Origin: Actinomycetota bacterium
Lineage (GTDB): Bacteria > Actinomycetota > UBA4738 > HRBIN12
Direction: 5' to 3'
Length of the DNA stretch: 64,000 bases
Assembly: GCA_040882605.1 (NCBI GenBank)
Contig: JBBEAY010000062.1
Coordinates: 4,661-68,660, forward strand
The notes under the pieces: model-generated
The model's database searches: none
Seen by the model: only the letters and a program-made list of their open reading frames with translations
What the model was told of the DNA's origin: nothing
Translations under genes and position numbers: made by a program
Part shown: piece by piece, positions 1 through 64,000 of the stretch
How positions within the stretch are numbered: the first letter of the stretch is position 1
Layout: the number at the start of each line of letters is the position of its first letter

Positions 1-341
1 CGCTCGTGGCGATCGTGGCGCCTGATGCGGGCGTGGCCGTGACGGTGCGGCTCGCATCCGGCAGTGTGCGGGTCGCAGACGGCGTCGCGGCCGATTCGCA
101 CCTGAGGGTCGTCGCCGACGCCGACCGCCTGCTCGCGCTCGCGGCAGCCCCGCTACGCGCGGGGCTGCCCGATCCGTTGCACCCCGACGGCCGAGCTGCG
201 CTCGCCGACGTCGTCACGGGGCGGGTGCGTGTGCACGGGTTGCTGCGACACCCCATTCGGCTCGCAAGGTTCACGTCGCTGCTCTCCGTCTACGAGCCCG
301 GCCCACGATCAGCCAAAGGGCACAGGTCGGTCCGCTCGTGA
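1..341 (+). CDS. C-terminal part of an SCP2/sterol-carrier-like domain protein (5' end outside window)
   Basis: The frame is open from the window edge to TGA 339-341, with high GC3. The tail ...GRVRVHGLLRHPIRLARFTSLL resembles SCP2-type C-termini. The stop overlaps the next start (GTGA). Confidence 0.4.
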   Translation, partial: LVAIVAPDAGVAVTVRLASGSVRVADGVAADSHLRVVADADRLLALAAAPLRAGLPDPLHPDGRAALADVVTGRVRVHGLLRHPIRLARFTSLLSVYEPGPRSAKGHRSVRS

Positions 342-949
342 GAGGCGAGGCGCCGCCCCGCCCTGATGCGTCGGAGTCGATGCGACGTGCGAGGTCCGCT
401 CATCGGTGGCTCCCCGTGGCCGCCGTGCTCGGCGTCGTGTGCGTCACCTCGCTCGGAGGCTTCATCGTGTCCGCCGCACTGTCGGAGCCGGCAGGCCCGC
501 CCGTGTCGATCGCCGGCGTGGTCTCGGTGCAACCGCTCAGCGGGTGGGAACCGGCCGAAGCCGGTGTTGTCGCCGAGCGACCCATCGTGCGGATCACCAG
601 GGGAAGCGGCACGCTCGCCATCATCGCGTGGGGCCCGGTCACCGCAGACGCCGAGGCGCTCGCCGGAGACGTGGTCGACGAGCTCTTGCGCGATCGGCTC
701 GACCGGCTCACCGTCTCTGAGGTCCTCACGGCGGTCACGCTCGACCAAGGGCTCGAGGCCCAGCGATTCACCTTCGTGGGCATCGATCGCATCTCGGGCG
801 CCGCCGTCGAGGGTGAGGTCACTGCGGTCTTAACACCCGGCGGTGAGGGCGTGGTCTTCTTCGGGCTCGCCCCCGAGGGATCGCTGGCGTTCGTCGACGG
901 CGACCTGCATACGATGATCGCCGCCGCGAGCCTGGGGGAGCAGGCGTGA
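338..949 (+). CDS. Hypothetical membrane-anchored/secreted protein
   Basis: 203-aa ORF with high GC3. It has one N-terminal hydrophobic helix (WLPVAAVLGVVCVTSLGGFIVSAAL). It is GTGA-coupled to both neighbours. An alternative ATG start lies at 380. I recognise no domain. Confidence 0.55.
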   Translation: MRGEAPPRPDASESMRRARSAHRWLPVAAVLGVVCVTSLGGFIVSAALSEPAGPPVSIAGVVSVQPLSGWEPAEAGVVAERPIVRITRGSGTLAIIAWGPVTADAEALAGDVVDELLRDRLDRLTVSEVLTAVTLDQGLEAQRFTFVGIDRISGAAVEGEVTAVLTPGGEGVVFFGLAPEGSLAFVDGDLHTMIAAASLGEQA

Positions 950-2160
950 AGGCCGCCGATCTCCGGTCACGCCGCCGGTTGCATCACTCCGCCTTCCTGC
1001 AGCCTCGTCAGCCGGCTTTCTGGCTCTTCGTGCTCATCGTGGGTCTCACGAGCATCGTGGCTTTCGCCGAGCAGAGCTTCTTCCGAGACGCCTCGCCGGG
1101 CGGTTGGGCCTTGTCGTGGATCCTGCTGGCGCTCTACGGCCTGCCGGTCGCGGTGGTCGTGTATCTGCTCGACCTCTACGAGCGGGAGCCGGCGCCACTG
1201 CTCGTGGCGGCGTTCATCTGGGGGGCCGTCGCAGCCACGACGCTCTCGGCGATCGGCAACGCCGGATGGGGGCTCACGGTTGCTCGCCTCGCGGGCCCGG
1301 AGTTCGCCGCTCGCTGGACCGCGGCCCTCACAGCGCCCTTCGTGGAGGAGATCTTGAAGGGCTGCGGCATCGTGTTGATCTACCTGATCGCTCGCGACGA
1401 GGTCGACGACGTCATGGATGGCTTCGTCTACGGCGCGATCTGCGGTCTCGGGTTCGCGATCGTCGAAGACGTCGTCTACTTCATGGCCGTGTTCGGCGGC
1501 CAGCCGAGCGGGGTGCTGCAGGGCTTCTGGGTGCGGGTCGTGGCGAGCGGTCTCTACGGGCACGTGCTCTACACGGGCCTCGTCGGCATGGCGGTGGGAA
1601 TCGTCGTCTCACGCAGGTCGACGGCATCGCTGCGCCACCGGCTCTGGCCGGCCGCCGGGCTGTCCGCGCTCGCTGCGTTCGCGCACTTCCTTTGGAACTC
1701 ACCCCTGCTCTCGCTGTTCCCCGCCGAGCCGTGGTCGGGGACCGACTACCTGTTCTTGGTGGTCGCCACCGCGGTCAAGGGGTTGCCGTTGCTCGCGTTC
1801 GTCGCGATCGCGGTGACCCTCGCCCGTCGTCGCGAGCGCCGCTGGCTGCATCGAGCGCTCGATGGCGAGGTCGGCCTCGACGGCATCTCGCAAGCAGAGC
1901 TGCGCCTGCTGGAGAGCCCCAGGCGTCGTCGCGCGGCCAGAGGGGAGATGCGGCGGCGAGCGGGTACCCGAGCCGCCGCCCTGCTGCATCGGCTGCAGCG
2001 AGAACAGGTGAACCTGGCGATGGTTGCATCGCGTGTCGCCGGCGCCGAGGATCCTGCGCTCACTCGCCAGCGCGCATACTGCGCCTCGCTGCGCGAGGCG
2101 CTCCGGGCCATCCCGGGCGCTGCGCCCGCCGCAGGCGAGACGGGCCCCGGCGCCCGGTAA
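946..2160 (+). CDS. PrsW-family intramembrane metalloprotease with Arg-rich C-terminal extension
   Basis: Polytopic membrane protein carrying the PrsW signature FVEEILKG and a later HFLWNS motif. 404 aa. Confidence 0.8.
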   Translation: MKAADLRSRRRLHHSAFLQPRQPAFWLFVLIVGLTSIVAFAEQSFFRDASPGGWALSWILLALYGLPVAVVVYLLDLYEREPAPLLVAAFIWGAVAATTLSAIGNAGWGLTVARLAGPEFAARWTAALTAPFVEEILKGCGIVLIYLIARDEVDDVMDGFVYGAICGLGFAIVEDVVYFMAVFGGQPSGVLQGFWVRVVASGLYGHVLYTGLVGMAVGIVVSRRSTASLRHRLWPAAGLSALAAFAHFLWNSPLLSLFPAEPWSGTDYLFLVVATAVKGLPLLAFVAIAVTLARRRERRWLHRALDGEVGLDGISQAELRLLESPRRRRAARGEMRRRAGTRAAALLHRLQREQVNLAMVASRVAGAEDPALTRQRAYCASLREALRAIPGAAPAAGETGPGAR

Positions 2161-2163
2161 CCT
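2158..2163 (+). promoter_or_regulatory. Putative -10 hexamer (TAACCT) for a leaderless meaB transcript
   Basis: TANNNT hexamer 8 nt upstream of ATG 2172. No SD lies between them. Confidence 0.35.
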
Positions 2164-2171
2164 TGGCCGCC

Positions 2172-3149
2172 ATGGACGTCGACGCGTTGGTACGGGGGGT
2201 GCTGGCGGGGGACCGGCGAGCCGTGGCCCGCGCGATCAGCGCAGTCGAAGACGGAGCCGACGATCTCGAAGCCCTTTCCGAAGGCATCTTCCCGAGCACC
2301 GGGCGAGCCGCGACCATCGGTCTCACCGGGGCGCCGGGCGTAGGCAAGTCCACCTTGGCGGCGGGGCTCGTACGAGTGGGGCGCGCGCGCCACCTGCGCG
2401 CCGCGGTGCTCGCGGTCGACCCGACCTCGCCGTACACGGGAGGAGCCTTGCTCGGTGACCGGGTGCGCATGCAGGAGCATGCCACCGATCCGAGCGTGTT
2501 CATCCGTTCGATGGCCACGCGCGGGCACCTCGGAGGCATGGCGCTCGCGGCGCCCGAGGCGGTGCGCATCCTCGATGCGGCCGGCTACGACCGAGTCGTG
2601 GTCGAGACGGTCGGGGTCGGCCAGGCCGAGGTCGATGTCGCGGCCGCCACCGACACCGCGGTCGTCGTGCTGGCGCCCGGCATGGGCGACGCGGTGCAGA
2701 TGGCCAAGGCGGGCATCCTCGAGGTCGCCGACGTCTTCGTCGTGAACAAGGCCGACCGTGAAGGCGCCCCCGAGGTCGTGCGCGAGCTGCGCCAGATGCT
2801 GCACCTTGGCGCCGCTCGGGACTGGGATCCGCCTGTGCTCACCGCTTCCGCGATCGGCAGCGACGCAAGCGACGGCATCGATGAGGTATGGGAAGCGATC
2901 GAGTCGCACAGGGCGCACCTCGAAGCGAGCGGGGCGCTCGGGTCGAAGCGGCGAGCCCGCCTGCTGCGAGAGGTCGAGGCGCTGGCGGCCGCGCGCTTCC
3001 ACATCGAGATCGCTCGCGCCCTCGATGCAGACCCTGCACTCGCCGATGACCTGGTTGAACGGCGGACGGACCCGTACGGCGCCGCGGCTATGCTGGTTCG
3101 GCGGGCCACCGGCCAGAGCCCTCGAGGCGGACCGCGTCGAGATGGGTGA
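2172..3149 (+). CDS. meaB: Methylmalonyl-CoA-mutase-associated G-protein chaperone (MeaB/ArgK)
   Basis: P-loop GLTGAPGVGKST, the VDPTSPYTGGALLGDR segment and NKAD are the typical MeaB G-motifs. The real gene is the 3' part of the 681-aa track ORF. Confidence 0.9.
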   Translation: MDVDALVRGVLAGDRRAVARAISAVEDGADDLEALSEGIFPSTGRAATIGLTGAPGVGKSTLAAGLVRVGRARHLRAAVLAVDPTSPYTGGALLGDRVRMQEHATDPSVFIRSMATRGHLGGMALAAPEAVRILDAAGYDRVVVETVGVGQAEVDVAAATDTAVVVLAPGMGDAVQMAKAGILEVADVFVVNKADREGAPEVVRELRQMLHLGAARDWDPPVLTASAIGSDASDGIDEVWEAIESHRAHLEASGALGSKRRARLLREVEALAAARFHIEIARALDADPALADDLVERRTDPYGAAAMLVRRATGQSPRGGPRRDG

Positions 3150-3183
3150 GCCGGATCGCCCGTCCACCCGCGGAGGAGGTTCC

Positions 3184-4827
3184 GTGAGCGATCCGCAGCA
3201 ACCGGCCGATGCACCGAGCCAGGACCGATCTCACACCTCGTTGTCCGGCGAGCCTGTTCCGGCGCTCGTCGGGCCCGGCGACGCGCCCGATCGCGACCCG
3301 GAGGCGGCTCTCGGCATGCCGGGCTCGCCTCCGTACACGCGCGGGGTCTACCCCTCGATGTACCGGGGCCGTCTGTGGACGATGCGCCAGTTCGCCGGGT
3401 TCGGCTCGCCCGCGCAGACGAACGCCCGGTACCGTTTCCTGCTCGATCAGGGCCAGGGCGGGCTGAGCGTCGCCTTCGACATGCCGACGCTGATGGGCCT
3501 CGACTCCGACGATCCGCGGAGCGAGGGAGAGGTCGGTCGCTGTGGCGTCGCGACGGACTCCCTCGACGATTTCGAGACGTTGTTCGACGGCATCCCGCTC
3601 GGCGACATCACCACGTCGATGACGATCAGCGGGCCGGCCACGATCGCGTTCGCGTTCTTCCTCGCGACGGCCGAACGCCAGGGCGTCGACCGGCAGCGGC
3701 TCGACGGCACGCTGCAGACCGACATCCTCAAGGAGTACATCGCCCAGAAGGAATGGCTCTTCCCGCCGCGCCCGCACCTACGGCTGATCGGCGACCTCAT
3801 GGCCTTCTGCGCGGAGCATGTGCCGAAGTTCCACCCGATCAGCGTGAGCGGCTACCACATCAGGGAAGCGGGGGCCACTGCGGCACAGGAGCTCGCGTTC
3901 ACCCTCGCCGACGGATTCGCCTACGTCGAGCTCGGCCTGCAGCGCGGCCTCGACCCGGCGCGGTTCGTACCGGGATTGTCGTTCTTCTTCAACAGCCACA
4001 TCGACCTGCTCGAGGAGCTCGGCAAGTTCCGGGCCGCGCGGCGCATCTGGGAACGCTGGCTCCGCGAGCGGTACGGGGTGACCGACGCCGATGCGCGGCG
4101 CCTTCGGTTCCACACCCAGACCGCGGGGGTGTCGAACACCGCGCAGCAGCCGATGAACAACGTGGTGCGCACGGCGCTCGAGGCGCTCACTGCGGTGCTC
4201 GGGGGCACACAGTCGCTGCACACGAACGCGCTCGACGAGGTGCTGGCCTTGCCGACCGAGCACGCTGCTCGCCTCGCGCTCCGTACCCAGCAGGTGATCG
4301 CCTACGAGAGTGGCGTGGCCGACGTGGCCGATCCTCTCGGCGGTTCCTACGTCGTCGAGCGCGCGACCGACGAGATCGAGGCGAAGGCCGAGGAGCTGTT
4401 CGACCACATCGACGAGATGGGGAAAGGGTCGATGCTCGAAGGCGTGCTCGAGGGCATCGAACGAGGATGGTTCCAGCAGCTCATCGCCGAGGCCGCGTTC
4501 TCCGAACAGCGCCGTCTCGAGTCCGGCGACCTGCTGAAGGTCGGGGTCAACGCCTTCGTCGACCCCGGCGCCGCGTCGGTCGACACCTTGGTGATCGGCC
4601 CCGAGGCCGAGGCCGGCCAGCTCGAGTCCGTGGCCCGCACGCGCTCACATCGCGATCAAGCCGCGGCCGACCGAGCACTCGCTGACCTAAGTTCCGCCGC
4701 GGCCGACGACCACGCCGAGCTCATCGGTCCGTTGGTCGAGTGCGCGCGAGCCCTCTGCACCGAAGGCGAGATCGTGCGCACCCTGTCGACGGTGTTCGGG
4801 GAGTACCGGGAAACCCCTCGGTACTGA
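3184..4827 (+). CDS. icmA: Acyl-CoA mutase large (substrate-binding TIM-barrel) subunit, isobutyryl-CoA-mutase-like; no B12-binding domain
   Basis: Matches include PPYTRGVYPSMYRGRLWTMRQFAGFG, GLSVAFDMPTLMGLDSDD and DILKEYIAQKEWLFPP. It has Phe (RQF) and Gln (IAQKE) where methylmalonyl-CoA mutase has Tyr89 and Arg207, which is the ICM-type signature from memory. The GGAGGAGG SD at 3172-3179 favours GTG 3184. An alternative ATG at 3142 would overlap the meaB stop. Confidence 0.8.
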   Translation: MSDPQQPADAPSQDRSHTSLSGEPVPALVGPGDAPDRDPEAALGMPGSPPYTRGVYPSMYRGRLWTMRQFAGFGSPAQTNARYRFLLDQGQGGLSVAFDMPTLMGLDSDDPRSEGEVGRCGVATDSLDDFETLFDGIPLGDITTSMTISGPATIAFAFFLATAERQGVDRQRLDGTLQTDILKEYIAQKEWLFPPRPHLRLIGDLMAFCAEHVPKFHPISVSGYHIREAGATAAQELAFTLADGFAYVELGLQRGLDPARFVPGLSFFFNSHIDLLEELGKFRAARRIWERWLRERYGVTDADARRLRFHTQTAGVSNTAQQPMNNVVRTALEALTAVLGGTQSLHTNALDEVLALPTEHAARLALRTQQVIAYESGVADVADPLGGSYVVERATDEIEAKAEELFDHIDEMGKGSMLEGVLEGIERGWFQQLIAEAAFSEQRRLESGDLLKVGVNAFVDPGAASVDTLVIGPEAEAGQLESVARTRSHRDQAAADRALADLSSAAADDHAELIGPLVECARALCTEGEIVRTLSTVFGEYRETPRY

Positions 4828-4882
4828 CCGTCCGCTCTCGACCCTTTCAGATGCGTCATCATGTGGGTGCGGGCATTCTCTG

Positions 4883-4912
4883 TTGCAACTCTTTGCAAGA
4901 ACCCGATAGCCT
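4883..4912 (+). promoter_or_regulatory. Putative promoter of the metal ABC operon (TTGCAA-18 nt-TAGCCT) with a second TTGCAA in the spacer
   Basis: -35-like TTGCAA at 4883-4888. The -10 TAGCCT at 4907-4912 lies 7 nt before ATG 4920 (leaderless). A TTGCAA repeat at 4893-4898 sits one helical turn from the first and could be an operator. Confidence 0.4.
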
Positions 4913-4919
4913 ATAGGGC

Positions 4920-5951
4920 ATGCGAGTGATCTATGCCGCCGGGTTGCCGGGCAGGGTCGTGGCCACCCTGATCGTCTCGTCATGGCTGATGGCCGGGTGT
5001 GCCGCGGCCGGCGGCGACCCGAGCGCCGCCCGCGACGACGAGGACCGGCTCCACGTGGTGACGACCGTCTCGCCGATCACCAACATCGTGGCGAACGTCG
5101 GCGGCTCGGCGGTGTCGGTGACCGGCATCGTGCCCGAAGGCGCGAATAGCCACACGTTCGAGCCCGCTCCTTCCGACGCTGCCTTGATGGAGCAGGCAGA
5201 CATCGTCTTCATGAACGGGCTCCACCTCGAAGAGCCGACCCGCGAGCTCGCCGAGGCGAACATCGCCGACGAGGTGCCGGTCGTGCAGCTCGGAGAGCTG
5301 ACGATCGGTCCCGACGAGTACATCTTCGACTTCAGCTTTCCTGAAGCAGAAGGCGACCCGAATCCGCACCTGTGGACGAATCCCCCTTACGTGAAGCGCT
5401 ACGCGGAGATCGTTGGGTCGGAGCTCTCGTCGCTCGATCCGATCAACGCGGCGATGTACCGGCGCAACGTCGAGGCGTTCGCTGCCAGGATCGACGAGCT
5501 CGATGCGCTCGTGCGTGAGGTGACCGAGACCGTGCCACCCGAGAACCGCAAGCTGCTCACGTACCACGACTCGTTCCCCTACTTCGCCCGTGAGTACGGG
5601 TGGCAGGTCATCGGCGCCGTGCAACCCTCGGATTTCTCCGATCCGACGCCGCAGGAGGTCGCGGGCCTGATCGATCAGATCGAGGCCGAGCAGATCCCGA
5701 CGATCTTCGGTTCCGAGGTGTTCCCTAGCCCGGTGCTGGAGCAGATCGCCGCGGAGACCGGCGCCGAGTACGTCGACGATCTCCGAGACGACGACCTCCC
5801 CGGAGAGGCGGGAGACCCCGACCACAGCTACTTCGGTCTCATGGTCTATGACTACGTCACGTTCATGTCGGCGCTCGGCGGCGACACCGCACCCTTCGCA
5901 GCGCTCGATGTGTCGGATCTGCACGAGGACAACGCGGAGTACCGGGACTGA
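4920..5951 (+). CDS. Metal (Zn/Mn) ABC transporter substrate-binding lipoprotein, ZnuA/TroA family
   Basis: Signal/lipobox-like LMAGCAA, then VVTTVSPITNIVANVGG...NSHTFEPAPSD...DPNPHLW, typical of cluster A-I SBPs. Confidence 0.85.
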   Translation: MRVIYAAGLPGRVVATLIVSSWLMAGCAAAGGDPSAARDDEDRLHVVTTVSPITNIVANVGGSAVSVTGIVPEGANSHTFEPAPSDAALMEQADIVFMNGLHLEEPTRELAEANIADEVPVVQLGELTIGPDEYIFDFSFPEAEGDPNPHLWTNPPYVKRYAEIVGSELSSLDPINAAMYRRNVEAFAARIDELDALVREVTETVPPENRKLLTYHDSFPYFAREYGWQVIGAVQPSDFSDPTPQEVAGLIDQIEAEQIPTIFGSEVFPSPVLEQIAAETGAEYVDDLRDDDLPGEAGDPDHSYFGLMVYDYVTFMSALGGDTAPFAALDVSDLHEDNAEYRD

Positions 5952-5954
5952 CGC

Positions 5955-6761
5955 ATGACGGGCGCTCTCATCGATCTCGAGAAGGTCACGTGCAGGTATG
6001 GACACGATCCGGTGCTCGTGAACGTCGATATCCGGGTCGAGGCCGGCGACTTCATCGGCGTCGTGGGTCCTAGCGGATCGGGCAAGAGCACGCTGCTGAA
6101 GGCGATGGCAGGAACGGTGGCGCCGATCGCGGGCCGCATCGAGCGTCGCGCCGGGCTTGCCATCGGGTATGTGCCCCAGGTGGAAACGGTGAACTGGTTC
6201 TTCCCCGTGACCGTGCTCGAAGCGGTGCTGATGGCCCGTATCGAGGGCAGACGGCTTCCCTGGCCGTCGAGATCCGAGCTGCGTGCGGCACATGGAGTGC
6301 TCGACCGGCTAGGACTCGAAGAGCTCGCGGGCCGGCACATCCGCGAGCTCTCGGGGGGCCAGCAGCAGCGGGTCTTCATCGCACGCGCCTTGTTGCGGGA
6401 ACCCGATCTGCTGCTGCTCGACGAGCCGACGAGCGGCGTCGACGTGCGGACCCGCCACGACGTGATGCACGTGATCCACGAGCTGCATCACGATGGCTTG
6501 GCGATCGTGCTGACGACCCACGATCTCAATGGCATCGCCGCACACCTGCCGTATCTCATCTGCCTCAACCGTGAGGTGATCGCGTACGGAGCTCCGTCGC
6601 GCGTCATCACCCCTGCCGTGCTGGAGCGGACCTACGGCGCGCCCCTCGAGGTGCTGAGTCACGGCGGCATGCCGATCGTGCTCGAGCAGTATCCGGAGAT
6701 CGCCGAAGGGCTCGCGAGCGTCGTTCCGCTTCGAGAGGGGCACCATGAGCACCCTGCTTGA
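5955..6761 (+). CDS. Metal ABC transporter ATP-binding protein
   Basis: Walker A GPSGSGKST, signature LSGGQQQRV and Walker B LLLLDEP. Confidence 0.9.
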   Translation: MTGALIDLEKVTCRYGHDPVLVNVDIRVEAGDFIGVVGPSGSGKSTLLKAMAGTVAPIAGRIERRAGLAIGYVPQVETVNWFFPVTVLEAVLMARIEGRRLPWPSRSELRAAHGVLDRLGLEELAGRHIRELSGGQQQRVFIARALLREPDLLLLDEPTSGVDVRTRHDVMHVIHELHHDGLAIVLTTHDLNGIAAHLPYLICLNREVIAYGAPSRVITPAVLERTYGAPLEVLSHGGMPIVLEQYPEIAEGLASVVPLREGHHEHPA

Positions 6762-7590
6762 GCCGTTCGGGTACGAGTTCTTCATGAGGGCATTGATCGT
6801 GGCAACGGTGAGCGGTGCCCTCTGCGGGCTGATCGGCGTGTACGTGGTGCTGCGAGGCATGAGCTATATCGGGCACGGGCTGTCACACGCGATCTTCGGA
6901 GGGGCAGTGGCGAGCTACATCCTCGGTATCAATGTGTTCCTCGGGGCTGGAGCCTGGGGGCTGGCCGCGGCCTTGTTCATCAACCGCGTGGCCCGCCGCC
7001 GTTCGATCGGCGCCGACGCCGCGATCGGGACCATCACCTCCGCCAGTTTCGCGATCGGGATCATCCTCATCTCGGTGCAGGGCACCTTCGTCGACTTCGA
7101 GGCGCTGCTGTGGGGCGACGTACTCGGTGTCGCCCCCGTCGACGTGCTGGTGGTCCTGCTGGTAGGCGTCGCGACCGCGGCCTCCGTCTTCTTCGGGTAC
7201 CGGTCGCTGCTTTTCTCGACCTTCGATCCAGAGGTCGCGGAAGTCTCCGGGGTGCGAACGGGACGCGTCGATCTGATGCTCGCCGTGATGCTCACCGCGA
7301 CGATCGCCGCCACGATGAACGTGATCGGGGTGACGATGATCGCAGCCATGCTCGTGATCCCGCCGGTCATCGGCCGTCTGCTGACCGACAGCTTCGGCCG
7401 CATGCTGTGGATCTCGGTCGGCGTCAGCACGGTGTGCGGGTTCGTCGGCGTGTACGGCTCCTACTACCTGGACTGGTCATCGGGAGGCACGGTGGTACTC
7501 GCCGCGGCCGCCCTTTTCGTGGTGGCATTCGTGTGGTCGAGCCTGCGCAGGAGAAATCTTCCCGCGGTCGTCCCGCTCGACACCCATTGA
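6745..7590 (+). CDS. Metal ABC transporter permease (ZnuB/MntC-like)
   Basis: 281-aa polytopic membrane protein that overlaps the ATPase gene. It belongs to the ABC-3 family by sequence feel (YIGHGLSHAIFGG). Confidence 0.85.
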   Translation: MSTLLEPFGYEFFMRALIVATVSGALCGLIGVYVVLRGMSYIGHGLSHAIFGGAVASYILGINVFLGAGAWGLAAALFINRVARRRSIGADAAIGTITSASFAIGIILISVQGTFVDFEALLWGDVLGVAPVDVLVVLLVGVATAASVFFGYRSLLFSTFDPEVAEVSGVRTGRVDLMLAVMLTATIAATMNVIGVTMIAAMLVIPPVIGRLLTDSFGRMLWISVGVSTVCGFVGVYGSYYLDWSSGGTVVLAAAALFVVAFVWSSLRRRNLPAVVPLDTH

Positions 7591-7721
7591 AGCCGAGGAA
7601 CGGAGCGGACGTCGGCAACCTCCGCCGAGCCGGTGGTGGCGGCTCGCCGTCTCAGGTCAGTCGAGCAGGAACCACGCCACGCGCAAGTCCTGTGTTGCCC
7701 GGCGGTTCAGGTGCACGGTGA

Positions 7722-8255
7722 AGCCGTCGTTGGCGTCGTCCGGCACAGCCGCCCGCGATCGTCCGGATCGCCGAGGCCGGGGCGGTCGGTGGCTCGATCG
7801 AAGATTTCGATCCCGAAGGCTCCATCTACGAGCGTCACCAGGCCGTCGATCGGATCGCCGCCGCAGTCGAGGCGGCTCGCGCGCTGGACTTCCCGTTCAC
7901 GCTCACCGCGCGGGCCGAGAACCACATCCGCGGGAACCCGGATCTGCACGACACGATCTCGCGTCTGCAGGCCTACGAGGAAGCAGGCGCCGACGTGCTG
8001 TACGCGCCGGGCCTGGAAACCGTCGAAGAGGTCCGGGTCGTGTGTGGTGCCGTCTCGCGACCGGTCAACGTCTTGGCGTTGCCTGGATCCTCCCTTTCGG
8101 AGCTCGCAGGAGCGGGTGCACAACGGGTCAGTGTGGGGGGCGGGCTTACGTGGATCGCGGTCGGCGCCATGGTGAGCGCAGCCACAGCGATCCGCGACAA
8201 GGGCGACCTCTCGTCGCTCGCGACCGAGCTCCCGCTGGAGCGGTGGCTCACGTGA
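7722..8255 (+). pseudogene. 5'-truncated remnant of an isocitrate-lyase/PEP-mutase family gene (2-methylisocitrate-lyase-like)
   Basis: The frame after TGA 7719 reads ...IVRIAEAGAVGGSIEDF...LTARAENHIRGNPDLHDTISRLQAYEEAGADVLYAPGLETVEEVR...PVNVLAL. There is no ATG, GTG or TTG in frame before 7995. About 100 aa of the N-terminus (substrate/Mg site) is absent in all frames. Only 131 nt separate it from the upstream gene. Confidence 0.6.
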
Positions 8256-8306
8256 CGAAGTGAGGTGACGTCGCCGACGCTCCGCCGCCCGCGCGCCCCG
8301 GTGGCT

Positions 8307-8312
8307 TAGCCT
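8307..8312 (+). promoter_or_regulatory. Putative -10 (TAGCCT) for leaderless LysE-family gene
   Basis: TANNNT hexamer 7 nt upstream of ATG 8320, with no SD. Confidence 0.35.
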
Positions 8313-8319
8313 TTGGCCG

Positions 8320-8964
8320 ATGCCCGATCTCGAGACGATCACCGTGTTCACCGGCGCGTCGCTGCTGTTCGCCGTGGTGCCCGGCCCCGCCGTTATCTAC
8401 ATCGTCACCCGAAGCGTGCACCAAGGGCGAGCTGCCGGTCTCGTGTCCGCGCTCGGGATCGCGACGGGCACGCTCGTACATGTGCCCGCCGCCGCGGTCG
8501 GCCTTTCCGCGCTCCTGGTCTCCTCGGCGACCGCGTTCACGATCGTGAAGTACATGGGCGCCGCGTACCTCGTGTACCTGGGCATCCGGCAGTTCGTCGG
8601 CCGCCAGGCTGATGATCTCGAGGCGGCGCCGGCAACACGATCCTTGAGGCGCGCCTATACCCAAGGCGCGCTCGTGGGCGTGCTGAACCCCAAGACGGCC
8701 CTGTTCTTCCTCGCGTTCCTGCCGCAGTTCGTCGATCCGGCCAGGGGATCGACCGCCCTGCAGATCGGCGTGCTCGGGGTGCTCCTCGTGTGCATCTCGA
8801 TGGTGAGCGACAGTTGCTACGCGATGCTGACGGGCACGGCGGGCGACTGGCTCCGCGGCCGCGGCACGCGTTTCATGCGGCGACAGCGTTTGGTGAGCGG
8901 GGGCATCTACGTGGCGCTCGGCGTGTCGGCCGCCATCGCCGGCTCGAGCTCGACGACCGAGTAG
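8320..8964 (+). CDS. LysE/RhtB family amino-acid exporter
   Basis: 214 aa. The N-terminus ...FTGASLLFAVVPGPAVIYIVTRS and about 6 TM segments are typical of LysE translocators. Confidence 0.8.
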   Translation: MPDLETITVFTGASLLFAVVPGPAVIYIVTRSVHQGRAAGLVSALGIATGTLVHVPAAAVGLSALLVSSATAFTIVKYMGAAYLVYLGIRQFVGRQADDLEAAPATRSLRRAYTQGALVGVLNPKTALFFLAFLPQFVDPARGSTALQIGVLGVLLVCISMVSDSCYAMLTGTAGDWLRGRGTRFMRRQRLVSGGIYVALGVSAAIAGSSSTTE

Positions 8965-8978
8965 GCCCCGCGGCCGAG

Positions 8979-9380
8979 CTAGCCCGCCGCGCAGCTCACG
9001 CAGCGTCCTGTGATCGCGAAGTGCGTGAGGTCGGCTTCGAAGCCGTGGTGACTGCGGATCAGGTCTTGCAGCGCGTGCGCCTCATCGAGCGACAGCGGGT
9101 CGTCCTCGCCGCATCGTCCGCACGTGAGATGCACGTGCTCGGCTTCCTCGGTCCTGTGGTACTCGGCCCCAGTCTCGAGGTGGGAATGCGACAGCACGCC
9201 GACCTCCTCGAGCAGGGTCAGCGTGCGGTACACCGTCGAGGCGTTGACCCCTGGCATCTCGCCCTGCACCTTGCGGGCGATCACGGCGGGGGAGATGTGC
9301 CCTTGCGTGCGCATCACCTCGGTGACGATGGCACGTCGCTGGGGCGTCATGCGCAGGCCCCTGGTGCGCAGCTGATCCAT
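8979..9380 (-). CDS. Fur-family metalloregulator (Zur-like)
   Basis: GLRMTPQRRAIV...winged helix, then HSHLE..EYH and two CxxC pairs (CGRCGE, CVSC). I chose ATG 9380 (133 aa); the track's TTG 9446 would add 22 aa. Confidence 0.8.
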   Translation of the reverse strand: MDQLRTRGLRMTPQRRAIVTEVMRTQGHISPAVIARKVQGEMPGVNASTVYRTLTLLEEVGVLSHSHLETGAEYHRTEEAEHVHLTCGRCGEDDPLSLDEAHALQDLIRSHHGFEADLTHFAITGRCVSCAAG

Positions 9381-9434
9381 CACGTCGGCATAGTCGTGCC
9401 CGGTCCGTTCCACGTGCCGGATGGTAGCAGGGTG

Positions 9435-9462
9435 TTGCAGGTGCAACGCCGATTGCAGGTGC
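9435..9462. promoter_or_regulatory. Repeated TTGCAGGTGC motif (first copy forms palindrome TTGCAggTGCAA) upstream of the Fur-family gene
   Basis: TTGCAGGTGCAA at 9435-9446 and TTGCAGGTGC at 9453-9462, 55-80 nt upstream of ATG 9380 on the minus strand. Candidate (auto)operator. Confidence 0.3.
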
Positions 9463-9479
9463 TTGTCGTGGCGAACCGC

Positions 9480-9973
9480 TCAGGCCATGGGCGGGGGAAG
9501 ACCCAAGGACCGGGCCGCCCACGGAAGCGCGGTGGAAGCTTGACGCCGCTGCAGCGGGCGCACATGGGGAGCGTCGGGGATGTCGGGATGGGCGCCTCGC
9601 CACCCGAAGTAGCCGGCGAGCAGCGAGGCGATCGCCGCGACCTCGTCGGTGGTTTCGAGGATCTGTTCCGGAACCGGTCCACCCTCGCCGTGCAGGCTCG
9701 GAAGCCACGCCGCCAGATCGAACACCGGGCTGCCGAGACAGGCGAAGTGCCGATCGATCAGCAGCGCTCGACCGTCGCTGAGGCAAAGGTTGTCGCTGCG
9801 GATGTCGAAGTGCAGCAGGCGGTCGCCGGTGAACCGCGCCGCGGCAGCGTCGCCACCCAGTGCGAGGCTGCCGTCTGGCCGCCTCGGGTCACCGCGCGCC
9901 AAGCCGCAGGCTCAACATCGAGCGCACTGGTCGCTCGTTCGATGTCGTCGGCGCTCGGGCGGTGTGCAGCCAT
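9480..9973 (-). pseudogene. Decayed aminoglycoside/choline-kinase-type phosphotransferase (APH family) remnant
   Basis: The C-lobe is intact in one frame (LLHFDIRSDNL catalytic loop, LIDRHFA). A short N-terminal piece (MAAHRP...AWRAVTRGGQTAASHWVATL) lies in another frame from CAT 9971-9973. The roughly 150 aa normally between the Gly-rich N-terminus and the HxDxxxxN loop are missing. Confidence 0.5.
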
Positions 9974-10027
9974 CGACCCCGAGCCTACTGTCGCGCCCGT
10001 GGCCACCCTGCCGCGCTGCTCGGTCGA

Positions 10028-10033
10028 TACCAT
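10028..10033 (+). promoter_or_regulatory. Putative -10 (TACCAT) for leaderless NmrA-like gene
   Basis: TANNNT hexamer 7 nt upstream of ATG 10041. Confidence 0.3.
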
Positions 10034-10040
10034 CCGATCC

Positions 10041-10931
10041 ATGACGGTCATGGTCACAGGCGCATCTGGCCCGGTCGGGCATGCCCTCATCCCGCTCCTC
10101 GCTCGCAAGGACGAGGTGCGGGCGGCCGTACGCGACGCGGCGTCCGTCGATGCCCTGAGCGCGCTTGGCGCCAAGGTCACGCTCGACCGGCTCGACGACG
10201 CATCCGCCCTCGCCGAGGTGCTCGGCGGCGTGTTCACGCTCGTGCATCTGGTGGGCGGTCCCGATCAGCCCGACGACGATGTGTTGTGGGATGCGAACCA
10301 CCGGTCGGTGCTGCGCGCCCTCGAGGCGGCTCACACGGCTGGCGTCCGGCGCATCGTGTTCGTCTCGGTTCCCGGGGCATCGCCGGATGCCTCGGCGCCG
10401 TTCCTTCGAGCGAAGGGTCTCGCCGAGGAAGCCGTCACGACCTCGGGGCTGCAGCACGCGGTGATCCGCAGCGCCCCGGTGGTGGGGATAGGATCGGCGT
10501 GGTTCGCGGCGGTCGTGGCCGGCGCGCTCGAGTCGCCGCCGGTTATCTGGGGTCCGGGCGGTCGGTCGCTCGCGCCCGTCGCGCTCGGCGACCTGGCGGC
10601 CGCGCTCGCCGTCGCCGATGATGTCGACGTCGATCTCGCCGGAACGTGGAGCCTCGAAGGGCCCGACGCGGTGTCCGCCGACGAGCTGATCGAGATCCTC
10701 TCGGGCGCCGCCGAGCCGCCCTCACACCTCGATGGCGAGCCCGCGAGAACGCTGCTGTCGTCGCTGTTCCAACGTGAGGTCTCGCCTCATTTCGTCGACG
10801 CCCTCACCCATCCGGAGCGGTCCGACGCACCCGATGCGGCGTCCTTCCTCGGGCTCGAGCGCACATCGCTCGTCGACGCCATCAGGACCGCGCTCGCTTC
10901 GGCCACGACGCATGACGGCGACGGCCGGTAG
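10041..10931 (+). CDS. NAD(P)H-binding NmrA/atypical-SDR family protein
   Basis: MTVMVTGASGPVGHAL Rossmann motif. 296 aa. It is only the 3' part of the 713-aa track ORF. Confidence 0.75.
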   Translation: MTVMVTGASGPVGHALIPLLARKDEVRAAVRDAASVDALSALGAKVTLDRLDDASALAEVLGGVFTLVHLVGGPDQPDDDVLWDANHRSVLRALEAAHTAGVRRIVFVSVPGASPDASAPFLRAKGLAEEAVTTSGLQHAVIRSAPVVGIGSAWFAAVVAGALESPPVIWGPGGRSLAPVALGDLAAALAVADDVDVDLAGTWSLEGPDAVSADELIEILSGAAEPPSHLDGEPARTLLSSLFQREVSPHFVDALTHPERSDAPDAASFLGLERTSLVDAIRTALASATTHDGDGR

Positions 10932-10944
10932 CATCGCGAACGCG

Positions 10945-11745
10945 ATGGGGGACTCCGTGAGGTTCGAGGTCGACGACGGCGTCGGCGTGATCCGTCTCGA
11001 TCGCGCCCCCGCGAACGCGATCGATCTCCAGATGGCCACGGAGCTGGGTGAGGCCATCGCCGAGGCAGCGGAGCGCGACGATGTCGGCGCGCTGGTGGTG
11101 TGGGGAGGAGAGCGGATCTTCGCCGCCGGCGCTGACGTCAAGGCCATGGCCGAGTGGAGTCCCGACGAGGTGCGACCGAGCGTCGACGCTCTCGGCGCGG
11201 CGTGCGACCGGCTCGAGTCGATACCCAAGGTCGTGATCGCGGCGGTGAACGGCTTCGCGCTCGGGGGCGGGCTCGAGCTCGCGCTCGGCGCCGATCTCCG
11301 CTACCTGGGCGACGACGCCACCGTCGGGCAGCCAGAGATCAAGATCGGGGTGATCCCCGGCGCCGGCGGCACTCAGCGTCTCACCAGGGTCGTGGGTCCG
11401 GCGAGGGCGCGCGACCTCGTCTACTCCGGCCGCCTCGTGAAGGCCGACGACGCGCTGTCGTTGGGTCTGGCCGATCGTGTCTTGGCGGGGGCCGACGTAT
11501 TCCCCGCGGCGCTCGAGGCTGCACGGCGCTTCGCCCAGGGTCCGCGTCAGGCACTCGCGGCAGCGAAGTCAGCGATCAACGCCGCGATCGCGACACCAGG
11601 CCCTGCCGGCATCGCACGCGAACGCGAGCTGTTCCTGGGGTTGTTCGGCACGCCCGACCAGCGGGAAGGCATGCGAGCCTTCCTAGACAAGCGCGAACCG
11701 CGCTTCGCATCGGCGCAGCCACACGATGTTCACACTTCGGAATGA
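10945..11745 (+). CDS. Enoyl-CoA hydratase/isomerase (crotonase) family protein
   Basis: VIRLDRAPANAID...ERIFAAGADVKAM...NGFALGGGLELALGAD...GQPEIKIGVIPGAGGTQRL are classic crotonase motifs. Confidence 0.85.
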   Translation: MGDSVRFEVDDGVGVIRLDRAPANAIDLQMATELGEAIAEAAERDDVGALVVWGGERIFAAGADVKAMAEWSPDEVRPSVDALGAACDRLESIPKVVIAAVNGFALGGGLELALGADLRYLGDDATVGQPEIKIGVIPGAGGTQRLTRVVGPARARDLVYSGRLVKADDALSLGLADRVLAGADVFPAALEAARRFAQGPRQALAAAKSAINAAIATPGPAGIARERELFLGLFGTPDQREGMRAFLDKREPRFASAQPHDVHTSE

Positions 11746-12038
11746 ACCACTCCCGCTCGCTGTTCGAACAACGTGCAGAGCGGGACCGCCACTCCTCCCA
11801 CCCGTCCGCCGGTCCCGTCCGAAAGGATGTGAACGACGTGGCAGAGGAGAGGTACCGGGGCGCATCGGTCCGCTCGCTCCCGCGACCGAACAGGCAGTAC
11901 GCAGGCGATCGTATCTGCGCCGAGCGAGGGTGCGGCACCAAGCTCTCGCGCTACAACAAGTGGCTGTATTGCTGGCAGCACGAGCCCGTGCACAGCTACG
12001 TGCCACGAGGCAAGCGCAGGAGCCGCAAGGCCGCCTGA
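11742..12038 (+). CDS. Small Cys/His-rich (zinc-ribbon-like) basic protein, unknown function
   Basis: CAERGCGTKLSRYNKWLYCWQHE (C-x4-C-x12-C-x2-H) followed by a basic tail. GC3 is about 85% by hand count. ATG 11742 overlaps the echA-like stop (ATGA). An alternative GTG 11838 follows GAAAGGA. Confidence 0.5.
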   Translation: MNHSRSLFEQRAERDRHSSHPSAGPVRKDVNDVAEERYRGASVRSLPRPNRQYAGDRICAERGCGTKLSRYNKWLYCWQHEPVHSYVPRGKRRSRKAA

Positions 12039-12203
12039 GGTCGGCCGTTCGCTGGCTCCCCGAGCGGCGTACAGCACACGGGTCAGCTCTTGCCGGCTCA
12101 TATGTTGCAGCGCAAGGAGTACAGACAGAGTTCCTGCCCGATTCAAGGTAGCCTCGAACGGTGCCGATGCTGGGGTGGACCGCTCCCCCCGAGCGCGACG
12201 CCT

Positions 12204-12383
12204 ATGACGAACGAGACCGCCGAGCCGCCCGCGATGAGAGAGGGCGCCTGCCCGTACTGCGAGCGGAACGTGCTCGTGTACGAGCAGCCGCCCCGTTGTC
12301 CGCTATGCGCCTGCCCGCTCGACGAGCACACGATGCACCCCTTCGTATTCCCGGGTGATCGGGCGCCTTCCGACCCGGAATAG
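12204..12383 (+). CDS. Small zinc-ribbon protein (59 aa), unknown function
   Basis: CPYC-x12-CPLCAC motif. GC3 is about 85% by hand count. The track ORF starts earlier (12090), but the upstream part looks non-coding. Confidence 0.45.
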   Translation: MTNETAEPPAMREGACPYCERNVLVYEQPPRCPLCACPLDEHTMHPFVFPGDRAPSDPE

Positions 12384-12425
12384 GCTGAGATCGGCCGGCG
12401 GCGCAGGGCGGGGAGCCCGCAGGTC

Positions 12426-14198
12426 TCAGTCGACGAGTCGAACCGGCCGCCGGCCTCGCACGTCGCTCACCAGCTCGATCGCATCTGCCCGCGCCAGGTC
12501 CTCGACGTGGATCGTGCCCTCGACGAGCCAGCCCTCCTCGAGGGCGACCTCACGACCCACCCCCGGCAGCAGCCCCGCGCTGAGCGCAGGCGTGACCCAG
12601 CGTCCGTCGAGCGAGACGGCCACGTTGGCGATCGTCGACTCGGTGATCTCGCCTCGGTCGTTCAGGAGCAGCACGTCGTCGGCGTCGTTGTGGCGCCCCC
12701 GAGCCTCGTCGTAGACGGCTCGCAGGCTGGTCTTGTGGAACAGCAACGGGTCGGTCGGGTCGACCGGATGGTCGCGGTCGACCGCGACCCGAACCGGCGC
12801 CGTTGAGGCCATGAGCGCTGTCGCGCCGGCATCGACCCGGCCTCGGCGATCGAGCGAGACCCTCACGCGCGCGGGGCGATCGGGGAACCGGTCCACCGCC
12901 TGCTGCAGCCCATGCGTCACCGCCGCCTCATCGAACGTGAACCCGAAGTACGCGCTCGAGGACTGCAGACGCGAGAGATGCCGCTCGAGGTGGCGGAACC
13001 CGTCGGCGGGATCGTGGCGGAGCGTCTCGTACAGCTCGAACCTCGGGCGTCTCGTCGTCAGCACCCGCGCTTTGGCGACCGTCTCTTCGTACTCACCCTG
13101 GGCGCTCGAGCCCCACGTGATGCCGCCGCCGACCCCGTACTCGGCGGTGTGAGTCTCGGTGTCGAGCATCACGGTGCGGATCGCCACGTTGAACCGTGCG
13201 GCCGGCATGCCCGACCCTGGCGGCGCGAGGAAACCGACGGTGCCGCAGTACACCCCCCGGGGTGAGTCCTCGAGCTCGGCGATGATCTCCATCGTGCGCA
13301 CTTTGGGCGCGCCGGTGACGGAGCCACATGGGAAGAGCGCCCCGAAGACGTCGACGAGCGTGGTCCCCGTTCTGAGATCGGCCGACACCGTCGACGTCAG
13401 CTGCCACACCGTCTCGTAGCGCTCGAGGTCGAATACGTCGCTCCAGGTCACCGAGCCGGTCCGGGCCACCCTTCCCAGGTCGTTGCGGAGCATGTCGACG
13501 ATCATCGCGTTCTCTGCCCGGTTCTTCACCGAGCCGCGCAGCCCAGCCGCCACTGCCTCGTCCTCGGCGGGCCATCTTCCTCGGCGGGCGGTGCCTTTCA
13601 TCGGCTTGGTCGTGATACGACCCTCGTCGATACGGAGGAACAGCTCGGGTGAGGCAGACAGCACGCGGTAGCGTCCGAGGTTGAGGTACGCAGCGTAAGC
13701 TCCGCGTTGGGCGTAGCAGAGGTCGCGGTAGAGGCCGCGCTCGTCCCCCTCGACCCGCGATCGGAGCCGAAGGGTGTGGTTGACCTGGTACGTGTCGCCC
13801 GCCCCGATGTGTTCGCGGATGCGGGCGATCGCGGTGTCGTACGAAGCCCGATCTACCGAGGGCTGCCACCGGCCGGCCGTGGCATCGACGCGGTCCTCAT
13901 GTGGCTGGGGGAGCACCGTTGGCTCGCGTCCTTCGAACATGGCGAACCACGCGAGCGGCAGTCGAGCGAACACGTCGTCGGCAGCTCGCTCACGCACCCG
14001 GAGCGCCGGGTCAAGGCCGGGCGCCGCCTCGTAGGCGACGAACCCAGCGACCCACGACCCCCGCGCAGCAGCGCCTTCCGCCGCGGCGATCACGCCCGCG
14101 ACCTCGTCGTGGCGAAGCGCTTCGACGACGCCCATCGGGCCGACGAGCCTGAACGGGTCCGATGCCCCGGTCAGGTCGTCGAAACGCGCCTCGATCAT
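12426..14198 (-). CDS. pabB: Bifunctional aminodeoxychorismate synthase component I / aminodeoxychorismate lyase (PabB-PabC fusion)
   Basis: The N-terminal chorismate-binding domain has FPCGSVTGAPKVRTMEIIAELE..RGVYCG. The C-terminal class-IV aminotransferase fold has ...LLLNDRGEITESTIANV.... ATG 14198 (MIEARFDD) is supported by a TATCGT hexamer 7 nt upstream. The track start is 14273. Confidence 0.85.
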   Translation of the reverse strand: MIEARFDDLTGASDPFRLVGPMGVVEALRHDEVAGVIAAAEGAAARGSWVAGFVAYEAAPGLDPALRVRERAADDVFARLPLAWFAMFEGREPTVLPQPHEDRVDATAGRWQPSVDRASYDTAIARIREHIGAGDTYQVNHTLRLRSRVEGDERGLYRDLCYAQRGAYAAYLNLGRYRVLSASPELFLRIDEGRITTKPMKGTARRGRWPAEDEAVAAGLRGSVKNRAENAMIVDMLRNDLGRVARTGSVTWSDVFDLERYETVWQLTSTVSADLRTGTTLVDVFGALFPCGSVTGAPKVRTMEIIAELEDSPRGVYCGTVGFLAPPGSGMPAARFNVAIRTVMLDTETHTAEYGVGGGITWGSSAQGEYEETVAKARVLTTRRPRFELYETLRHDPADGFRHLERHLSRLQSSSAYFGFTFDEAAVTHGLQQAVDRFPDRPARVRVSLDRRGRVDAGATALMASTAPVRVAVDRDHPVDPTDPLLFHKTSLRAVYDEARGRHNDADDVLLLNDRGEITESTIANVAVSLDGRWVTPALSAGLLPGVGREVALEEGWLVEGTIHVEDLARADAIELVSDVRGRRPVRLVD

Positions 14199-14205
14199 GG
14201 GCCGA

Positions 14206-14211
14206 ACGATA
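14206..14211 (-). promoter_or_regulatory. Putative -10 (TATCGT on minus strand) for leaderless pabB
   Basis: The reverse complement of ACGATA at 14206-14211 lies 7 nt upstream of the minus-strand ATG at 14198. Confidence 0.35.
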
Positions 14212-14228
14212 GACGCGCGACCCGGCGG

Positions 14229-14234
14229 TAGCCT
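14229..14234 (+). promoter_or_regulatory. Putative -10 (TAGCCT) for leaderless mnmA
   Basis: TANNNT hexamer 7 nt upstream of ATG 14242, with no SD. Confidence 0.4.
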
Positions 14235-14241
14235 TGTGTCC

Positions 14242-15324
14242 ATGTCTGGGAAGGGTTCGGTGCTGGTGGCCATGTCTGGCGGGGTGGACTCGTCGGTCGC
14301 GGCGTGCCTTCTTCACGAGCAGGGCTACGAAGTCCTGGGCTCGCACATGCGCCTGGTCCATCTGGACGACGTCGAGCATGGATGTTGCGGCCCGGCGGCG
14401 CGCTCCGATGCCGGGGAAGTGGCGCGCATCGGGGGATTCCCGTTCGAGATCGCGGAGATGACCGCGGAGTTCGAGCAGCGGGTGATCGGTGATTTCGTGG
14501 CCGAGCACGAAGCCGGGCGCACCCCCAACCCATGCGCGCGATGCAACGGCGAGATCAAGTTCGGGGCGTTCCTACGCCGGGCCGACGTGCTCAGCATCGA
14601 CATGGTGGCAACCGGACACTACGTACGCAACGAGCTCGGTGACGATGGGCGCCGGCACCTGTTGCGGGGCGCCGACCATGCCAAGGACCAGTCGTACATG
14701 CTGCACATGCTCGGCCAGTCGCAGCTCACGAGGTCGATATTCCCGGTTGGCGACATGTCGAAAGCCGAGACCCGCGCGCACGCCGAACGGCTGGGCCTGC
14801 CCGTCGCGACCAAGCCCGATTCCCAGGAGCTCTGCTTCGCGCCGAGCGGCGATGCCGGCGGGTTCGTGCGTTCACAGGCGCCGCAGCTCGTGCACCCCTC
14901 GGGCGAGGTCGTCGACGAGCAAGGCCACGTGCTCGGCGAGCACGACGGTACGTTCGCGTTCACCGTTGGACAGCGACGGAGGCTGGGAGTCGCCGTCGGC
15001 GAGCCCGCGTATGTGCTTGACGTCGATGCCGCGAACAACCGCGTTGTCGTCGGCCCCGGCGAGCTGTTGTCGCGCGGAGGTCTCGAGGCCGACCGCGCGT
15101 CATGGGTGTCGGGTGAGCTCCCCTCCGATGGGCCGTTCGAGGCAGCGGTGCGGGTGCGCTACCGCGGCGACGACGTCAACGCGGTGATCGAGCCCACCGG
15201 GACCGAGTCGTTCCGGGTCGCGTTCAGCTCGCCCCAGCGCGCGATCGCGCCCGGGCAGAGCGTGGTCGTGTATCGAGGCGACGACATGCTCGGCGGGGGC
15301 CGCATCGTCTCGTCGTTCCGCTGA
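14242..15324 (+). CDS. mnmA: tRNA-specific 2-thiouridylase
   Basis: VLVAMSGGVDSSVAA PP-loop, CCG..., NPCARCNG and KDQSY motifs. The chosen start removes the overlap with pabB. Confidence 0.9.
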   Translation: MSGKGSVLVAMSGGVDSSVAACLLHEQGYEVLGSHMRLVHLDDVEHGCCGPAARSDAGEVARIGGFPFEIAEMTAEFEQRVIGDFVAEHEAGRTPNPCARCNGEIKFGAFLRRADVLSIDMVATGHYVRNELGDDGRRHLLRGADHAKDQSYMLHMLGQSQLTRSIFPVGDMSKAETRAHAERLGLPVATKPDSQELCFAPSGDAGGFVRSQAPQLVHPSGEVVDEQGHVLGEHDGTFAFTVGQRRRLGVAVGEPAYVLDVDAANNRVVVGPGELLSRGGLEADRASWVSGELPSDGPFEAAVRVRYRGDDVNAVIEPTGTESFRVAFSSPQRAIAPGQSVVVYRGDDMLGGGRIVSSFR

Positions 15325-15398
15325 GGCTGCGGCCGGTGCGTCGGCCCCGGTCGCTATCATCGGTTCCCGACCGTGTCCGACCCCCCCCCGGAGGCTGC

Positions 15399-18172
<2,774 letters not shown>

Positions 18173-18350
18173 GCGACTTCCGGGCGCTGCCCATCCGTGA
18201 GGTGACGAGGAGTCAGGTGACGCTCGGGCGCGCGATCATCGGTGCTGCTGGCTCGATACCGGCCCGGCCCGACGTGCGCTGACGCCTACGGCGAGATCCC
18301 CCTACCCATCGAGCGGATAGAGTCCGGCCAAGCCTCAACTGGAGGTCTGT

Positions 18351-19277
18351 GTGACGGCGCATGTGATCGATGGCAACCTTCTCGCGGCGCGGCTTCGCGA
18401 GACGATCGACGAAGAGCTGCAGGTGCTCCGGATGTCGTCAGTCACGCCAGGGCTCGGCACGATCATGGTGGGCGAGGAGGCCGGCGCGTCCGCCTACGAG
18501 CGTCATGTGCGGCGGCTGGCCGAAGGCCTCGACTATCACTACGTCTCGGAGCGACTGCCTTGCGACGTCGTGCTGCCCGACGTGCTGGCGACCATCGGCA
18601 AGCTCAACGCCGACCCTCGCGTCACGGGGGTGCTCGTGCTTCGTCCGCTCCCTGGGCACCTACCGGAAGCCGTGGTCAACGCCACCGTCGATCCACGCAA
18701 GGACATCGAGGGGCAGCACCCCGAGAACGCCGGGCTGTTGGCGCTCGGCCGCCCCCGGTTCGTGCCGTCGACCCCGGCATCGTGCTTCTACCTGCTCGAC
18801 TCGTACGCGCGCTCCACCGGTGTCGATCCGGCCGACTTCTACGCTGGGAAGACCTTGGTCGTGGTCGGACGCTCGACGAGCGTGGGCAAGCCCGTCCAAT
18901 GGCTCGCGCTCGAGCGCCACGCGACCGTGCTCGCCGCCCACAGTCGCACCGCGGCCGCGGGCAGGCTCTCGGAGGCCACATCTCAGGCCGACATCTTGAT
19001 CGTGGCCGCGGGCCAGCCAGGTCTCGTGACCGGCGACATGGTAAGCGAAGGCGTGATCGCGGTCGACGTTGGGTTCCACACGGTGGATGACCCTGACACA
19101 GGGAAGACGCGGTTCGTCGGAGACCTCGACTTCGACTCCGTGGCGGCGAAGGCCGAGGCGATAACCCCGGTGCCTGGAGGAGTGGGACCGATCACCGACG
19201 TGTGGCTCGTCGGCAACACGCTGGTTGCGGCCGCGCTGTCTGTGCAGGTCGAGCCCAGGTTCGGCTCGATCGTCTGA
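18351..19277 (+). CDS. folD: Bifunctional 5,10-methylene-THF dehydrogenase/cyclohydrolase
   Basis: VIDGNLLAA..., LGTIMVGE..AS..Y, TPASCFYLLD, VVVGRSTSVGKP and PVPGGVGPIT. The TGGAGG SD precedes GTG 18351. Confidence 0.9.
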   Translation: MTAHVIDGNLLAARLRETIDEELQVLRMSSVTPGLGTIMVGEEAGASAYERHVRRLAEGLDYHYVSERLPCDVVLPDVLATIGKLNADPRVTGVLVLRPLPGHLPEAVVNATVDPRKDIEGQHPENAGLLALGRPRFVPSTPASCFYLLDSYARSTGVDPADFYAGKTLVVVGRSTSVGKPVQWLALERHATVLAAHSRTAAAGRLSEATSQADILIVAAGQPGLVTGDMVSEGVIAVDVGFHTVDDPDTGKTRFVGDLDFDSVAAKAEAITPVPGGVGPITDVWLVGNTLVAAALSVQVEPRFGSIV

Positions 19278-19324
19278 AGATGCGCCCCGGGGGCCCCGCC
19301 GTCGCGAGGCCCGATCGCCACGGC

Positions 19325-19330
19325 TACACT
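19325..19330 (+). promoter_or_regulatory. Putative -10 (TACACT) for leaderless gatCA transcript
   Basis: TANNNT hexamer 7 nt upstream of ATG 19338, with no SD. Confidence 0.4.
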
Positions 19331-19337
19331 GCCCGCC

Positions 19338-19631
19338 ATGCCGGTGGAGATCGACATCGACCACGTTGCGAAGCTCGCTCGCGTGCAGCTTTCCGACGAC
19401 GAGAAGGCGCGGATCCGCGATCAGCTGACGGTGATCCTGGAGCACGCTGCGAAGGTTGGCGAGGTCGCTGCCGACGACGTGGTACCGACGACGTCGCCGA
19501 TCCCGCAGGTGAACGTCTTCCGTGAGGACAGACCGGAGCCGAGCGTGAGCCACGACGCTGCGCTCTCGAATGCACCCGCCGAGCGCAACGGACGGTTCCT
19601 GGTGCCGAAGATCGCGGACACCGGCTCGTGA
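19338..19631 (+). CDS. gatC: Asp/Glu-tRNA amidotransferase subunit C
   Basis: 97 aa. IDHVAKLARVQLSDDEKARIRDQL...ILEH is a canonical GatC sequence. Confidence 0.9.
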   Translation: MPVEIDIDHVAKLARVQLSDDEKARIRDQLTVILEHAAKVGEVAADDVVPTTSPIPQVNVFREDRPEPSVSHDAALSNAPAERNGRFLVPKIADTGS

Positions 19632-21094
19632 CCGAGCTCTGCGACCTGACTGCGTCAGTGCTCTCGGCCCGGCTGCGTGACGGAGAGATCACGACCGTGT
19701 TGCTCGCCGAATCGTCGCTTGCGCGGCGTGAGGTCCTCGACGAACGTGTGCGAGCGTTCCTGACGCCGACGCCACAGGTCGCGCTCGAGCGGGCGGCCGA
19801 GCTCGATGCCTACCTCGCCACCGGAGCGCCTCAGAGCGGGGTCGCGGGCATCCCGCTCGCCCTGAAAGACGTCCTCACGACCAACGGCATCCGCACGACA
19901 TGTGGGTCGAAGATCCTCGAGACGTACGTGCCGCCGTACGACGCGACGGCATGGACGCGCCTGTCGGGCGCGGGCAGCGTGCTCGTCGGCAAGACGAACT
20001 GCGATGAGTTCGCCATGGGCTCCTCGAACGAGAACTCCGCGTTCGGCCCGGTGCACAACCCTTGGGACCTCGACACCGTTCCCGGCGGTTCGAGTGGTGG
20101 CAGTGCGGCGGCGGTCGCGAGCGGCATGGCCGTGTGGGCGCTCGGCACCGACACGGGTGGCTCGGTTCGCCAGCCCGCCTCGCTCACCGGCACTGTGGGG
20201 CTGAAGCCCACATACGGACGGATCAGCCGGTACGGGTTGATCGCGTTCGCGTCCTCGCTCGACACGATCGGCACGTTCACGCGGAGCGTCGGCGACGCCG
20301 CAACGTTGCTCGGCGTGATGGCCGGCAAGGACCATCGCGACGCCACCAGCCTCGATGCCGACGTGCCCGACTACACCGATGGTCTCGATGCCGGCGTCGA
20401 AGGCCTGCGCGTCGGCGTGCTCGCCGAGTCGTTCGGCGAAGGCGTCGATGCCGACGTCGCGTCGTCGGTTCGCGCGGCCTGCGACCGCCTGGAAGCGCTC
20501 GGCGCCGAGGTGGGGGAGGCGACGCTTCCGCATGCGGGATACGCCCTGAGCGCCTACTACCTGATCGCGCCCAGCGAGGCTTCCTCGAACCTCGCTCGGT
20601 ATGACGGCGTGCGCTACGGCCTGAGGGTCGAGGGCGAGGACTCGATCGAGATGATGTTCCGCACCCGTGGTGAGGGGTTCGGTCCTGAGGTCAAACGACG
20701 GATCATGCTCGGCACGTACGCCCTCTCGGCCGGCTACTACGACGCGTATTACGGACAGGCCCAGAAGGTGCGCACGTTGCTCCTGCAGGATTACGCGGCG
20801 GCGTTCGAGCGCTTCGATGTGCTCGTGTCGCCGACGTCGCCGACCACGGCGTTCCCGATCGGGGCGAAGGTCGAGGACCCCATGGCGATGTACCTGAACG
20901 ACATCTTCACGATCCCGGCCAACCTCGGCGGCGTGCCGGCGATCAGCGTTCCCTGCGGGCTCGACTCGGCCGGCCTGCCGATCGGGCTGCAGCTCACGGC
21001 CAGGGCGCTCGACGAGGCGACCCTGTTCCGCGCCGGCGCCGCGCTAGAGCACGATCTCGGGCTCGATATGCGCCCGCCCTTGCTCGCCGCTTGA
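19628..21094 (+). CDS. gatA: Asp/Glu-tRNA amidotransferase subunit A
   Basis: Amidase signature GGSSGGSAAAVA...GTDTGGSVRQPAS. It is GTGA-coupled to gatC. Confidence 0.95.
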   Translation: MTELCDLTASVLSARLRDGEITTVLLAESSLARREVLDERVRAFLTPTPQVALERAAELDAYLATGAPQSGVAGIPLALKDVLTTNGIRTTCGSKILETYVPPYDATAWTRLSGAGSVLVGKTNCDEFAMGSSNENSAFGPVHNPWDLDTVPGGSSGGSAAAVASGMAVWALGTDTGGSVRQPASLTGTVGLKPTYGRISRYGLIAFASSLDTIGTFTRSVGDAATLLGVMAGKDHRDATSLDADVPDYTDGLDAGVEGLRVGVLAESFGEGVDADVASSVRAACDRLEALGAEVGEATLPHAGYALSAYYLIAPSEASSNLARYDGVRYGLRVEGEDSIEMMFRTRGEGFGPEVKRRIMLGTYALSAGYYDAYYGQAQKVRTLLLQDYAAAFERFDVLVSPTSPTTAFPIGAKVEDPMAMYLNDIFTIPANLGGVPAISVPCGLDSAGLPIGLQLTARALDEATLFRAGAALEHDLGLDMRPPLLAA

Positions 21095-22036
21095 GCCACC
21101 GCTCGCGGTCGCGCCGTCGCCACGAGCTGCCCCGCCGCCCGACACGATGAGCGCGACCGCCACGATGATCAGCGCACCGGCCGCAACCGCCGTTGCGGTG
21201 AGCCGCTCGTCGAGCAGGAGCCAGCCGAGTAGCACCGCGCCCACCGGTGTGACGTAGGCATATGTTGCGACGAGCGACGTTCGGGCGACACGCAGCAGCC
21301 ACAGGTAGGCCGTGAACCCGATCCACGAGCCGATCACGATGAGGTACGCGAGGCTGAGCGCGGATGCTTGCGAGAATGAGTCGAGACGCAAGTCGGCCAG
21401 CTCCCCCGCGAGCGCTCCCGCGACCCAGAACACACCGGCGGCGATCACCATCTCCATGCCGGCCGCCACGAACGGACGTCGTGGAAGCCGTGCATGTCGC
21501 TGATAGATCGAGCCCGCCGCCCACGATGCCGCCGCAGCGAGGGCGACCAGCAGTCCGACGAGGTCGATCGCACCGTCGAGCGCCGCGCCGCCGACGAGTA
21601 GCGCCGCGCCCGCGAAACCGACGGCGAGCCCGGCGACCACGACGGGCGGCTGACGCCGATGAAGCACCACGCGGTCGATCGCCGCGATCCACAGCGGCAC
21701 GGTGGCGATCGCGAGTCCGGCCACCCCCGATGGGATCGTGCGCTCGGCCCACACGATGCCGCCGTTGCCTCCGAACATCAGGAGCACCGCCACGACCGCG
21801 GCGCCCTTCCACTCGGCGGCGCCGGGGCGGTCGCCGCGCCGGTCACCCGCTCGCAGCGCGATGGGCAGCAACAACGCGCCGGCCACGAAGAAGCGGACGC
21901 CGGTCGCGACGAGCGGCGGCATCGTCTCGTTGACGAGCTTGATCGCGATGAACGTGGTGCTCCAGATCACGTAGACGGCGCCGAGCGCCGTCCAGATGCG
22001 CCCTGTGCTCGGCGTCGGCTCGGTCACACGTCCCAT
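21044..22036 (-). CDS. EamA/DMT-family transporter
   Basis: 10-TM DMT pattern (VIWSTTFIAIK...). ATG 22036 overlaps the SDR stop by 13 nt. The low-complexity C-tail runs 51 nt antisense into gatA. Confidence 0.8.
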   Translation of the reverse strand: MGRVTEPTPSTGRIWTALGAVYVIWSTTFIAIKLVNETMPPLVATGVRFFVAGALLLPIALRAGDRRGDRPGAAEWKGAAVVAVLLMFGGNGGIVWAERTIPSGVAGLAIATVPLWIAAIDRVVLHRRQPPVVVAGLAVGFAGAALLVGGAALDGAIDLVGLLVALAAAASWAAGSIYQRHARLPRRPFVAAGMEMVIAAGVFWVAGALAGELADLRLDSFSQASALSLAYLIVIGSWIGFTAYLWLLRVARTSLVATYAYVTPVGAVLLGWLLLDERLTATAVAAGALIIVAVALIVSGGGAARGDGATASGGSSGEQGRAHIEPEIVL

Positions 22037-22824
22037 CCGGCGTCGACCGGTATGTCGTGGCCGGTGATGTTCTTGGCGCCCTCGGAGACCAGGAAGTCGA
22101 TCGCGCATGCGATGTCCTCTTCGTCCACGAACCGGCCGAGCGCGGTCTGCGCGGCGAACTCGGCGTACACCTCATCGGGCGTCGTGCCGAGCCTTGCGGC
22201 CTTGGTGGCGACGATCTTGTCCATGCGCTCCCCGTGGGTCACGTTCGGACAGACGTCGTTCACCGTGATGTCGTGCGGGCCGAGCTCCAAGGCGAGCGTT
22301 CGAGTCAGCCCCCGGACCGCCCATTTGGAGGCCGAGTAACCGCTGCGGTTGCGGTATCCACGGAGCCCGGACGTTCCGGCGATGTTCACGATGCGCCCGC
22401 CGCCGCGCGAGATCATGTACGGGATCACGTGCTTACACGGCAGGAAGGTCCCCACGACGTTGAGGTCGAGGATGGAACGGAACTCCTCTGCCGGATACTC
22501 GTGTGCCGGGGTTTCGATCGGGCCCGTGCCGCCGGCGGTGTTCACGAGGATGTCGATGCCCCCGAAGCGCTCGGCCACGGACGCGGCCATCGCCGCGACC
22601 TGCGCCTCATCAGTGACGTCGCACGCAACGACCATGCTCTCTCGCCCCGTGTGCTTCTCGTCGACGAGTCGCGCGTGCTCCTCGAGCGCGCTCGTTGTGC
22701 GGCCGATGAAGGACACGTGGGCGCCGTCGCGGGCCAGATGCTCCGAGACCACGCCCCCGATCCCTTTCGCGGCGCCGGTGACGATCGCCACCCGGCCCGT
22801 CAGCGGTCGTCCGTTCCCCGTCAT
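22024..22824 (-). CDS. Short-chain dehydrogenase/reductase (classical SDR)
   Basis: VTGAAKGIGG, NTAG and YSASK motifs. The ATG overlaps the IclR stop (ATGA). Confidence 0.85.
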   Translation of the reverse strand: MTGNGRPLTGRVAIVTGAAKGIGGVVSEHLARDGAHVSFIGRTTSALEEHARLVDEKHTGRESMVVACDVTDEAQVAAMAASVAERFGGIDILVNTAGGTGPIETPAHEYPAEEFRSILDLNVVGTFLPCKHVIPYMISRGGGRIVNIAGTSGLRGYRNRSGYSASKWAVRGLTRTLALELGPHDITVNDVCPNVTHGERMDKIVATKAARLGTTPDEVYAEFAAQTALGRFVDEEDIACAIDFLVSEGAKNITGHDIPVDAGWDV

Positions 22825-23693
22825 GTCTTGCCTCCTCTTCGCTTGCTCTTGTCGATCCGGGCCTTGATGTCGCGGACCCCTGGGACCTTCAGACCCAGGG
22901 CCCCGGCCACCTCGAGGGCCGCACGATGCACCCGCTCGATGTCTTCGCACACCCGCGCCGGGGACAGGCGGGCGCTGGGGCCGGCCACACCCAGCGCACA
23001 GACCGCACCGCCGTCATCGTTGAGGACGGGAACCGCGACTCCCCACACACCGACGTTGGTCTCTTCGTAGCTGCCGGCCCATCCTCGGTCCCTTATCCGA
23101 TCAAGCTCTTCGCGCAACGATCGGGGGTCGGTGATCGTCGCGTGACAGAGCTCCTCGAGCGGTCCTTCCAAGATCCTGTCGATCGCGCGGGCGTCCAAGA
23201 AGGCGAGCAGCGCCTTCTGCGACGCGCCGGCGTGCAGGGGCAGCCGCCGGCCCGGCGACACCGACAACCGGAGTGACTGCGAAGTCTCGACCCGTTCGAG
23301 GCATGACCCGCCCTCCTGCCCCGGCGAGACGACGGTGAGCAGGGCCGTCTCGCCGGTGTCGCGCGAGAGGTCCTGTAGCACGGGCATCGCGACGGCGCGC
23401 AGGTCAACGACCGAGCGCGCTCGGTCGCCCAGACGAAGCGACGCCAGGCCGAGCCGGAACCGCTTCGACGTTTCGTCCTGGCTGACGTAGCCGTAGCGCT
23501 TCAGCGCCATGAGGATCCTGTGAGCGGTGGGAACGGGCAACCCGACGGCCCGCGCGACCTCCGAGGCGGTCCACTCCGCGTGGTCCTCGTCGAACAGCTC
23601 GAGGATCGAGAACGTTCTTGCCAGCACCCGGAACGATGTCGCGTTGGAGGCGGTTCCGGCTCGACCCTTCCCGGTCGTCGTGGTGGGGGTCAC
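22821..23693 (-). CDS. IclR-family transcriptional regulator
   Basis: ILELF....WTASEVARAVGLPVPTAHRILMAL HTH followed by an IclR effector domain. Confidence 0.85.
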   Translation of the reverse strand: MTPTTTTGKGRAGTASNATSFRVLARTFSILELFDEDHAEWTASEVARAVGLPVPTAHRILMALKRYGYVSQDETSKRFRLGLASLRLGDRARSVVDLRAVAMPVLQDLSRDTGETALLTVVSPGQEGGSCLERVETSQSLRLSVSPGRRLPLHAGASQKALLAFLDARAIDRILEGPLEELCHATITDPRSLREELDRIRDRGWAGSYEETNVGVWGVAVPVLNDDGGAVCALGVAGPSARLSPARVCEDIERVHRAALEVAGALGLKVPGVRDIKARIDKSKRRGGKT

Positions 23694-23711
23694 GGTGCTC
23701 GGTCGTTCGTC

Positions 23712-25139
23712 CTAGATGTGGACGACGACCATCCGCTCCTCGGTCATCTCGCGGACCGCGTCGTGCGGGCCTTCCTTCGTGTTGCCCGATGCCTTCGTGC
23801 CGCCGTAGGGCATCTGATCGACCCGGAACTGTGGCGCCTGGTTGATCATCACGCTTCCGAAGCGCAGCCGGTCGATCGCCGTCATCGCGCTCGGCAGGTC
23901 GCGCGTGAAGATGCCGGCCTGCAGGCCGTACTCGGTGCCGTTGGCGAGCGCGATCGCCTCGTCGAGACTCTCGAACGGCGCCACTGCGACCACGGGCCCG
24001 AAGACCTCGTTCTTCCACACGGGCTGGTCGAAGCCGACCTCGTCGAGCACGACCGGGCGCAGGTGGCCGTCTCCGAATGTTCCTCCCGCGAGCCGTTGGG
24101 CGCCGGCATCCACGGCGGACTCGACCCAATCCTCGACCCGAGCGCGAGCCTGCGGAGTGATGGAAGGCCCGATGTCGGTCTCTGGGTCTGACGGGTCGCC
24201 CGCCCTCTGGGCTCCGGCGGCGGCCGAGAGCTTCTCAACGAACGAGCTGTGCACGTCTCTGTGGACCATCACGCGCTGCACGCTGATGCACGACTGCCCC
24301 GCGAACGCGTACCCGCTGGCGGCCGACGTCGTCGCGGCCGCGTCGAGGTCGGCGTCGGCGCAGACGATCACAGGGGTCGAGTTCCCGAGCTCGAGGGTGA
24401 CGCGTTTGCGAGCCGCCTTGGCCTTCAGTTCCCAGCCGAGCGCTGCCGATCCGGTGAAGGTGAGCAGACCGACACGATCGTCGGCGATCAGCGCATCGGC
24501 GATCGGACCGGGCTCGCCCACCAGAACCGACATCCATGCGGGCGGGAGTCCCGCCCGATGGAAGGCGCGGACCAGCTCGATCGCGGCGAGCGGCGCCTTG
24601 TCGGCGGGCTTGAGCACGACGCCACATCCGGCCGCGACCGCCGGCCCGATCTTGTGCGCTGCCAATGTGAGCGGGAAGTTGAAGGGTGTGATCGCCGCGA
24701 CCACGCCGACGGGCACCCGCACGGTGAACCCGAGGTGGCCGACACCCGCCGGGTGAGCGTCGAGAGGGATGCCTCTGCCGGCCAGGGTTCGTGCCTCCGC
24801 CGCCGAGAAGATCAAGGTCTGGACGCAGCGATCGGCCTCCATGAGGGCCTGCTTATACGGCTTGCCGTTCTCCCCCGAGATCATGCGTGCGAACGCTTCC
24901 CGTCGATCGCGGACCTCTTCGGCGACACGGTCAAGTATCTCGGCGCGCTCCCACGCCGCAAGGCCCGCCTGCATCGCATCCCACGCCGCGTCGATCGAGG
25001 AGCGGGCCGCTTCGGGGCCCAGCCAGGGCACGGCGCCAACGAGGCGGTCGTCCCAGGGAGAGCGGACCTCGAAGGGTTCGCCCTCCGCCACGTCGTTGCC
25101 TGCCACGACGAGAGGCGTCATCTGCGGTGCGGTCGACAT
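23712..25139 (-). CDS. NAD(P)-dependent aldehyde dehydrogenase
   Basis: ITPFNFPL, FTGS, LELGN and GQSCISVQRV (catalytic Cys). GAAGGAGGA SD precedes ATG 25139. The track ORF is over-extended by 75 aa. Confidence 0.85.
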   Translation of the reverse strand: MSTAPQMTPLVVAGNDVAEGEPFEVRSPWDDRLVGAVPWLGPEAARSSIDAAWDAMQAGLAAWERAEILDRVAEEVRDRREAFARMISGENGKPYKQALMEADRCVQTLIFSAAEARTLAGRGIPLDAHPAGVGHLGFTVRVPVGVVAAITPFNFPLTLAAHKIGPAVAAGCGVVLKPADKAPLAAIELVRAFHRAGLPPAWMSVLVGEPGPIADALIADDRVGLLTFTGSAALGWELKAKAARKRVTLELGNSTPVIVCADADLDAAATTSAASGYAFAGQSCISVQRVMVHRDVHSSFVEKLSAAAGAQRAGDPSDPETDIGPSITPQARARVEDWVESAVDAGAQRLAGGTFGDGHLRPVVLDEVGFDQPVWKNEVFGPVVAVAPFESLDEAIALANGTEYGLQAGIFTRDLPSAMTAIDRLRFGSVMINQAPQFRVDQMPYGGTKASGNTKEGPHDAVREMTEERMVVVHI

Positions 25140-25168
25140 CGAACGGGTCCTCCTTCGCTGCCCTCGGG

Positions 25169-25196
25169 TTGACCGGCAACGCTCGGATGGTAACAT
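25169..25196 (+). promoter_or_regulatory. Near-consensus promoter TTGACC-16 nt-TAACAT for the 7-gene plus-strand operon
   Basis: TTGACC at 25169-25174 and TAACAT at 25191-25196, in the 112-bp divergent intergenic region. Confidence 0.45.
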
Positions 25197-25220
25197 GCGC
25201 CATCTCGGCAGTCGAAAGAG

Positions 25221-25239
25221 CTTCTCATCAAGTGAGAAG
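25221..25239. promoter_or_regulatory. Perfect 7-bp inverted repeat CTTCTCA-5 nt-TGAGAAG overlapping the SD of the first operon gene
   Basis: Seen directly at 25221-25227 and 25233-25239. It lies between the putative TSS and GTG 25252. It is either a candidate IclR operator or an SD-sequestering hairpin. Confidence 0.4.
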
Positions 25240-25251
25240 GGACAGGTACCC

Positions 25252-26211
25252 GTGGATCGACCCGATCTCGAGCTCCTGCGTGGCGCGATCGACATGCACG
25301 CGCACACCGGGCCCGCGCTCTTCCGCAGGCATATCGATGACGCCGCGTTGGCCGAGTACGCCATCCGCTACGGCATGCGCGGCTTCGTCCTGAAGGATCA
25401 CGACGCATCGACCACTGGGCGCGCCTACTACGTGAACCGCATGTTCCCTGAGGTCGAGTCCTTCGGGGCCGTCGTGCTGAACCGCTCGGTCGGCGGGCTG
25501 AACCCGTACGTGGCGGAAGCAGCGATCCACTACGGGGCTCGCGTCGTGTGGATGCCTTCGAACCACTCGAAGTACCACGCCGAGTTCTTCAACATGCCCG
25601 ACTACCCGCAGTTCGGCCGCCCGAAGCCGCAGCTGCCGGGCGATGGCGTCACGGTCTTCGAAGACGATGGGCTCACCCTCACATCGGCTGCGCGGACGAT
25701 CTGCGAGGTAGTGGCCGCCAACGACGTCGCGCTCGCGACGGGACACCTGTCGTTGCCCGAGATCCGGGCGCTCCAGGGTGCGGCGAATGCGGCGGGAGTG
25801 AAGCACTTCATCGTCACCCACGCCAACTGGTCGCTCTGCAGGCTCGACGTTGCCGTGCAGAAGGAGCTGATAGAGGAAGGAGCGACGATCGAGTACGTGG
25901 CGTGCTCATGCGTGTCGCCGATCTTCTGGGAGCAGCAGCCGGGCGAGCTCGCGGAATGGATCATCGAGCTGCAAGGCGAACACCTCGTGTTCGGTTCCGA
26001 TCTCGGTCAGTTCGCAGGCCCTCCCCATCCCGAAGGCCTGCGCATGCTCCTGGCAGCCCTCCTCGACGTGGGAGTGCCCTACGAGTACCTCGAGAAGATG
26101 ACGAAGCGCAATCCCGAGCGCGTGCTGGGTCTCGAGGCGGGCTGGACGCCCGCGATCGAGCCGTCGCTGCCCGACCTGACGCCGGCGCGCCCCGAGGGTT
26201 CGCACCCATGA
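25252..26211 (+). CDS. DUF6282-like / amidohydrolase-superfamily metal-dependent hydrolase
   Basis: The N-terminal IDMHAHTGP metal-binding motif, ...VWMPSNHS... and ...VTHANW... fit a TIM-barrel hydrolase pattern. 319 aa. It is ATGA-coupled to the next gene. Confidence 0.6.
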   Translation: MDRPDLELLRGAIDMHAHTGPALFRRHIDDAALAEYAIRYGMRGFVLKDHDASTTGRAYYVNRMFPEVESFGAVVLNRSVGGLNPYVAEAAIHYGARVVWMPSNHSKYHAEFFNMPDYPQFGRPKPQLPGDGVTVFEDDGLTLTSAARTICEVVAANDVALATGHLSLPEIRALQGAANAAGVKHFIVTHANWSLCRLDVAVQKELIEEGATIEYVACSCVSPIFWEQQPGELAEWIIELQGEHLVFGSDLGQFAGPPHPEGLRMLLAALLDVGVPYEYLEKMTKRNPERVLGLEAGWTPAIEPSLPDLTPARPEGSHP

Positions 26212-27506
26212 CTTCGTTCTGGCACCCGTTCGCCGACATGGCTGCGGTGGAGGTCTCCGGCGAGCTGTCGATCGTGAGGGGAGAGGGTTCGCACGTCTGG
26301 GACGCGGGCGGTCGTCGCTACCTCGACGCCACGGCGAGCCTCTGGTACTGCAACGTGGGGCACGGGCGCTCCGAGATCGCCGATGCGGTCGCGAGGCAGA
26401 TGCGCGAGCTCGAAGCGTTCTCCACGTTCCAGGATCTCACGAACCCGGTGGTCGACGAGCTCGTCGAGCGCATCGCTCGGATCGCTCCAGTTGCCGGCTC
26501 GAAGGTGTTCCTGACGAGTGGTGGCTCGGACTCGATCGATACGGCCACGAAGATGGTCCGCCGGTACTGGCACCTGCGTGGACAGCCCGAGCGCCAGGTG
26601 CTGATCCGGCGAGAGCGCGCGTATCACGGCATGCACGCCGCTGGGACCGCGCTCGGCGGTATCCCCGCCAACGCCGTTGGGCACGGCTCGTTGCTTCCCG
26701 ACGTGGTTGAGGTTCTGTGGGACGACGCCGACTCGCTCCGCGCCACGATCGCCGGGTTGGAAGGGAAGGCCGCCGCCTTCTTCTGCGAGCCGATCATCGG
26801 CGCCGGCGGTGTATTCGCTCCGCCGGCCGGATACCTAGAAGCGGTTCGGCGAGTGTGCCGCGACGCCGGGGTCCTCTTCATCGCCGATGAGGTGATCACC
26901 GGATTCGGCCGGACCGGCGAGTGGTTCGCGAGCACGCGTTGGAATCTCGAGCCCGACCTGGTCACCTGCGCGAAGGGCATCACCAGTGGTTACTTGCCGC
27001 TCGGCGCAGTGATCGCGGCGCCGACGGTCTGGGAGCCCTTCTATGCGGAAGGGGCCGGCATGTGGCGGCACGGCTACACCTACTCCGGACATGCCGCCGT
27101 GGCTGCGGCCGCGATCGCGAACCTCGACATCGTCGAACGTGAGCAGCTGCTTGCGCGAGCGGTCGAGCTCGAGGGCATGCTCGCCGAGGGGCTCGGCGCG
27201 TTGGCCGGCCACGAGCTCGTGAGCGAGGTGCGTGCCGGCACGGGCGTCCTCGCCGCCGTGCAGATCGATCCATCGCGGCTCGAGGCGGACCCCGGGTTGG
27301 TCCAGGCGATCGTGCCGGCCTGTCGCGCGAACAGCGTGATGACGCGGACGCTGGTGACGGGCGCCATCCACATCTCCCCTCCGCTCGTGCTCCAGGACGA
27401 GGAGATCGATGAGCTGGTGAGCGGCCTCTGGGGAGCGCTCGATGACCTTCGGCGTTCTTCCGAGCGGCAGCTCGCCCATCAGACGGAGCCCGGCGAACCC
27501 CGATGA
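26208..27506 (+). CDS. Class-III (omega-type) PLP aminotransferase
   Basis: FWHPFADM..., LWYCNVGHGR, FLTSGGSDSIDTA, FIADEVITGFGRTG and TCAKGITSGYLPLG (PLP Lys). Confidence 0.85.
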   Translation: MTSFWHPFADMAAVEVSGELSIVRGEGSHVWDAGGRRYLDATASLWYCNVGHGRSEIADAVARQMRELEAFSTFQDLTNPVVDELVERIARIAPVAGSKVFLTSGGSDSIDTATKMVRRYWHLRGQPERQVLIRRERAYHGMHAAGTALGGIPANAVGHGSLLPDVVEVLWDDADSLRATIAGLEGKAAAFFCEPIIGAGGVFAPPAGYLEAVRRVCRDAGVLFIADEVITGFGRTGEWFASTRWNLEPDLVTCAKGITSGYLPLGAVIAAPTVWEPFYAEGAGMWRHGYTYSGHAAVAAAAIANLDIVEREQLLARAVELEGMLAEGLGALAGHELVSEVRAGTGVLAAVQIDPSRLEADPGLVQAIVPACRANSVMTRTLVTGAIHISPPLVLQDEEIDELVSGLWGALDDLRRSSERQLAHQTEPGEPR

Positions 27507-27519
27507 CGAGGATCGACCC

Positions 27520-28380
27520 GTGTTCGTGAAGCCGTTCCGCTACGTGCGCGCCGAGAGCTTGGCGCAGGCGTGTGAGGTTCTTCGAACGGCCGATGGGACG
27601 GCGAAGGTCATCGCGGGAGGCCAGAGCTTGCTGCCCATGGCCAACCTCGGCCTGCTCGACCTCGAGGCCGTCGTCGACATCGGCAGCGTGGAAGGCCATC
27701 GAGGAGTGGATGAGAACGACGGGTTCCTCACGATCGGCGCGCTCACCCGACACCGCGATCTGGAGCGCGACCCGACGCTGATCGCGCAACAGCCTCTGAT
27801 CCCGGCGGCGACCTCTTGGATCGGATCCGCCCGCATCCGCACGCGGGGCACGCTGGGCGGTTCCCTCGCTCACTCGGACCCCGCGGCTGAGCTGCCGCTC
27901 GTCATGACGGCCCTCGGGGCCGAGTACGAGCTCACGACCGCAAGCTCCACCCGTGTCGTTCGGGCGGACGAGTTCCACGTCTCGTACTTCACGAACGCGC
28001 TCGCGGAGGACGAGCTGATCGCGGCCGTGCGCGTGCCGGCCCTTGGCCCCGGCTGGGGGTGGGGCTTCGCCGAGATCTCCCGGCGGCGGGGCGATTTCGC
28101 GATCGCCGCCGCCGCAGCGCTCGCGCGTGTCGCGGACGGCCACGTCGTCGAAGCACGCCTCGCGCTCGGCGGCGTGCACGAGCGGCCGATGCGGCTCGCA
28201 GACATCGAGAGCGCCACGACGGGGGCGTCGGCATCCGAGCTCGACGCTCGTATCGGGCCCGTCGAGGGGCTGCAAGCCGTGAGTGATACGAGCGCAACGG
28301 CCGAGCATCGAACGCACGTGGCTCGGGTGCTCGCGCTTCGGGCGCTGACCGACGCGGTTCGACGTGGGGAAGCTGCGTGA
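27520..28380 (+). CDS. Molybdenum hydroxylase FAD-binding (medium, CoxM/XdhB-like) subunit
   Basis: KPFRYVRAESLAQACEVL...KVIAGGQSLLPMANL...GTLGGSLAHSDP. Start taken as GTG 27520. Confidence 0.8.
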   Translation: MFVKPFRYVRAESLAQACEVLRTADGTAKVIAGGQSLLPMANLGLLDLEAVVDIGSVEGHRGVDENDGFLTIGALTRHRDLERDPTLIAQQPLIPAATSWIGSARIRTRGTLGGSLAHSDPAAELPLVMTALGAEYELTTASSTRVVRADEFHVSYFTNALAEDELIAAVRVPALGPGWGWGFAEISRRRGDFAIAAAAALARVADGHVVEARLALGGVHERPMRLADIESATTGASASELDARIGPVEGLQAVSDTSATAEHRTHVARVLALRALTDAVRRGEAA

Positions 28381-28862
28381 GCTCGGCGCACGAAGTGGAG
28401 ACATCGTTGAAGGTGAACGGGGTGGCCGTGAAGGAAACGGCCGGCGCTCATCTGTCCCTTCTCCGCTGGCTCCGGGACATCGCCGGAGTCACCGACCCCA
28501 AGTACGGCTGCGGTGAGGGCGTGTGTGGAACATGCACGGTGCTGGTAGATGGCGAGCCGGTGTCTGCCTGCATCGTCCTCGCGGCACAGGTCGACGGGGC
28601 CGCCGTCACCACGGCGGCGGGCTTGTGCGAGCCCGACGGGTCGCTCGGTCCGTTGCAGAGGGCCTTTCACGAGTGTCACGCAGCCCAATGTGGGTTCTGC
28701 ACCCCTGGCATGTTGATGTGTGCGGCCTCGATGCTCGGCGAGGCCGACCACACGCTTGAGCGCCACGAGATCAGGGAAGGACTGCACGGCAACCTGTGCC
28801 GATGCACCGGGTACGGCCCGATCGTCGACGCGATCGACGCCGCTCAGGGATCCGCGCCATGA
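28377..28862 (+). CDS. Molybdenum hydroxylase [2Fe-2S] (small, CoxS-like) subunit
   Basis: CGEGVCGTCTV and QCGFCTPG...CRCTGY cysteine clusters. Confidence 0.9.
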   Translation: MSSAHEVETSLKVNGVAVKETAGAHLSLLRWLRDIAGVTDPKYGCGEGVCGTCTVLVDGEPVSACIVLAAQVDGAAVTTAAGLCEPDGSLGPLQRAFHECHAAQCGFCTPGMLMCAASMLGEADHTLERHEIREGLHGNLCRCTGYGPIVDAIDAAQGSAP

Positions 28863-31204
28863 GCGAAGTGCGGACCTCCAAGCTCGACGAGCTGCGTGTG
28901 GTGCACCAGCCCCTTCCCCGTCACGATCAGGCCGAGAAGATCGCCGGCACCACGAAGTTCGCCGGCGATCTGGCGTTCGCCGGCATGCTCCATGCCTGCG
29001 TGGTCCGGTCGCAGGTGCCGAGCGCGACGATCACGCGCCGCGACGGCGACGACGCCCGGCGGGTTCCCGGAGTCGTCGCCGTGCTGTTCGGCGAGGACGT
29101 GCCCAACAACGAGATCCGGGTCGACGTGCCGGGCCAGACGGTGGTGGTCGGAGCGTTCCGGGCATCGATGCAGGTGCTGGCGACCGACCGCGTCCGGTTC
29201 CACGGGGAACCGGTCGCGCTGGTGATCGCCGAGACCGAGGACGCGCTCGCCGTGGCGCGCGAGCTGGTGACGATCGAGTTCGATGACCTGCCCGTGGTGA
29301 GCGATCCGGAGCAAGCCCTCGCCGCCGGCGCCTTCCAGGTGCATGACGGCGGCAACCTGCTGGCAGAGTGGCGGATCGACCGGGGCGACGTGGATCCCGC
29401 GTTCGATCGAGCGGACGTCGTCGTCGAGGACGAATACCGCACGCAGTTCGTCGATCACGCCTACCTCGAGCCGGAAGCCGGAGTCGGGTGGCTCGACGAC
29501 GACGGGGTGCTGACCCTCCGCGTGGCGACGCAGGTGGTCGAGCACTACCGCGACGTCGCGAAGATCCTCGGAGTGCCGGATTCCAAAGTCCGCGTCATCG
29601 CGCCCTACGTCGGTGGAGGATTCGGGGGCAAAGAAGACATGACCGTCGAGCCCTACGTCGCCCTGGCCGTCTGGCACACACGCCGGCCGGTCCGCATGCA
29701 GTGGACGCGCAACGAGTCGCTGCTGGCCCGCGCCAAGCGTCATCGCAACGTGATGCGTTACCGCACCGCGGCCTCGGCCGACGGCACGCTGCTCGCCCAC
29801 GACATCGACATCCTCTCCGATGCCGGTGCGTACGCGTACCTCTCAGCGCTCGTGCTCCTTTACTCGACAGTGCACGCCTGTGGACCGTACCGGGTGGGCA
29901 ACGTGCGCATCCGCGCGAGGACGGCGTATACGAACAACCCGCCGACCTCGGCGTTCCGAGGCTTCGGCGGCATGCAGATGGTGCTCGGGTACGAATCGCA
30001 GATCGACGAGGTCGCCAGACGTCTCGAGATCGACCCGGGCGAGATCCGTAAGCGCAACGCGCTCGCCCGCGGCGACCGCCTGCCGGTCGGTCAGGAGCTG
30101 ATCACCGAGGTCCAGCTCGCGCAGACGATCGATGCCGTGCGCGAGCGGGCGGGCGGCAAGCCCACCCCCGCTGGTCCTCGCAAGCGCACCGGACGGGCGA
30201 TCGCCTCGAACATGCAGTCCTACGGGCGGCTCGTGTGGTTGAATGACTCCGCCGCTGCGTGGATCGGGTTCCAGATGGACGGATCGGCGACGGTGCGCTG
30301 TGGCGTCCCGGATATCGGTGGCGGCCAGGCCTCGTCGCTCGCACAGATCGCGTCCGAGATCCTGGCGGTCGACATCGACCGGATCAGCGTGCATTTCGGC
30401 GACAGCGCGCTCACGCCTTTGGCGGGCACGACGACGGCGACTCGTCAGCTGCTGATGTCGGGCAACGCCACCTACGAGGCGGCCACGATGCTGCGCGACG
30501 GCATGCTCGGTGCCGTCGGCGACGAAACCGGTCAGGCGTTCGATTCGCTGCGCATGACGCCTCAGGGAGTGCTCGGGCCCGACGTCACCATGCCGCTCGT
30601 CGACGTGTTGCAGCTGTGCCGGCGTCGGAGCGTTCCGATCGAGGCGCTGGGCACGCACTTCGGCCCCAAGGGAAGAGAGGTCACCCGAGACCTCGAGGGC
30701 GGGCGCATCTTCCCCGACTTCACGTTCGGCACGCACCTCGCCGACGTCGAGGTCGACATCGACACGGGTGAAGTGGAGATCCTCCGGTACATCGCGGCCC
30801 ACGACGTGGGCCGGGCGATCAACCCTCTCTCGGTGGCGGGGCAGATCTCGGGTGCCGCCGTGCAGGGCATAGGGCAGGTGCTCCTCGAGGAGGTCGTGAT
30901 GCAGGATGGCGTCAATCTCACCCCGGGTCTGTTCCAGTACCTGATACCCACCGCGACCGACGTGCCCGACATCGAGACCCTGATCCTTGAATCGGGCGAA
31001 GGCCTCGGGCCCTTCGGCGCCCGCGGCATCGGCGAGCCTCCCATCGGCCCCCCGCTCGGAGCGATCCCCGCGGCCATCGCCGATGCGATCGGCGTTCGCC
31101 CCACGACACTTCCCATCACACCCGAACGCGTGCTTTCGTGTATCGCGGCGGCGACCGCCGCCGCTGGGGTGCGGGGAGCCTCACAGGAGGGAGCGAAGTC
31201 ATGA
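28859..31204 (+). CDS. Molybdenum hydroxylase molybdopterin-binding (large) subunit, xanthine-dehydrogenase/aldehyde-oxidase type
   Basis: 781 aa. It carries the AFRGFGGMQ motif (XDH type) rather than the CODH VAYRCSFR/AYRGAGR loop. GGGQ and GEPP motifs are present. ATGA couplings on both sides. Confidence 0.85.
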   Translation: MSEVRTSKLDELRVVHQPLPRHDQAEKIAGTTKFAGDLAFAGMLHACVVRSQVPSATITRRDGDDARRVPGVVAVLFGEDVPNNEIRVDVPGQTVVVGAFRASMQVLATDRVRFHGEPVALVIAETEDALAVARELVTIEFDDLPVVSDPEQALAAGAFQVHDGGNLLAEWRIDRGDVDPAFDRADVVVEDEYRTQFVDHAYLEPEAGVGWLDDDGVLTLRVATQVVEHYRDVAKILGVPDSKVRVIAPYVGGGFGGKEDMTVEPYVALAVWHTRRPVRMQWTRNESLLARAKRHRNVMRYRTAASADGTLLAHDIDILSDAGAYAYLSALVLLYSTVHACGPYRVGNVRIRARTAYTNNPPTSAFRGFGGMQMVLGYESQIDEVARRLEIDPGEIRKRNALARGDRLPVGQELITEVQLAQTIDAVRERAGGKPTPAGPRKRTGRAIASNMQSYGRLVWLNDSAAAWIGFQMDGSATVRCGVPDIGGGQASSLAQIASEILAVDIDRISVHFGDSALTPLAGTTTATRQLLMSGNATYEAATMLRDGMLGAVGDETGQAFDSLRMTPQGVLGPDVTMPLVDVLQLCRRRSVPIEALGTHFGPKGREVTRDLEGGRIFPDFTFGTHLADVEVDIDTGEVEILRYIAAHDVGRAINPLSVAGQISGAAVQGIGQVLLEEVVMQDGVNLTPGLFQYLIPTATDVPDIETLILESGEGLGPFGARGIGEPPIGPPLGAIPAAIADAIGVRPTTLPITPERVLSCIAAATAAAGVRGASQEGAKS

Positions 31205-32538
31205 CCTACGGCATCGAGGAGTACGAGCGGCGGACCCCCAAGGGCCGACAGGCCTGGGAGAAGATCGCGAAGCTGATCCCAGGGGGAGTCGGGAGCGCGA
31301 TCCAGTTCAAGCCTCCCTATCCGTTGTACCTCGCTGACTCGAAGGGATCCCGCGTATGGGATCTGGATGGCAACGAGTACATCGACTACTCGCTCTGCTA
31401 CGCGGCGATGGTCGCCGGTCACGCTAACCCGGTGATCGTCGAGGCGATCAAGCGCCAGGCCGAGCACGGCACGCTCTACGGCCTGCCGACGACGCTCGCC
31501 GGCGATCTCGCCGAGGAGGTGATCCGCCGCTATCCCGGCGTGATCGAGATGATCCGGTTCACCCAATCCGGTGTCGAAGCCACGCAGACGGCGATCCGGC
31601 TCGCGCGCGCCGCCACCGGCCGCAAGACGATCGTGAAGATCGAGGGGCAGTACCACGGCGGCACCGATCACCTGCTCGTGTCGATCGGCGGAGCTTCCGC
31701 CGATGCCGCCGGGCCCGACGACCACCCGAACGCCACCGCAGACTCGGCTGGGCTGCTCCCGGCTTCCACGCAGTACACGGCCGTCGTGTCGTTCAACGAC
31801 CTCGACATGATGCGCCGGGCGTTCGACGAGCACGATGGCGACGTGGCCGGCGTGATCGTCGAGCCGGCGATGACGAACGGCGGGGTGATCCCTCCGGTGC
31901 CCGGCTACCTCGAGGGCATCCGCGCGCTCTGCACCGACAAGGGTGCCGTGATGATCATGGACGAGGTGAAGCTCGGGTGCCGGATCGCGCCTGGTGGCGC
32001 CACCGAGTATTGGGGCGTGAAGGGAGACCTCGTCACGCTCGCGAAGGCGATCGGTGGCGGAGTTCCGGTCGGCGCCTTCGGTGGCAAGCGTGAGCTCATG
32101 GAGCAGATCAGTCCGCTCGGCCCTGCGGTCCATTTCGGCACGTACAACGCGAATCCGCTGGGCATGGCGGCCGGACTCGCCTGTCTCACGAAGGTCATGA
32201 CCGACGACGCCTACAAGGAGATGACGCGCCTCACCACCCGGCTCGCCGACGGCATGCGCGAGGTCTTCGCGGACAAGGGTGTGACGGCTCACGTCGTGCA
32301 ACTGAACACGCTGGGGGGGCTGTTCTTCGGGCTCGATCGCCAGCCCAACAACTTCCGAGAAGCGGCGATGAACGACGCTGCCAGGTGGGACGACTACTGG
32401 TTCGCCATGTTGGATCGCGGCGTGATCCCGATGGGCTCGGCGTGGTTCGAAGAGTTCTCGATGTCGGCTCAACACACCGACGAGGACGTCGACCGGACGC
32501 TCGAGGCCTTCGAGGACTCGATCGCGGCGATCGCCTGA
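31201..32538 (+). CDS. Class-III aminotransferase, glutamate-1-semialdehyde-2,1-aminomutase-like
   Basis: ...LIPGGV...GSRVWDLDGNEYIDY...FTQSGVEATQTAIRLARA...MDEVKLG...TLAKAIGGG. Confidence 0.8.
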   Translation: MTYGIEEYERRTPKGRQAWEKIAKLIPGGVGSAIQFKPPYPLYLADSKGSRVWDLDGNEYIDYSLCYAAMVAGHANPVIVEAIKRQAEHGTLYGLPTTLAGDLAEEVIRRYPGVIEMIRFTQSGVEATQTAIRLARAATGRKTIVKIEGQYHGGTDHLLVSIGGASADAAGPDDHPNATADSAGLLPASTQYTAVVSFNDLDMMRRAFDEHDGDVAGVIVEPAMTNGGVIPPVPGYLEGIRALCTDKGAVMIMDEVKLGCRIAPGGATEYWGVKGDLVTLAKAIGGGVPVGAFGGKRELMEQISPLGPAVHFGTYNANPLGMAAGLACLTKVMTDDAYKEMTRLTTRLADGMREVFADKGVTAHVVQLNTLGGLFFGLDRQPNNFREAAMNDAARWDDYWFAMLDRGVIPMGSAWFEEFSMSAQHTDEDVDRTLEAFEDSIAAIA

Positions 32539-32584
32539 GGACAGCGAGCGGCGAGGAGAGCGAACGAAAGGCAAGCCGAACGAC

Positions 32585-33778
32585 ATGGCCGTCACCGCGA
32601 CGGGCGCCGACGACGTCACGGTCGAGGCGTTGATCGACGATCCGTATCCGATCTACGCGCGGCTGCGGCACGAGTCGCCCGTGTGCCACGTGCCGGCCGT
32701 CGGTCTGTGGTTCGTGACGCGCTGGGCCGACGTCGTAGCCGCCGCCGAAGACACGGCATGCTTCCCGGCTTCCATGGCCGACTCACCGCTCGACCGCAGC
32801 CTTGGAGGGCGGAACGTCCTCACGGTCGATGGCGGCGAGCACGAGCGCAAGCGCGCGCCGATGGAGAACACACTCCGTCCTCGCAACGTCGAGGCCAGCG
32901 CTCCCGCGATCGTCGAGCGGATCGCGAACGGGCTGATCGACGGGTTCCTCGCCGATGGCGAAGCCGACCTGAAGACCGCGTACTGCGAGCCGCTCGCGGC
33001 GTCCTCGCTCGCCGAGGTGATCGGGCTGCATGGGCTCGACGCGCCTACGTTGCAGCGATGGTTCCACGAGCTCGCGACCGGAACGTCTAACTACGAGGGC
33101 GACCCCGTGAAGCAGCAGGTGGCGGAGCGCACAAGCGCCGAGGTGGACGCCACGCTCCGGCCGATGCTGGCTGCGGTTCTCGAACGACCCGACGGCACCA
33201 TGATCTCCGACATGCTCCATGCGGAGTCCGGCGATCTCGAGGAGAAGATGCGAGGGTTCATGCCGACACTGAAGCTCGCCCTGATCGATGGGCTCCAGGA
33301 GCCGGGCGACGGCCTCGGATCGACGCTCGCCGGCGTTCTCGGGAACGAGGACCAGCGCCCCGTGTTCCTCGATGATCCTGCTGGCCTCGCGCGGCAGGCT
33401 GTGGATGAGGGCATCCGGTGGGTGTCGCCGATCGGAACGCAGGGACGTGCCGCGGGCCACGGTGCATCGGTCGCGGGTGTCGAGATCCCTGAGGGGCAGG
33501 CCGTCGGGCTCATCATCCCGTCGGCCAATCGCGACGAAAGCGTGTGGGGCCCGACCGCGGATCGCTACGACCTCTTCCGAGCGCGCCATGCCAACGCCGC
33601 ATTCGGGTTCGGGCCGCATTTCTGCGTGGGGCACCAGCTCGCGCGCGTGCAGATGCGGACGGGGGTTCGCCTGCTCGCGGAGCGCCTTCCGGGGCTCCAC
33701 CTCGATCCGCAACGGCCACCCGTGTTCCGAGGTTGGGAATACCGGGGCCCAGCGAGCCTGCATGCGAGATGGAGCTGA
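32585..33778 (+). CDS. Cytochrome P450 with atypical I-helix
   Basis: Heme loop FGFGPHFCVGHQLA and ExxR (DEGIRW). The I-helix position reads ALIDGLQEPGDG, i.e. E-P instead of the usual D/E-T. Confidence 0.85.
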   Translation: MAVTATGADDVTVEALIDDPYPIYARLRHESPVCHVPAVGLWFVTRWADVVAAAEDTACFPASMADSPLDRSLGGRNVLTVDGGEHERKRAPMENTLRPRNVEASAPAIVERIANGLIDGFLADGEADLKTAYCEPLAASSLAEVIGLHGLDAPTLQRWFHELATGTSNYEGDPVKQQVAERTSAEVDATLRPMLAAVLERPDGTMISDMLHAESGDLEEKMRGFMPTLKLALIDGLQEPGDGLGSTLAGVLGNEDQRPVFLDDPAGLARQAVDEGIRWVSPIGTQGRAAGHGASVAGVEIPEGQAVGLIIPSANRDESVWGPTADRYDLFRARHANAAFGFGPHFCVGHQLARVQMRTGVRLLAERLPGLHLDPQRPPVFRGWEYRGPASLHARWS

Positions 33779-33843
33779 CCCGCGGCACGCCGGCTTCGGG
33801 TCCGCCCGTTCCCCGTCGAACCGAGCCTCCTGACCGTGTCCGT

Positions 33844-33849
33844 TAGGCT
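33844..33849 (+). promoter_or_regulatory. Putative -10 (TAGGCT) for a leaderless, independent gatB transcript
   Basis: TANNNT hexamer 8 nt upstream of ATG 33858, with no SD. It is part of a 12-mer GTTAGGCTGACC that also occurs at 38553-38564. Confidence 0.4.
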
Positions 33850-33857
33850 GACCTGCG

Positions 33858-35309
33858 ATGACCGAGTACGAGGCCGTGATCGGGCTCGAGTGTCACGTGG
33901 AGCTCAGCACCGAGACCAAGATGTTCTGCGGATGCCGCAACACGTTCGGCGCTCCGCCCAACACCAACGTCTGCCCGGTGTGCCTCGGGCATCCCGGTTC
34001 CTTACCGGTTCCCAACCGCGAGGCGATCCGGCGCATCATCACGATCGGGCTCGCACTCGGCAGTGAGATCGCGCCGCATTCGCTGTTCCACCGCAAGAAC
34101 TACTTCTACCCCGACATGCCGAAGAACTTCCAGATCAGCCAGTACGACCTGCCGATCTGCGTGGGTGGCCACCTCGACGTGGAGCTTCCCGATGGATCCA
34201 CGAGCCGCGTGGGCATCACGCGCGTGCACATGGAAGAGGACACCGGCAAGACCACACATGCCAGCTCGAGTGGGCGCATCCACGACGCCGACGCGGCGCT
34301 CGTCGACTTCAACAGGGCGGGCGTGCCGCTCGTGGAATGCGTGAGCGAACCCGACATCCGCTCGCCCGAGGAGGCCGGCTCGTACCTGCGTGAGCTTCGC
34401 GTCACGCTCGAGTCGCTCGACGTGAGCGACGTGCGCATGGAGGAAGGCTCGCTCCGCTGCGACGCCAACGTCTCGATGCGTCCGGTGGGCGCTCAGCCCC
34501 TCGGCACTAAAGTCGAGATCAAGAACATGAACTCGGTGCGCTCGCTCGAGCGCGCGCTCGTCTACGAGATCTCGCGGCAGACGAAGGCGCTCGAAGCCGG
34601 TGAGGCGATCGTGCAGGAGACCCGCCACTGGAACGAGGACGCGAGTGCCACGGCTTCGATGCGTTCCAAAGAGGAAGCCTTCGACTACCGATACTTTCCA
34701 GAGCCCGACATCCCGGCGATCGAGCCGGCCGCGGTTTGGATCGAGGAGCTCCGCGCCGCGTTGCCCGAGCTGCCGCGCGCCCGGCGTGAGCGCTACGTCA
34801 TCGAGCACGGGTTGAAGCCCGAGGTGGCCCGCGTGCTGGTGGGCGACCGTGCGGCCTGCGTGGTCTTCGAGGAGACCGTGGAGCTCGGTGCCGACCCCGT
34901 GGCCGCCGCCAACTGGGTGACCCAGGATCTCGCCGGGCTCGCGAACAAGCACGGCGCCGACGCGGCGGCAAGGGTCACTCCGCGACACCTGGCAGACCTG
35001 CTCTCGCTGCTCGCCGACGACAAGGTCAGCGGTGCGGGGGCGAAGCAGGCGCTCGAGGATGCCGTCGAGACCGGCGACGACATCGATGCGATCGTCGAGC
35101 GTCGCGATCTGCGACAGGTCTCCGACTCGGGGGAGCTCGGCGCGATCGTCGAGCAGGTGCTCGTCGGCAACGCCGACGCCGTAGGGAAATTCCGGTCGGG
35201 CAACGAGAGCGTGATCGGCTTCTTGGTGGGGCAGGTCATGAAGGCCTCGGGCGGTTCGGCGAACCCGAAGCTCGCGCAGGAGCTGTTGCGCGAGCGCCTG
35301 AAGAGCTGA
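33858..35309 (+). CDS. gatB: Asp/Glu-tRNA amidotransferase subunit B
   Basis: YEAVIGLECHVELSTETKMFCGC...CPVCLGHPGSLP is a canonical GatB N-terminus. The C-terminal GatB/YqeY domain is present. Confidence 0.95.
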   Translation: MTEYEAVIGLECHVELSTETKMFCGCRNTFGAPPNTNVCPVCLGHPGSLPVPNREAIRRIITIGLALGSEIAPHSLFHRKNYFYPDMPKNFQISQYDLPICVGGHLDVELPDGSTSRVGITRVHMEEDTGKTTHASSSGRIHDADAALVDFNRAGVPLVECVSEPDIRSPEEAGSYLRELRVTLESLDVSDVRMEEGSLRCDANVSMRPVGAQPLGTKVEIKNMNSVRSLERALVYEISRQTKALEAGEAIVQETRHWNEDASATASMRSKEEAFDYRYFPEPDIPAIEPAAVWIEELRAALPELPRARRERYVIEHGLKPEVARVLVGDRAACVVFEETVELGADPVAAANWVTQDLAGLANKHGADAAARVTPRHLADLLSLLADDKVSGAGAKQALEDAVETGDDIDAIVERRDLRQVSDSGELGAIVEQVLVGNADAVGKFRSGNESVIGFLVGQVMKASGGSANPKLAQELLRERLKS

Positions 35310-35320
35310 GGGCGCGCCCC

Positions 35321-36649
35321 ATGGCCGGGGCCCCAGGCCGTCCGAGGCGCATCCCGCTGTGGCAGCTGGTGTTGTACGGCATCTCGAGCCTCGTGCTCGG
35401 CGCAGTGCATCCCTTCGCGCGCATGTGGCGCTCGAGCGACCCGATCGACAGTTACGCCCTGAACCACTTCACGAGCGTCGCCGGAGACGCCATCCTCGCG
35501 ATCGCTCTGGCCGACTCGGTATTCTTCTCGTTGCCGGTCGACGAGGCGAAGCTGCGTGTGGCCGCCTACCTTGCGATCACGATGTTGCCGCTCGCGCTCG
35601 CAGGCCCGCTCCTCGTACCGCTGCTCGATCGAGCCGGACCGCGCCGGTTGATCGCGTTCGCGTCGGCCGCGGCGCGTGCGGCCATCGCGATCTACGCGGC
35701 GCCGCGGTTCGGCACGCTGGTGCTGTTCCCGGCGGCGCTGGGTCTTCTCGTGCTCTCGAGGGTGCATGCCGTCACCAAGAACGGACTCACGATCGCTTAT
35801 GCCGGCGGCGGCGACGGCTTGATGCAGGCGAACGCGCGGCTCGGCCGTCTCGCCGCTGTGGGAGCTATCCTCGCGGCACCCGTCGCGTTCGGCGCCATCC
35901 GACTGGGCGGGTCGCCGGCCGCGATCTACGCGGCGGCTGTCGTGTACGCGGCGTCGGCGCTGCTGACATTGCGCCTGTCGCATCCGGGTCGGCAACCGGC
36001 GCACGACAAGTCGAGGCGCCTCCGGCCTTCGAGCCGCAAGCCGGTCGGTCGTCGCGGCGCCGTGCCCGCGCTCGGTGTGCCCGCCGTCGGCGCGGTCGGC
36101 ATGCGCGCTGCGAGCGGGTTCCTGCTCTTCCTGCTCGCCTTTTCATTGCGCGTCGACGAAGTCCCGGTGTATTGGTTCGCCGTGCTTGCGGGCGCCGGGG
36201 TGCTCGGCACGTTCGTGGCCGATGTCGTCGCGCCCCGCGCCCCCCGAACCATCCGCGAGGAAGCTGTCGTGATCGCCTCGGTCAGCGCCGCATGCATCGG
36301 CGCGGTGCTCGCGTTCAAGCTCTTCGGCCTGCCGCTGCTCACGGTGTTCGCGCTCGTGGCGGGCGCAGCCACCGAGCTCGGCCGGCTCGCCTTCCAGAGC
36401 TTGATGCAGCGCCACGCGCCGCCGGGAGCGCAGGGGCGCGTCTTCGTCCGCTATGAGGTGATGTTCCAGCTCGCGTGGGCCGGGGGAGCGTTCGCACCGG
36501 TGTTGCTGTCGATCGACTTTCGGGTCGGCATCTTGGTCCTGGCCGCCTTCTACGGGGTGCTCGGCGTGGGCACGATGGTCCGGGTGCGGATCCGGGCGGG
36601 CGACGCCGACCATGTATCGGCGCCCACCCTTCCTCCTCCGCCCACGTGA
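35321..36649 (+). CDS. Polytopic membrane protein, MFS-like
   Basis: 442 aa with about 10-12 hydrophobic segments and high GC3. It starts 11 nt after gatB. The family call is weak. Confidence 0.55.
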   Translation: MAGAPGRPRRIPLWQLVLYGISSLVLGAVHPFARMWRSSDPIDSYALNHFTSVAGDAILAIALADSVFFSLPVDEAKLRVAAYLAITMLPLALAGPLLVPLLDRAGPRRLIAFASAAARAAIAIYAAPRFGTLVLFPAALGLLVLSRVHAVTKNGLTIAYAGGGDGLMQANARLGRLAAVGAILAAPVAFGAIRLGGSPAAIYAAAVVYAASALLTLRLSHPGRQPAHDKSRRLRPSSRKPVGRRGAVPALGVPAVGAVGMRAASGFLLFLLAFSLRVDEVPVYWFAVLAGAGVLGTFVADVVAPRAPRTIREEAVVIASVSAACIGAVLAFKLFGLPLLTVFALVAGAATELGRLAFQSLMQRHAPPGAQGRVFVRYEVMFQLAWAGGAFAPVLLSIDFRVGILVLAAFYGVLGVGTMVRVRIRAGDADHVSAPTLPPPPT

Positions 36650-36739
36650 ACCCCCGGCGCCCCCAGGCTCTCGGGCTCTGCGGCGTAAGCTCTGTGCGAG
36701 TGCGTCCGCCGGGCGCCGGTCGATCATGGAGGTGCACAC

Positions 36740-37051
36740 GTGGCCGAATGGATCACCGTCGGCAAGTCCGACGAGGTCGCCGAGGGGGACGCCAACGCCT
36801 TCGACGTGAACGGGACCCAGATCGCGGTGGCCCGCGTCGACGGGGCCTTGCACGCGTTCAGCGACATCTGCACGCACCGTCAGTGCAACCTTTCGCTCGG
36901 GGGTGAGATCGATGGCACCACGATCGAGTGCGAGTGCCACGGCAGCATCTTCGAGATGACGACCGGCGCGGTCGTGCAGGGGCCGGCGAGCGAGCCGATC
37001 GCGACCTATCCGGTGTCCGAAGACGGCGACGATCTGAAGATCGAGGCCTGA
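36740..37051 (+). CDS. Rieske-type [2Fe-2S] ferredoxin
   Basis: CTHRQC...CECHGS (CxH...CxxH). 103 aa. GGAGGTG SD precedes GTG 36740. Confidence 0.85.
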   Translation: MAEWITVGKSDEVAEGDANAFDVNGTQIAVARVDGALHAFSDICTHRQCNLSLGGEIDGTTIECECHGSIFEMTTGAVVQGPASEPIATYPVSEDGDDLKIEA

Positions 37052-37064
37052 GGGGTTCCTGTCC

Positions 37065-38306
37065 GTGACGGTCCGAACCCTCGTGATCGTCGGTGGATCG
37101 CTCGCCGGCGCCACCGCCGCAGCCACGCTGCGTGACGAGGGGTTCGATGGGCGTCTCGTGCTGGTCGGCGCGGAGCCGCTGCCTCCGTACGAACGTCCGG
37201 CGCTCTCGAAGGAGTTCCTACGCGGTGAGCAGAAGCTCGAGGAACAATTCGTGCGTCCCGAGCAGTGGTATCGCGACCACGAGGTCGATGCCCGCTTCGG
37301 CGCGCGCGCCGTGCAGCTCGACGTGGCCGGGCGTGAGGTGGTGCTCGCTGGCGGCGAGCGAGTCTCCTACGACGCCCTGCTCGTAGCCACCGGAAGCCGC
37401 AACCGCAAGCTCGACGTGCCCGGCTCGTCGCTGCCCGGCGTCTTCGACCTGCGCACCGTCGGCGATGCCGAGCGCATCAAGGAAGCCGCCGTCACCGGCG
37501 CCCGAATCGTCTGCGTCGGCATGGGTTTCATCGGGGCCGAGGTCGCGGCCTCTATGCGCACGCTCGGCCACGACGTCACGGTCGTGGAGGTTTTCGAGAC
37601 CACCCTGTATCGGGTGCTCGGACCTGACATCGGCCGGGCGCTCGAAGGGCTCCATCGAGATCACGGGGTGACGATGCTGTTCAACGAGGCGGTGGCGAGC
37701 TTCGAGGGCGACGGCCGGCTCGAAGCGGTGGTCACGAGCGGCGGTCGGAGTATCAACGCCGACGTCGCGATCGTCGGCGTCGGCACCGAGCCGAGCGTCG
37801 AGCTGATGGCCGGAACCGGGCTCGACCAGGGCGGCGGCATCCCCGTCGGGCCGACACTCGAGACCTCGGTGCCCGCCGTGTTCGCGGCCGGCGACGTCGC
37901 CCGCCACGACCACCCCGTGTTCGGGCCGATCCGTGTCGAGCACTTCGACAACGCGATCAAGATGGGCCAGACGGCGGCGCGCAACATGCTCGGCGCCGGC
38001 CAGGTCTTCGACGACCCGCACTGGTTCTGGAGCGACCAGTACGACTCCCAGGTGCAGATGGCCGGTTACGCCGCGACCTGGCACCGCATGGTCGTGCGCG
38101 GCTCTGTAGGAGACCGGTCGTTCTGCGCATTCCTGCTCGATGCCGGCGGTGTCGTGCGGTCGACCGTGAGCCTCGACTACAAGCGTGACGTCCGCCGATC
38201 GTTCGGACTGATCTCCGCGCAGGTCGCGCCAGACCCCGACGAGCTCGCCGACCCCGATGTCGACCTCCGCAAGCTCGTCTCCGCGTCCGCGTCGGAAGAA
38301 GGCTGA
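37065..38306 (+). CDS. FAD-dependent ferredoxin--NAD(P)+ reductase (pyridine-nucleotide-disulfide oxidoreductase family)
   Basis: IVGGSLAGATAA, a PYERPALSK-type motif, a second Rossmann motif VGMGFIGAEVA, and GDVA. Confidence 0.85.
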   Translation: MTVRTLVIVGGSLAGATAAATLRDEGFDGRLVLVGAEPLPPYERPALSKEFLRGEQKLEEQFVRPEQWYRDHEVDARFGARAVQLDVAGREVVLAGGERVSYDALLVATGSRNRKLDVPGSSLPGVFDLRTVGDAERIKEAAVTGARIVCVGMGFIGAEVAASMRTLGHDVTVVEVFETTLYRVLGPDIGRALEGLHRDHGVTMLFNEAVASFEGDGRLEAVVTSGGRSINADVAIVGVGTEPSVELMAGTGLDQGGGIPVGPTLETSVPAVFAAGDVARHDHPVFGPIRVEHFDNAIKMGQTAARNMLGAGQVFDDPHWFWSDQYDSQVQMAGYAATWHRMVVRGSVGDRSFCAFLLDAGGVVRSTVSLDYKRDVRRSFGLISAQVAPDPDELADPDVDLRKLVSASASEEG

Positions 38307-38552
38307 CCCATGCACATCGGCGGCCCCGCCATCGGTCACCCCATCTGAGACCTCGCCTTGCAACGCCGCATCCGTGAGGCGCGGCGAGATCGAACGGCGA
38401 AGGCTGTGGTGCGAGCCCGTGGCAAGCGCTCCATGCTCGATCGTGTGCTCCGGCGAGAACCGGGTGAACGGTCTCTGCCGGCGGAGCTCGACGCCGACTC
38501 GTTCGTCGATCGAGGCGACGACGTCTGGAAGGCCCTGAGGTTCTAGGCCCCT

Positions 38553-38560
38553 GTTAGGCT
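38553..38560 (+). promoter_or_regulatory. Putative extended -10 (TGtTAGGCT) upstream of the class-V aminotransferase/serA pair
   Basis: TG-N-TAGGCT at 38552-38560. It is about 30 nt upstream of TTG 38590, which has an ACAGGAG SD. Confidence 0.35.
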
Positions 38561-38589
38561 GACCCTTCGAGCCCCGAACGACACAGGAG

Positions 38590-39762
38590 TTGATCTTCAC
38601 CGTGCACAGGCCCGAGATCATCCTGGCCCCCGGCCCGACCCCGATCCCGCCCGAGGTGCTGCTCGCCCAGGGAAGCCCGCTCGTCTACCACCGCGGCCCG
38701 GGCTTCGGGGACATCATGCGCGGCGTCACATCGCGGCTGAAAGAGCTGTACCGAACCGAGAGCGCCGACGTGCTGCTGATGACGTCGAGCGGCACCGGCG
38801 CTCTCGAGTCGGCGATCGCGAACTGTTTCTCGCCCGGCGACGAGGTGCTGGTGCCGGTCGCGGGCTTCTTCGCGGAGCGCTTCAAGGCGCTCGCCGAGAC
38901 GTTCGGCCTCACGGTGCACACGGTCGACTACGAGTGGGGTGAGCGCATCAAGCCAGACGAGGTTGCGGCGGCCCTCGCCGAGCGCCCGGTCAAGGCCGTG
39001 CTGCTCACGCAGTCCGAGACATCGACCGGCGTGATCCAGCCGATCGAGCAGCTCTCGAAGGTGGCGAACGATGCCGGCGCGATGGTGATCGTCGACGTCG
39101 TCTCCTCGCTCGGGGCGGTCCCGTTCGAGTTCGACGACTGGGGCATCGATGTCGCGGTTGGCGGTTCGCAGAAGGCGCTCAGCGCCTCGCCGGGCATCGC
39201 GTTCGTCGCGGTCAGCGATCGGGCCTGGGAAGCCTCGCGCACGGCCACGAACCCCCGCTTCTACTTCGACTGGGCGACGTACAAGCGCTTCGCCGACCTT
39301 CCCCACCCGGAGAACCCGTGGACGCCTGCGATCAGCGTGATGCAGGGGTTGCAGGTCGCGCTCGAGCTCTACTTCCAAGACGGAGTCGAGGCCGCGATGC
39401 GCCGCCATCAGATGCTCTCGCGCGCCGTAAAGGAAGGCGCGAAGGCGCTCGGCCTCGACCTGTTCGGCGAAGGGCTCGACGACAACTGGACGGTGACCGC
39501 GATCCGCGCGCCCGAATCGGCCGACGCCGACACGATCACCGACACGATCCGTGCCGAGCACGGGTGTGTCCTCGCCCCCGGACAGGGCCCGTTGAAGGGC
39601 AAGGTCTTCCGCATCGGGCACTTCGGGTACTTCAGCGAGCTCGACATCATCAGGGGGCTCGCGGCGCTCGAGATGACGCTCGAGTCGCTGGGGCACCCTG
39701 TGAAGCGCGGCGCAGCGGTGGCGGCAGCCGAGACCGTGTTCATGGACGCGCGCACCTCGTGA
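38590..39762 (+). CDS. Class-V PLP aminotransferase (serine-glyoxylate/AGXT-type; plausibly the phosphoserine aminotransferase partner of serA)
   Basis: APGPTPIPPEVL, SGTGALE and GGSQKAL (PLP Lys). It ends 14 nt before serA. An alternative GTG start lies at 38602. Confidence 0.8.
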   Translation: MIFTVHRPEIILAPGPTPIPPEVLLAQGSPLVYHRGPGFGDIMRGVTSRLKELYRTESADVLLMTSSGTGALESAIANCFSPGDEVLVPVAGFFAERFKALAETFGLTVHTVDYEWGERIKPDEVAAALAERPVKAVLLTQSETSTGVIQPIEQLSKVANDAGAMVIVDVVSSLGAVPFEFDDWGIDVAVGGSQKALSASPGIAFVAVSDRAWEASRTATNPRFYFDWATYKRFADLPHPENPWTPAISVMQGLQVALELYFQDGVEAAMRRHQMLSRAVKEGAKALGLDLFGEGLDDNWTVTAIRAPESADADTITDTIRAEHGCVLAPGQGPLKGKVFRIGHFGYFSELDIIRGLAALEMTLESLGHPVKRGAAVAAAETVFMDARTS

Positions 39763-39776
39763 GGGGTGGCGGCGCC

Positions 39777-41357
39777 GTGAGGATCCTCGTCACCGAGCCG
39801 CTCTCGGCGCAGGGGCTCGACCTGCTGCGGGCGGACTTCCAGGTCGACGAACGCCTCGACCTCGCTGCCGGCGACCTCGCAGCCGAGATCGGGGCGTACG
39901 ACGCGCTGATCATCCGCAGCGCCACCCAAGTCACCGACGAGGTGCTTGCAGCCGCCACGAGCTTGAAGGTCGTCGCCCGCGCCGGCATCGGGCTCGACAA
40001 CGTCGACGTCGAGGCGGCCACACGACGCGGGGTGATGGTCGTGAACGCGCCGCAGTCCAACATCATCAGTGCGGCCGAGCAGGCGATGGCGCTCTTGCTA
40101 GCCCAGGCGCGGAACACCCCGCAGGCGCATGCCGCCTTGAAGGCAGGCTCGTGGGAGCGGTCGACGTGGGAAGGCGTGGAGCTCGCAGGCAAGACGATCG
40201 GCCTCGTTGGGCTCGGACGCGTCGGCGCGCTGGTGGCCTCGCGCGCGGCCGGATTCGGCATGCGCGTGATCGCGTTCGACCCCTACGTGAGCGCCGATCG
40301 CGCCAAGGAGATGGGCGTCGACGCGATGCCCTCGCTCGAGGCGCTCCTCGTGCAGGCAGACTTCGTCTCGATCCACCTGCCACGTACGTCGGAGACAGAA
40401 GGGCTGATCGGCGAGCACGAGCTGCGACTCATGAAGCAGGGCGCCAGGTTGATCAACACGGCCCGCGGAGGCCTCGTCGACGAGGAAGCGTTGGCCAAAG
40501 CGATCGAGGACGGCCACCTCGGGGGAGCGGCGCTCGACGTGTTCGCGAACGAGCCGACAACCGACTCGCCCCTGTTCGCGCTCGACTCGGTCGTGGTGAC
40601 TCCGCACCTCGGCGCCTCCACGAAGGAAGCGCAGGACAAGGCAGGCACCACCGTCGCCGAGATGGTCCGCCTCGCGCTCACGGGCGAGTTCGTGCCCTAC
40701 GCGGTGAACGTCTCGGCCGGCGCCGAGGTGACCGAGGTCGTTCGGCCGTTCGTGCCCCTCGCGGAGCGTCTGGGCGCGCTCACCGCTGGGCTCGCCGAGG
40801 GCGGCGTTCGCTCGATCGTCGCGTCCTACCTCGGGCGCATCGCCGAGTCGGATACGCGCGTTCTCACGTTGGCGATCCTCAAGGGCATGCTCGCGCGCAC
40901 CGTGCACGAACCGGTGTCGTTCGTGAACGCTCCGATGCTCGCGCGTGAGCGCGGCCTCACGGTGAGTGAGATGCGCTCGACCGTTTCGCAGGACTACGTC
41001 AGCTCGATCTCGCTTCGAGCTGAGACCGACGCGGACCCCGTCACGGTGTCAGGGTCGGTGCTCGGCAAGGGCCACGAGCGGGTGACGCAGGTCAACGGCT
41101 TCGAGATCGAGGTGACCCCCGCGGGACACATGGTCTTCTTCACCTACCTCGACCGCCCGGGCATCATCGGCACGGTCGGAACCCTGCTGGGTGAGCACCG
41201 CGTGAACATCGCCACGATGGACGTCGGTCGCAAGGCCGAGGGTGGCGATGCGCTGATGTGTCTCACCGTCGACACCGAGGTGCCCTCCGAGGTACTCGAC
41301 ACCGTCGCCTCCCGGATCGAAGCGCACCAGCTGCGCACTGTCACGCTGCCGGCTTGA
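39777..41357 (+). CDS. serA: D-3-phosphoglycerate dehydrogenase (long form with ASB and ACT domains)
   Basis: VARAGIGLDNVD, GLVGLGRVG, NTARGGLVDE, TPHLGAST and a C-terminal ACT domain (DRPGIIGTVGTLLG). Confidence 0.9.
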   Translation: MRILVTEPLSAQGLDLLRADFQVDERLDLAAGDLAAEIGAYDALIIRSATQVTDEVLAAATSLKVVARAGIGLDNVDVEAATRRGVMVVNAPQSNIISAAEQAMALLLAQARNTPQAHAALKAGSWERSTWEGVELAGKTIGLVGLGRVGALVASRAAGFGMRVIAFDPYVSADRAKEMGVDAMPSLEALLVQADFVSIHLPRTSETEGLIGEHELRLMKQGARLINTARGGLVDEEALAKAIEDGHLGGAALDVFANEPTTDSPLFALDSVVVTPHLGASTKEAQDKAGTTVAEMVRLALTGEFVPYAVNVSAGAEVTEVVRPFVPLAERLGALTAGLAEGGVRSIVASYLGRIAESDTRVLTLAILKGMLARTVHEPVSFVNAPMLARERGLTVSEMRSTVSQDYVSSISLRAETDADPVTVSGSVLGKGHERVTQVNGFEIEVTPAGHMVFFTYLDRPGIIGTVGTLLGEHRVNIATMDVGRKAEGGDALMCLTVDTEVPSEVLDTVASRIEAHQLRTVTLPA

Positions 41358-41540
41358 TCTGCTGGATGTCTCACCGCCGATGTGGCCCCGGAATCGGCGC
41401 TCGGTGCGAGCAGTCATCCGCAGCCGCACCGTGATCCGACGGAATCTGGCCCCTCAGCGCTGGCTCGGCTGAATCGCGACTCAGGTTCTCGAACCGCCCT
41501 TTGACCTGGGAGTGGCAGCCAGCACCGCGCCATGGACCTG

Positions 41541-41565
41541 GCTTGAACTGAACGAGCATTCAAGC
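41541..41565. promoter_or_regulatory. 7-bp inverted repeat GCTTGAA-11 nt-TTCAAGC in a locally AT-richer stretch upstream of the flavoprotein/DmdA-like genes
   Basis: Seen directly. It lies about 60 nt upstream of ATG 41624 within a 266-nt intergenic region. Candidate operator. Confidence 0.3.
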
Positions 41566-41623
41566 ATATCCTGTACTCCAACGGCTTCATATGGCCGTAC
41601 AACGAGCGACCGGAAGGGCACCG

Positions 41624-43246
41624 ATGGGGTCCACGAACGGCTACCAGGCGATCGTCGTGGGGGGCGGGCACAACGGGCTCGTCGCGGCCGCGTATCTCGC
41701 GAAGGCCGGTGCCCGCACCGTGGTGCTCGAAGCGCGCCACAAGGTTGGGGGCGCCGCCGACACGATGGCGCCCTGGCCCGACGCGCCCGAGTTCAAGGTC
41801 ACCACGCTCAGCTACGTGATGAGCCTCATGCCCGACACGATCCTGCGCGACCTGCAACTCGAACGACACGGGTACCGGTCGACGCCCGTCGGGCCGTACT
41901 TCCTGCCGTTCCCCGACGGGCGTTGCGTCGTGCAGTACGCCGACGACGCGCAGAAGAACTACGACTCGTTCGCTCAGTTCTCCCAGCGCGACGCCGACGC
42001 GCTCGAACGCTGGGACGCGTGGATCGGGGGCCTCGCCGCAGTGCTTGGTCCGATGATGATGACCACTCCTCCGAGGCTCGGCTCCCTGAAACCCTCCGAT
42101 CTCACGGAGCAGCTCCGGCTCGCATGGCGCTTCCGCGGCCTCGACGTGCGCGGGCTCGCCGACGTCACCCAGCTCATGACGATGTCGGTCGTGGACCTGC
42201 TCGACCGGTTCTTCGAATCCGACCAAGTGAAGACCGTGATGGCGTTGAACGGTCTGATCGGCACGTGGGCGGGTCCCTACGAGCCGGGCACCGGCTATGT
42301 GATGGCGCACCATTCGATTGGCGACGTCGGCGACGGCCACCTGGGCGCCTGGGCGGTGCCAGAGGGCGGTATGGGCGCGGTGAGCGACGCGATCGCGTCG
42401 AGCGCGCGGTCGTTGGGCGCTGACATCCGCACCGAGGCGAGGGTCGCGAAGGTCTTAGTTGAGGGCGGGGCCGCGACCGGCGTCGTGCTCGATTCGGGCG
42501 AGGAGCTTCGTGCGCCGCTGGTCGTCACCGCGATCCATCCGAAGATCACGTTCCTCGAGCAGATCGACCGGGTCGACCTTCCAGCGGACTTCGTCGACGA
42601 CATCAGGAACTGGAAGACCCGCAGCGGCGTCGTGAAGATCAACTGCGCGCTCGACCGCGCCCCGGTGTTCACGGCGATGCCTGAGCTGACCGACCTGACG
42701 GGAGGCTTCGAGCTCGCGCACTCGCTCACCTACCTCGAGAAGGCGTTCGAGCAGGCGCGGGCGGGCGAGCCGGCGACCGCGCCGTTCAGCGACGGCGTGA
42801 TGCCGACCGTGTTTGACCGTTCCCTCGCTCCCGAGGGCAAGCACGTGGTCTCGCTGTTCACGCAGTGGGTGCCACACGAGTGGAGCGAACAGCCGCACAC
42901 CGGCGAGCTCGAGTCTTACGCCGACCGCGTGATCGCCGGCTACGACGAACTCGCCCCCGGGTTCGCCAACTCGGTGCTGCACCGACAGGTGATCGGCCCC
43001 TACGAGATGGAAAGGGAGTGGGGTCTCGTCGGCGGCAACATCTTCCACGGGGAGCTCAGCGCCGAGCAGCTGTTCCACATGCGTCCGGCGCCCGGGTATG
43101 CCGACTATCGCACGCCGATCCGCGGGCTCTACCAGTGCTCGAGCGCGACGCATGGTGGGGGCGGTGTCTGCGGCATCCCTGCCTACAACATGATGCGAGA
43201 GATCAAGAGGGACCGCCGCCGCGGTCTGTTCCGACGGAAGGGTTGA
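41624..43246 (+). CDS. FAD-dependent oxidoreductase, phytoene-desaturase/amine-oxidase fold (COG1233-like)
   Basis: AIVVGGGHNGLVAAAYLAKAGARTVVLEARHKVGGAA dinucleotide motif. About 540 aa. GGAAGGG SD precedes ATG 41624 (track start 41591). Confidence 0.8.
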   Translation: MGSTNGYQAIVVGGGHNGLVAAAYLAKAGARTVVLEARHKVGGAADTMAPWPDAPEFKVTTLSYVMSLMPDTILRDLQLERHGYRSTPVGPYFLPFPDGRCVVQYADDAQKNYDSFAQFSQRDADALERWDAWIGGLAAVLGPMMMTTPPRLGSLKPSDLTEQLRLAWRFRGLDVRGLADVTQLMTMSVVDLLDRFFESDQVKTVMALNGLIGTWAGPYEPGTGYVMAHHSIGDVGDGHLGAWAVPEGGMGAVSDAIASSARSLGADIRTEARVAKVLVEGGAATGVVLDSGEELRAPLVVTAIHPKITFLEQIDRVDLPADFVDDIRNWKTRSGVVKINCALDRAPVFTAMPELTDLTGGFELAHSLTYLEKAFEQARAGEPATAPFSDGVMPTVFDRSLAPEGKHVVSLFTQWVPHEWSEQPHTGELESYADRVIAGYDELAPGFANSVLHRQVIGPYEMEREWGLVGGNIFHGELSAEQLFHMRPAPGYADYRTPIRGLYQCSSATHGGGGVCGIPAYNMMREIKRDRRRGLFRRKG

Positions 43247-43253
43247 GGCACCG

Positions 43254-44408
43254 ATGGCCGAGCAGAACTCGTCGTTCCCGTTCTACTTCGCGAGCTGGTA
43301 CAAGAAGTCGCCGTACTTTCAGCGCACCGTGGAAGCCGGATGCACCAGCTGGGACCTGTACAACCACATGCTGATCCCGACGCTCTACGACGACGACGTC
43401 AAGGAGTACTGGCACCTCGTCGAGAAGGTCACGCTGTGGGATGTGGCAGTAGAGCGCCAGGTTGAGATCACCGGTCCCGACGCGGGCCGGTTCACGCAGC
43501 TGCTCACACCGCGCGATCTTTCCGAGACCCAGCCCGGGCAATGCAAGTACGTGCTGATCTGCGCACCCGACGGCGGCATCGTGAACGACCCGATCTTGTT
43601 GAAGCTCGCCGAGGACCACTACTGGCTCTCGCTCGCCGACTCCGACGCCCTGCTGTACGCGAAGGGCGTCGCGGCGTTCGCCGGGCTCGATGTCGAGATC
43701 CGCGAGCCCGACGTGAGCCCGCTGCAGATCCAGGGGCCGCGGTCGAAGCCGTTGATCCGCAAGCTCTTCGGCGACGAGGTCGCCGACCAGCGCTACTACT
43801 GGCACAAGCAGACCGAGCTGAATGGCATCCCGGTCGTCGTCTCGCGCACCGGCTGGAGCGCCGAGCTCGGCTACGAGGTCTACCTGCGCGACTCCTCCTG
43901 CGCGTTCGATCTCTGGGACGCGATCGTCGTCGCCGGCGAGGAGTTCGAGCTGCGCGTGATCGCCCCGAGCGACCAACGCCGCATGGAAGCCGGCATCTTC
44001 AACTACGGCAACGACATGGACATCACGAACAGCCCGTTCGAGATCACCGGCCTCGAGCGCCTGGTCGAGCTCGACAACGACAACGAGCTCGTGTCACGCA
44101 CGGCACTCGAACGAATCCAGGCCGAGGGCGTACAGCGGAAGCTCGTCGGCGTGACGATCGACGGGCAACCGCTCGGCATGTGGCTCGAAGACTTCTGGCC
44201 GGTCGTCGACGGTGCGACCCAGATCGGCCGTCTCGTGAGCGCCTCGTTCTCTCCGCGGCTGGAGATCAACATGGGCTTCGCCTGGGTTCCGATCGAGAAG
44301 GCGTCCGAGCGCACGCGCATCGAGATCACGTCGCCCAACGGCCCGATGACGGCCACGGTCACCCCGCTCCCGTTCCTCGACCCCAAGAAACAGACGCCCG
44401 CGGGGTAG
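43254..44408 (+). CDS. GcvT-family folate-binding aminomethyltransferase, DmdA-like (paralog 1)
   Basis: SPYF...YNHMLIPTLYDD..EY.HL...VTLWDVAVERQVEITGPDA...GGIVNDPILLKLAEDHYWLSLADSD...DVSPLQIQGP...SRTGWSAELGYEVY closely resembles DmdA/GcvT as I remember them. It starts 7 nt after the flavoprotein stop. Confidence 0.8.
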   Translation: MAEQNSSFPFYFASWYKKSPYFQRTVEAGCTSWDLYNHMLIPTLYDDDVKEYWHLVEKVTLWDVAVERQVEITGPDAGRFTQLLTPRDLSETQPGQCKYVLICAPDGGIVNDPILLKLAEDHYWLSLADSDALLYAKGVAAFAGLDVEIREPDVSPLQIQGPRSKPLIRKLFGDEVADQRYYWHKQTELNGIPVVVSRTGWSAELGYEVYLRDSSCAFDLWDAIVVAGEEFELRVIAPSDQRRMEAGIFNYGNDMDITNSPFEITGLERLVELDNDNELVSRTALERIQAEGVQRKLVGVTIDGQPLGMWLEDFWPVVDGATQIGRLVSASFSPRLEINMGFAWVPIEKASERTRIEITSPNGPMTATVTPLPFLDPKKQTPAG

Positions 44409-44444
44409 GCGGGAGATCGCGCGACGCGCGGCCTGGAGGCTCGG

Positions 44445-44838
44445 CTACCGCCCCCCGGGGAACCAGACGCGGAACGACGCGCCGCCTCCGTCGCGGCCCT
44501 CGACCCAGGCCCTTCCACCGTGCAGCTCGGCGAAGCGGGCGACGAGCGAGAGGCCCACCCCGACCCCCGGAGACTGCGGGTTCGCGCTCGGCCCGCGTTC
44601 GAAGGCTCGGAACAGCGACTCGCGCACCTCGACTGGCACGCCCGGGCCGTCGTCCGGCGGTGAAGCATTCGGGCGCGTACCCGAGCACATCCTGAACCCG
44701 AGGGAAGACGTGCCGGGCTCGGTGGCCGGGCTCGTCGATCTCGACATACACGATGCCGGGCATGTGCTCGATCAGGAGCCGGAAGCCTTCCTCGCGGTCC
44801 CCGCCGGGGACGGCCGAGGAAGCGGGCCCGATGGCCAT
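44445..44838 (-). pseudogene. Remnant of a PAS-domain sensor histidine kinase (internal deletion plus frameshift)
   Basis: One frame reads EGFRLLIEHMPGIVYVEID...VLGYAPE (PAS N-terminus). It is joined out of frame directly to DDGPGVPVEVRESLFRAFERG...GVGVGLSLVARFAELHGGRAWVE (HATPase G1/G2 boxes). The HisKA/DHp domain and the N-box are absent. Confidence 0.6.
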
Positions 44839-44960
44839 GCCGGTGCGGTCGCCGACGCGGCCCGGTCGAGCGATTCCTCGATGTCCGTAGCTCTCGGTGA
44901 GGCATCGGTCGAAGGGCGGTTGGGTGAACCTCTCGTACTTGGGTGTGCGACCCTTGGGAA

Positions 44961-45503
44961 GTGGGATCGCTCACCGGAAGCCTGCTGATCTCGAACGCCA
45001 ACCTCTTCGACCCGAACTTCCGGCGCACGGTCGTGTTGATCGGCCACCACGATGATCAGGGGGCCGTCGGGGTCGTGCTGAATCAACCGCTCGCCGTTGC
45101 CGTGCGAGACGCGGTCCCACCGCTCGGCGACCTGGTCGATGCCGAGGAGCCGCTGTTCGACGGCGGGCCGGTCGAGCCCGAATGCGTCGTCGTGCTCGCG
45201 GACTTCGTCGATCCTTCTAGGGCGGAGATGCTCGCGATGGGTTCGATCGGCTTCCTGCCGCCAGACTCCAGCGACGACATCGCCTCGACGATACGTCGCG
45301 CGCGTGTGTACGCCGGATACGCCGGGTGGGCCCCCGGTCAGCTCGAAGACGAGCTCGAGGAAGACTCCTGGGTCACCGTTCCGGCGCTGCCGGGCGACGT
45401 CTTCCACGAGCAGCCGGCCCGTCTGTGGGAAGACGTGCTGCGCCGGCTCGGTCGCGGATACGACATGCTTCGTTTGATGCCCCGCGATCCCTCGATGAAC
45501 TAG
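44961..45503 (+). CDS. YqgE/AlgH-family (UPF0301) protein
   Basis: GSLLISNANLFDPNFRRTVVLIGHHDDQGAVGVVLNQPL...YAGYAGWAPGQLEDEL..DSW is a canonical YqgE pattern. GTG 44961 is preferred to the track's 44943. Confidence 0.8.
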   Translation: MGSLTGSLLISNANLFDPNFRRTVVLIGHHDDQGAVGVVLNQPLAVAVRDAVPPLGDLVDAEEPLFDGGPVEPECVVVLADFVDPSRAEMLAMGSIGFLPPDSSDDIASTIRRARVYAGYAGWAPGQLEDELEEDSWVTVPALPGDVFHEQPARLWEDVLRRLGRGYDMLRLMPRDPSMN

Positions 45504-45583
45504 CGCGACGCGGTCGGCTGGCGCCGACATCGGTGGGGTATCGTCCGCGCACGCGCGCCGCACGCGACCGGGAGGAGCAGTCG

Positions 45584-46741
45584 ATGGCATCGGAGACGTT
45601 CACGTTCTACGTGCAGCCTTGGTACCGCAAGTCGCCGTACTTCGAGGCGACCAAGCGCCACGGCTGCAAGAGCTGGGGCTTGTACAACCACATGCTGCTG
45701 CCGACCCTCTACGACGACCCGGTGGCCGAGTACAACGCGCTGTTGCACGACGTGACGCTGTGGGACGTGAGCGTCGAGCGGTGCGTCGAGATCCGAGGGC
45801 GTGACGCGTTCGAGCTGACGAACCTCATCACATGCCGCGACCTCACCAAGGTCGGCGTGATGCAGGCGCGGTACGTCCTGCTCACGACCGCATGGGGCGG
45901 CATCGTGAACGATCCGGTGCTGCTGCGGCTCGCCGAGGACCGCTTCTGGCTCGCGCTCGCCGATTCCGACGCCCTGCTGTACGTGGCGGGCGTCGCGGCC
46001 GGTCGTGGCTTCGACGTGGAGATCGAGGAAGCCGACGTGGCGCCGATGCAGATCCAAGGACCGCGCTCGAAGGACGTGATCCGCGACTTGCTCGGCGACG
46101 AGGTGGCGGACCTGCGCTACTACTGGTGCGCCGAGACCCAGGTCGACGGCATCCCTGTTGTCGTCTCTCGCACCGGATGGACGGGCGAGGTCGGCTACGA
46201 GATCTACGGGCAGGACTCGGCCCGTGGCGACCAGCTGTTCGAGGCTGTCTATGCAGCGGGGGAGTCGTACGGCATGCGCGTGATCGCGCCGAGCGAGGCC
46301 CGGCGCATCGAGGCCGGCATCTTCAACTACGGCTCGGACATGCGGGCATCCGACACTCCCCTGCACATCACGGGGCTCGAGAAGTACGTGGAATCCGACC
46401 AGCCGCACGACTTCCTCGGACGCGAGGCGCTCGCGCGGCTCGCCGAGACCGGGGTCGCTCGCAAGCTTGTCGGCATCGACATCGGCGGCGAGCCGATGAC
46501 CGACGAGGGCGCGCTCAACGACTTCTGGCCTGTGCACGAGCCGGGCGGAGCACCGATCGGCCGCGTCACCGCGGGTGCGTGGTCGCCGCGTCTGGAGCGC
46601 AACGTCGGCTATGCATGGGTGCCCTCGTCGCACATGACCGAAGGCACGGGGTTGGAGGTCGCCTCGTCCACGGGTGTTCGCTCAGGGGCCGTCGCCCGGC
46701 TTCCGTTCGTCGATGCCGAGAAGCGGATCCCGGTCTCGTGA
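45584..46741 (+). CDS. GcvT-family folate-binding aminomethyltransferase, DmdA-like (paralog 2)
   Basis: About 55-60% identical to paralog 1 by eye across the full length (YNHMLLPTLYDD, VTLWDVSVERCVEIRG, GGIVNDPVLLRLAEDRFWLALADSD, SRTGWTGEVGYEIY). GGGAGGAG SD precedes ATG 45584. Confidence 0.8.
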   Translation: MASETFTFYVQPWYRKSPYFEATKRHGCKSWGLYNHMLLPTLYDDPVAEYNALLHDVTLWDVSVERCVEIRGRDAFELTNLITCRDLTKVGVMQARYVLLTTAWGGIVNDPVLLRLAEDRFWLALADSDALLYVAGVAAGRGFDVEIEEADVAPMQIQGPRSKDVIRDLLGDEVADLRYYWCAETQVDGIPVVVSRTGWTGEVGYEIYGQDSARGDQLFEAVYAAGESYGMRVIAPSEARRIEAGIFNYGSDMRASDTPLHITGLEKYVESDQPHDFLGREALARLAETGVARKLVGIDIGGEPMTDEGALNDFWPVHEPGGAPIGRVTAGAWSPRLERNVGYAWVPSSHMTEGTGLEVASSTGVRSGAVARLPFVDAEKRIPVS

Positions 46742-47520
46742 GCCAGGGCTCCATCTCGTTCGATCGGGCCGCCGCGTACTACGACGAGACGCGGGTCACC
46801 GACGACGCAAGCCTGCGCACGATCCTCGATCTGCTTGGCGAAGAGGTCTGCGGCCGGGGTCCGGTATTGGAGCTCGGCGTCGGAACCGGCCAGCTCGTCC
46901 TGCCACTCGCCGCACGGGGCGCGCCGGTCATCGGCCTCGACGTGTCTTCAGAGATGATGGCGGTGCTCCGCGACAAGGCGGGCGACACGCCCCGGCTGCC
47001 GCTCGTGCAGAGCGACGCGACCCGGTTGCCGGTCGCCGACGGGTCGCTCGGAGGCGCGTACGCGCGATGGGTCCTGCACCTCATCCCGGATTGGCTTCAG
47101 GCGCTCCGCGAGCTCGACCGCGTGGTGATAGCAGGTGGAAAGGTCGTCATCGAGCCCGGCGGATTCTCAGGGCAGTTCCGCGAGACATACCTGCGGTTCA
47201 AGCAGATCCTGGGCGATGCGGTTGTCGCGGTGGGGCTGAGCCACGTCGACCGCGACCGTCAGCTCGACGACGGGTTCGCCTCGATCGGCTGGGTCTTGCA
47301 TCGCGAGGTCCCTGTCGTCTACGAGCGCACGATCACCCTGCGCGAAGTCTTCGACGAGATCCCCACGAAGCGGTGGTCCTGGACCTGGCGGGTTCCCGAC
47401 GACGATCTCGCCGCAGCCACCGATGAGGTCCGTGCCTGGGCAGAGGCTCGGTTCGGCGGCCTCGACGACCCGGTGCCGGCTGAGTCGACGCGCTGGCGGG
47501 TTTACGCCAGAGCGCCATGA
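46738..47520 (+). CDS. Class-I SAM-dependent methyltransferase (copy A)
   Basis: FDRAAAYYDETR...VLELGVGTGQ (motif I)...GLDVS..M...ATRLP...RWVLHLIPDW. GTGA overlaps the DmdA-like 2 stop. Confidence 0.8.
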   Translation: MSQGSISFDRAAAYYDETRVTDDASLRTILDLLGEEVCGRGPVLELGVGTGQLVLPLAARGAPVIGLDVSSEMMAVLRDKAGDTPRLPLVQSDATRLPVADGSLGGAYARWVLHLIPDWLQALRELDRVVIAGGKVVIEPGGFSGQFRETYLRFKQILGDAVVAVGLSHVDRDRQLDDGFASIGWVLHREVPVVYERTITLREVFDEIPTKRWSWTWRVPDDDLAAATDEVRAWAEARFGGLDDPVPAESTRWRVYARAP

Positions 47521-48296
47521 GCGACTCGATCATGTTCGACCGGGCCGCCGAGTACTACGACGCGACTCGAGGTCTCTCCACCGAAGGCGTCCGCCGAACG
47601 ACCGAGACTTTGGTCGCTGCGTTCGACGGCGCCGGACCGATCCTGGAGGTGGGCGTCGGCACCGGGCAGGTGGCGATGCCGCTGAGCCACGCGGGGGTCG
47701 ACATGGTGGGGCTCGAGCTCTCTCGCCCGATGCTCGCGAAGCTGCTGGCCAAGGCCGGCGGCACACCACCGTTCCGGTTGGTCGAGGGCGACGCCACCCG
47801 CATGCCGTTCTTCGACGATGGCTTCGCGGGCGCCTACCTGCGATGGGTGCTGCATCTGATCCCCGATTGGAGAGCTGCCGTCCGAGAGATCGCTCGAGTG
47901 GTCGCGCCCGGTGGACCTTTCCTGGCGGCGCTCGGCTCCTACGGCGGCATGCGCTCGGAGATCCAAGCTCGATTCGCCGAGATCACCGGCGTCTCGATCG
48001 AGCCGGCCGGCCTCACGTGGGACGGCTGGGATGAGCTCGACGAGGAGGTCGCGATGTTGGGCGGCGAGAGGCTCGACGACGTCACCTTCCTCGAACGCGA
48101 CCGCGACGATCTCGAGGCGTTCGTGAGAGGCATCGAGGGGAACATGTTCTCGTGGACGTGGGCGATCACCGACGAGGCATCTAGGGCGAACGCGACGACC
48201 GGCGCGAGATCGTGGGCCGAAGAACGCTGGGGTCCGCTCGACAAGGTTCCACCGGTAGTGTTCGAGTGGCGTTTCGCCGTCTACCGGCTGCATTGA
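47517..48296 (+). CDS. Class-I SAM-dependent methyltransferase (copy B, tandem paralog)
   Basis: About 40-45% identical to copy A by eye, with the same motifs (FDRAAEYYDATR, ILEVGVGTGQ, RWVLHLIPDW). ATGA overlaps copy A. Confidence 0.8.
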   Translation: MSDSIMFDRAAEYYDATRGLSTEGVRRTTETLVAAFDGAGPILEVGVGTGQVAMPLSHAGVDMVGLELSRPMLAKLLAKAGGTPPFRLVEGDATRMPFFDDGFAGAYLRWVLHLIPDWRAAVREIARVVAPGGPFLAALGSYGGMRSEIQARFAEITGVSIEPAGLTWDGWDELDEEVAMLGGERLDDVTFLERDRDDLEAFVRGIEGNMFSWTWAITDEASRANATTGARSWAEERWGPLDKVPPVVFEWRFAVYRLH

Positions 48297-48324
48297 GCTC
48301 GGCTGAGGCCAACCGGCGTACCCG

Positions 48325-48753
48325 TCAGTCGTTCACGTAGTCGTCGGGGTGATCGACCACGCCCGGCGCATCTTCGCGGACGTGCATCGCGGCGAGCTCC
48401 GGGGCGACATGACCCTCGGTGAGATCGGAGTCGGCCACGAGATCCGGCTCGCGATCGACCCCGTCTTCATCGTCGCCATCGACCAGATCGACGCTCGTGT
48501 CGCGCCGCACACGCTGAGGCTGTTCGCGACGGGTCCGGTCGTCGATCGTGTCACCGTCGTGCTGCTCGGACGCCGTGGTGTCCTCGTCGACACCCTGGTA
48601 GCAGTCCATGTCGCTGATCATGTCCTCCATCGCTTCGCCGCCGTCATCATCGGCGTCGGTCGGTGATGGTCCCTCACTCGGTGTGAGCTGACTTCCATTT
48701 CCCATGGGGTCGGTCATAGCCGTCACCGTACCCGGCTTCCCTCGGGTCCACAC
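48325..48753 (-). CDS. Highly acidic small protein (DUF5709-like), unknown function
   Basis: By my count about 40 of 142 residues are Asp or Glu. The C-terminal ...PELAAMHVRED... resembles the DUF5709 pattern. An alternative start is ATG 48717. Confidence 0.5.
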   Translation of the reverse strand: MWTRGKPGTVTAMTDPMGNGSQLTPSEGPSPTDADDDGGEAMEDMISDMDCYQGVDEDTTASEQHDGDTIDDRTRREQPQRVRRDTSVDLVDGDDEDGVDREPDLVADSDLTEGHVAPELAAMHVREDAPGVVDHPDDYVND

Positions 48754-48842
48754 CCTCGCGGGGGTGCCTGAACGCCGGTATCCTTGGGCTCATCGCCCGG
48801 CGCGGAACCGCACGCGCGACGCCACCAGTAGGAGGTTCGAAG

Positions 48843-49769
48843 GTGCCGATCACCGAGGTCGAGAAGATCTGGATGAACGGCGAGCTCGTGCTCTGGCAGG
48901 ACGCCAAGGTGCACGTGCTCAGCCACGCCCTGCACTACGGCAGCGGCGTATTCGAGGGCATCCGGGCATACGAGACCTCGCGCGGCCCCGCGGTGTGGCA
49001 TCTCGATGCGCACCTCGACCGCATGTACAGCTCGGCGGGCATCTACTTCATGGACATCCCGTATTCCAAGGCCGAGCTCGTCGACGCCGTCAAGCAGACG
49101 ATCCGCGTCAACGGGCTGCAGTCGTGCTACATCCGGCCGATCGCGATCCGCGGGTACGGCGAGATGGGCGTGAGCCCGCTCGCGAACCCAGTCGACGTCT
49201 CGATCGCCGTCTGGCCATGGGGCGCTTACCTCGGTGAGGAAGCCCTCGAGCAAGGCGTGCGGGTGAAGATCAGCTCGTGGAGGCGCCACGACCAGAACTC
49301 GTTGCCTTCCGCCGCGAAGGCCACGGGCGGATACCTCGGGTCCATACTTGCGAAGGTCGATGCCATCAAGTCCGGCTACGACGAGGCCGTGCTGCTGAAC
49401 GCCGAGGGCTACGTGACCGAGGGCTCGGGCGAGAACATCTTCGTCGTGAACGGCGGCACGCTCGTCACGCCGCACACCGGACACGGCTGCCTGGCGGGCG
49501 TCACGCGCAGCGCGGTCATGACGATCGCGCGCGACCTCGGTTTCCCTGTGCTCGAGCAGAACCTCGTGCGCACCGATCTCTACACGGCCGACGAGGTGTT
49601 CTTCACAGGCACGGCCGCCGAGATCACCCCGATCCGTGAGGTCGACGATCGCACGGTGGGGGCCGGGCACCGCGGTTCGGTCACCAAAGCCCTGCAAGAC
49701 GCGTTCTTCGCCGCCACCAAGGGCGACGACCCCAAGTACGTGGAGTGGCTCACGTACGTGAACGACTGA
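48843..49769 (+). CDS. ilvE: Branched-chain-amino-acid aminotransferase (class IV)
   Basis: IWMNGELV.W.DAKVHVLSHALHYGSGVFEGIRAY..., YIRPIA, AAKATGGYLGS and ENIFVV. TAGGAGGT SD precedes GTG 48843. Confidence 0.9.
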   Translation: MPITEVEKIWMNGELVLWQDAKVHVLSHALHYGSGVFEGIRAYETSRGPAVWHLDAHLDRMYSSAGIYFMDIPYSKAELVDAVKQTIRVNGLQSCYIRPIAIRGYGEMGVSPLANPVDVSIAVWPWGAYLGEEALEQGVRVKISSWRRHDQNSLPSAAKATGGYLGSILAKVDAIKSGYDEAVLLNAEGYVTEGSGENIFVVNGGTLVTPHTGHGCLAGVTRSAVMTIARDLGFPVLEQNLVRTDLYTADEVFFTGTAAEITPIREVDDRTVGAGHRGSVTKALQDAFFAATKGDDPKYVEWLTYVND

Positions 49770-49797
49770 CCGGTCGATAGCGCGGCGCTGCCACCCC

Positions 49798-50652
49798 TCA
49801 CTCCCCGAGCTCGAGCGTGCGGATCACGTCCCATTCCGCCGTGCCGACCACGGCGCCGAGCTCTCGAGCGATGCCTACCATGAACGAGGATCCGAGCCGG
49901 TCCCGCTCGGTCGGCACCCAGAACGTGTAGGAGACTCCCGGCCGCAACGCGATGGTGCCGGCTCGCGGCACGTCGAACACAGGCCGGGTCGGTCCGGGGA
50001 ACGAGAACGACACGAGGTCGCCGAGGCGACCGCCGATCGCGACGCCCACGGTCATCTCGATCGGACGCCGGTCGGTGTGGGTGAGCAGCCACGCGAGCAC
50101 CGGCGGCGGCCGCCAGTCGAGCTGTCGGCCGAGGACCCGATCACGCAGGCGTGGCTCGACTCGCGCCCGGTAGGCCTCGAGCGAGCGTGCGTACCACGCA
50201 CGGTCACCCGAACGCTCGAGCGGTCGGTTCGACGAGGTCCCGAACGGCCGAAGTTGGTCGAGGTCGAATACCGCCAGGCTCGTCGATGCGCCCGGACGTC
50301 CGATGGACACAGCAGCGACTCCTTGGCCCGCTGGACCCCAGATCGAATCTCCGGCGAACCAGCCATCGGGCAACGTGACCGACACCGCTTCGGACATCCC
50401 GGGAAGCCGGTACGTGCCGGGCGCCAGCGCCGAGCTCCCCGGGAGCGGTGCCTCGGACGCGGTCACGGGCGATCGGCCGGGTCCACCGCTGCCGGCGTTC
50501 GCGACGATGAGCCAGACCACGACGCTGATCGCACCGAGGAACGCGAGCGTGCCGATGCGTCGGCGTCGGTCGGGCAGAAGACCGACGACCGGCGGCGTCA
50601 CTCCCGCCTGGCCGTCGTTATCGATCGTCGCGTCGCGAGGAGTCGTTCGCAT
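49798..50652 (-). CDS. Hypothetical membrane-anchored exported protein
   Basis: One N-terminal TM segment (IGTLAFLGAISVVVWLIVA) followed by a soluble domain I do not recognise. High GC3. ATG 50652 was chosen to avoid overlapping the pepN start. Confidence 0.5.
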   Translation of the reverse strand: MRTTPRDATIDNDGQAGVTPPVVGLLPDRRRRIGTLAFLGAISVVVWLIVANAGSGGPGRSPVTASEAPLPGSSALAPGTYRLPGMSEAVSVTLPDGWFAGDSIWGPAGQGVAAVSIGRPGASTSLAVFDLDQLRPFGTSSNRPLERSGDRAWYARSLEAYRARVEPRLRDRVLGRQLDWRPPPVLAWLLTHTDRRPIEMTVGVAIGGRLGDLVSFSFPGPTRPVFDVPRAGTIALRPGVSYTFWVPTERDRLGSSFMVGIARELGAVVGTAEWDVIRTLELGE

Positions 50653-50750
50653 GGTCGGGTCTGAGCCTTTCCCAAGCAAGGCTCTCACGAGCGAGGACAA
50701 CGCGCTCGATGCCGGGGAGCGCGTCCGGCCGTGATGGGTTCGCGGCGCGG

Positions 50751-50756
50751 TAGGCT
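50751..50756 (+). promoter_or_regulatory. Putative -10 (TAGGCT) for leaderless pepN
   Basis: TANNNT hexamer 8 nt upstream of ATG 50765, with no SD. Confidence 0.4.
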
Positions 50757-50764
50757 CCCCAACC

Positions 50765-53290
50765 ATGCAGGACCGCTACCGCCTTCCTCGGGCCGTCGTT
50801 CCCACGCGATACGACCTGATACTCGAGCCCGATCTCGAGGCAGCGACATTCGTAGGAAGCGTCGAGGTTGCCGTCGAGGTGCATGAGCGGGTCGGCGAGA
50901 TCGTCGTGAACGCCCTCGAGCTCGCCATCGACGGGGCCTCGCTCCGAGGCGACGGAGGCGGCGAGATCCAGGTGAGCGGCATCGCGCTCGACGAAGAGCT
51001 GCAGCGCGCCACCCTGACCCTTGAGTCGCCCGCCGAGCCCGGCCCGTGGACCCTCGCGATGACTTTCAGAGGCGAGCTCAACGATCAGCTTCACGGCTTC
51101 TACCGCTCGACCTACACCGACGACGACGGCACCCACACGATCGCGACGACGCAGTTCGAGACGGCCGATGCCAGGCGCGCCTTTCCATGCTGGGACGAGC
51201 CGGACCTGAAGGCGGTATTCGGCATCACGCTGGTCGTGCCCGACGGCGTCGTGGCATTGTCGAACGGTCCCGAGACCACGCGGGAACCGACGGGCGACGG
51301 CCGGGTGCGCGTTGGGTTCGCCGACACGATGCTGATGTCGACCTACCTGGTGGCCTTCGTCGTGGGCCGGCTCGAGATCACAGAGCCGATAGACGTCGAC
51401 GGGGTGCCGCTGCGGCTCGTGCACCTTCCGGGTAAGGGGCATCTCGCGAAGTTCGCGCTCGAGGCGGGCGAGTTCTCCTTGCGGTTCTTCACGGACTACT
51501 ACGCGATCCCGTATCCCGACCGCAAGGTCGACTTCGTCGCGCTCCCCGACTTCGCGCAAGGGGCGATGGAGAACACCGGCCTGATCACCTACCGCGAGTC
51601 GCTGTTGCTCGTCGACCCGGTGCACGCGACCCAGCCCGAGCTCGAGAACATCGCCGATGTGGTCGCGCACGAGCTTGCCCACCAGTGGTTCGGCAACCTC
51701 GTGACGATGCGCTGGTGGAACGGCATCTGGCTGAACGAGGCGTTCGCGACGTTCATGGCGCTCATCACCGTTGACGCATGGCGACCCGATTGGGAGCGCT
51801 GGACCTCGTTCGGCCGCTACAACACCTCGGCCAAGGAAGTCGACGCGCTTCGTTCGACGCGCGCGATCGAATATCCGGTGCACTCACCCGACGACGCGTC
51901 GGGGATGTTCGACGTGCTGACGTATCAGAAGGGCGCGGCGATCCTACGCATGCTCGAGCAGTACCTCGGCGCCGAGCGTTTCCGCGACGGCATCAGGCTG
52001 TATCTCGCTCGCCATGCTTACGGCAACACCGAGACCCACGACCTCTGGCACGAGATCGAGGAATCGAGCGGGGAACCGGTGCGCCGCATCATGGACCAGT
52101 GGATCTGGCAGGGTGGCTACCCGCTGCTCACCGCCTCATCCACCGACGACGGCATCGCGATCGAGCAGCGGCGCTTCCTGGCCGACGGCGGCACCGATCA
52201 CGCGGTGTGGGACGTGCCTTTGCGGGTACGCGCCCTCGACGGCGACGAGACGTCGGTGCTCGTGCCGGCCGACGGCACAGTGGTGCCGGCGCCCGTCGAT
52301 GCGGCGGTCGTCGTGAACGCGGGGGCGAGCAGCTTCGCGCGGGTCCGGTACCAGGATGGGTTGCTCGAAGGGCTCACCGACCGGTTGGTGGAGCTGACGC
52401 CCCTCGAGCGGTACGGCCTCGTCGACGACCATTGGGCCGCGGTCACCTCGGGCGCAGCGCCGGCCTCGGAGTTCGTGGCGGCGGCGTCGAGCTATCGCGA
52501 CGACGACGACCTCGCCGTCTGGCAGTTGCTGATGCAGGGTCTCGGCTGGTGCGATCGGTTCCTCGAAGGCGAGCACCGCGAGCGACTGCGCGCGTTCGTG
52601 CGCCGGTTGGTTGCGCCCGCGATGGACCGGCTCGGATGGGAAGCCGACGCCGACGAGCCCGATCGCATCAGGGCGCTGCGTGGCGCGCTGCTGCAGGGAC
52701 TGGGGGTGCTCGGCGCCGATCCGAACGCTGAGGCTGCGGCGCGAGAGTTCGAGGCCGAGGCTCGCGCCGGAAAGCCGGTCGACGCGTCGCTCGCCGCGGC
52801 CGCGGTGAACGTGGTCGCGTTCAACGGCGATGCCACGGACTACGAGCACTTCTGGACGGCGTATCACGACTCGCCAACACCCCAGGAGCAGTACCGCTAC
52901 CTGTTCGCCCTGCCGCTGTTCCGCGACCCGGTGCTGCTCGATCGCACGCTCGAGGCCACGTTCGGCGACGACATCCGCAGCCAGGACGCCCCGTTCGTAT
53001 TCGCATACGCGGTGACCAACCGCGACCTGGGTGATCGTGCGTGGGCGACCCTGCGCGAGCGATGGGACGAGACCCAGGAGCGCTTCCCGTCGCAGCTGAC
53101 GATCCGCCTGGCCGACGGTGCTCGGTACCTGACGAAGCCCGAGCAGGTCGCCGAAGCCGAGGCGTTCTTCACGGAACACCCGATCCCGCAGTCGGCAAAG
53201 ATGTTGGAGCAGATGTTGGAGCGCCAGCGGATCGCCGCGGCCCTGCGCGAACGAGCCACGCCCGATCTCGAGGCCTACTTCTCGGGCTGA
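50765..53290 (+). CDS. pepN: Aminopeptidase N (M1 family)
   Basis: GAMEN exopeptidase motif and HELAHQWFGNLVTMRWWNGIWLNEAFA (HEXXH-18-E). 841 aa. Confidence 0.95.
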   Translation: MQDRYRLPRAVVPTRYDLILEPDLEAATFVGSVEVAVEVHERVGEIVVNALELAIDGASLRGDGGGEIQVSGIALDEELQRATLTLESPAEPGPWTLAMTFRGELNDQLHGFYRSTYTDDDGTHTIATTQFETADARRAFPCWDEPDLKAVFGITLVVPDGVVALSNGPETTREPTGDGRVRVGFADTMLMSTYLVAFVVGRLEITEPIDVDGVPLRLVHLPGKGHLAKFALEAGEFSLRFFTDYYAIPYPDRKVDFVALPDFAQGAMENTGLITYRESLLLVDPVHATQPELENIADVVAHELAHQWFGNLVTMRWWNGIWLNEAFATFMALITVDAWRPDWERWTSFGRYNTSAKEVDALRSTRAIEYPVHSPDDASGMFDVLTYQKGAAILRMLEQYLGAERFRDGIRLYLARHAYGNTETHDLWHEIEESSGEPVRRIMDQWIWQGGYPLLTASSTDDGIAIEQRRFLADGGTDHAVWDVPLRVRALDGDETSVLVPADGTVVPAPVDAAVVVNAGASSFARVRYQDGLLEGLTDRLVELTPLERYGLVDDHWAAVTSGAAPASEFVAAASSYRDDDDLAVWQLLMQGLGWCDRFLEGEHRERLRAFVRRLVAPAMDRLGWEADADEPDRIRALRGALLQGLGVLGADPNAEAAAREFEAEARAGKPVDASLAAAAVNVVAFNGDATDYEHFWTAYHDSPTPQEQYRYLFALPLFRDPVLLDRTLEATFGDDIRSQDAPFVFAYAVTNRDLGDRAWATLRERWDETQERFPSQLTIRLADGARYLTKPEQVAEAEAFFTEHPIPQSAKMLEQMLERQRIAAALRERATPDLEAYFSG

Positions 53291-53370
53291 GCACTCGCCT
53301 GGACCGGATCCCGGCCGCTCGGCTTGACAGGACTTCCCTGCCCCCCATACCGTTCGGACACGAACGACCT

Positions 53371-54858
53371 TTGGGCGTTCCTCGAAACACGGGGGAGGGG
53401 AGCACGACGAGTCACGCCGTCGTCGAAGGCATCGAGGTCTCGATCGACCACTGGATAGGGGGCGAGCGCGTCGCGTCCCCAACCACGTTCACCGATGTCT
53501 CGCCGATCGACGAGCAGCCGATCGCCGAAGTCGCCCGTGGCGGCGCAGACGAGGCCGACCAGGCCGTTGCCGCTGCCCGCACGGCGAGCGAGATCTGGGG
53601 CTCGACGCCGGCCAAGGAACGGGCCGAGGCGCTTCACCGCGTCGCCGACGGGGTCGAGGCGCGCGTGCCCGAGCTCGCGTCGGTCGAGACCCGCGACAAC
53701 GGCTCGCTGCTCCGCTCGATGCAGAACTCCGTGATGCCGCGGGTCGCCCGCAACTTCCGGTTCTTCGCGGACCAGCTGCTCGCGCTCGAGACAGGCGTGA
53801 AGGACTACGAGGGCTTCGCCGAGCACGTGGCCTGGGACCCGAGCGGCGTCACGGTCGTGATCACGCCGTGGAACGCGCCGCTCATGCTCGCGACGTGGCG
53901 CGTGGCACCTGCGCTCGCGGCCGGCAACGCGGTGATCCTCAAGCCCCCGGAGTGGGCGCCACTCACCGCATCGATGCTCGCAGAGATCGTGCGCGACGCT
54001 GGCCTTCCCGATGGCGCATTCAACGTGCTGCAAGGCATCGGTGAGGAAGCCGGCGCCGCCCTCACCGCCCACCCCGGCGTCGACCGCATCGCTTTCACCG
54101 GAAGCGTGCCAACCGGCAAGCTCGTCGCGCAGTCCGCGGGCGCGAACCTGACCCCGGCCTCGCTCGAGCTCGGAGGCAAGTCGCCGTTCGTCGCGTTCGC
54201 CGACGCCGACCTCGACGCCGTCGTGCTGCAGGCCGTGAACCAGTTCGACAACGCCGGCCAGGTGTGTCTCGCCGGCACGCGGCTGATCGTGGAGCGCTCG
54301 ATGCACGACGGGTTCCTCGAGCGATTCGCCGACGCGGCCGCCGCGATCGTGCAGGGCGATCCTCGCGACGAGGCCACCGACATCGGCCCGCAGATCACCC
54401 GCGAGCACTTCGATCGCGTCGACGGCTTCGTGCAGCGCGCGAAGAACGACGGAGCCACGACTGTTTTCGGCGGCGGCCCGAACGAGGACCTCGGAGGCCT
54501 CTACTACCGACCGACGCTGTTCGACGATGCGCCGACAGGATCGGAGATCCTCACCAAGGAGGTGTTCGGCCCGGTGCTCACGCTCCAGACCTTCGAGGAC
54601 GAGGACGAGGCCGTCGCGCTCGCCAACTCGACCGACTACGGTCTCGCCGCGGTCCTTTACACGGGCGATGAGGCCCGGGCGGAACGCGTCAGCTCGAAAC
54701 TCGTCGCGGGCACCGTCTGGGTGAACTGCTTCTTCGTGCGCGACCTGGCGGCGCCATTCGGCGGGGCGCGCGGCTCCGGCATCGGCCGTGAGGGCGGACC
54801 CTGGAGCTTCGACTTCCACGCGGACGTGAAGAATGTCTGCACCGCACCATGGAACTGA
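53371..54858 (+). CDS. hpaE: Aldehyde dehydrogenase, 5-carboxymethyl-2-hydroxymuconate-semialdehyde-dehydrogenase (HpaE/HpcC)-like
   Basis: IDHWIGGERVA..., ITPWNAPLMLATWRVAPALAAGN, ELGGKSP, NAGQVCLAGTR and a C-terminal FGGARGSGIGREGG..SFDF..DVKNV align with E. coli HpcC as I recall it. The start is uncertain (see findings). Confidence 0.7.
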   Translation: MGVPRNTGEGSTTSHAVVEGIEVSIDHWIGGERVASPTTFTDVSPIDEQPIAEVARGGADEADQAVAAARTASEIWGSTPAKERAEALHRVADGVEARVPELASVETRDNGSLLRSMQNSVMPRVARNFRFFADQLLALETGVKDYEGFAEHVAWDPSGVTVVITPWNAPLMLATWRVAPALAAGNAVILKPPEWAPLTASMLAEIVRDAGLPDGAFNVLQGIGEEAGAALTAHPGVDRIAFTGSVPTGKLVAQSAGANLTPASLELGGKSPFVAFADADLDAVVLQAVNQFDNAGQVCLAGTRLIVERSMHDGFLERFADAAAAIVQGDPRDEATDIGPQITREHFDRVDGFVQRAKNDGATTVFGGGPNEDLGGLYYRPTLFDDAPTGSEILTKEVFGPVLTLQTFEDEDEAVALANSTDYGLAAVLYTGDEARAERVSSKLVAGTVWVNCFFVRDLAAPFGGARGSGIGREGGPWSFDFHADVKNVCTAPWN

Positions 54859-54873
54859 AGGAGGAGGAACGAC

Positions 54874-55773
54874 ATGGGTGAAGTCGTCGGCGCGGCCCTC
54901 GTGGCCCATGTGCCCACGATCATGCTGCCCGAGGAAACCCGCCGTGAGATCAACGATGGCAACGAGATCACGCTCGTGCCCGGTCTGCACCGGCTGAAGA
55001 GCGAGTGCCTCGACCGGCTGCAGCCCGACACCGTGATCGTGTTCGACACCCACTGGGAGTCGACGTTCGAGCACATCGTGACCTCGCACGAGCGCCGGCA
55101 GGGGAAGTTCACGAGCCACGAGCTTCCGCGCGGCATGAGTCAGATCCCGTACGACATGCCCGGCGACCCCAACCTCGCGAAGGCGATCGCGTCGCAGGCC
55201 GACGGCCGCGACGATTGCTGGATCCTCGCCTGCGATGACCCATACCTGCCGATCTTCTACGGCACCGTCAACGTCTGGACGTTCCTGGGCGACCCCAACA
55301 CCCGCTGGATCAGCGTCGCCATGAACCAGTGCTGCACGACCGATGACTTCCTGCTGTTCGGCAAGCTGATCGGCCACGCGATCGCACAGAGCGATCGCCG
55401 GGTCGTGTTGTTGGCGAGCGGGGGCATGACGCATCGGTTCTTCCCGTTCCAGGAGCTTCGCCAGCACGAGAGCTCGAAGGCGCCGGAGAACATCATGGGG
55501 CTCGAAAGCTACGAGGCCGACCAGCGTGTGATCTCGATGATGCGCGAGGGCGATCACGCCGGCGTGATCGACCGGATGCCCGAGTATCGCAAGGCCGCGC
55601 CCGAGGGGCACTTCGGCCACTACCTCATGATGGCGTCGGCGATCGGGGGCGCGCGGTGCCAGGCGCCCGGCGAGCTGTTCAGCGAGTACGAAGCTTCCGT
55701 CGGCACGGGCCAGGTGCACGTGTGGTTCGAGCGCCCCGCCGACGGTTGGACCGGAAAGGGAACGGCCGCCTGA
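54874..55773 (+). CDS. hpaD: Class-III (LigB-type) extradiol dioxygenase, homoprotocatechuate 2,3-dioxygenase (HpaD/HpcB)-like
   Basis: AHVPTIML..., VIVFDTHW, LASGGMTHRF and SVGTGQVHVWF parallel E. coli HpcB (ITHVPSMYL, IIVFDTHW, ASGSLSHRF, SSGTGQVNAVF) from memory. Confidence 0.75.
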   Translation: MGEVVGAALVAHVPTIMLPEETRREINDGNEITLVPGLHRLKSECLDRLQPDTVIVFDTHWESTFEHIVTSHERRQGKFTSHELPRGMSQIPYDMPGDPNLAKAIASQADGRDDCWILACDDPYLPIFYGTVNVWTFLGDPNTRWISVAMNQCCTTDDFLLFGKLIGHAIAQSDRRVVLLASGGMTHRFFPFQELRQHESSKAPENIMGLESYEADQRVISMMREGDHAGVIDRMPEYRKAAPEGHFGHYLMMASAIGGARCQAPGELFSEYEASVGTGQVHVWFERPADGWTGKGTAA

Positions 55774-55805
55774 CGGTGGCCGCGAACGGAGAAGGGGGGC
55801 TCCAC

Positions 55806-57281
55806 GTGTCAGAGCAGGACCAGGGATTGGGGTACGAACGGTTAGGGAAAGCCAGGCTATCGCTCGTCGACGTGCTCGCCCAGTCGGTGGGTTTTATGGG
55901 CCCGGTGTTCTCGGCGGCGTTCATCATCCCGCTGATCATCGGCGTCAACTTCGCGGCCAGAGGTGCCGGCACGTCTGCCGTGACGGCGGTGTTGCTCGCC
56001 GCCATCGGGGTCTTCGCGATCGGCTGGATCGTCGCGCAATACGCGAGACGCATCCACGCGGCGGGGTCGTTGTACGACTACGTCTCGGAAGGTCTGGGCT
56101 CGACCCTGGGCGCCGCTGGGGGTTGGTTGTACTACGCGGGCACGATCATCCTGACGGTCGGCCTCGGCGTGCTGCTCGGTGGGTTCATCAAAGACAGCCT
56201 GCTGACGGCGTTCGAGATCGACCTCGATATGCCGATCTGGCTCTGGGACGTTGTGGTGGCCGCCCTGCTGCTCGCGGTGCTCTACCTCGGCGTGCAGATC
56301 TCGACGAGGGTCCAGCTCGCGCTCGCTCTGATCTCGATCGCTGTGGTGCTGATCTTCTTCGTCACCGTGATCAGCAAGTTGGGAGACGCCAACGACTTCG
56401 CGAAGGTGGTGGATCCGAGTCCCGACGGCGGGTTCTCGGGCATCCTGTTCGGGGTCCTTTACGGCGTGCTGATCTTCGTCGGGTTCGAGACGGCGGCCAA
56501 CCTGGCTGAAGAGACTGCCGAGCCCGAGCGGTCGATCCCTCGAGCGGTGCTCGGAGCCGTGGTGCTGGTGTCGATCTTCTATGTGATCGCCGCCTACGTG
56601 GAGGTCGCCGGCTTCGGATTCGACCTCGCCGTGATCACGAGTCCGGAAGTTGCCGGAGCACCGCTGTTCGCGCTGGGAGCTCCGGGCGGTGAGTTCGGGT
56701 CGGAGTTCTGGCTCAAGGCCCTGATCCTGGTCGTCTTCCTCGACATGCTCGCCGTCTACGTGGGTGCGGGCGTGGCGTCCACCCGCGGCATGTTCGCGAT
56801 GGCTCGTGACCGTCGCCTTCCGGCACCGCTTGCCTCGGTCTCGCGAAGGTTCGGCACGCCCGCGGGCGCGATCGCGTTGTTGATCTTGATCCAGGGGCTG
56901 CTCATCGTGGCCAGCGAATCGACGGAGATCTTCGCGCTCGAAGGGTTCCCGCACTACTTCGCGCTCTTTGCATGGTGCTCGACGTTCGGCGGATTCGCAC
57001 TGCTGGTCGTGTACCTGTTGATGTCGATCGGTGCGCTGGCCACGATCGGCCGCCAGCCGAATCCCGCCGGTGTGGCGGTCGCGGCCATCCTAGGCATCGC
57101 CATCACGGCGGCGGCGATCTGGGGTTCCTTCTACAAGGTGCCTACACCCACGATCTGGGCGCCCCGGTACGCGTTGATCTGGTTCGTGATCGGATTGATC
57201 TACATGGTCATCGTGAAGGGAAGAGAGCCGGCCAGCCAGGTGCTCGGGGATCTGCACGAGCAGGGAGGCGTGACGAGCTGA
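55806..57281 (+). CDS. APC-superfamily amino-acid/amine permease
   Basis: 491 aa with about 12 TM segments and an APC-type N-terminus (LSLVDVLAQSVGFMGP...). A GGAGAAGGGGGG SD-like run precedes GTG 55806. Confidence 0.8.
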   Translation: MSEQDQGLGYERLGKARLSLVDVLAQSVGFMGPVFSAAFIIPLIIGVNFAARGAGTSAVTAVLLAAIGVFAIGWIVAQYARRIHAAGSLYDYVSEGLGSTLGAAGGWLYYAGTIILTVGLGVLLGGFIKDSLLTAFEIDLDMPIWLWDVVVAALLLAVLYLGVQISTRVQLALALISIAVVLIFFVTVISKLGDANDFAKVVDPSPDGGFSGILFGVLYGVLIFVGFETAANLAEETAEPERSIPRAVLGAVVLVSIFYVIAAYVEVAGFGFDLAVITSPEVAGAPLFALGAPGGEFGSEFWLKALILVVFLDMLAVYVGAGVASTRGMFAMARDRRLPAPLASVSRRFGTPAGAIALLILIQGLLIVASESTEIFALEGFPHYFALFAWCSTFGGFALLVVYLLMSIGALATIGRQPNPAGVAVAAILGIAITAAAIWGSFYKVPTPTIWAPRYALIWFVIGLIYMVIVKGREPASQVLGDLHEQGGVTS

Positions 57282-57305
57282 TCGGGGTGCCCCAAACCGG
57301 GAGTC

Positions 57306-58736
57306 ATGACTGACGACGAGCGACCGCTGCGGCTCGATGCGCCTCGCGAAGAGGCGCTCGAGCACGCGGCGCGCCTGGTCGCCGAGGCGTGGCGCAGCTT
57401 CGACCGTTTCCGGCCCGAGGAGCCGCCACTCGACGAGCGGGTGCGGCGGCTCCTCGAACGCGCGCTGCCGGGCGAGCCATCGCCCGTGCACGACGCGCTC
57501 GACGACGCCGCACGCATCCTCGACGAGTCGATCGCGCAGGCGCGCCCGAGGTACTTCGCGTTCATCGGTTCGAGCGGGCTCGAGATCGGGGCGCTCGGCG
57601 ACCTGCTCGCGCACACCTATGACATCAACCTCGCCGTCGACGCGCGCGCGGCCACGAAGATCGAAGACCAAGCCGTTCGGTGGGTGTCGGAGTTCGTCGG
57701 CTTCCCGTCGGCGGCGGGAGCGTTCACGAGCGGTGGCACAGTGAGCAACGTCACGGCGCTCGCCGCGGCTCGCGAGCGCGCGCTACCGGGTTCCCGGCAC
57801 GAAGGGCTCGCCGGAAGACGCGCCGCGGTCTACTGCTCGCAGGAGGTGCACTACTCGGTGACGCGCGCGGTAGAGCTGCTCGGCATCGGATCGGCGAACC
57901 TGCGACCGGTCGCGATCGACGGCATGCGCCGCATGCAACCCGGGGCGCTCGCCGACGCGCTCGCCGCGGATGTCGCCGAGGACATCACGCCGATCGCGGT
58001 GGTCGCCACCGCCGGCACCACACTCACCGGGGCGATCGACCCGCTCGACCCGCTCGCCGATGTCTGCGCTCGGCACGGCGTGTGGTTGCACGTCGACGGG
58101 GCGTACGGTCTTCCCGCGGCTACGGCCGGGTCTCGGGCCACGATGTTCGACGGGCTGGCGCGCGCCGATAGCTGCTCGATCGACGCGCACAAGTGGCTGT
58201 ATCTGCCGAAGGCCTGCGGGGTCGTGCTGGTTCGCGACGACGAGGCGCTGTCCGCGGCCTTCGCGCACGAGCAGGGGTACCTTCCGCACCAGCAGCACGA
58301 GCTTCATGCGGCCGACATCACCCTCGAGTACTCTCGGCCATTCCGGGCGTTGAAGCTCTGGCTGGCATTCCGGGCGCACGGCGCCGCGCAGTTCCGCGAC
58401 GCGATCGAACGCAACCTCACCGAGGCCGATCTGCTCTACCGCCGAGCGCAGGCGACCGAGGACTTCGAGGTGCTGGAAGCGCCGCCGCAGCTTTCGATCG
58501 TGCCGATCCGCCACGTGCCACCCGGTGTCGTCGACGTGAACGCCCACAACCAGGCGCTCGCGACCGCGATCCAGGCCGATGGGCGCGCCTACCTCTCGTC
58601 CGCCCTCATCGACGACGAGGTCTGGCTGCGGCCGTGTTTCGTGAACTTCCGCACGACGGAAGACGACGTGATCGCGCTGCTCGACGTCGCGCGCGAGCTC
58701 GGCGAGCGGCTCGCGCTCGAGGGAAGTCAGGCGTGA
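57306..58736 (+). CDS. Group-II PLP-dependent amino-acid decarboxylase (aromatic-L-amino-acid/tyrosine decarboxylase-like)
   Basis: GGTVSNVTALAAAR, HVDGAYG and SIDAHKWLYLPKACG (PLP-Lys motif). Confidence 0.8.
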   Translation: MTDDERPLRLDAPREEALEHAARLVAEAWRSFDRFRPEEPPLDERVRRLLERALPGEPSPVHDALDDAARILDESIAQARPRYFAFIGSSGLEIGALGDLLAHTYDINLAVDARAATKIEDQAVRWVSEFVGFPSAAGAFTSGGTVSNVTALAAARERALPGSRHEGLAGRRAAVYCSQEVHYSVTRAVELLGIGSANLRPVAIDGMRRMQPGALADALAADVAEDITPIAVVATAGTTLTGAIDPLDPLADVCARHGVWLHVDGAYGLPAATAGSRATMFDGLARADSCSIDAHKWLYLPKACGVVLVRDDEALSAAFAHEQGYLPHQQHELHAADITLEYSRPFRALKLWLAFRAHGAAQFRDAIERNLTEADLLYRRAQATEDFEVLEAPPQLSIVPIRHVPPGVVDVNAHNQALATAIQADGRAYLSSALIDDEVWLRPCFVNFRTTEDDVIALLDVARELGERLALEGSQA

Positions 58737-59281
58737 ACGCGTCGGCGCGGCCGGGCGACCGCCACCTGCCCGGCGAAGACGGCCTGCTGCCCGCCGAGCG
58801 CAAGGTGCGCGACGAGCTCGGGCATCTGCAGCTCGACTTCCGCGCGATGTGGGCGATCTCGAACCTGTTCCGCAGCTCGGTGGCGATCAGGCGACACATG
58901 GAAGGGAAGGTGCTCGCCCCCGACCGCCTGAGCTGGACCTCGTTCGTCGGCCTCTGGGTGCTGTGGGTGTGGGGCGAGATGGAAGCCCGCGAGTTCGCGG
59001 CCGCTGTCGGCATCAGCCGGCCCACAGCCACGGGCGTCATGGGCACGCTCGAATCGCGCGGGTACGTCTTGCGCCGCAAGGACCCCGATGACGGGCGCAT
59101 GGTGGTCGTGGAGCTCACTCCCGCCGGCCGCCGCACGATCGAGGTGCTGTTCCCGAAGTTCAACGCGGAAGAGAGCGCGGTCGCCGCCCACCTCGACGCG
59201 GCGCAGCAGGACGACCTCGCCACCATGCTTCGGTCGCTGCTTCGGGCGGTCGCGCCAGTCGGCGATCGTCCGGTAGTCTAG
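58733..59281 (+). CDS. MarR-family transcriptional regulator
   Basis: Winged-helix ...EAREFAAAVGISRPTATGVMGTLESRGYVLRRKDPDDGRMVVVELTPAGR. GTGA overlaps the decarboxylase stop. Confidence 0.8.
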   Translation: MNASARPGDRHLPGEDGLLPAERKVRDELGHLQLDFRAMWAISNLFRSSVAIRRHMEGKVLAPDRLSWTSFVGLWVLWVWGEMEAREFAAAVGISRPTATGVMGTLESRGYVLRRKDPDDGRMVVVELTPAGRRTIEVLFPKFNAEESAVAAHLDAAQQDDLATMLRSLLRAVAPVGDRPVV

Positions 59282-59287
59282 TACGGA

Positions 59288-60229
59288 CTAGTCTCGGGAG
59301 CATCGCTCGGCCGCGCCCTCGACGATGCGCCGCAGCAAGTCGGGGATCCCGGCTCGGTCGTCGGTGAACTGGCTCGGCTTGATGCAGATGGTTCCGAAGC
59401 CGCGAGCGACCTGATGCGGGATCTGGTCGAGGGCGTCGTCGAGGGGCGCCGGATGGGTCGCGTCGGGGAAGGCGCCGCGTGTGCCGCCGACCATCTCGAG
59501 ATCGCCGATGTCGCGCCCGGCCTCGGCCATCGCCGCGGCGAGCCGGGCCAGGTCGTCGTCACTCGGGCGTCCGAGCGGGTTGAAGCCGTGGCCGTAGGTG
59601 ACGAGGCGCCTCAGCAACCGGTCGTGCAGGCGTTGTCCGCCGAACCAAAGCCGTGGGCCATCGGGCCGGAACGGCTTCGGCTCGAGCCACACGTTCTCGA
59701 ACGGGTAGTGGCGCCCGCCGAACGAGGCGGGAGAGTCGCGCCACAACCGGGACCAGGCCTCGAGGTGCTCGTCGAGCCGCTCACCCCGCGACTCGAACGG
59801 CACGCCGAGCGCCTCGTACTCGGCCTGATGCCAGCTGACCGTGGACTGCACCACGAACCGGCCACCTGAGAGCAGGTCGAGCGTGGCGAGCTCCTTCGCG
59901 AGCGCGAGCGGGTGCCTGAGCGGGGGGATCACGGCGCTCGCGATCAGGCGCAGTCGCGTCGTGACCGAGGCGATGGCGGCGAGCAGCAGCAACGAGGAGG
60001 GCCACGGGGTCGCCGGGTCCTGGTTCCCGGGAAGCGCGTAGTCCCGTGGGTTCGCCGGCAGCCCGTGCGAGTCGGCGCCGAGCCCGAGCGCGATGTGCTC
60101 GCTCACCATGACGCCATCGAACCCGGCCCGCTCTGCCTCGACGGCCATGTCGACCAGGCCGCCGAGGTCGCGCGCCGGCACGAGCGCGTGGTTCTCGCTC
60201 AACACGAGCACGAGCCGCGGGGGCGTCAT
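59288..60229 (-). CDS. Luciferase-like monooxygenase (LLM) class oxidoreductase, probably F420-dependent
   Basis: ...AVEAERAGFDGVMVSEHI... and an overall LLM TIM-barrel pattern. 313 aa. It begins 10 nt after the stop codon of the upstream P450 on the minus strand. Confidence 0.75.
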   Translation of the reverse strand: MTPPRLVLVLSENHALVPARDLGGLVDMAVEAERAGFDGVMVSEHIALGLGADSHGLPANPRDYALPGNQDPATPWPSSLLLLAAIASVTTRLRLIASAVIPPLRHPLALAKELATLDLLSGGRFVVQSTVSWHQAEYEALGVPFESRGERLDEHLEAWSRLWRDSPASFGGRHYPFENVWLEPKPFRPDGPRLWFGGQRLHDRLLRRLVTYGHGFNPLGRPSDDDLARLAAAMAEAGRDIGDLEMVGGTRGAFPDATHPAPLDDALDQIPHQVARGFGTICIKPSQFTDDRAGIPDLLRRIVEGAAERCSRD

Positions 60230-60239
60230 GTCGACGCCG

Positions 60240-61487
60240 CTACTTCGTCGCGACGCGGACGGGCATGCGCTTGATGCCGTTCACGAAGTTCGACCGGATG
60301 CGCTCGACTCGGCCGGTGAGCTCGATCGTGTCGAGGCGAGGGATCAGTTCCTGGAACAGGATCTTCGTCTCGAGCCGCGCGAGGTGCGCGCCGAGGCAGA
60401 AATGCGGGCCGCCGGGTCCGAACGTGATGTGGTCGTTCGGCTTGCGCGTCACGTCGAAGGTGTAGGGGTCGGGGAACATCGCTTCGTCGCGGTTCGCGCT
60501 GATGAACCAGGTGACGACCTTGTCACCTTCCTTGATGAGCTGGCCGCGCATCTCGACGTCGCGGGTCGCCGTGCGCCGGAACTGCAAGACGGGAGTCGCC
60601 CACCGCAAGATCTCCTCGGTGGCGCTCGGGATCAGCTCCGGCTGGTCGCGCAGCAGCTGCAGCTGGTCGGGGTGCTCCATCAAGGCGAGCATGCCGTGGC
60701 TGATCGTGTGCCGGGTGGTCTCGTTGCCCGCGATCATCAGCACGCCGAAGTAGTTGTGGAACTCCGCTTCGTTCAGCACGCCCTCGCTCTGGGCGATCGT
60801 CAGCGCCTGCAGCACATCGTCGGCGGGTTCGGCGAGCCGCTCGTCGCGCTGGCGGTCGGCGTAGGCGAACACGTCGAGCGCGGTGGGGGAGCGGAACGGA
60901 AAGAGCCGGTACGCCTCGGTGTCGACCTTGTCGATCACGGCGAATGACAGATCGGGGTCCTGGTTCGCGATCATGCTGTCGCCCCACGAGATGAGCTGCG
61001 GCGCGTCTTCCTGCGGCACGGTGAAGATCGAGCAGAGGAAGCGGATCGGCAGGTCGCGGCTGATCTCGCTCACGAAGTCGAACTCGCCCTTGGGAAGCGC
61101 GTCGTCGAGCACGTCGCGTGCGACCTCGCGGATCCAGTCCTCGTACTTGCCGACGCCGCGGGCACTGAAGCGCTTCGAGCAGATCTTGCGGAGCTCGGTG
61201 TGGCGGGGCGGGTCAGTCTCGAGCATCGACTTGCGCACCTCGAGCTGTTCCTCGTCGAGCTCCTCGAGGGAAACCGCGCCGAGCTCGGAGGAGAACGTCT
61301 CCCAGTCCATGTGCACGCGGGTGAGGTCGTCGTAGCGCGTGACAGCCCAGAAGCCCTTGTTCGGCGCGGGCTCGGGGTGCCAGATCACCGGGTGCTCGGC
61401 ACGCAGATGATCGAACCACTCGAACGGCACTCGCTCCGCGTACGTGTCGGGGTTGATCAAATCGATGTCGCCCAGCGTGTCGGCCAT
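60240..61487 (-). CDS. Cytochrome P450 (CYP124/125/142-like by N-terminal pattern)
   Basis: GFWAVTRYDDL, I-helix LMIAGNETT, ExxR and heme loop FGPGGPHFCLGAHLA. GAAGGGGGA SD precedes ATG 61487. The track ORF is over-extended by 56 aa. Confidence 0.85.
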   Translation of the reverse strand: MADTLGDIDLINPDTYAERVPFEWFDHLRAEHPVIWHPEPAPNKGFWAVTRYDDLTRVHMDWETFSSELGAVSLEELDEEQLEVRKSMLETDPPRHTELRKICSKRFSARGVGKYEDWIREVARDVLDDALPKGEFDFVSEISRDLPIRFLCSIFTVPQEDAPQLISWGDSMIANQDPDLSFAVIDKVDTEAYRLFPFRSPTALDVFAYADRQRDERLAEPADDVLQALTIAQSEGVLNEAEFHNYFGVLMIAGNETTRHTISHGMLALMEHPDQLQLLRDQPELIPSATEEILRWATPVLQFRRTATRDVEMRGQLIKEGDKVVTWFISANRDEAMFPDPYTFDVTRKPNDHITFGPGGPHFCLGAHLARLETKILFQELIPRLDTIELTGRVERIRSNFVNGIKRMPVRVATK

Positions 61488-61640
61488 GCGGTAGGTTCCC
61501 CCTTCGGTGCGGCGCGGGTATTTTGCTACCGAACGACCATACGGGCAAATCAGGTGTTGCCGGGAACGAGGATCTCCGAAGAATCTCGCGACCTTGCCCC
61601 GCACGTGACGCACGTCACTGAACCGAGGTGCGGTTCCCTC

Positions 61641-61646
61641 TACCTT
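61641..61646 (+). promoter_or_regulatory. Putative -10 (TACCTT) for leaderless DUF222-HNH gene
   Basis: TANNNT hexamer 7 nt upstream of ATG 61654, with no SD. Confidence 0.3.
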
Positions 61647-61653
61647 CGGACAC

Positions 61654-62808
61654 ATGTTCGAGCTGAGGGAAACCGCGGGTCCAGGTTCGCCGGTGACGAG
61701 CGATGAGCAGCTGCTCGCCCGCGCCGACCAGCTGAACGCGACCGTGAGCAGAGCCCAGCGTGAGCTGTTCGCCCTGCTCCGGGAGATCGATCGTCGTGAG
61801 GCATGGAGGGCAGACGGCGCCCAGAGCCTCGCCCAGTGGGTCTCGATCCGCTACGGCATCTCCAACTGGAAGGCCGAGCGCTGGGTCGGGGCCGCAGAAG
61901 CGCTCGAGTCTCTGCCCCTGGTGGCTCGGGCGTTCACCTCAGGAGAGCTCGGTATCGACAAGGTGGTCGAGCTCACCCGGTTCGCCACCCCCGAGACAGA
62001 AGCCGACCTGATCTCATGGGCCTACGAGCGAGCCTCAGGTGCGATCAAGCGCCGGGGTGACCTCGAACGCCGCCGTGAGCGTCAAGAGACGCTCTCGGCA
62101 GAGCGTGAGCGGTCCCTGAGCTGGTGGTACTCAGACGACGGCACCCGGTTCGGTCTCGAGGCAGAGCTCCCCGCAGACCAAGGAGCGGTCGTGGCGAAGG
62201 CGCTCGGTCACCTCGCGGACTCGATACCGCTCACCCCGGGTAGCGACCACCCCTACCCTGCCGATGCACGACGGGCCGATGCGCTCGTCATGCTCTGCTC
62301 AGGGTCTATCTCCTCCGATCCCGACCAGGATCGGGCCACCGTGGTGGTGCACACAAAGCTCGAGACGCTGCTCGGTGCTCCCGGTGCTCCCGGTGCTCCC
62401 AACGGCGAGGTCGAGGACGGTCCGGTGATCACACCCGAGACCGTGCAGCGCCTGGCGTGTGACTCGAGGCTCCAGGTCGTAACAGAAGATGCAGTCGGCA
62501 ACCCTCTCAGGCTCGGCAGGCTCACCCGCACCCCGTCTGCCGCCATGGTGCGCGCACTGCGCCACCGCGACCGGGAGTGCCGGTTCCCCGGCTGCGGCAG
62601 ACGGCGGTTCACCGCCGCGCATCACGTCAGGTGGTGGTCCCGAGGCGGCCGAACCGATCTCGAGAACCTCGTGCTGCTCTGCGGCTTCCACCACCGCCTC
62701 GTGCACGAGGGTGGATGGAAGCTGAGGCTCGATCCCGACATGACCGTCCGATGGTCCCGGCCGAACGGATCGCGCTACCGAGGAGGCCCGGCGCCGCCGA
62801 GTGGGTGA
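61654..62808 (+). CDS. DUF222 domain + HNH endonuclease (13E12-repeat-type protein)
   Basis: N-terminal DUF222 pattern (LREIDRREAWRADGAQSLAQWVS...). C-terminal HNH region RDRECRFPGCGRRRFTAAHHVRWWSRGGRTDLENLVLLCGFHHRLVHEGGW. Confidence 0.85.
   Translation: MFELRETAGPGSPVTSDEQLLARADQLNATVSRAQRELFALLREIDRREAWRADGAQSLAQWVSIRYGISNWKAERWVGAAEALESLPLVARAFTSGELGIDKVVELTRFATPETEADLISWAYERASGAIKRRGDLERRRERQETLSAERERSLSWWYSDDGTRFGLEAELPADQGAVVAKALGHLADSIPLTPGSDHPYPADARRADALVMLCSGSISSDPDQDRATVVVHTKLETLLGAPGAPGAPNGEVEDGPVITPETVQRLACDSRLQVVTEDAVGNPLRLGRLTRTPSAAMVRALRHRDRECRFPGCGRRRFTAAHHVRWWSRGGRTDLENLVLLCGFHHRLVHEGGWKLRLDPDMTVRWSRPNGSRYRGGPAPPSG
62374..62400 (+). repeat. Perfect 3 x 9-bp tandem repeat GGTGCTCCC (encodes GAPGAPGAP) inside the DUF222-HNH gene
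   Basis: Read directly from the sequence. It is in frame, in the linker between the DUF222 and HNH regions. Confidence 0.9.
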
Positions 62809-62863
62809 ATCGCCCCGCCGCCCCGGTTGAGCTCGCATCGCTGCGGCGTGGCTTCCCGCTGCC

Positions 62864-64000
62864 TCAGATGAACTCGAAGTAGCGGCGGCGTTCCCACTCT
62901 GTGACGACGTCGGCGGCGAGGAAGCGTTCCCATTCCCAACGGCCCGCCTCTGAGTAGTGGGAGGCGACCTCGGCGCCGAAGGTCTCGGTGACCCAGGCGC
63001 TCTCGCGGAACGCGCTGACCGCCTCACCGAGGTGGGCGGGCAGAGGCGGTACTTCGCGCTGCCAGTCCTCGCCGACGAGCGGCTCGCCGGGGTCGGTGCC
63101 GGCCGATATCCCGTCGCGGGCCGATGCAAGCAGCGCGGCGATCGCGAGGTAGGGGTTCACGTCGGCGCCGGGAACGCGCCATTCGAGCCTGGTCGACTCG
63201 GCGGCCTCGACGAGCACGCGGCACGAGACCATGCGGCTGTCATAGCCCCAGCTCAGTCCGTTGCCCGAGAACTCGCCGCCGGCGATGCGCCGGTACGAGT
63301 TGACCGTCGGCGCGTAGAAGGCCATCAGATCGTTCGCGTGTGTGAGCACACCTCCGACCGCGGCTCGCAAGGGGGCGGCGAGCGTGTCTCCGCTCGCACC
63401 CTCGCCGTGGACGCTTGAGCCCTCAGCGTCGTCGCTCGCACCCTCACCATCGCCACTCGGGCCCTGGCCGAAGACGTTCGCACCCTCGCGGTCGAGGAGC
63501 GAGAGATGCAGGTGGCACGAGGAACCGGTCGTGTCGGGGAACGGCTTGGCCATGAACGTCGCGGCCATGCCGTTCGCGGCGGCGAGGTCGCGCATGGCGA
63601 GTTTGAACAGCATGTGGCGGTCGGCCATCTCGAGCGCGCTCCGGTACTCCAGGTTGATCTCCCACTGGCCGAGGCCCCATTCCACCTGGCTCGTGTACGG
63701 ACCGAGGTTCGAGCGGGTGAGTGCCTCGCGCACTTGTGAAAAGAACGCCTCGTGCTGATCTCCTGCCTGCACCGTGTAGTCGGCGCGAGCGAGCGTGGTC
63801 GGCACAAGCGTTTCGTAGCCGTTCGTGCGCGCCCCGTCGTACGTGCCCCGGTAGAGCGAGAACTCGAGCTCGCTCGCCACCTGCGGTGTGAAGCCGTCGG
63901 CTTCGAACCGCTCGATCTGCCGGCGAAGGACCGTGCGAGGGGCGACTTCCACGAGATCGTCGCGCCCCATCTCGACGAACTCGGCCATGCAGATCGCGGT
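62864..64000 (-). CDS. Glutamine-synthetase-family protein (gamma-glutamyl-amine-synthetase/GlnA3-like), 5' end outside window
   Basis: GS catalytic-domain motifs (ELEFSLY, GSSCHLHLSL, PTVNSYRR, ...NPYLA...). The frame stays open to the window edge. Confidence 0.8.
   Translation of the reverse strand, partial: TAICMAEFVEMGRDDLVEVAPRTVLRRQIERFEADGFTPQVASELEFSLYRGTYDGARTNGYETLVPTTLARADYTVQAGDQHEAFFSQVREALTRSNLGPYTSQVEWGLGQWEINLEYRSALEMADRHMLFKLAMRDLAAANGMAATFMAKPFPDTTGSSCHLHLSLLDREGANVFGQGPSGDGEGASDDAEGSSVHGEGASGDTLAAPLRAAVGGVLTHANDLMAFYAPTVNSYRRIAGGEFSGNGLSWGYDSRMVSCRVLVEAAESTRLEWRVPGADVNPYLAIAALLASARDGISAGTDPGEPLVGEDWQREVPPLPAHLGEAVSAFRESAWVTETFGAEVASHYSEAGRWEWERFLAADVVTEWERRRYFEFI
63391..63474. 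repeat. Imperfect 2 x 42-bp in-frame tandem duplication inside the GS-like gene
   Basis: CGCTCGCACCCTCGCC at 63391-63406 recurs as CGCTCGCACCCTCACC at 63433-63448. It encodes the low-complexity insert GPSGDGEGASDDAEGSSVHGEGASGD. Confidence 0.6.

Follow-up and report, generated by a model that had tools for sequence, protein, structure and literature searches.

A probable old insertion of a putative catabolic gene module between gatA and gatB in one subclade of an uncultured Actinomycetota lineage

We found that in the window, i.e., the whole 64-kb stretch of DNA analysed here, the interval between gatA and gatB is framed by core genes on both sides. On the left, ligA (16076–18172) and folD (18351–19277) precede gatC (19338–19631) and gatA (19628–21094), which lie on the plus strand and encode the GatC and Amidase domains, respectively. 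On the right, gatB (33858–35309) is followed on the same strand by genes encoding an MFS protein (35321–36649), a Rieske-type ferredoxin (36689–37051) and a ferredoxin reductase (FdR, 37065–38306). All these assignments are based on Pfam, and the gatB-MFS-Rieske-FdR order is syntenic in all family members, with the cluster described below present or absent. The end of gatA (21094) and the start of gatB (33858) are 12,763 nt apart, and the gap is filled with 11 genes, very tightly packed in two divergent operons; the gene content and coordinates originally proposed for this interval were borne out by Pfam. The minus strand carries genes for an EamA/YedA-like DMT transporter (21044–22027; Pfam EamA, with a YedA-like NCBIfam match below the cutoff), SDR (22024–22824), an IclR-family regulator (22821–23693) and ALDH (23712–25139), the last three constituting the left arm of the module. 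Past a divergent control region (25140–25251), the right arm on the plus strand includes genes encoding DUF6282 (25252–26211), an omega-transaminase of the aminotransferase-III type (AT3a, 26208–27506; Pfam, NCBIfam and PDB sequence matches), the FAD (coxM, 27520–28380), 2Fe-2S (coxS, 28377–28862) and MoCo (coxL, 28859–31204) subunits of a Mo-hydroxylase, a second, HemL-like aminotransferase-III (AT3b, 31201–32538) and a GcoA-like P450 (32585–33778), followed on this strand by the P450-gatB spacer (33779–33857). Both arms were assigned with Pfam and NCBIfam, with further PDB sequence matches in the right arm. Gene starts in the cluster were corrected before spacing and overlaps were assessed. 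Stop-start overlaps of the ATGA/GTGA type join IclR/SDR, SDR/EamA, DUF6282/AT3a, coxM/coxS, coxS/coxL and coxL/AT3b, and there are only three real spacers, of 112 nt (25140–25251), 46 nt and 79 nt.

Judging from the gene order in relatives, EamA is not cargo but the one gene that ancestrally separated gatA from gatB in this family. An EamA orthologue occupies this position in eight relatives that lack the cluster (L003, L004, L006, L007, L008, L011, L012 and L017), all of which display the gatA-EamA(-)-gatB-MFS-Rieske-FdR layout. Since EamA is resident, the inserted genes number 10 (SDR to P450, about 22024–33843) and not 11; the 11-gene accessory cluster of the original prediction thus holds for SDR to P450, but not for EamA. 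The EamA stop codon (21044) is positioned 51 nt inside gatA in antisense, and this overlap, together with the low-complexity EamA tail, had been read as an insertion joint. This reading was not sustained, as an antisense overlap of 51–54 or 129–132 nt is present in eight out of nine relatives and the G/S/E-rich tail has a homologous counterpart in cluster-less ones. At its other end, EamA starts with GTG at 22027 (alternatively ATG at 22036) and is joined to the SDR stop by a GTGA overlap; the same left junction, with the SDR TGA overlapping the EamA GTG, is found in L081. On this side, the insertion would have removed the EamA promoter and turned EamA into the final gene of the ALDH-IclR-SDR operon, as the overlap suggests, so that SDR and EamA are presumably co-transcribed.

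The module seems to be equipped for its own expression. A promoter scan of the control region revealed GATGGTAACAT (25186–25196), which can be read on either strand as an extended -10 and is accompanied by TTGACC at 25169 as the -35; an inverted repeat, CTTCTCA-N5-TGAGAAG (25227–25245), overlaps the DUF6282 SD. Both the predicted promoter motif and the repeat are kept in all module copies, including those of Acidimicrobiales. Across the copies, 88.7% of cells in the repeat are paired vs. about 50% in slid controls; covariation of the repeat was not above that of shuffles. The same divergent module is encountered at non-gat loci of other soil Actinomycetota (L083, L084/85, L168, L169/170, L082, and L086/87), and the ALDH-IclR-SDR arm is also found in L081, L083, L084, L168, L169, and L171. 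In other genomes, the module is adjoined by genes for Pot-type ABC importers and alanine dehydrogenase. These gene contexts characterize the module as portable and, by its gene content, IclR-controlled.

With respect to function, the module most likely serves the breakdown of an amine or N-heterocycle under IclR control, although naming these as the substrate is speculative. None of the module proteins reached an NCBIfam equivalog cutoff. The large subunit of the Mo-hydroxylase matches structures of nicotinate dehydrogenase, 6-hydroxypseudooxynicotine dehydrogenase KdhLMS and quinoline 2-oxidoreductase (PDB, E 1e-63 to 1e-88), AT3a is nearest to putrescine and polyamine:pyruvate transaminases among PDB sequence matches, and ALDH resembles aminobutyraldehyde and succinate-semialdehyde dehydrogenases (NCBIfam). 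For DUF6282, we found no literature and no sequence relative in PDB; its AF2 model, which was compared with Foldseek, adopts an amidohydrolase TIM barrel (pLDDT 94.6), and residues H16/H18/K48/H165/H190/D250 are invariant, forming a metal-ligand signature. The pathway could begin with transamination and/or Mo-dependent hydroxylation, after which DUF6282, as a predicted binuclear-metal amidohydrolase, would open a ring or amide. A second transamination might follow, with ALDH and SDR oxidising the resulting aldehyde or alcohol, while the P450 would demethylate or hydroxylate. As in Mo-hydroxylase clusters for N-heterocycles, the genes of a three-subunit FAD/2x[2Fe-2S]/MoCo enzyme share a regulated, presumably catabolic operon with those for a hydrolase and dehydrogenases. 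In contrast to those clusters, equivalog-level matches to characterised enzymes are missing, and the partner set, which our literature search did not find together with a Mo hydroxylase, comprises DUF6282, two class-III aminotransferases and a GcoA-like P450. Transaminase-dependent polyamine and omega-amine catabolism, in which a SpuC-type polyamine:pyruvate transaminase acts with an aminoaldehyde dehydrogenase, is resembled in the AT3a and ALDH similarities and in the importers and alanine dehydrogenase accompanying the module elsewhere; yet the module additionally carries the Mo hydroxylase, the DUF6282 hydrolase and the P450.

As for gatB, the hexamer TAGGCT (33844–33849) is located 8 nt upstream of its ATG, and an in-frame TGA (33849–33851) rules out a longer gatB. 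We determined that in about 15 relatives, representing five different upstream contexts, TA(G/A)GCT precedes the gatB start by 6–10 nt with no SD, whereas gatB of distant taxa with adjacent gatAB possesses an SD instead of the hexamer. Likewise, gatC has a hexamer (TACACT/TAGACT) 7 nt upstream of its ATG and no SD, and the pattern TA[GCA]ACT-N7-ATG is kept in 14 relatives. On the strength of this sequence conservation, a leaderless promoter of its own is very probable for gatB, as originally proposed. The connection drawn between the hexamer and the insertion has to be abandoned, since the hexamer is ancestral and retained whatever sits upstream. Mycobacterial leaderless genes reportedly carry a TANNNT -10 just before the start codon. 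The genes studied here share with leaderless actinobacterial genes a TANNNT placed 6–10 nt before ATG/GTG, the lack of a Shine-Dalgarno sequence and conservation across orthologues. They differ in a spacing slightly above the canonical 6–7 nt (the 8 nt in the window exceed the textbook spacing for a TSS at the A of ATG by 1–2 nt). The putative promoters and leaderless translation of the gatC and gatB units would divide the GatCAB genes of the family into two transcription units that appear leaderless, gatCA and gatB-MFS-Rieske-FdR. In mycobacteria, a gatCA operon is followed by a pfkA-gatB operon, so gatB belongs to a second transcription unit (PMC7541841). Here, too, gatB is set apart from gatCA by intervening DNA in a second unit; however, the gene ancestrally lying in between encodes an EamA transporter on the minus strand and is not pfkA, gatB heads its unit with a putative promoter directly at the start codon, the gap in this subclade amounts to 12.8 kb, and the organism is not a Mycobacterium. 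The comparison with Mycobacterium in the original prediction was off target, the window belonging to an uncultured Actinomycetota lineage with soil MAGs as its nearest gatB relatives.

At the right-hand junction, homology with relatives lacking the cluster sets in about 5 nt upstream of TAGGCT. The promoter/terminator scan detected neither an SD nor a terminator-like site in the P450-gatB spacer, a 56-nt stretch (33773–33828) is specific to the window and missing in L002, and in the latter the P450 stop codon falls within the gatB -10 hexamer. The missing terminator-like site and the L002 arrangement would suit a functional coupling of the module to its neighbors, either by co-regulation with GatCAB, for example through read-through into gatB out of the IclR-controlled operon, or by the P450 using the downstream Rieske ferredoxin and reductase. 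The backbone Rieske-FdR pair is indeed positioned 3 kb downstream, a small Rieske protein is encoded directly after P450 homologues in >20 metagenome loci, and one P450 is reported to have a Rieske ferredoxin as a native partner (PMC12979805). We nevertheless consider such coupling unlikely: the module occurs at loci where gat genes are absent and a Rieske gene is usually missing as well, the ancestral gatB hexamer is retained, five extra, unrelated genes separate P450 from gatB in L171, and the Rieske similarity (31–51%) is of general family level.

At the gat locus, the cluster was found in the window, L002, L081, L172, and L171, i.e., four carrier lineages when L081/L172 are taken as one, among a small sample of relatives that are mostly metagenome-assembled genomes. 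Such assemblies can be chimeric, and a metagenomic origin is plausible for the window as well, but a fusion of two unrelated contigs is an almost negligible explanation. The left junction is repeated in L081 and the right one in L002, L172, and L171, from independent samples and assemblers, so an assembly artefact does not account for the arrangement. Concatenated flank trees resolved as ((W,L002),L001),L003 and ((W,L081),L001),L003 (W, window; bootstrap 100%) and contradict the gatB protein tree, which alone places the cluster-less L001 beside the window. As the carriers are monophyletic in the concatenated trees, one gain is enough, and nucleotide identities among them of 81–84% in the cluster vs. 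85–86% in the flanks fit vertical descent after one old event. A lineage-specific insertion making up most of the interval was thus supported, but not a recent one, as it is shared by four lineages at 81–86% identity. GC3 (0.849 in the cluster vs. 0.859 outside, p=0.34), codon usage (distance to backbone, p=0.65) and tetranucleotide distance (0.0131 inside vs. 0.0118±0.0014 outside) make the cluster indistinguishable from the backbone in composition.

The original prediction had set against itself an ancient fixed arrangement with backbone-like composition throughout the family; the composition agrees, but only a single subclade carries the cluster. Presence at this locus already in the family's common ancestor, with repeated deletion of the cluster elsewhere, which the similar divergence of cluster and flanks among the carriers would also allow, appears improbable. 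The carriers are nested within cluster-less lineages, each loss would have to rebuild the 28–180-nt divergent EamA/gatB gap with both -10 boxes, and the same module resides at unrelated loci of other genomes. Still less credible is the view to which the original prediction leaned, a recent genomic island that a mobile element delivered, leaving fresh scars at both junctions, despite the patchy family distribution and the many contexts of the module. As originally stated, no integrase was found: roughly 40 scanned ORFs of the window include no integrase or transposase domain, the window contains no tRNA or tmRNA, and the flanks show no direct or inverted repeats beyond chance-level matches of 20–40 nt. 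Moreover, composition does not deviate, the presumed left scar is ancestral, near-identical (>98%) module copies were not found in unrelated genomes, plasmids or ICEs, and the copy nearest to the clade from outside shares at most 88% amino-acid identity. By these sequence comparisons, the insertion is to be regarded as old.

Chromosomes can possess integration hotspots between syntenic core genes. The gat locus resembles them in its conserved core flanks, variable cargo (0, 1, about 4, 11 or 16 genes among relatives) and lack of recognisable mobile-element genes: four genes distinct from the module occupy the gap of L001, gatB of L005 is preceded by unrelated genes, and in more distant Actinomycetota gatA and gatB are adjacent (14–95 nt apart). 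Unlike for hotspots, the data come from a small MAG sample and not a pangenome statistic, and the insertion point can be placed within the few tens of nucleotides that separate two -10 boxes.

Taken together, we regard as probable a single old insertion of a module with a catabolic role into the EamA-gatB promoter gap of one subclade, followed by vertical inheritance. The ancestral layout would be gatC-gatA-EamA(-)-gatB, with only about 28–180 nt between the EamA and gatB starts, whose -10 boxes would stand back to back. An 11.8-kb self-contained module, provided with an IclR regulator and a bidirectional promoter of its own, would have entered this divergent gap in the ancestor shared by the four carrier lineages. 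Its source could be another actinobacterium, probably a related one of similar composition, or a different locus of the genome itself, the route presumably being HGT or intragenomic relocation. At the right end of the module, nothing but the -10 hexamer of gatB and its start codon would have been retained, so gatB expression would have stayed independent; read-through from P450 into gatB may also occur. The arrangement would then have been passed on vertically. The insertion was probably tolerated because gatB always had its own promoter at the gap, and the locus, although well resolved, is an ordinary example of accessory genes that have settled between core genes.

In the window, gatC (19338-19631) and gatA (19628-21094) lie on the plus strand and are separated by 12,763 nt from gatB (33858-35309, also plus). 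We found that the minus strand of this interval encodes EamA (21044-22027), SDR (22024-22824), an IclR regulator (22821-23693) and ALDH (23712-25139). Beyond a strandless divergent spacer of 112 nt (25140-25251), the plus strand encodes a DUF6282 protein (25252-26211), the class-III aminotransferase AT3a (26208-27506), the FAD (27520-28380), 2Fe-2S (28377-28862) and MoCo (28859-31204) subunits of a CoxMSL-type Mo hydroxylase, the HemL-like aminotransferase AT3b (31201-32538) and a P450 (32585-33778). Stop-start overlaps of the ATGA/GTGA type occur at six gene pairs, and the G+C content of the window is 68%. These coordinates, corrected for gene starts, and the Pfam and NCBIfam assignments bear out both the gene list and the split between gatCA and gatB reported in the original prediction. 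Further downstream, at 41552-46738 and 53035-58733, the window carries other amine-related genes, encoding a flavin amine oxidase, two paralogues of the GCV_T-family aminomethyltransferases, an ALDH, an amino-acid permease and a PLP decarboxylase.

We retrieved 80 loci around gatB homologues and mapped the window proteins onto them. The nearest gatB relatives are encoded by metagenome-assembled genomes of uncultured soil Actinomycetota (90%, 88% and 81%, then 63-78% protein identity), and include neither Mycobacterium nor any cultured genus. No exact match to the GatB sequence of the window was found. The left flank (ligA-folD-gatCA) and the right flank (gatB-MFS-Rieske-FdR) are syntenic in loci L001-L017, L171 and L172. 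In eight family genomes (L003, L004, L006, L007, L008, L011, L012 and L017) the organization is gatC-gatA-EamA(minus)-gatB-MFS-Rieske-FdR, gatA and gatB lie about 1 kb apart, and there is no cluster; thus, EamA is a resident of the interval and not acquired DNA. Arrival of EamA together with the cluster was rejected, as cluster-less relatives have an orthologue of the gene, and its 74% identity to that of L003 agrees with the identity of the flanks. Eight of nine relatives, with the cluster or lacking it, have the G/S/E-rich C-terminal tail of EamA as well as an antisense overlap of 51-54 or 129-132 nt between EamA and the 3' end of gatA, so the tail and the 51-nt overlap, initially taken for an insertion scar, are not one. 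The comparison of gatA-gatB spacing and content among relatives, as proposed with the original prediction, thus upholds a lineage-specific insertion but reduces the acquired cluster from eleven genes to ten, SDR to P450. In one relative (L081, 5331-6773), about 150 amino acids are duplicated in tandem within EamA, either genuinely or through an assembly artefact.

The cluster was found in four lineages of one subclade and is missing from about 14 other family members. Locus L002 has ALDH to P450 immediately upstream of gatB; L081 shows gatA-EamA-SDR-IclR-ALDH followed by DUF6282 onwards, and L172, from the same sample, AT3b-P450-gatB; L171, a 608-kb contig, carries the complete module, five additional genes and then gatB. 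The right-flank tree (gatB, MFS, Rieske and FdR) resolves ((window, L002), L001), L003, and the left-flank tree (ligA, gatC and gatA) ((window, L081), L001), L003, both with 100% bootstrap. The carriers are monophyletic inside cluster-less lineages, therefore one gain accounts for them. A gatB-only NJ tree, in which the window is sister to the cluster-less L001, was set aside for these concatenated trees with their 100% bootstrap. The insertion is old and has been inherited vertically since, because DNA identity among carriers is 81-84% in the cluster and 85-86% in the flanks. A metagenome scan with the P450 returned no orthologue above 71% identity and no further copies at the gat locus.

At the left junction, the stop codon of SDR (TGA, 22026-22024) overlaps the GTG start of EamA (22027-22025) as GTGA, and the same is seen in L081. 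The EamA of cluster-less relatives is preceded, about 7 nt before its ATG, by a TATC(A/C)T-type hexamer of its own. This putative promoter is absent from the window, where EamA stands at the end of the ALDH-IclR-SDR operon and is predicted to be co-transcribed with it. At the right junction, similarity to cluster-less relatives starts about 5 nt upstream of the hexamer TAGGCT (33844-33849), which means that the 11.8-kb module occupies what is otherwise a divergent promoter gap of 28-180 nt. In L003 (9960-10003) and other cluster-less relatives, the EamA and gatB starts can be as close as about 30 nt, with back-to-back -10 boxes (ATGATAGGTAGGCT), a very tightly spaced pair of divergent promoters that both look leaderless.

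The gatB start of the window reads TAGGCT-N8-ATG, as had been noticed from the sequence, and lacks an SD; we found TA(G/A)GCT 6-10 nt before gatB, again with no SD, in about 15 relatives. The hexamer is kept irrespective of whether the upstream gene is a divergent EamA, gatA (L016), an α/β-hydrolase (L005), SnoaL (L001), the P450 (the window, L002 and L172) or a peptidase (L171, where TAGGCT-N6-GTG is intact despite the five genes inserted upstream). Distant taxa in which gatA and gatB adjoin use an SD before gatB instead. The gatC start likewise lacks an SD and has a hexamer 7 nt before the ATG (19317-19340), TACACT in the window and TAGACT/TACACT/TAAACT in 14 family members. Thus, gatCA and gatB both look like leaderless transcription units, and leaderless promoters are a known actinobacterial pattern, which the gatB and gatC starts fit. 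In genomes with a divergent EamA, no transcript can read through into gatB, so the hexamer there has to serve as its promoter; that the window retains it speaks for an autonomous gatB here as well. Read-through from the P450 is a possible added source of gatB expression, as the terminator scan detected no terminator-like site between the two genes, the hairpin in their spacer does not stand out from shuffles (z=-1.0), and the first three bases of the TAGGCT hexamer double as the P450 stop codon in L002. A 56-nt stretch of the window spacer (33773-33828), containing a GC-rich hairpin, is missing from L002, where the P450 frame reaches the TAG of the hexamer.

The gap between gatA and gatB varies from 41-95 nt through about 0.6-1.2 kb (with EamA) and 3.8 kb (L001) to 12.8 kb in the window and about 15.6 kb in L171. 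L001, sister to the carriers, has a β-propeller-like gene, an EamA (41% identical), a glyoxalase and SnoaL between gatA and gatB; in L005 the genes preceding gatB are unrelated; and L171 (11253-13987) has genes for a glyoxalase, a hypothetical protein, YecM, AAA_18 and a peptidase S51 between P450 and gatB. As each of these three loci carries different cargo, the interval behaves as a variable region between core genes. Such regions lacking the hallmarks of mobile elements are a known pattern, which this locus fits. The gatA-gatB spacing is 14-95 nt in distant Actinomycetota. Mycobacterial gatCA and pfkA-gatB form distinct operons (PMC7541841). The split units are analogous here, but the original comparison with the Mycobacterium-type organization does not extend to the intervening gene, as the ancestral resident is EamA on the opposite strand and not pfkA, and the window lineage has also gained a much larger insertion at a later stage.

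The reported absence of an integrase, tRNA genes and flanking direct repeats was confirmed. Pfam searches of the cluster genes and about 30 flanking ORFs detected no integrase, recombinase or transposase, and a recombinase gene hidden in the spacers was discounted because these are too short. No tRNA or tmRNA gene was found in the 64-kb window, nor any RNA family in Rfam, and the search for flanking direct repeats (att) across the interval yielded only chance-level matches. One 29-nt direct match (76%) between 22808-22836, covering the RBS and first codons of SDR, and 33803-33831 in the P450-gatB spacer was not read as a scar, since it is as strong as many chance pairs in this GC-rich interval. 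The proposed composition tests, when run, gave backbone-like values for tetranucleotide distance (0.0131 inside versus 0.0118 ± 0.0014 outside, within 1 SD), GC3 (0.849 versus 0.859, Mann-Whitney p=0.34) and codon-usage distance (0.114 versus 0.124, p=0.65). Patchy presence among relatives was the only feature of a classical island found among those tested. The event is an old, lineage-specific insertion of ten genes at a reusable site, not a fresh 11-gene island.

The module itself is not confined to this clade. Its divergent core, ALDH-IclR-SDR facing DUF6282-(AT3)-CoxMSL-(AT3b)-(P450), occurs outside the clade among unrelated neighbours, such as MTTB/RACo genes (L083), ilvC-leuA-leuB (L169), Pot-type ABC importers and alanine dehydrogenase (L168 and L169) or a second CoxMSL, a CoA-transferase and Amdase (L082, and L086 of the Acidimicrobiales). 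The closest non-clade copy shows 63-88% amino-acid identity. In a search of 5.8 billion proteins, the best 120 clusters of DUF6282 homologues (P0001-P0120) were 76-93% identical, and these >100 protein clusters come from different actinobacterial classes; gatB, in contrast, is only about 53% identical to that of Acidimicrobiia. In a library clustered at 50%, the subfamily collapses to one representative, with the next full-length relative at 58%. Such conservation across soil Actinomycetota may reflect strong constraint, lateral spread of the module, or both. A GATGGTAnCAT motif common to all module copies has the form of an extended -10 on either strand; at 25186-25196 of the window it is GATGGTAACAT, suggesting a bidirectional promoter. 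All copies also have a CTTCTC-N5-7-GAGAAG inverted repeat over the SD of DUF6282 (CTTCTCA-N5-TGAGAAG at 25227-25245), and both elements are retained in the Acidimicrobiales. Pairing within the repeat holds in 88.7% of cells versus about 50% in slid controls, and covariation does not exceed shuffles. The repeat may serve either as an operator for IclR or as an RNA hairpin that sequesters the SD.

As for the module enzymes, none reached an NCBIfam equivalog cutoff. The Mo hydroxylase subunits carry FAD_binding_5/CO_deh_flav_C, Fer2/Fer2_2 and Ald_Xan_dh_C/MoCoBD_1/MoCoBD_2 domains and match HcrA, nicotinate DH, KdhL, Qor and XDH in the PDB, the large subunit being nearest to 4-hydroxybenzoyl-CoA reductase, nicotinate dehydrogenase, KdhL and quinoline oxidoreductase; the best NCBIfam match, pucD, scored 490 bits against a cutoff of 784, and the others were also below cutoff. 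The closest matches of AT3a are putrescine and polyamine:pyruvate transaminases, and those of AT3b are glutamate-1-semialdehyde aminomutases and β-transaminases. The IclR regulator combines an N-terminal HTH_IclR with a C-terminal IclR effector domain, with BhcR and PcaR, both below cutoff, as its nearest NCBIfam models. In turn, the DUF6282 protein has no sequence relative in the PDB, and we found no paper on it. Its AF2 model is a (beta/alpha)8 barrel (pLDDT 94.6), for which Foldseek returned dihydroorotase, PTER, renal-dipeptidase-like proteins and PTE-like lactonases (TM 0.55-0.63). Across a 66-sequence alignment, H16, K48, H190 and D250 never vary, and H18 and H165 show conservation of at least 90%. 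Its HxH/K/H/H/D set of metal ligands and modelled barrel place it, as a prediction, in the amidohydrolase superfamily.

The P450 is nearest to the GcoA aromatic O-demethylase, whose structures are its top named matches (E ~1e-59). No GcoB-like gene is present in the cluster; instead, homologues of this P450 often precede a Rieske ferredoxin, and the two may form a redox pair. On more than 20 metagenome contigs (L088, L091, L094-L106 and L123-L132), a GcoA/CYP255-like P450 homologous to that of the cluster is directly followed by a small Rieske-type ferredoxin gene, L094 having an MFS-P450-Rieske operon. In the window, the backbone MFS-Rieske-FdR genes (Rieske and FdR at 36689-38306) lie 1.5-4.5 kb downstream of the P450.

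Taken at the level of predicted functions, the module is likely an IclR-controlled catabolic pathway for an amine or N-heterocycle. That it is an undescribed polyamine or cyclic-amine route, including EamA captured as its transporter, is a more specific reading that we consider improbable. By that route, a transaminase would make an amino-aldehyde, which cyclises to an imine, the Mo hydroxylase would oxidise the imine to a lactam, and opening of this lactam by DUF6282 would yield an omega-amino acid. The remaining steps would fall to the second aminotransferase, ALDH and SDR, and in this lineage the resident EamA would stand in for the Pot-type ABC system that neighbours the module in other genomes. 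Literature searches brought up nothing relevant to a Mo-hydroxylase/lactam route or to clusters of this kind.

These findings overturn nothing in current understanding and fit with what is known of variable regions between core genes and of leaderless promoters in actinobacteria. They provide a base-level example of how the genes of an essential multi-subunit enzyme can be moved far apart without harm: as gatB has its own minimal promoter (-10 only, apparently leaderless), the DNA just upstream is a safe landing site, which has been reused repeatedly in this lineage. They also illustrate how an inserted operon may take over a resident gene, EamA apparently being captured through a 4-nt stop-start overlap. 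The most useful lead is the DUF6282/Mo hydroxylase/two-aminotransferase module, which is widespread, well conserved and uncharacterised, and thus represents a target for enzymology.

Follow-up and report, generated by a model that had tools for sequence, protein, structure and literature searches.

A molybdenum-hydroxylase and DUF6282 gene cluster of uncultured soil Actinomycetota with a possible role in the degradation of histamine-type amines

The seven co-directional genes at positions 25252-33778 of the window, the stretch of 64,000 nucleotides analyzed here, form a genuine, densely packed catabolic operon. The conserved core of the cluster is not these seven genes but comprises an SDR, an IclR regulator, a DUF6282 protein and the three subunits of a Mo-hydroxylase (MoM-MoS-MoL). 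The cluster is widespread in uncultured soil Actinomycetota, the window being one architectural variant. We propose that it degrades a histamine-type amine, i.e., an imidazole bearing an alkylamine side chain, by an undescribed molybdenum-dependent route, a reading to which we assign a probability of roughly 0.4 and for which we infer both substrate and mechanism. An earlier sequence-only reading could name no pathway, and indeed the cluster matches no characterized one: none of its proteins reached a curated equivalog cut-off (NCBIfam), and a literature search found DUF6282 mentioned in no paper. However, the core repeatedly adjoins histamine dehydrogenase and other histamine-cluster genes in related loci; the earlier reading had considered neither histamine nor imidazole.

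All seven genes lie on the forward strand. The DUF6282 gene (25252-26211, GTG start) overlaps by ATGA with the gene for AT1, a class-III aminotransferase (26208-27506), which is followed after 13 nt by the medium (FAD) subunit MoM (most likely 27520-28380; the longest ORF begins at 27442). The small (2Fe-2S) subunit MoS (28377-28862) is joined by a GTGA overlap, and the large (molybdopterin) subunit MoL (28859-31204) and a second class-III aminotransferase, AT2 (31201-32538), by ATGA overlaps; a cytochrome P450 gene (32585-33778) follows after 46 nt. The boundaries agree with the four start-stop overlaps at 26208, 28377, 28859 and 31201 and the gaps of at most 46 nt described before. Within 25252-33778 no terminator-like site occurs on the same strand, the single site in this range being on the opposite strand. 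The coupling thus bears out the earlier view of one functional unit, but the evolutionary unit is the core, with AT1, AT2, ALDH and P450 as accessory parts. Pfam also agrees with all family assignments made from the sequence alone (XDH-type Mo-hydroxylase, aminotransferases, DUF6282, P450, ALDH, SDR, IclR and DMT).

A second unit diverges from the operon on the reverse strand. It starts with an NAD(P)-dependent ALDH (23712-25133; Aldedh, E = 5e-134), whose highest NCBIfam score, 433 bits to lactaldehyde dehydrogenase, falls short of the cut-off of 650, followed by the core genes for the IclR-family regulator (22821-23693; HTH_IclR and IclR_C) and the SDR (22024-22827; adh_short and adh_short_C2). 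The latter scored best, always below cut-off, against glucose-1-dehydrogenase, FabG and 3-hydroxybutyrate dehydrogenase subfamilies. The last gene encodes a DMT/EamA-type transporter (21044-22000; EamA, E = 3e-35). Its start is uncertain, as the ORF extends to 22108, and at the 3' end it shares 51 nt with the convergent gatA; L007-L009 are the only loci with orthologs (84-86% identity) at this position. Upstream of the DUF6282 gene, a consensus scan identified a promoter-like site on the forward strand (25169-25196) with a predicted -35 element TTGACC (25169-25174) and a predicted -10 element TAACAT (25191-25196). In an alignment of 30 orthologous intergenic regions, the -35 element and a block GGATGGTA[A/G]CAT, which contains the -10 element, were conserved; the block itself occurred in 25 of 85 loci. 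Between the -10 element and the DUF6282 start codon lie two tandem palindromes, TCTCGGCAGTCGAAA (25203-25217) and CTTCTCA-TCAAG-TGAGAAG (25221-25239). The pattern TYTCR-N5-YGARA has only two matches in the 64-kb window, and both are these palindromes. The proximal palindrome, which combines conserved arms with a variable spacer, precedes the DUF6282 gene in 60 of 85 loci, those of the histamine dehydrogenase type among them. The pair (25203-25239) probably represents an IclR operator pair, through which the IclR protein would control both divergent units.

The arrangement was seen again in 80 independent genome loci, all from MAGs, at 57-97% protein identity, a recurrence indicating that it is more than chance. 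SDR, IclR, DUF6282 and MoMSL were each present in 52-56 of the 80 loci (SDR in 56, at 60% identity or more; IclR in 54), and a class-III aminotransferase of some kind in 62. The accessory genes were less frequent, with AT1 in 27, AT2 in 19 (at least 70% identity), ALDH in 26, where it co-occurs with AT1, and P450 in 14; alanine dehydrogenase is a further accessory module. Loci of the window type tend to go with Pot-like polyamine ABC transporters or a DMT transporter rather than with the NCS1/APC permeases of histamine clusters, which speaks against a histamine route.

The link to histamine is provided by a flavoprotein of 738 aa that adjoins the core in L001/L048, L024, L025, L036, L038, L042, L043 and L045. 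It aligned over nearly its full length with the Nocardioides histamine dehydrogenase 3k30 (1033 bits) and scored 884 bits against the Rhizobium enzyme but only 538 against trimethylamine dehydrogenase; on these alignments we identify it as a histamine dehydrogenase (HADH). In L001 its gene overlaps the MoL stop codon, and L045 combines HADH with the window's own architecture (ALDH 73%, AT1 74% and MoL 80% identical). A reverse search from HADH led back to the core, as two of three MAG relatives (L098, L099) showed adjoining IclR-SDR-DUF6282-MoMSL genes. In addition, homologs of the HADH-linked ALDH of M. goodii (63-65% identity) occur in six other loci, and homologs of the NCS1 permease (about 50%) and GMC oxidoreductase (54-55%) of HADH clusters were also found. 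Against a histamine route, HADH lies within 10 kb in only 8 of the 80 loci and is absent from the window, and the window ALDH shares only 33% identity with its HADH-linked counterpart in M. goodii. Between the window and HADH-type loci, DUF6282 is 78-85% and MoL 72-80% identical; this high identity, the invariant active-site residues and the common operator motif suggest that the function of the core is the same in all architectures. A CN-hydrolase and a tautomerase are encoded in HADH-type loci but not in the window, so that the downstream chemistry may differ between architectures.

In the Mo enzyme, MoM contains FAD_binding_5 and CO_deh_flav_C (orthologs of 286-288 aa), MoS contains Fer2_2 and Fer2 with both 2Fe-2S cysteine motifs intact, predicting two [2Fe-2S] clusters, and MoL contains Ald_Xan_dh_C, MoCoBD_1 and MoCoBD_2. 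The motif AFRGFGG, from which a CO dehydrogenase had been excluded, was located at MoL residues 365-371, and the identities of CO dehydrogenase and xanthine dehydrogenase were both rejected. The best NCBIfam match of MoL is pucD (490 bits, cut-off 784), and XdhA scored 449; the nearest solved structure is the nicotinate dehydrogenase of E. barkeri (296 and 190 bits over its two chains, NdhL+NdhM 486), and solved 4-hydroxybenzoyl-CoA reductase (4-HBCR) gave 300 bits. E259, R367, F369 and E726 are conserved, and the equivalents of Glu802, Phe914 and Glu1261 are kept. With its proximity to nicotinate dehydrogenase, PucD and 4-HBCR, MoL therefore looks like a ring hydroxylase, and we propose that it acts on an N-heterocycle, presumably the imidazole ring. 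To our knowledge, no XDH-family enzyme hydroxylates free imidazole, and a literature search returned no paper on one.

The same subunits could, however, belong to an aldehyde oxidoreductase converting the aldehydes released by AT1, HADH or AT2 (imidazole acetaldehyde, aminoaldehydes) to acids; no heterocycle would then be hydroxylated, and DUF6282 would catalyze a separate reaction of a carboxylate intermediate (hydrolysis, hydration or opening of a lactone). Imidazole acetaldehyde is a known substrate of mammalian aldehyde oxidase, the top NCBIfam scores of MoM and MoS are archaeal glyceraldehyde oxidoreductase subunits, and HADH-type loci mostly lack ALDH, with HADH directly following MoL as would fit consecutive steps. 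But ALDH and MoMSL occur together in 26 loci, the window included, and MoL scores far lower against pterin aldehyde oxidoreductase (359 bits) and PaoC (268) than against the ring hydroxylases. Moreover, alignments showed that the XDH-type Glu following GGGFGGK is invariant in MoL orthologs, whereas the D. gigas aldehyde oxidoreductase lacks it, and the clusters, lacking HinF, offer no other enzyme able to activate the ring. We regard this explanation as somewhat unlikely.

It also appears improbable that the ring is that of another N-heteroaromatic amine or acid, e.g., of the pyridine, pyrimidine or vitamin-B6 type. Such a ring would be hydroxylated next to the nitrogen and, once reduced, opened by DUF6282 in the manner of the enamidase, dihydropyrimidinase or cyclic-imidase pathways, with an aminomethyl side chain or the ring-opening product as the target of the aminotransferases. 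The relationship of MoL to the E. barkeri enzyme would suit such a substrate, since that nicotinate pathway continues with an amidohydrolase-family enamidase. In two loci, L001 and L005, the cluster is extended by a second Mo hydroxylase, a CoA-transferase, an Amdase-family protein and an F420-dependent LLM, a set reminiscent of the two-step hydroxylation of pyridine carboxylates; CN-hydrolase, M20 and NCS1 genes have their parallel in the reductive pyrimidine pathway, and a Paracoccus DUF6282 gene adjoins a dihydroorotate-dehydrogenase-like gene. However, the window holds no ring reductase, no curated model for nicotinate, xanthine or pyrimidine was reached, and in MoL the Arg880 equivalent is a tyrosine (Tyr335 in 49 of 50 orthologs) and the Phe1009/Thr1010 segment is deleted. 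The flavoprotein, a candidate ring reductase, was rejected as such because it matches histamine dehydrogenase.

DUF6282 (PF19799, E = 1.4e-59) is a metal-dependent TIM-barrel hydrolase of the amidohydrolase superfamily, for which we propose a ring-opening role. Its GTG start is backed by 17 homologs starting with M-DRPDLELL; more than 1300 homologs were found, the best 120 at 76-93% identity. All 67 orthologs share H16, H18, K48, H50, H109, H165, H190, E214 and D250, and 66 of them also H105; the HxH, H, H and D residues are read as putative metal ligands. The AlphaFold model (pTM 0.79) found dihydroorotase, renal-dipeptidase-like proteins, allantoinase, PTE-like lactonases and LigI as best Foldseek matches (TM 0.5-0.58). 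Retention of the putative ligands and the match to cyclic amidohydrolases make the protein look like a cyclic-amide hydrolase. Distant members (30-36% identity) from cultured bacteria reside in carboxylate, aldolase and lactone-type clusters, so that hydratase or lactonase chemistry is possible; as their neighbors are aldolases and LigK-like genes, a setting that leads one to expect lactonase or hydratase chemistry of the LigI/LigJ type, they also lend support to an aldehyde oxidoreductase.

Both aminotransferases belong to Aminotran_3 and have intact PLP lysines (K256 in AT1). AT1 is a pyruvate-type, SpuC-like omega-amine aminotransferase with a proposed role in amine-to-aldehyde entry, its best solved relatives being putrescine, amine and polyamine:pyruvate transaminases (281-299 bits). 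In 13 loci an alanine dehydrogenase gene follows AT1. AT2 scored 428 bits with NF000818 (cut-off 398) and 419 with hemL TIGR00713, below the cut-off of 527. It has GGVGSAIQ where GSAM has GGVNSPVR and a 7-residue insertion at about residues 185-200, a region taken to be the GSAM gating loop. The GSA carboxylate-binding arginine is absent; HemL was therefore rejected, and the enzyme previously called GSA-aminomutase-like is indeed of that clade but an aminotransferase paralog (orthologs at 75-97% identity), which we propose transaminates the ring-opening product.

The relatives of AT1 and the Pot-like transporters flanking window-type loci could also point to an aliphatic polyamine. AT1 would convert putrescine, cadaverine or spermidine to an aminoaldehyde that closes to a cyclic imine, the Mo hydroxylase would form the lactam, DUF6282 would be the lactamase, and AT2 and ALDH would carry the omega-amino acid to a dicarboxylate. 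Such a scheme uses two aminotransferases, hydroxylase, hydrolase and ALDH exactly once each, and imine-to-lactam oxidation is known from mammalian aldehyde oxidase. The logic of cyclic amine, lactam and omega-amino acid has precedent (PMC9477822), but a literature search gave none in bacteria for this route, and ordinary aminoaldehyde dehydrogenases make the detour needless. As it also leaves the recurrent association with histamine dehydrogenase, HinD-like ALDH and NCS1 unexplained, and as MoL with its aromatic-stacking Phe and XDH-type Glu resembles aromatic-ring enzymes, we consider it quite unlikely.

The P450 has an intact heme loop (FGFGPHFCVG; Pfam p450) and is akin to aromatic O-demethylases (GcoA/CYP255-like), with 9ia1 (227 bits; a P450 O-demethylase preprint cites this structure), 6g71 (212 bits) and GcoA (205 bits) as best solved relatives. 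Orthologs (58-82% identity) occur in 13-14 loci, with a start-stop overlap with MoL in L012 and L056. The enzyme is accessory and possibly feeds the core by oxidative demethylation. Outside the operon, a Rieske-type [2Fe-2S] ferredoxin (36689-37051, forward strand; Pfam Rieske) and a ferredoxin-NAD(+) reductase (37065-38306, forward strand; Pyr_redox_2 and Reductase_C), the latter resembling AndAa and HcaD reductases, are tentative redox partners; in L046, the orthologous P450 is followed after 8 nt by a Rieske ferredoxin (49% identical). P450s and GSAM-like aminotransferases are known from natural-product pathways too, and weak matches to GntE, PctV-like and ForI-type aminotransferases were obtained. 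That the operon tailors a secondary metabolite is nevertheless highly improbable: PKS, NRPS, RiPP and terpene core enzymes are absent from the window and the related loci, most loci do without P450 and AT2, and a setting with IclR, ALDH, uptake transporters, alanine dehydrogenase and histamine dehydrogenase is what catabolic clusters typically show. The general logic proposed earlier, catabolism of an amine-bearing N-heterocycle or aldehyde-forming amine through transamination, oxidation of an aldehyde, hydroxylation and hydrolytic opening of a ring, fits all findings.

For a histamine-type amine, the route would begin with AT1 turning the amine into an aldehyde with pyruvate as acceptor, which alanine dehydrogenase could regenerate in sister loci; in other loci the true histamine dehydrogenase would perform this entry. 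ALDH would oxidize the aldehyde to a heteroaryl acid, presumably imidazole-4-acetate, and the three-subunit XDH-family enzyme would hydroxylate the ring with water as oxygen donor, most likely at imidazole C2, as this corresponds to purine C8. The translationally coupled DUF6282 metallo-hydrolase would then open the resulting cyclic ureide or amide, and the vicinal amino/oxo C4 product would pass through AT2 (a c5-type aminotransferase in other loci), the 3-oxoacid-type SDR and ALDH to central C4 metabolites, e.g., aspartate or malate. More speculatively, the GcoA-like P450 might demethylate, e.g., methylhistamine or methylimidazole-acetate and so feed the same core.

The entry by transamination has a counterpart in Pseudomonas, where HinC is a histamine-pyruvate aminotransferase (PMC6467879). 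The classical ring-degrading genes HinF, HinL, HinH, HinG and HinI have no homolog in the window or in the 86 loci examined for them. The cultured M. goodii and Hoyosella, in contrast, carry an orthologous HADH together with genes of the HinF, HinL, HinH, HinG and HinI types, an ALDH and an NCS1 permease. In the cluster described here, the Mo-hydroxylase step would replace the O2-dependent FAD monooxygenase HinF of the classical pathway.

The operon under study consists of seven co-directional plus-strand genes (g1 to g7) spanning positions 25252-33778, which are joined by ATGA or GTGA overlaps and short gaps, and the coupled unit proposed in the sequence-only reading of this stretch was thus confirmed. 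The gene for a DUF6282 protein (25252-26211) overlaps by ATGA with that of a class-III aminotransferase (AT1, 26208-27506), followed after a gap of 13 nt by the genes for the medium FAD subunit (MoM, 27520-28380), the small 2Fe-2S subunit (MoS, 28377-28862, GTGA overlap) and the large molybdopterin subunit (MoL, 28859-31204, ATGA overlap) of a molybdenum hydroxylase. A second class-III aminotransferase gene (AT2, 31201-32538) is again joined by an ATGA overlap, and a cytochrome P450 gene (32585-33778) follows after 46 nt. Divergent from the operon, the minus strand encodes an aldehyde dehydrogenase (ALDH, 23712-25133), an IclR regulator (22821-23693), a short-chain dehydrogenase/reductase (SDR, 22024-22827) and an EamA/DMT transporter (21044 to about 22000). 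At a G+C content of about 68-70%, the coding frames were readily recognised by GC3, and the GTG start of the DUF6282 gene gives the same first residue in 17 homologues. No same-strand terminator-like site was found within 25252-33778, the single site in this range being on the opposite strand. The families named earlier were all recovered by Pfam, and the 2Fe-2S cysteine motifs, the loop AFRGFGG, the catalytic Glu, the P450 heme loop and both PLP lysines are intact; none of the proteins attained a curated NCBIfam equivalog cut-off.

The divergent intergenic region of 118 bp contains a -35 element (TTGACC, 25169-25174), a -10 element (TAACAT, 25191-25196) and, in tandem, two TYTCR-N5-YGARA palindromes (25203-25217 and 25223-25237), of which the latter extends to a perfect 7+7 palindrome at 25221-25239. 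Both matches to this motif in the entire window lie in this region. In 60 of 85 loci, which cover all architectures, the proximal palindrome, with conserved arms and a free spacer, precedes the DUF6282 start by 26-92 nt; according to our own rough estimate, one or two loci would be expected by chance. As the regulator is divergently encoded and carries HTH_IclR and IclR_C domains, and the palindromes lie in the shared promoter region, the arrangement is that of an IclR-regulated operon. The palindrome pair bears the signature of a protein operator and is presumably a putative site for the IclR regulator. Since the palindrome is conserved over all architectures, we argue that all of them respond to a common kind of signal.

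The 12.7-kb cluster (21044-33778) is located between gatC-gatA (19278-21094) and gatB (33858-35309), encoding Glu-tRNA(Gln) amidotransferase. The same gatA-side junction is present in three related loci (L007-L009), in one of which (L007) gatB likewise follows the P450 gene. The flanks differ in other relatives, and the gatCAB operon of this lineage thus seems to have been interrupted by insertion of the cluster. At their 3' ends, gatA and the convergently transcribed DMT gene share 51 nt. gatB starts 79 nt after the P450 gene, with no terminator-like site between them, and may be read through from the catabolic operon. Further downstream, 41552-46741 encodes a CrtO-like protein of the flavin amine-oxidoreductase family and, after it, two GcvT-family aminomethyltransferases, which may form a separate tetrahydrofolate-dependent demethylation module; for one of the latter (43194-44408) the closest NCBIfam model was the DmdA-type demethylase (364 bits, under the cut-off of 410). 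Other genes of the window also look catabolic: an ALDH with 43% identity to the histamine dehydrogenase-linked ALDH of Mycolicibacterium goodii precedes a LigB-type extradiol dioxygenase (53035-55773), and there are a group-II PLP decarboxylase similar to diaminobutyrate/aspartate decarboxylases (57282-58736) and another P450 (60240-61850, minus strand), unrelated to that of the operon.

The three subunits of the molybdenum hydroxylase (MoMSL), encoded in the order M-S-L, comprise all modules of the xanthine dehydrogenase (XDH) superfamily, that is, the FAD subunit, the subunit with two [2Fe-2S] clusters and the molybdopterin subunit with the a/b-hammerhead and both MoCoBD domains. All Pfam domains were above the gathering score, and both cysteine motifs are present. 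MoL is a single chain of 781 aa, in which the catalytic Glu is E726 within GIGEPP (bovine Glu1261) and the loop AFRGFGG occupies residues 365-371. In alignments, the Glu after GGGFGGK (bovine Glu802) and the Phe of FRGFGG (Phe914) are also kept, Arg880 is replaced by Tyr335 (a Tyr is found there in 49 of 50 orthologues), and the segment with Phe1009/Thr1010 is missing; the active-site features are invariant in 46-50 of the 50 orthologues. The top NCBIfam score was that against pucD (490 bits, cut-off 784); the scores against XdhA, xdhB and CoxL (TIGR02416) were 449 (cut-off 780), 313 (cut-off 850) and 213 (cut-off 991), respectively. A xanthine dehydrogenase sensu stricto was rejected on account of the exchange of Arg880, the loss of the Phe1009/Thr1010 segment and the missed equivalog cut-offs, the Glu802 equivalent being kept. 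A form I CO dehydrogenase was also rejected, as AFRGFGG stands in place of VAYRCSFR with its Cu-binding cysteine and the CoxL score is far below the cut-off, in agreement with the earlier exclusion of this enzyme from the loop motif. The top solved relatives of MoL were Eubacterium barkeri nicotinate dehydrogenase (NDH; 296 bits for NdhL and 190 for NdhM) and 4-hydroxybenzoyl-CoA reductase (300 bits). MoL is predicted to be a hydroxylase of new specificity, neither a xanthine nor a CO dehydrogenase.

The FAD and Fe-S subunits scored best against those of aldehyde oxidoreductases, which would be in line with a molybdenum enzyme that merely oxidizes an aldehyde. However, ALDH and MoMSL are present together in 26 loci, and MoL has the character of a ring hydroxylase; we consider a mere aldehyde oxidoreductase unlikely. 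In two related loci (L001, 1-7222, and L005, 1-6628), a second, divergent molybdenum hydroxylase (MoL about 52-55% identical) adjoins the core genes along with an Amdase/Asp-Glu-racemase-family protein, a CoA-transferase and an F420-dependent LLM oxidoreductase, suggesting two successive ring hydroxylations or a second heterocyclic substrate.

The product of the first operon gene matched DUF6282 (PF19799) over the full model (E = 1.4e-59). Its predicted structure (pTM 0.79) shows alternating strands and helices in an amidohydrolase-type barrel. A Foldseek search with this model returned amidohydrolases, with dihydroorotase, allantoinase, PTE-like lactonases and LigI about equal, and also decarboxylases; at TM 0.5-0.58 this similarity is generic for the amidohydrolase superfamily and does not place DUF6282 in any sub-family. 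A sequence search against all PDB chains gave no significant match. All 67 orthologues have H16, H18, K48, H50, H109, H165, H190, E214 and D250, and 66 of them also have H105. The modelled protein has the features of an amidohydrolase-superfamily TIM barrel, including the N-terminal HxH and the later His/Asp residues typical of metal ligands.

More than 1300 homologues of the DUF6282 protein were found, the best 120 of which are 76-93% identical and all metagenomic, and a literature search for DUF6282 returned no paper. A plasmid search for cultured relatives identified DUF6282 proteins at merely 27-36% identity; these belong to carboxylate clusters of varied composition, in which TRAP transporters, HpcH or LigK-like aldolases and one dihydroorotate-dehydrogenase-like gene occur. 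In none of the seven cultured-relative contexts read did a molybdenum hydroxylase adjoin DUF6282. On Paracoccus versutus pTAV3 (locus L087, 3196-10554), the distant DUF6282 gene is operonic with the dihydroorotate-dehydrogenase-like gene, an HpcH-type aldolase and a TRAP transporter; on Thermus oshimai pTHEOS01 (locus L088, 6330-10996) it occurs with a catechol dioxygenase, a PIG-L deacetylase and a LigK-like aldolase (31-36% identity for the two members). These contexts hint at LigI/LigJ-like or dihydroorotase-like chemistry on carboxylates in the wider family. Six loci from MAGs of Acidimicrobiia and Ca. Spongiisociaceae (L080-L083, L085 and L086) encode a DUF6282 protein with 57-58% identity, a different molybdenum hydroxylase (MoL about 30%), a UbiD-family decarboxylase, a CoxG-like protein and a BMP-family (nucleoside-type) ABC transporter, and represent a separate system around the same hydrolase family. 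Two further DUF6282 loci (L075 and L078, 61-63% identical) are on contigs labelled as archaeal MAGs (Nitrososphaerota, Bathyarchaeota), reflecting either horizontal transfer or a binning error. Two MAGs carry two DUF6282-IclR-SDR copies each (L025 and L027 in MFD04428.bin.2.23; L070 and L071 in the other), and the copy in L027 has no adjoining molybdenum hydroxylase.

A scan of one genome per GTDB species yielded 80 loci, many of them on incomplete contigs. All 80 are from MAGs labelled Actinomycetota, Streptosporangiaceae, Acidimicrobiia or Solirubrobacterales, with a few archaeal labels, and these lineages had no cultured representatives among the GTDB species representatives. Mapping by tblastn revealed a conserved core of SDR (56/80 loci), IclR (54/80), DUF6282 and MoM-MoS-MoL (MoL in 52/80). 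Any class-III aminotransferase was present in 62 of the 80 loci, a third type of this enzyme (c5) in 32, AT1 in 27, ALDH in 26, AT2 in 19, the P450 in 14 and an alanine dehydrogenase directly after AT1 in 13. Where AT1 is missing, DUF6282 and MoM are translationally coupled to each other. L007-L009 match the window gene for gene at 73-97% identity, and window-type loci tend to have Pot-like ABC transporters or DMT. Tailoring of a biosynthetic product appears very improbable, as the context is typical of catabolism and a scaffold-forming enzyme is missing.

AT1 has the class-III fold and the PLP lysine and is closest to putrescine, amine and polyamine:pyruvate transaminases (SpuC-like), with all NCBIfam scores below cut-off; the use of pyruvate as acceptor is suggested by the alanine dehydrogenase gene that adjoins it in 13 sister loci. 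In L101, a metagenome locus of the window type, a glyoxalase/VOC-family gene (11969-12394) lies between alanine dehydrogenase and MoM, a possible hint that a 2-oxoaldehyde (methylglyoxal-like) intermediate arises after ring opening. AT2 can be aligned over the entire length with five solved glutamate-1-semialdehyde aminomutases (GSAMs; 303-328 bits). It has kept the PLP lysine and scores above the cut-off of the broad PRK00062 subfamily model, but fails the hemL equivalog (TIGR00713; 419 bits, cut-off 527). It has GGVGSAIQ in place of GGVNSPVR, with Q at the motif position in 18 of 24 orthologues and loss of the substrate-carboxylate Arg, and a 7-residue insertion at residues ~185-200, which we take to be in the GSAM gating loop. 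HemL was rejected on the grounds of the equivalog score, the lost SPVR Arg and this insertion. The previous description as GSA-aminomutase-like holds for the clade; the enzyme itself is a paralogue. The window ALDH scored best against lactaldehyde dehydrogenase.

The best solved relatives of the P450 were GcoA, CYP1232 and 9ia1-type aromatic O-demethylases (full-length scores of 205-227 bits, a moderate similarity), and the heme-thiolate loop (FxxGxHxCxG type) is intact. In two related loci (L012 and L056), the P450 gene has a start-stop overlap with MoL. No GcoB-type reductase gene adjoins the P450. Candidate redox partners of the P450 are a Rieske-type [2Fe-2S] ferredoxin and an AndAa/HcaD-like ferredoxin reductase (36689-38306), encoded 3 kb downstream of it, past the genes for GatB and an MFS transporter. 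In another related locus (L046, 19438-19698), a Rieske ferredoxin with 49% identity is encoded 8 nt after the orthologous P450.

A flavoprotein of 738 aa recurs next to the core and in L001 overlaps the stop codon of MoL. It scored 1033 bits, near full length, against the histamine dehydrogenase (HADH) of Nocardioides simplex (3k30) and 884 bits against that of Rhizobium, but just 538 bits against trimethylamine dehydrogenase. Our prior expectation of a TMADH-type amine dehydrogenase or an ene-/ring reductase was discarded accordingly, and by these scores the protein is a predicted histamine dehydrogenase. In eight distinct loci the core is flanked by orthologues that share 66-74% identity with the M. 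goodii protein; one of these loci (L045) has the architecture of the window plus HADH (ALDH 73%, AT1 74% and MoL 80% identical). In a search seeded with HADH, two of three MAG relatives again showed the core beside HADH, in the arrangement NCS1 permease, CN-hydrolase, 4-OT-type tautomerase and class-III aminotransferase / HADH / SDR-IclR / DUF6282-MoMSL(-GMC). An ALDH with 63-65% identity to the HADH-linked enzyme is present in six Solirubrobacterales-type loci, and related loci encode an NCS1 permease and a GMC oxidoreductase with about 50% and 54-55% identity, respectively, to M. goodii proteins.

In cultured M. goodii and Hoyosella, the orthologous HADH is encoded inside a classical Hin-type cluster along with ALDH, a LysR regulator, APC and NCS1 permeases, HinF, HinL, HinH, HinG and HinI. 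HinF is an FMO-like monooxygenase, HinL a RidA protein, HinH a DUF1028 protein, HinG an M20 hydrolase and HinI an aspartase (PMC6467879; PMC8231116). With the M. goodii proteins as queries, tblastn gave zero matches to these five in the window and the 86 related loci L001-L086. The core is physically linked to authentic histamine-pathway genes, and the classical ring-degrading genes are absent. The earlier failure to match the cluster to a named pathway holds in so far as no equivalog was reached and the Hin ring genes are missing, but not with regard to the HADH genes beside the core in eight sister loci. Our first working idea, the conversion of a polyamine via a cyclic imine and, by the molybdenum enzyme, a lactam to an omega-amino acid, was demoted because the accessory flavoprotein proved to be a histamine dehydrogenase; as it leaves the histamine genes unexplained, we regard it as improbable.

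We favor a model of histamine/imidazole catabolism, to which we assign a probability of roughly 0.4. In this model, AT1 would convert the amine to the aldehyde, a role taken by HADH in other loci, and the alanine dehydrogenase of sister loci would regenerate pyruvate for AT1. ALDH would then form imidazole-4-acetate, and MoMSL would hydroxylate the ring with water, most plausibly at C2, as this carbon is the counterpart of purine C8 and the most electrophilic one. DUF6282 would open the resulting cyclic ureide or amide, giving a vicinal amino/oxo C4 skeleton. Such a skeleton would explain the near-constant terminal-amine (class-III) aminotransferase even where HADH removes the side-chain amine, and why this can be a GSAM-clade enzyme, as well as the 3-oxoacid-type SDR in the core and the tautomerase and CN-hydrolase genes of some architectures. 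One consistent chain would lead from 4-amino-3-oxobutanoate to a 3-hydroxy compound (SDR), a semialdehyde (aminotransferase) and malate/aspartate-level products (ALDH). The demethylase-like P450 may, speculatively, feed methylated congeners into the route.

Several findings count against the histamine model. HADH is missing from the window itself, whose ALDH shares 33% identity with the HADH-linked ALDH of M. goodii and is not an orthologue of the HinD type. The transporters of window-type loci (Pot-like ABC or DMT), the similarity of the FAD and Fe-S subunits to those of aldehyde oxidoreductases and the aldolase/lactone-type carboxylate clusters around the distant DUF6282 genes of cultured bacteria also weigh against it. 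The more specific proposal of an O2-free imidazole cleavage, in which XDH-family hydroxylation of imidazole-4-acetate with water and DUF6282 as a 2-oxo-imidazoline/imidazolone hydrolase replace the FAD monooxygenase route, is more doubtful than the model as a whole. Another N-heteroaromatic substrate might also be degraded, including by reductive pyrimidine, enamidase or isonicotinate-type routes; since there is no ring reductase within the window, these are kept merely as rivals with a small chance of being correct.

The superfamily of each component is known, as is the overall design of an IclR-controlled amine/N-heterocycle operon around a molybdenum hydroxylase. Literature searches for a molybdenum-dependent imidazole-acetate step and for similar clusters of molybdenum hydroxylase, aminotransferase and amidohydrolase returned nothing relevant, and the literature searched contains no description of this gene combination, of the hydroxylase specificity, of a function for DUF6282 or of the apparent replacement of the HinF route. 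If the histamine/imidazole model is right, it would provide a first function for DUF6282, with its many close metagenomic homologues, and add the free imidazole ring as a new substrate class for bacterial molybdenum hydroxylases. It would also constitute a second route of histamine/imidazole-acetate mineralisation, with ring activation without O2, in abundant uncultured soil Actinomycetota, and would offer testable parts in the operator sequence, the regulator and four small expressible enzyme sets. Should the substrate be a different one, the map of core and accessory genes and the conserved operator still define a new, widespread module for catabolism of N-compounds in soil actinobacteria.

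Compared to bacterial XDHs (PucCDE, XdhABC, Rhodobacter capsulatus XDH), MoMSL has the same three cofactor modules, and MoL shares GGGFGGKE, AFRGFGG and the catalytic Glu in GIGEPP; however, its scores are far under the equivalog cut-offs (490 versus 784 bits), and purine-catabolic genes are missing from the neighborhood. The closest solved homologue of MoL is E. barkeri NDH (PDB 3hrd). In nicotinate fermentation, a molybdenum hydroxylase is followed by a ring opener of the amidohydrolase superfamily (enamidase) and a dehydrogenase. MoL differs from NDH in having Glu instead of Leu after GGGFGGK, Tyr335 where NDH has Arg, and one chain in place of NdhL and NdhM; the cluster lacks the 6-hydroxynicotinate reductase of the nicotinate pathway, and aminotransferases are an integral part of it. 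Unlike the GcoA/CYP255 and CYP1232 O-demethylases, the P450 occurs in a context of amine/N-heterocycle catabolism rather than that of lignin aromatics, and AT2, in contrast to HemL, is encoded in a catabolic operon and not among heme biosynthesis genes. The Hin pathway of Pseudomonas putida U and P. aeruginosa (HinCDFLHGI), M. goodii and Hoyosella has the same entry logic as the route proposed here, with conversion of the amine to imidazole acetaldehyde by a class-III aminotransferase or HADH and subsequent oxidation by ALDH, and both are regulated catabolic clusters, by IclR here and LysR there. Sister loci share the orthologous HADH, the HADH-linked ALDH and the NCS1 permease with it, whereas MoMSL, DUF6282 and SDR occur in place of HinF/L/H/G/I, and a tautomerase, a CN-hydrolase and a class-III aminotransferase are added in some loci. 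With HADH beside the core and the classical ring genes absent, the simplest reading is a non-orthologous displacement, in which the O2-dependent HinF (imidazoleacetate 4-monooxygenase) and the associated hydrolases would have been supplanted by MoMSL and DUF6282 together with helpers.

Follow-up and report, generated by a model that had tools for sequence, protein, structure and literature searches.

Two DmdA-like proteins of the GcvT fold, GT1 and GT2, are encoded close together in a genome of an uncultured soil Actinomycetota lineage, each within a gene set of its own. Our preferred reading, to which we give slightly less than an even chance, is that the locus carries two separable demethylation modules that would demethylate a betaine- or sulfonium-type compound, with folate as acceptor of the methyl groups. 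The first pairs GT1 with a flavoprotein (FLAV), and the second couples GT2 to two tandem SAM methyltransferases (MT1 and MT2). A preliminary description of this DNA had treated the locus as one system. Comparison with related loci does not bear this out, as the FLAV–GT1 and GT2–methyltransferase sets are separable and half of the related loci are without GT2 yet keep the methyltransferases.

Organization of the locus

Both modules lie in a syntenic island bounded by serA and ilvE. FLAV, GT1, an algH/yqgE-family gene, GT2, MT1 and MT2 are all on the forward strand. Coordinates are those of the window, by which we mean the whole stretch of 64,000 nucleotides that was analysed.

41358 to 41623, no strand: spacer between serA and FLAV, 266 nt, where an MFS transporter gene stands in most related loci
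41624 to 43246, + strand: FLAV, FAD flavoprotein, 540 aa, amine-oxidase superfamily, CrtI/CrtO (COG1233) branch; module 1, gene 1
43254 to 44408, + strand: GT1, 384-aa putative THF-binding, DmdA-like protein of the GcvT fold; module 1, gene 2
44445 to 44747, − strand: histidine-kinase remnant, C-terminal part of HATPase_c only; outside both modules
44943 to 45503, + strand: algH/yqgE-family gene, 186 aa (Pfam DUF179/AlgH-like, E=6e-35; NCBIfam YqgE/AlgH)
45584 to 46741, + strand: GT2, 385 aa, second putative DmdA-like paralog, in the predicted demethylase slot of module 2
46738 to 47520, + strand: MT1, class I SAM methyltransferase, 260 aa, TTHA0223 type (Pfam Methyltransf_11, E=3e-20)
47517 to 48296, + strand: MT2, 259-aa paralog of MT1, class I SAM methyltransferase

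Direct reading of the sequence gives TGA-GGCACCG-ATG at the FLAV/GT1 junction, a spacer of 7 nt, and 4-nt overlaps at the GT2/MT1 (GTGA) and MT1/MT2 (ATGA) junctions. The genes, the short spacer and the GTGA-coupled tandem methyltransferases are as the preliminary description had given them, although the algH/yqgE gene and the histidine-kinase remnant between the two paralogs had been overlooked. GT1 and GT2 are not contiguous, a 535-nt spacer, which contains the remnant, and the algH/yqgE gene lying in between. The HATPase_c match of the remnant spans only profile positions 44–108 of 111 (Pfam); at the comparable place another locus (L044) has a full-length kinase ORF of 651 aa. The algH/yqgE gene ends 80 nt upstream of GT2. 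It occurs in almost every syntenic locus, and the transcript of module 2 may start with it. The MFS ORF is seen directly upstream of FLAV, after serA, in loci L003, L006 and L014, where it measures roughly 420–450 aa and contains the MFS_1 and MFS_3 domains (Pfam). By tblastn this gene is detected in most related loci and is absent from the window.

The substrate-specific neighbours MTHFR, CoA ligase and betaine transporter were found neither in the window nor in the 79 syntenic loci, and the annotated neighbours include no gcvH or gcvP. Close homologs are abundant in metagenomes (more than 8000), in which FLAV is 76–92% conserved. Weak hints of expression come from short contigs only, from runs labelled RNA-Seq.

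The housekeeping genes gatB, serA, ilvE and pepN share synteny with the locus across the 79 loci. As the neighbourhood as a whole is syntenic, adjacency within this lineage alone is weak evidence. Inherited synteny within a single lineage could by itself account for the gene order, with no functional link among the genes and with the GcvT-fold genes being diverged housekeeping glycine-cleavage T proteins. We hold this explanation to be very improbable. It is largely refuted by the family assignment of GT1 and GT2, by the persistence of the FLAV–GT1 pair beyond the synteny block with a parallel in another phylum, and by the specific replacement of GT2 with another type of demethylase.

Family assignment of GT1 and GT2

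GT1 and GT2, which share 56% identity, each consist of GCV_T and GCV_T_C (Pfam). The best model for both is that of DmdA (NCBIfam NF009133 / PRK12486; cutoff 410), with 364.1 bits for GT1 and 326.3 bits for GT2. Both curated gcvT cutoffs are missed: TIGR00528 (cutoff 235.85) by about 100 bits, with 136.5 bits for GT1 and 142.0 bits for GT2, and PRK00389 (cutoff 300) with 172.3 and 168.8 bits, respectively. With only 27–29% identity to Bacillus subtilis GcvT for both paralogs, the assignment as GcvT is rejected. Among solved structures Pelagibacter DmdA (3tfh) matches best, with 251 bits as against 90 bits for dimethylglycine oxidase (DMGO); identity to 3tfh is 37% for GT1 and 32% for GT2.

The paralogs share the signature YNHML(I/L)P, GGIVNDP and SRTGW(S/T)..GYE(V/I)Y, which matches that of 3tfh (YNHMLxP / NDP / GW[ST]..GYE.Y). 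The Trp of this signature has been named as key for the interaction with DMSP, and the Glu/Tyr as folate-binding (PMC7487153). The Trp varies even within the DmdA clade. In the tree, GT1 and GT2 fall in a 5-row clade of their own with 99% support, and 3tfh is in a separate 10-row clade with 100% support. The earlier view of the paralogs as DmdA-like proteins, and not GcvT, is upheld by the model scores, the best structure, the identities, the tree and the signature alike.

Comparison with the known DmdA proteins (Pelagibacter ubique 3TFH and Ruegeria pomeroyi SPO1913) shows the same stand-alone architecture of about 370–385 aa, with the same two domains and signature, and relatives of GT1 and GT2 adjoin MTHFR or dmdB/dmdD-like genes. 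The present proteins differ from DmdA in their low identity, in their scores below the curated cutoff and in their separate, well-supported clade. They also differ in their host, a soil actinobacterium, and in their neighbours, which include no dmdBCD but a CrtO-like flavoprotein and SAM methyltransferases. An assignment as true DmdA is rejected, despite the DmdA-type signature, by the score below 410 bits and the position outside the 3tfh clade. As judged from sequence, GT1 and GT2 are a clade of their own, DmdA-like and with a DmdA-type active-site signature.

The genes found beside relatives of GT1 and GT2 point to the chemistry. In locus L083, two tandem GT genes are followed by DUF5981 and MTHFR. 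The Roseobacter homologs (51–54% identity) are in a cluster of the type Lrp / GT-OsmC-enoyl-CoA hydratase-acyl-CoA synthetase, and a GT-AMP-binding fusion protein exists among the relatives. A further relative of GT1 belongs to a betaine/sarcosine cluster, in L085, and comes immediately after a DAO flavoprotein. The presence of MTHFR, of CoA ligase with hydratase, and of DAO with sarcosine oxidase argues for demethylation of methyl-onium or N-methyl compounds onto THF.

The flavoprotein

FLAV matches Amino_oxidase (E=1.5e-14) and NAD_binding_8 in Pfam. Its top NCBIfam model is CrtO, with 240.4 bits against a cutoff of 1000, and it scores 73.7 bits on crtI_fam (cutoff 238). As both family cutoffs are missed and no carotenoid biosynthesis genes are found nearby (the neighbours are serA, GT1, algH, the methyltransferases and ilvE), a CrtI/CrtO carotenoid desaturase or ketolase is rejected. 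So is a DAO-family amine oxidase, since the PF01266 match is limited to residues 9–44, the Rossmann start, and the full-length similarity is to CrtO/CrtI. FLAV is single, with no second flavoprotein paralogous to it in the window.

An AF2 model of FLAV (pLDDT 78.9, pTM 0.82) predicts the three-domain CrtI/amine-oxidase fold. In Foldseek its best match is the carotenoid desaturase 4rep (E=2.6e-22, TM 0.74/0.81), and the next matches are CrtI (4dgk, E=1.6e-19), NicA2, putrescine oxidase and MAO.

Module 1: pairing of FLAV with GT1

In 63 related MAG loci FLAV and GT1 stand side by side, separated by 6 nt at the median, and the pair is kept outside the synteny block in three unrelated settings (L069, L070 and L080). 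Four genera of Alphaproteobacteria (Fuscovulum, Rhizobium, Shinella and Parasedimentitalea) have FLAV homologs with 37–42% identity, encoded there in one operon with a GcvT-fold protein other than GT1. These three lines of evidence together argue that the coupling of the flavoprotein to a folate protein is real, and that FLAV–GT1 is a conserved functional unit, as far as gene sequence and order can tell. The pairing put forward in the preliminary description is in this respect borne out. An apparent fusion of flavoprotein and GcvT-fold protein (P0243) is a frameshift artefact; the window genes are separate.

The pair had been likened to a split dimethylglycine oxidase built on another flavoprotein fold. 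By this logic FLAV would oxidise a secondary or tertiary amine at an N-methyl group, giving the iminium, and GT1, bound to FLAV, would take up the one-carbon unit on THF to yield 5,10-methylene-THF. The pair would then be a two-component folate-coupled oxidative N-demethylase on a flavoprotein of the CrtO type (with putative kinship to PYROXD2) in place of the DAO type. We consider this possible, if on balance doubtful. Tight and conserved coupling, in a pair that moves as a unit, is what it would predict. DMGO (1PJ5), DMGDH and the heterotetrameric sarcosine oxidase SoxBDAG likewise join a flavoprotein to a folate module of the GcvT fold, fused in DMGO and on separate subunits in SoxA/SoxB; here, however, the flavoprotein is of the CrtI/CrtO and not the DAO type, GT1 is DmdA-like and not SoxA- or DMGO-like, and the two are unfused. 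Flavin amine oxidases are the structural neighbours of the modelled FLAV after the carotenoid desaturases, and a stand-alone aminomethyltransferase (AMT) adjoining monomeric sarcosine oxidase has been noted in SAR11 (PMC3160333).

Two sets of relatives bear directly on this mechanism. The alphaproteobacterial operons (Fuscovulum ytuae, Rhizobium sp. SL42, Shinella zoogloeoides and Parasedimentitalea marina plasmids) read TetR / FADa-FADb-aminomethyltransferase and are near amine/polyamine-type ABC transporters, aminotransferases and Rieske oxygenases. FADa aligns with FLAV over its full length and is translationally coupled to a stand-alone GcvT-fold gene, but there are two paralogous flavoproteins and the partner is canonical-GcvT-like (32–34% identity to B. 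subtilis GcvT), whereas our locus has one FLAV and a DmdA-like partner. In L085 the DAO flavoprotein and the GT-like protein are at the dimethylglycine step, between a gene with a PF02574 homocysteine S-methyltransferase domain, which may encode a betaine methyltransferase of the BHMT type, and SoxBDAG. The arrangement looks like a literal split dimethylglycine oxidase. The canonical-GcvT-like partner and the L085 pairing are more easily explained if an iminium made by the flavin is captured than if the two proteins act in sequence. Nevertheless, the L085 protein and the alphaproteobacterial AMTs bear GcvT-type residues (GY/GF, NNP/DD), unlike GT1 with its YNHMLxP, NDP and GW. This difference favours direct methyl transfer by GT1 and weakens iminium channelling, so that of the earlier proposal the pairing stands, with the L085 arrangement in its favour, and the channelling step loses ground. 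The closest cultured homologs of GT1, moreover, do without any flavoprotein, and stand-alone GT1-like copies occur in the same lineage.

Module 2: the GT2 slot and the methyltransferases

In 28 loci a methyltransferase follows GT2 at a median distance of 9 nt, which confirms the tight coupling already noted in the window. The slot upstream of the methyltransferases holds GT2 in 26 loci, an oxygenase in 16, neither in 8 and both in none. The oxygenase of these 16 sister loci is GbcA-like and Rieske-less, stands upstream of the same methyltransferases, and scores 89 bits on the GbcA model (cutoff 670). Its similarity is to the catalytic subunit of glycine betaine monooxygenase (GbcA) and the Rieske-type N-/O-demethylating oxygenases; it differs from these in having no Rieske domain, it is not in the window, and it would be O2-dependent, not folate-dependent. 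On the GT1 tree the alternation of GT2 and oxygenase needs at least 15 switches. The alternation argues that the slot encodes a demethylase and that the methyltransferases are its constant partners. This exchange had been overlooked before; the expected co-conservation is found within FLAV–GT1 and within GT2–methyltransferase, and not for the whole set as one unit.

The number of methyltransferase copies per related locus is 1–3, and some loci have them with neither GT2 nor oxygenase. MT1 and MT2 are 42% identical. Their nearest solved structure is 2yqz (the uncharacterised class I SAM methyltransferase TTHA0223 of Thermus thermophilus), which aligns with both along their whole length, C-terminal domain included, at a low similarity of 66–92 bits. 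On the sarc_dimgly N-methyltransferase model (cutoff 550) MT2 scores 16.6 bits and MT1 has no match, and no MmtN chain is among the PDB matches of either. Both proteins are rejected as glycine/sarcosine/dimethylglycine N-methyltransferase or MmtN.

These data bear on the proposal that the locus both makes and breaks an osmolyte. In such a synthesis/degradation pair, one to three methyltransferases would build a betaine or sulfonium osmolyte by SAM-dependent methylations, and GT2 or the oxygenase together with FLAV–GT1 would dismantle it and pass the methyl groups to the folate pool. Tandem methyltransferases in variable copy number recall the two-enzyme route from glycine to betaine, they adjoin a demethylase of either mechanistic type, and a weak methyltransferase–GT fusion (P0282) is known. 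The family assignments of MT1 and MT2 given above point the other way, and co-transcription of making and breaking genes would be futile. We judge this explanation unlikely.

Discussion

The interpretation offered in the preliminary description is partly supported. The locus is real and unpublished, a putative variant of folate-linked demethylation, and its modules are conserved and unstudied. Under the explanation that we prefer, that of two demethylation modules, GT1 and GT2 would be stand-alone THF-dependent methyltransferases of the DmdA type. We infer that each demethylates a positively charged donor, a quaternary ammonium or sulfonium compound such as a betaine- or DMSP-like osmolyte, and forms 5-methyl-THF. 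In module 1, normally with an MFS transporter in front, GT1 would be coupled to the CrtO/PYROXD2-like flavoprotein (the PYROXD2 kinship is putative). FLAV may be an oxidase that acts by C–N or C–C dehydrogenation, either on the product of demethylation or on the next N-methyl group, so that the pair would catalyse consecutive steps on one substrate. In module 2, perhaps beginning with algH, the demethylase would be coupled to one to three methyltransferases of the TTHA0223 type, and would be GT2 or, in sister genomes, the O2-dependent Rieske-less GbcA-like oxygenase. The methyltransferases would act on the same compound family, either to build the methylated substrate or to re-methylate the product. 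The translational coupling of a demethylase to methyltransferases counts against the explanation by two demethylation modules, and so do the lack of a substrate-specific neighbour, the variable signature Trp, the weak evidence of expression, and the loci that keep the methyltransferases with neither GT2 nor oxygenase.

A broader reading is conceivable, although we rate it as rather improbable. FLAV–GT1 may represent an unrecognised two-component folate-coupled demethylase in which the oxidative step falls to a flavoprotein of the CrtO/PYROXD2 family (putative) and the transfer of the methyl or methylene group to THF falls to a DmdA-type protein recruited for the purpose, with GT2 and the Rieske-less oxygenase interchangeable for the conserved methyltransferases. 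A flavoprotein family with different GcvT-fold partners across phyla would set N-methyl/onium demethylation as the chemistry of the family. If this is true, the human orphan enzyme PYROXD2, the putative kin of FLAV, would gain a function open to testing, and the set of GT2 or oxygenase with methyltransferases would be a demethylase–methyltransferase cassette of a kind not yet described.

Gene organization

The locus combines a flavoprotein gene (FLAV), the genes of two GcvT-fold paralogs resembling the DMSP demethylase DmdA (GT1 and GT2) and those of two class I SAM methyltransferases (MT1 and MT2), in a window whose G+C content is 67-71%.

36740-38306: Rieske ferredoxin and FAD reductase, upstream of the island
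41358-41623: 266-nt spacer between serA and FLAV, the site of an MFS gene in most related loci
41624-43246, plus strand: FLAV, a COG1233 FAD flavoprotein of 540 aa
43254-44408, plus strand: GT1, GcvT-fold paralog 1
44445-44747, minus strand: histidine-kinase remnant, matching HATPase_c profile positions 44-108 only (the C-terminal third of the ATPase domain)
44943-45503, plus strand: algH/yqgE
45584-46741, plus strand: GT2, GcvT-fold paralog 2
46738-47520, plus strand: MT1, SAM methyltransferase
47517-48296, plus strand: MT2, SAM methyltransferase

The preliminary description was accurate, but it omitted algH and the 535-nt spacer 3' of GT1 that contains the kinase remnant. At a comparable position in the homologous locus L044 a full-length kinase ORF of 651 aa is found, also on the minus strand. 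Read from the sequence, the FLAV/GT1 junction is TGA-GGCACCG-ATG (7 nt), while GT2/MT1 and MT1/MT2 overlap by GTGA and ATGA, respectively. No riboswitch was detected with Rfam, either at the gathering threshold across the whole window or at E≤1 over 41000-49000, and no regulator hints at the substrate. Short contigs from two soil runs labelled RNA-Seq, which come from related strains and possibly contain DNA, cover all of the genes; with the same proviso of DNA, one crosses GT2/MT1 (46455-47117) and another MT1/MT2 (47495-48047).

GT1 and GT2 form a clade beside DmdA

GT1 and GT2 are 56% identical and share the architecture GCV_T + GCV_T_C. Among curated models DMSP demethylase scores highest, with 364 bits for GT1 and 326 for GT2 against a cutoff of 410, and the glycine-cleavage models fall about 100 bits short of theirs. 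The best match among solved structures, at 251 bits, is DmdA from Pelagibacter (3tfh; Bacillus subtilis GcvT reaches 122 bits, dimethylglycine oxidase 90), to which GT1 is 37% and GT2 32% identical. Both paralogs have the signature YNHMLxP / NDP / GW[ST]..GYE.Y in common with DmdA. PMC7487153 assigns this Trp the key part in the interaction with DMSP, and PMC5395565 describes DmdA chemistry as redox-neutral methyl transfer giving 5-methyl-THF, unlike that of GcvT.

The family gives 508 matches at E≤1e-30 among 1.84 billion cluster representatives, and close homologs of the clade number more than 8000 in metagenomes from soil and sediment. Exact-sequence look-ups with the window's GT1 and with the copies in L023 and L069 gave no match. 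A tree built from 52 full-length rows (SH-aLRT support) places 3tfh in a 10-row clade (100%) and GT1 and GT2 together in a separate 5-row clade (99%). The likeness to DmdA rather than GcvT that had first been proposed is upheld by the model and structure scores, identity, the tree and the DmdA signature. On model cutoffs, identity and tree we reject a canonical GcvT, and on the model cutoff and the clade also a true DmdA.

FLAV is coupled to GT1 beyond inherited synteny

Similarity of FLAV to CrtO spans its full length, at 240 bits vs a cutoff of 1000. An AF2 model (pLDDT 78.9) matches the carotenoid desaturase 4rep (TM 0.74/0.81) and CrtI, followed by the flavin amine oxidases NicA2, putrescine oxidase and MAO. 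On the low score and the gene context we reject a carotenoid role. For the human orphan PYROXD2, a literature search returned metabolite associations only and no enzymology.

A species-level genome collection yielded 79 related loci, all in uncultured Actinomycetota MAGs from soil or sediment, with 66-93% identity in GT1. The conserved order is class-V aminotransferase, serA, (MFS), FLAV, GT1, algH, (GT2), one to three methyltransferases, ilvE, pepN and ALDH. The transporter gene (MFS_1/MFS_3-like) directly precedes FLAV in most of these loci, as at L014:7001-8266 and L003:5432-6811, and is missing from the window. FLAV and GT1 are adjacent in 63 loci (median gap 6 nt). Since gene order is conserved throughout the lineage, adjacency inside it is by itself little evidence, and mere synteny is one reading to be weighed. 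Three loci (L069, L070 and L080), however, keep the pair in different surroundings with no island gene present: YceI lies 5', and a radical-SAM/SPASM gene plus sulfatase, or signalling proteins, lie 3'.

A parallel is found in Fuscovulum, Rhizobium, Shinella and Parasedimentitalea, on whose plasmids a FLAV homolog (37-42% identity) heads an overlapping operon, FADa-FADb-aminomethyltransferase, behind a TetR gene (L089:6641-14634, L090:8007-12389, L092:5992-10383, L093:6001-11800). We know of no published characterisation of this operon. It adjoins aminotransferases, polyamine-type ABC transporters and, in Fuscovulum, Rieske oxygenase subunits (alpha). Its aminomethyltransferase resembles canonical GcvT, with 32-34% identity to the B. 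subtilis protein and 27-30% to GT1/GT2, so FLAV-like proteins are joined to a different GcvT-fold subfamily in each of two phyla. No GcvT-fold partner accompanies three FLAV homologs that are more distant (33-41%). The 63-locus adjacency, the non-syntenic contexts and the alphaproteobacterial parallel go beyond inherited synteny, and we regard a link by synteny alone, like a housekeeping role as GcvT, as essentially excluded.

Several further features were seen around the pair. In L069:11215-15873, FLAV-GT1 is followed by the radical-SAM/SPASM protein, with an 855-aa sulfatase on the other strand; speculatively, this setting points to a sulfated onium compound, for instance choline-O-sulfate. 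In about nine loci (L002, L021, L023-L025, L027, L028, L038, L045) a further GT1-like paralog, the third of the lineage, stands alone; its copies share about 81% identity with GT1 and 88-93% with one another, and no conserved neighbours were found for them. AFD bin42 has a syntenic copy (L063) plus another (L060). An APH(6)/hydroxyurea-kinase-family phosphotransferase gene separates GT1 from algH in seven loci (L004:11143-12033, L011, L012, L013, L022, L029, L050); a choline-kinase/APH-family gene also comes after a GT-like gene in L086, and the association with phosphotransferases may therefore not be accidental.

GT2 alternates with a Rieske-less oxygenase

MT1 and MT2 are 42% identical, both belong to Methyltransf_11, and their sole full-length structural relative is TTHA0223, a protein of no known function. 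On profile scores and structure matches we reject MmtN and glycine/sarcosine N-methyltransferases. The number of methyltransferase copies varies from one to three across related loci. All of these genes had at first been treated as one combined locus. The coupling of GT2 to a following methyltransferase holds in 28 loci (median gap 9 nt); a single system does not, as 27 of the 54 loci that are intact between GT1 and ilvE lack GT2, and a methyltransferase is nevertheless kept in 24 of these.

In loci lacking GT2, the place downstream of algH and upstream of the methyltransferase is often taken by an ORF of about 320-335 aa that corresponds to the catalytic domain (PF00848) of a ring-hydroxylating oxygenase alpha subunit, with no Rieske domain. 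Its best named model is the glycine betaine monooxygenase GbcA, at 89 bits vs a cutoff of 670. Examples in sister loci, which have no counterpart in the window, are L006:11788-12747, L004:12620-13585 and L014:11738-12742. Among 50 loci with algH and ilvE, GT2 occupies this slot in 26, the oxygenase in 16 and neither in 8; none has both. The state of the slot requires at least 15 changes on the GT1 tree, and well-supported branches alone require at least six for GT2 and at least three for the oxygenase. In the window's own 20-row clade (100%), 15 oxygenase loci are mixed with five GT2 loci. Repeated swapping of two mechanistically unrelated demethylase types before the same methyltransferases would make GT2 a demethylase and the methyltransferases its partners, and this alternation is the strongest evidence for both assignments. 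A pairing of synthesis with degradation for an osmolyte, as the preliminary description also proposed, is possible, and we give it a low probability.

The Rieske ferredoxin and reductase genes are conserved upstream in GT2-type and oxygenase-type loci alike, and have no oxygenase partner within the window. Their products could be the electron donors of the Rieske-less oxygenase.

Relatives of the GT proteins suggest a chemistry

In L083:997-4908, two tandem GT genes (49% identity to GT1, 53% to GT2) precede DUF5981, a MetV-like small protein, and MTHFR. MTHFR behind tandem GT genes is what a 5-methyl-THF product would lead one to expect, and the unit looks like a compact set for producing and oxidising methyl-THF. 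In the window and the syntenic loci no MTHFR was found. GT1 homologs (51-54%) are also encoded on Roseobacter plasmids and differ from the annotated DmdA (35-40%). In Loktanella (L087:8334-13133) and Phaeobacter (L088:8347-13087) such a gene lies beside Lrp and is followed by OsmC, enoyl-CoA hydratase and acyl-CoA synthetase, a cluster that echoes dmdA/dmdD/dmdB and yet is separate from the annotated dmdA of those bacteria. Two cluster representatives are apparent natural fusions: in P0258 (694 aa) a GT-like domain is fused with an AMP-binding (CoA ligase) domain, and P0282 (714 aa), whose sequence looks eukaryotic, has a GT-like domain behind an N-terminus that weakly resembles class I methyltransferases. 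A third, P0243, appeared to fuse FLAV and GT and is a frameshift artefact.

A different arrangement is seen in L085:760-12129, where IclR and a DAO flavoprotein gene are followed by a GT-like gene, S-methyl_trans (PF02574, a homocysteine S-methyltransferase domain), SoxB-SoxD-SoxA-SoxG and formate-THF ligase. The GT-clade protein directly 3' of the DAO gene is 50% identical to GT1, and the whole resembles a cluster for turning betaine into glycine, in which the dimethylglycine oxidase is literally split. A stand-alone AMT beside monomeric sarcosine oxidase has been noted in SAR11 (Sun et al., PMC3160333). The preliminary description suggested that FLAV and GT1 could work in the same manner, with FLAV making an iminium that GT1 captures. 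Both L085 and the FADa-FADb-aminomethyltransferase operons speak for this serious rival. At the signature positions, however, the DAO-partnered protein reads CNRMYHP / NNP / GY, whereas GT1, GT2 and the Roseobacter proteins retain the DmdA form, and GT relatives also occur without any flavoprotein; on balance we consider a split oxidase less likely than direct methyl transfer. We tentatively favor, from signature and gene context, GT1 and GT2 as direct methyl-onium:THF methyltransferases, in which case FLAV would take either the product of demethylation or the next N-methyl group.

Discussion

The features of this locus are real and strongly conserved, and we found no published description of them; our literature search likewise returned no flavoprotein-GcvT demethylase of the FLAV-GT1 type. 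We interpret the locus as two modules, each of which would give folate-linked demethylation, a known theme, a new form. The novelty of FLAV-GT1 is the CrtO-type flavoprotein partner; that of GT2-MT1-MT2 is the demethylase slot coupled to SAM methyltransferases, which a DmdA-like protein fills in some loci and a Rieske-less oxygenase in others.

To our knowledge, no GT-clade protein has a known substrate, and DMSP demethylation has so far been regarded as a marine alphaproteobacterial trait. If the clade consists of methyl-onium:THF methyltransferases, it would represent a large unrecognised soil sink for betaine- or sulfonium-type osmolytes, one that would supply the folate pool without oxygen or cobalamin. 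"Phytoene dehydrogenase-like" proteins are a large and routinely misannotated family, for which the conserved pairing of GT1 with a CrtO-like flavoprotein provides a concrete, assayable hypothesis. The recurrent exchange of folate-dependent and oxygenase-type demethylases in one chromosomal slot offers a clean natural experiment in non-homologous replacement.
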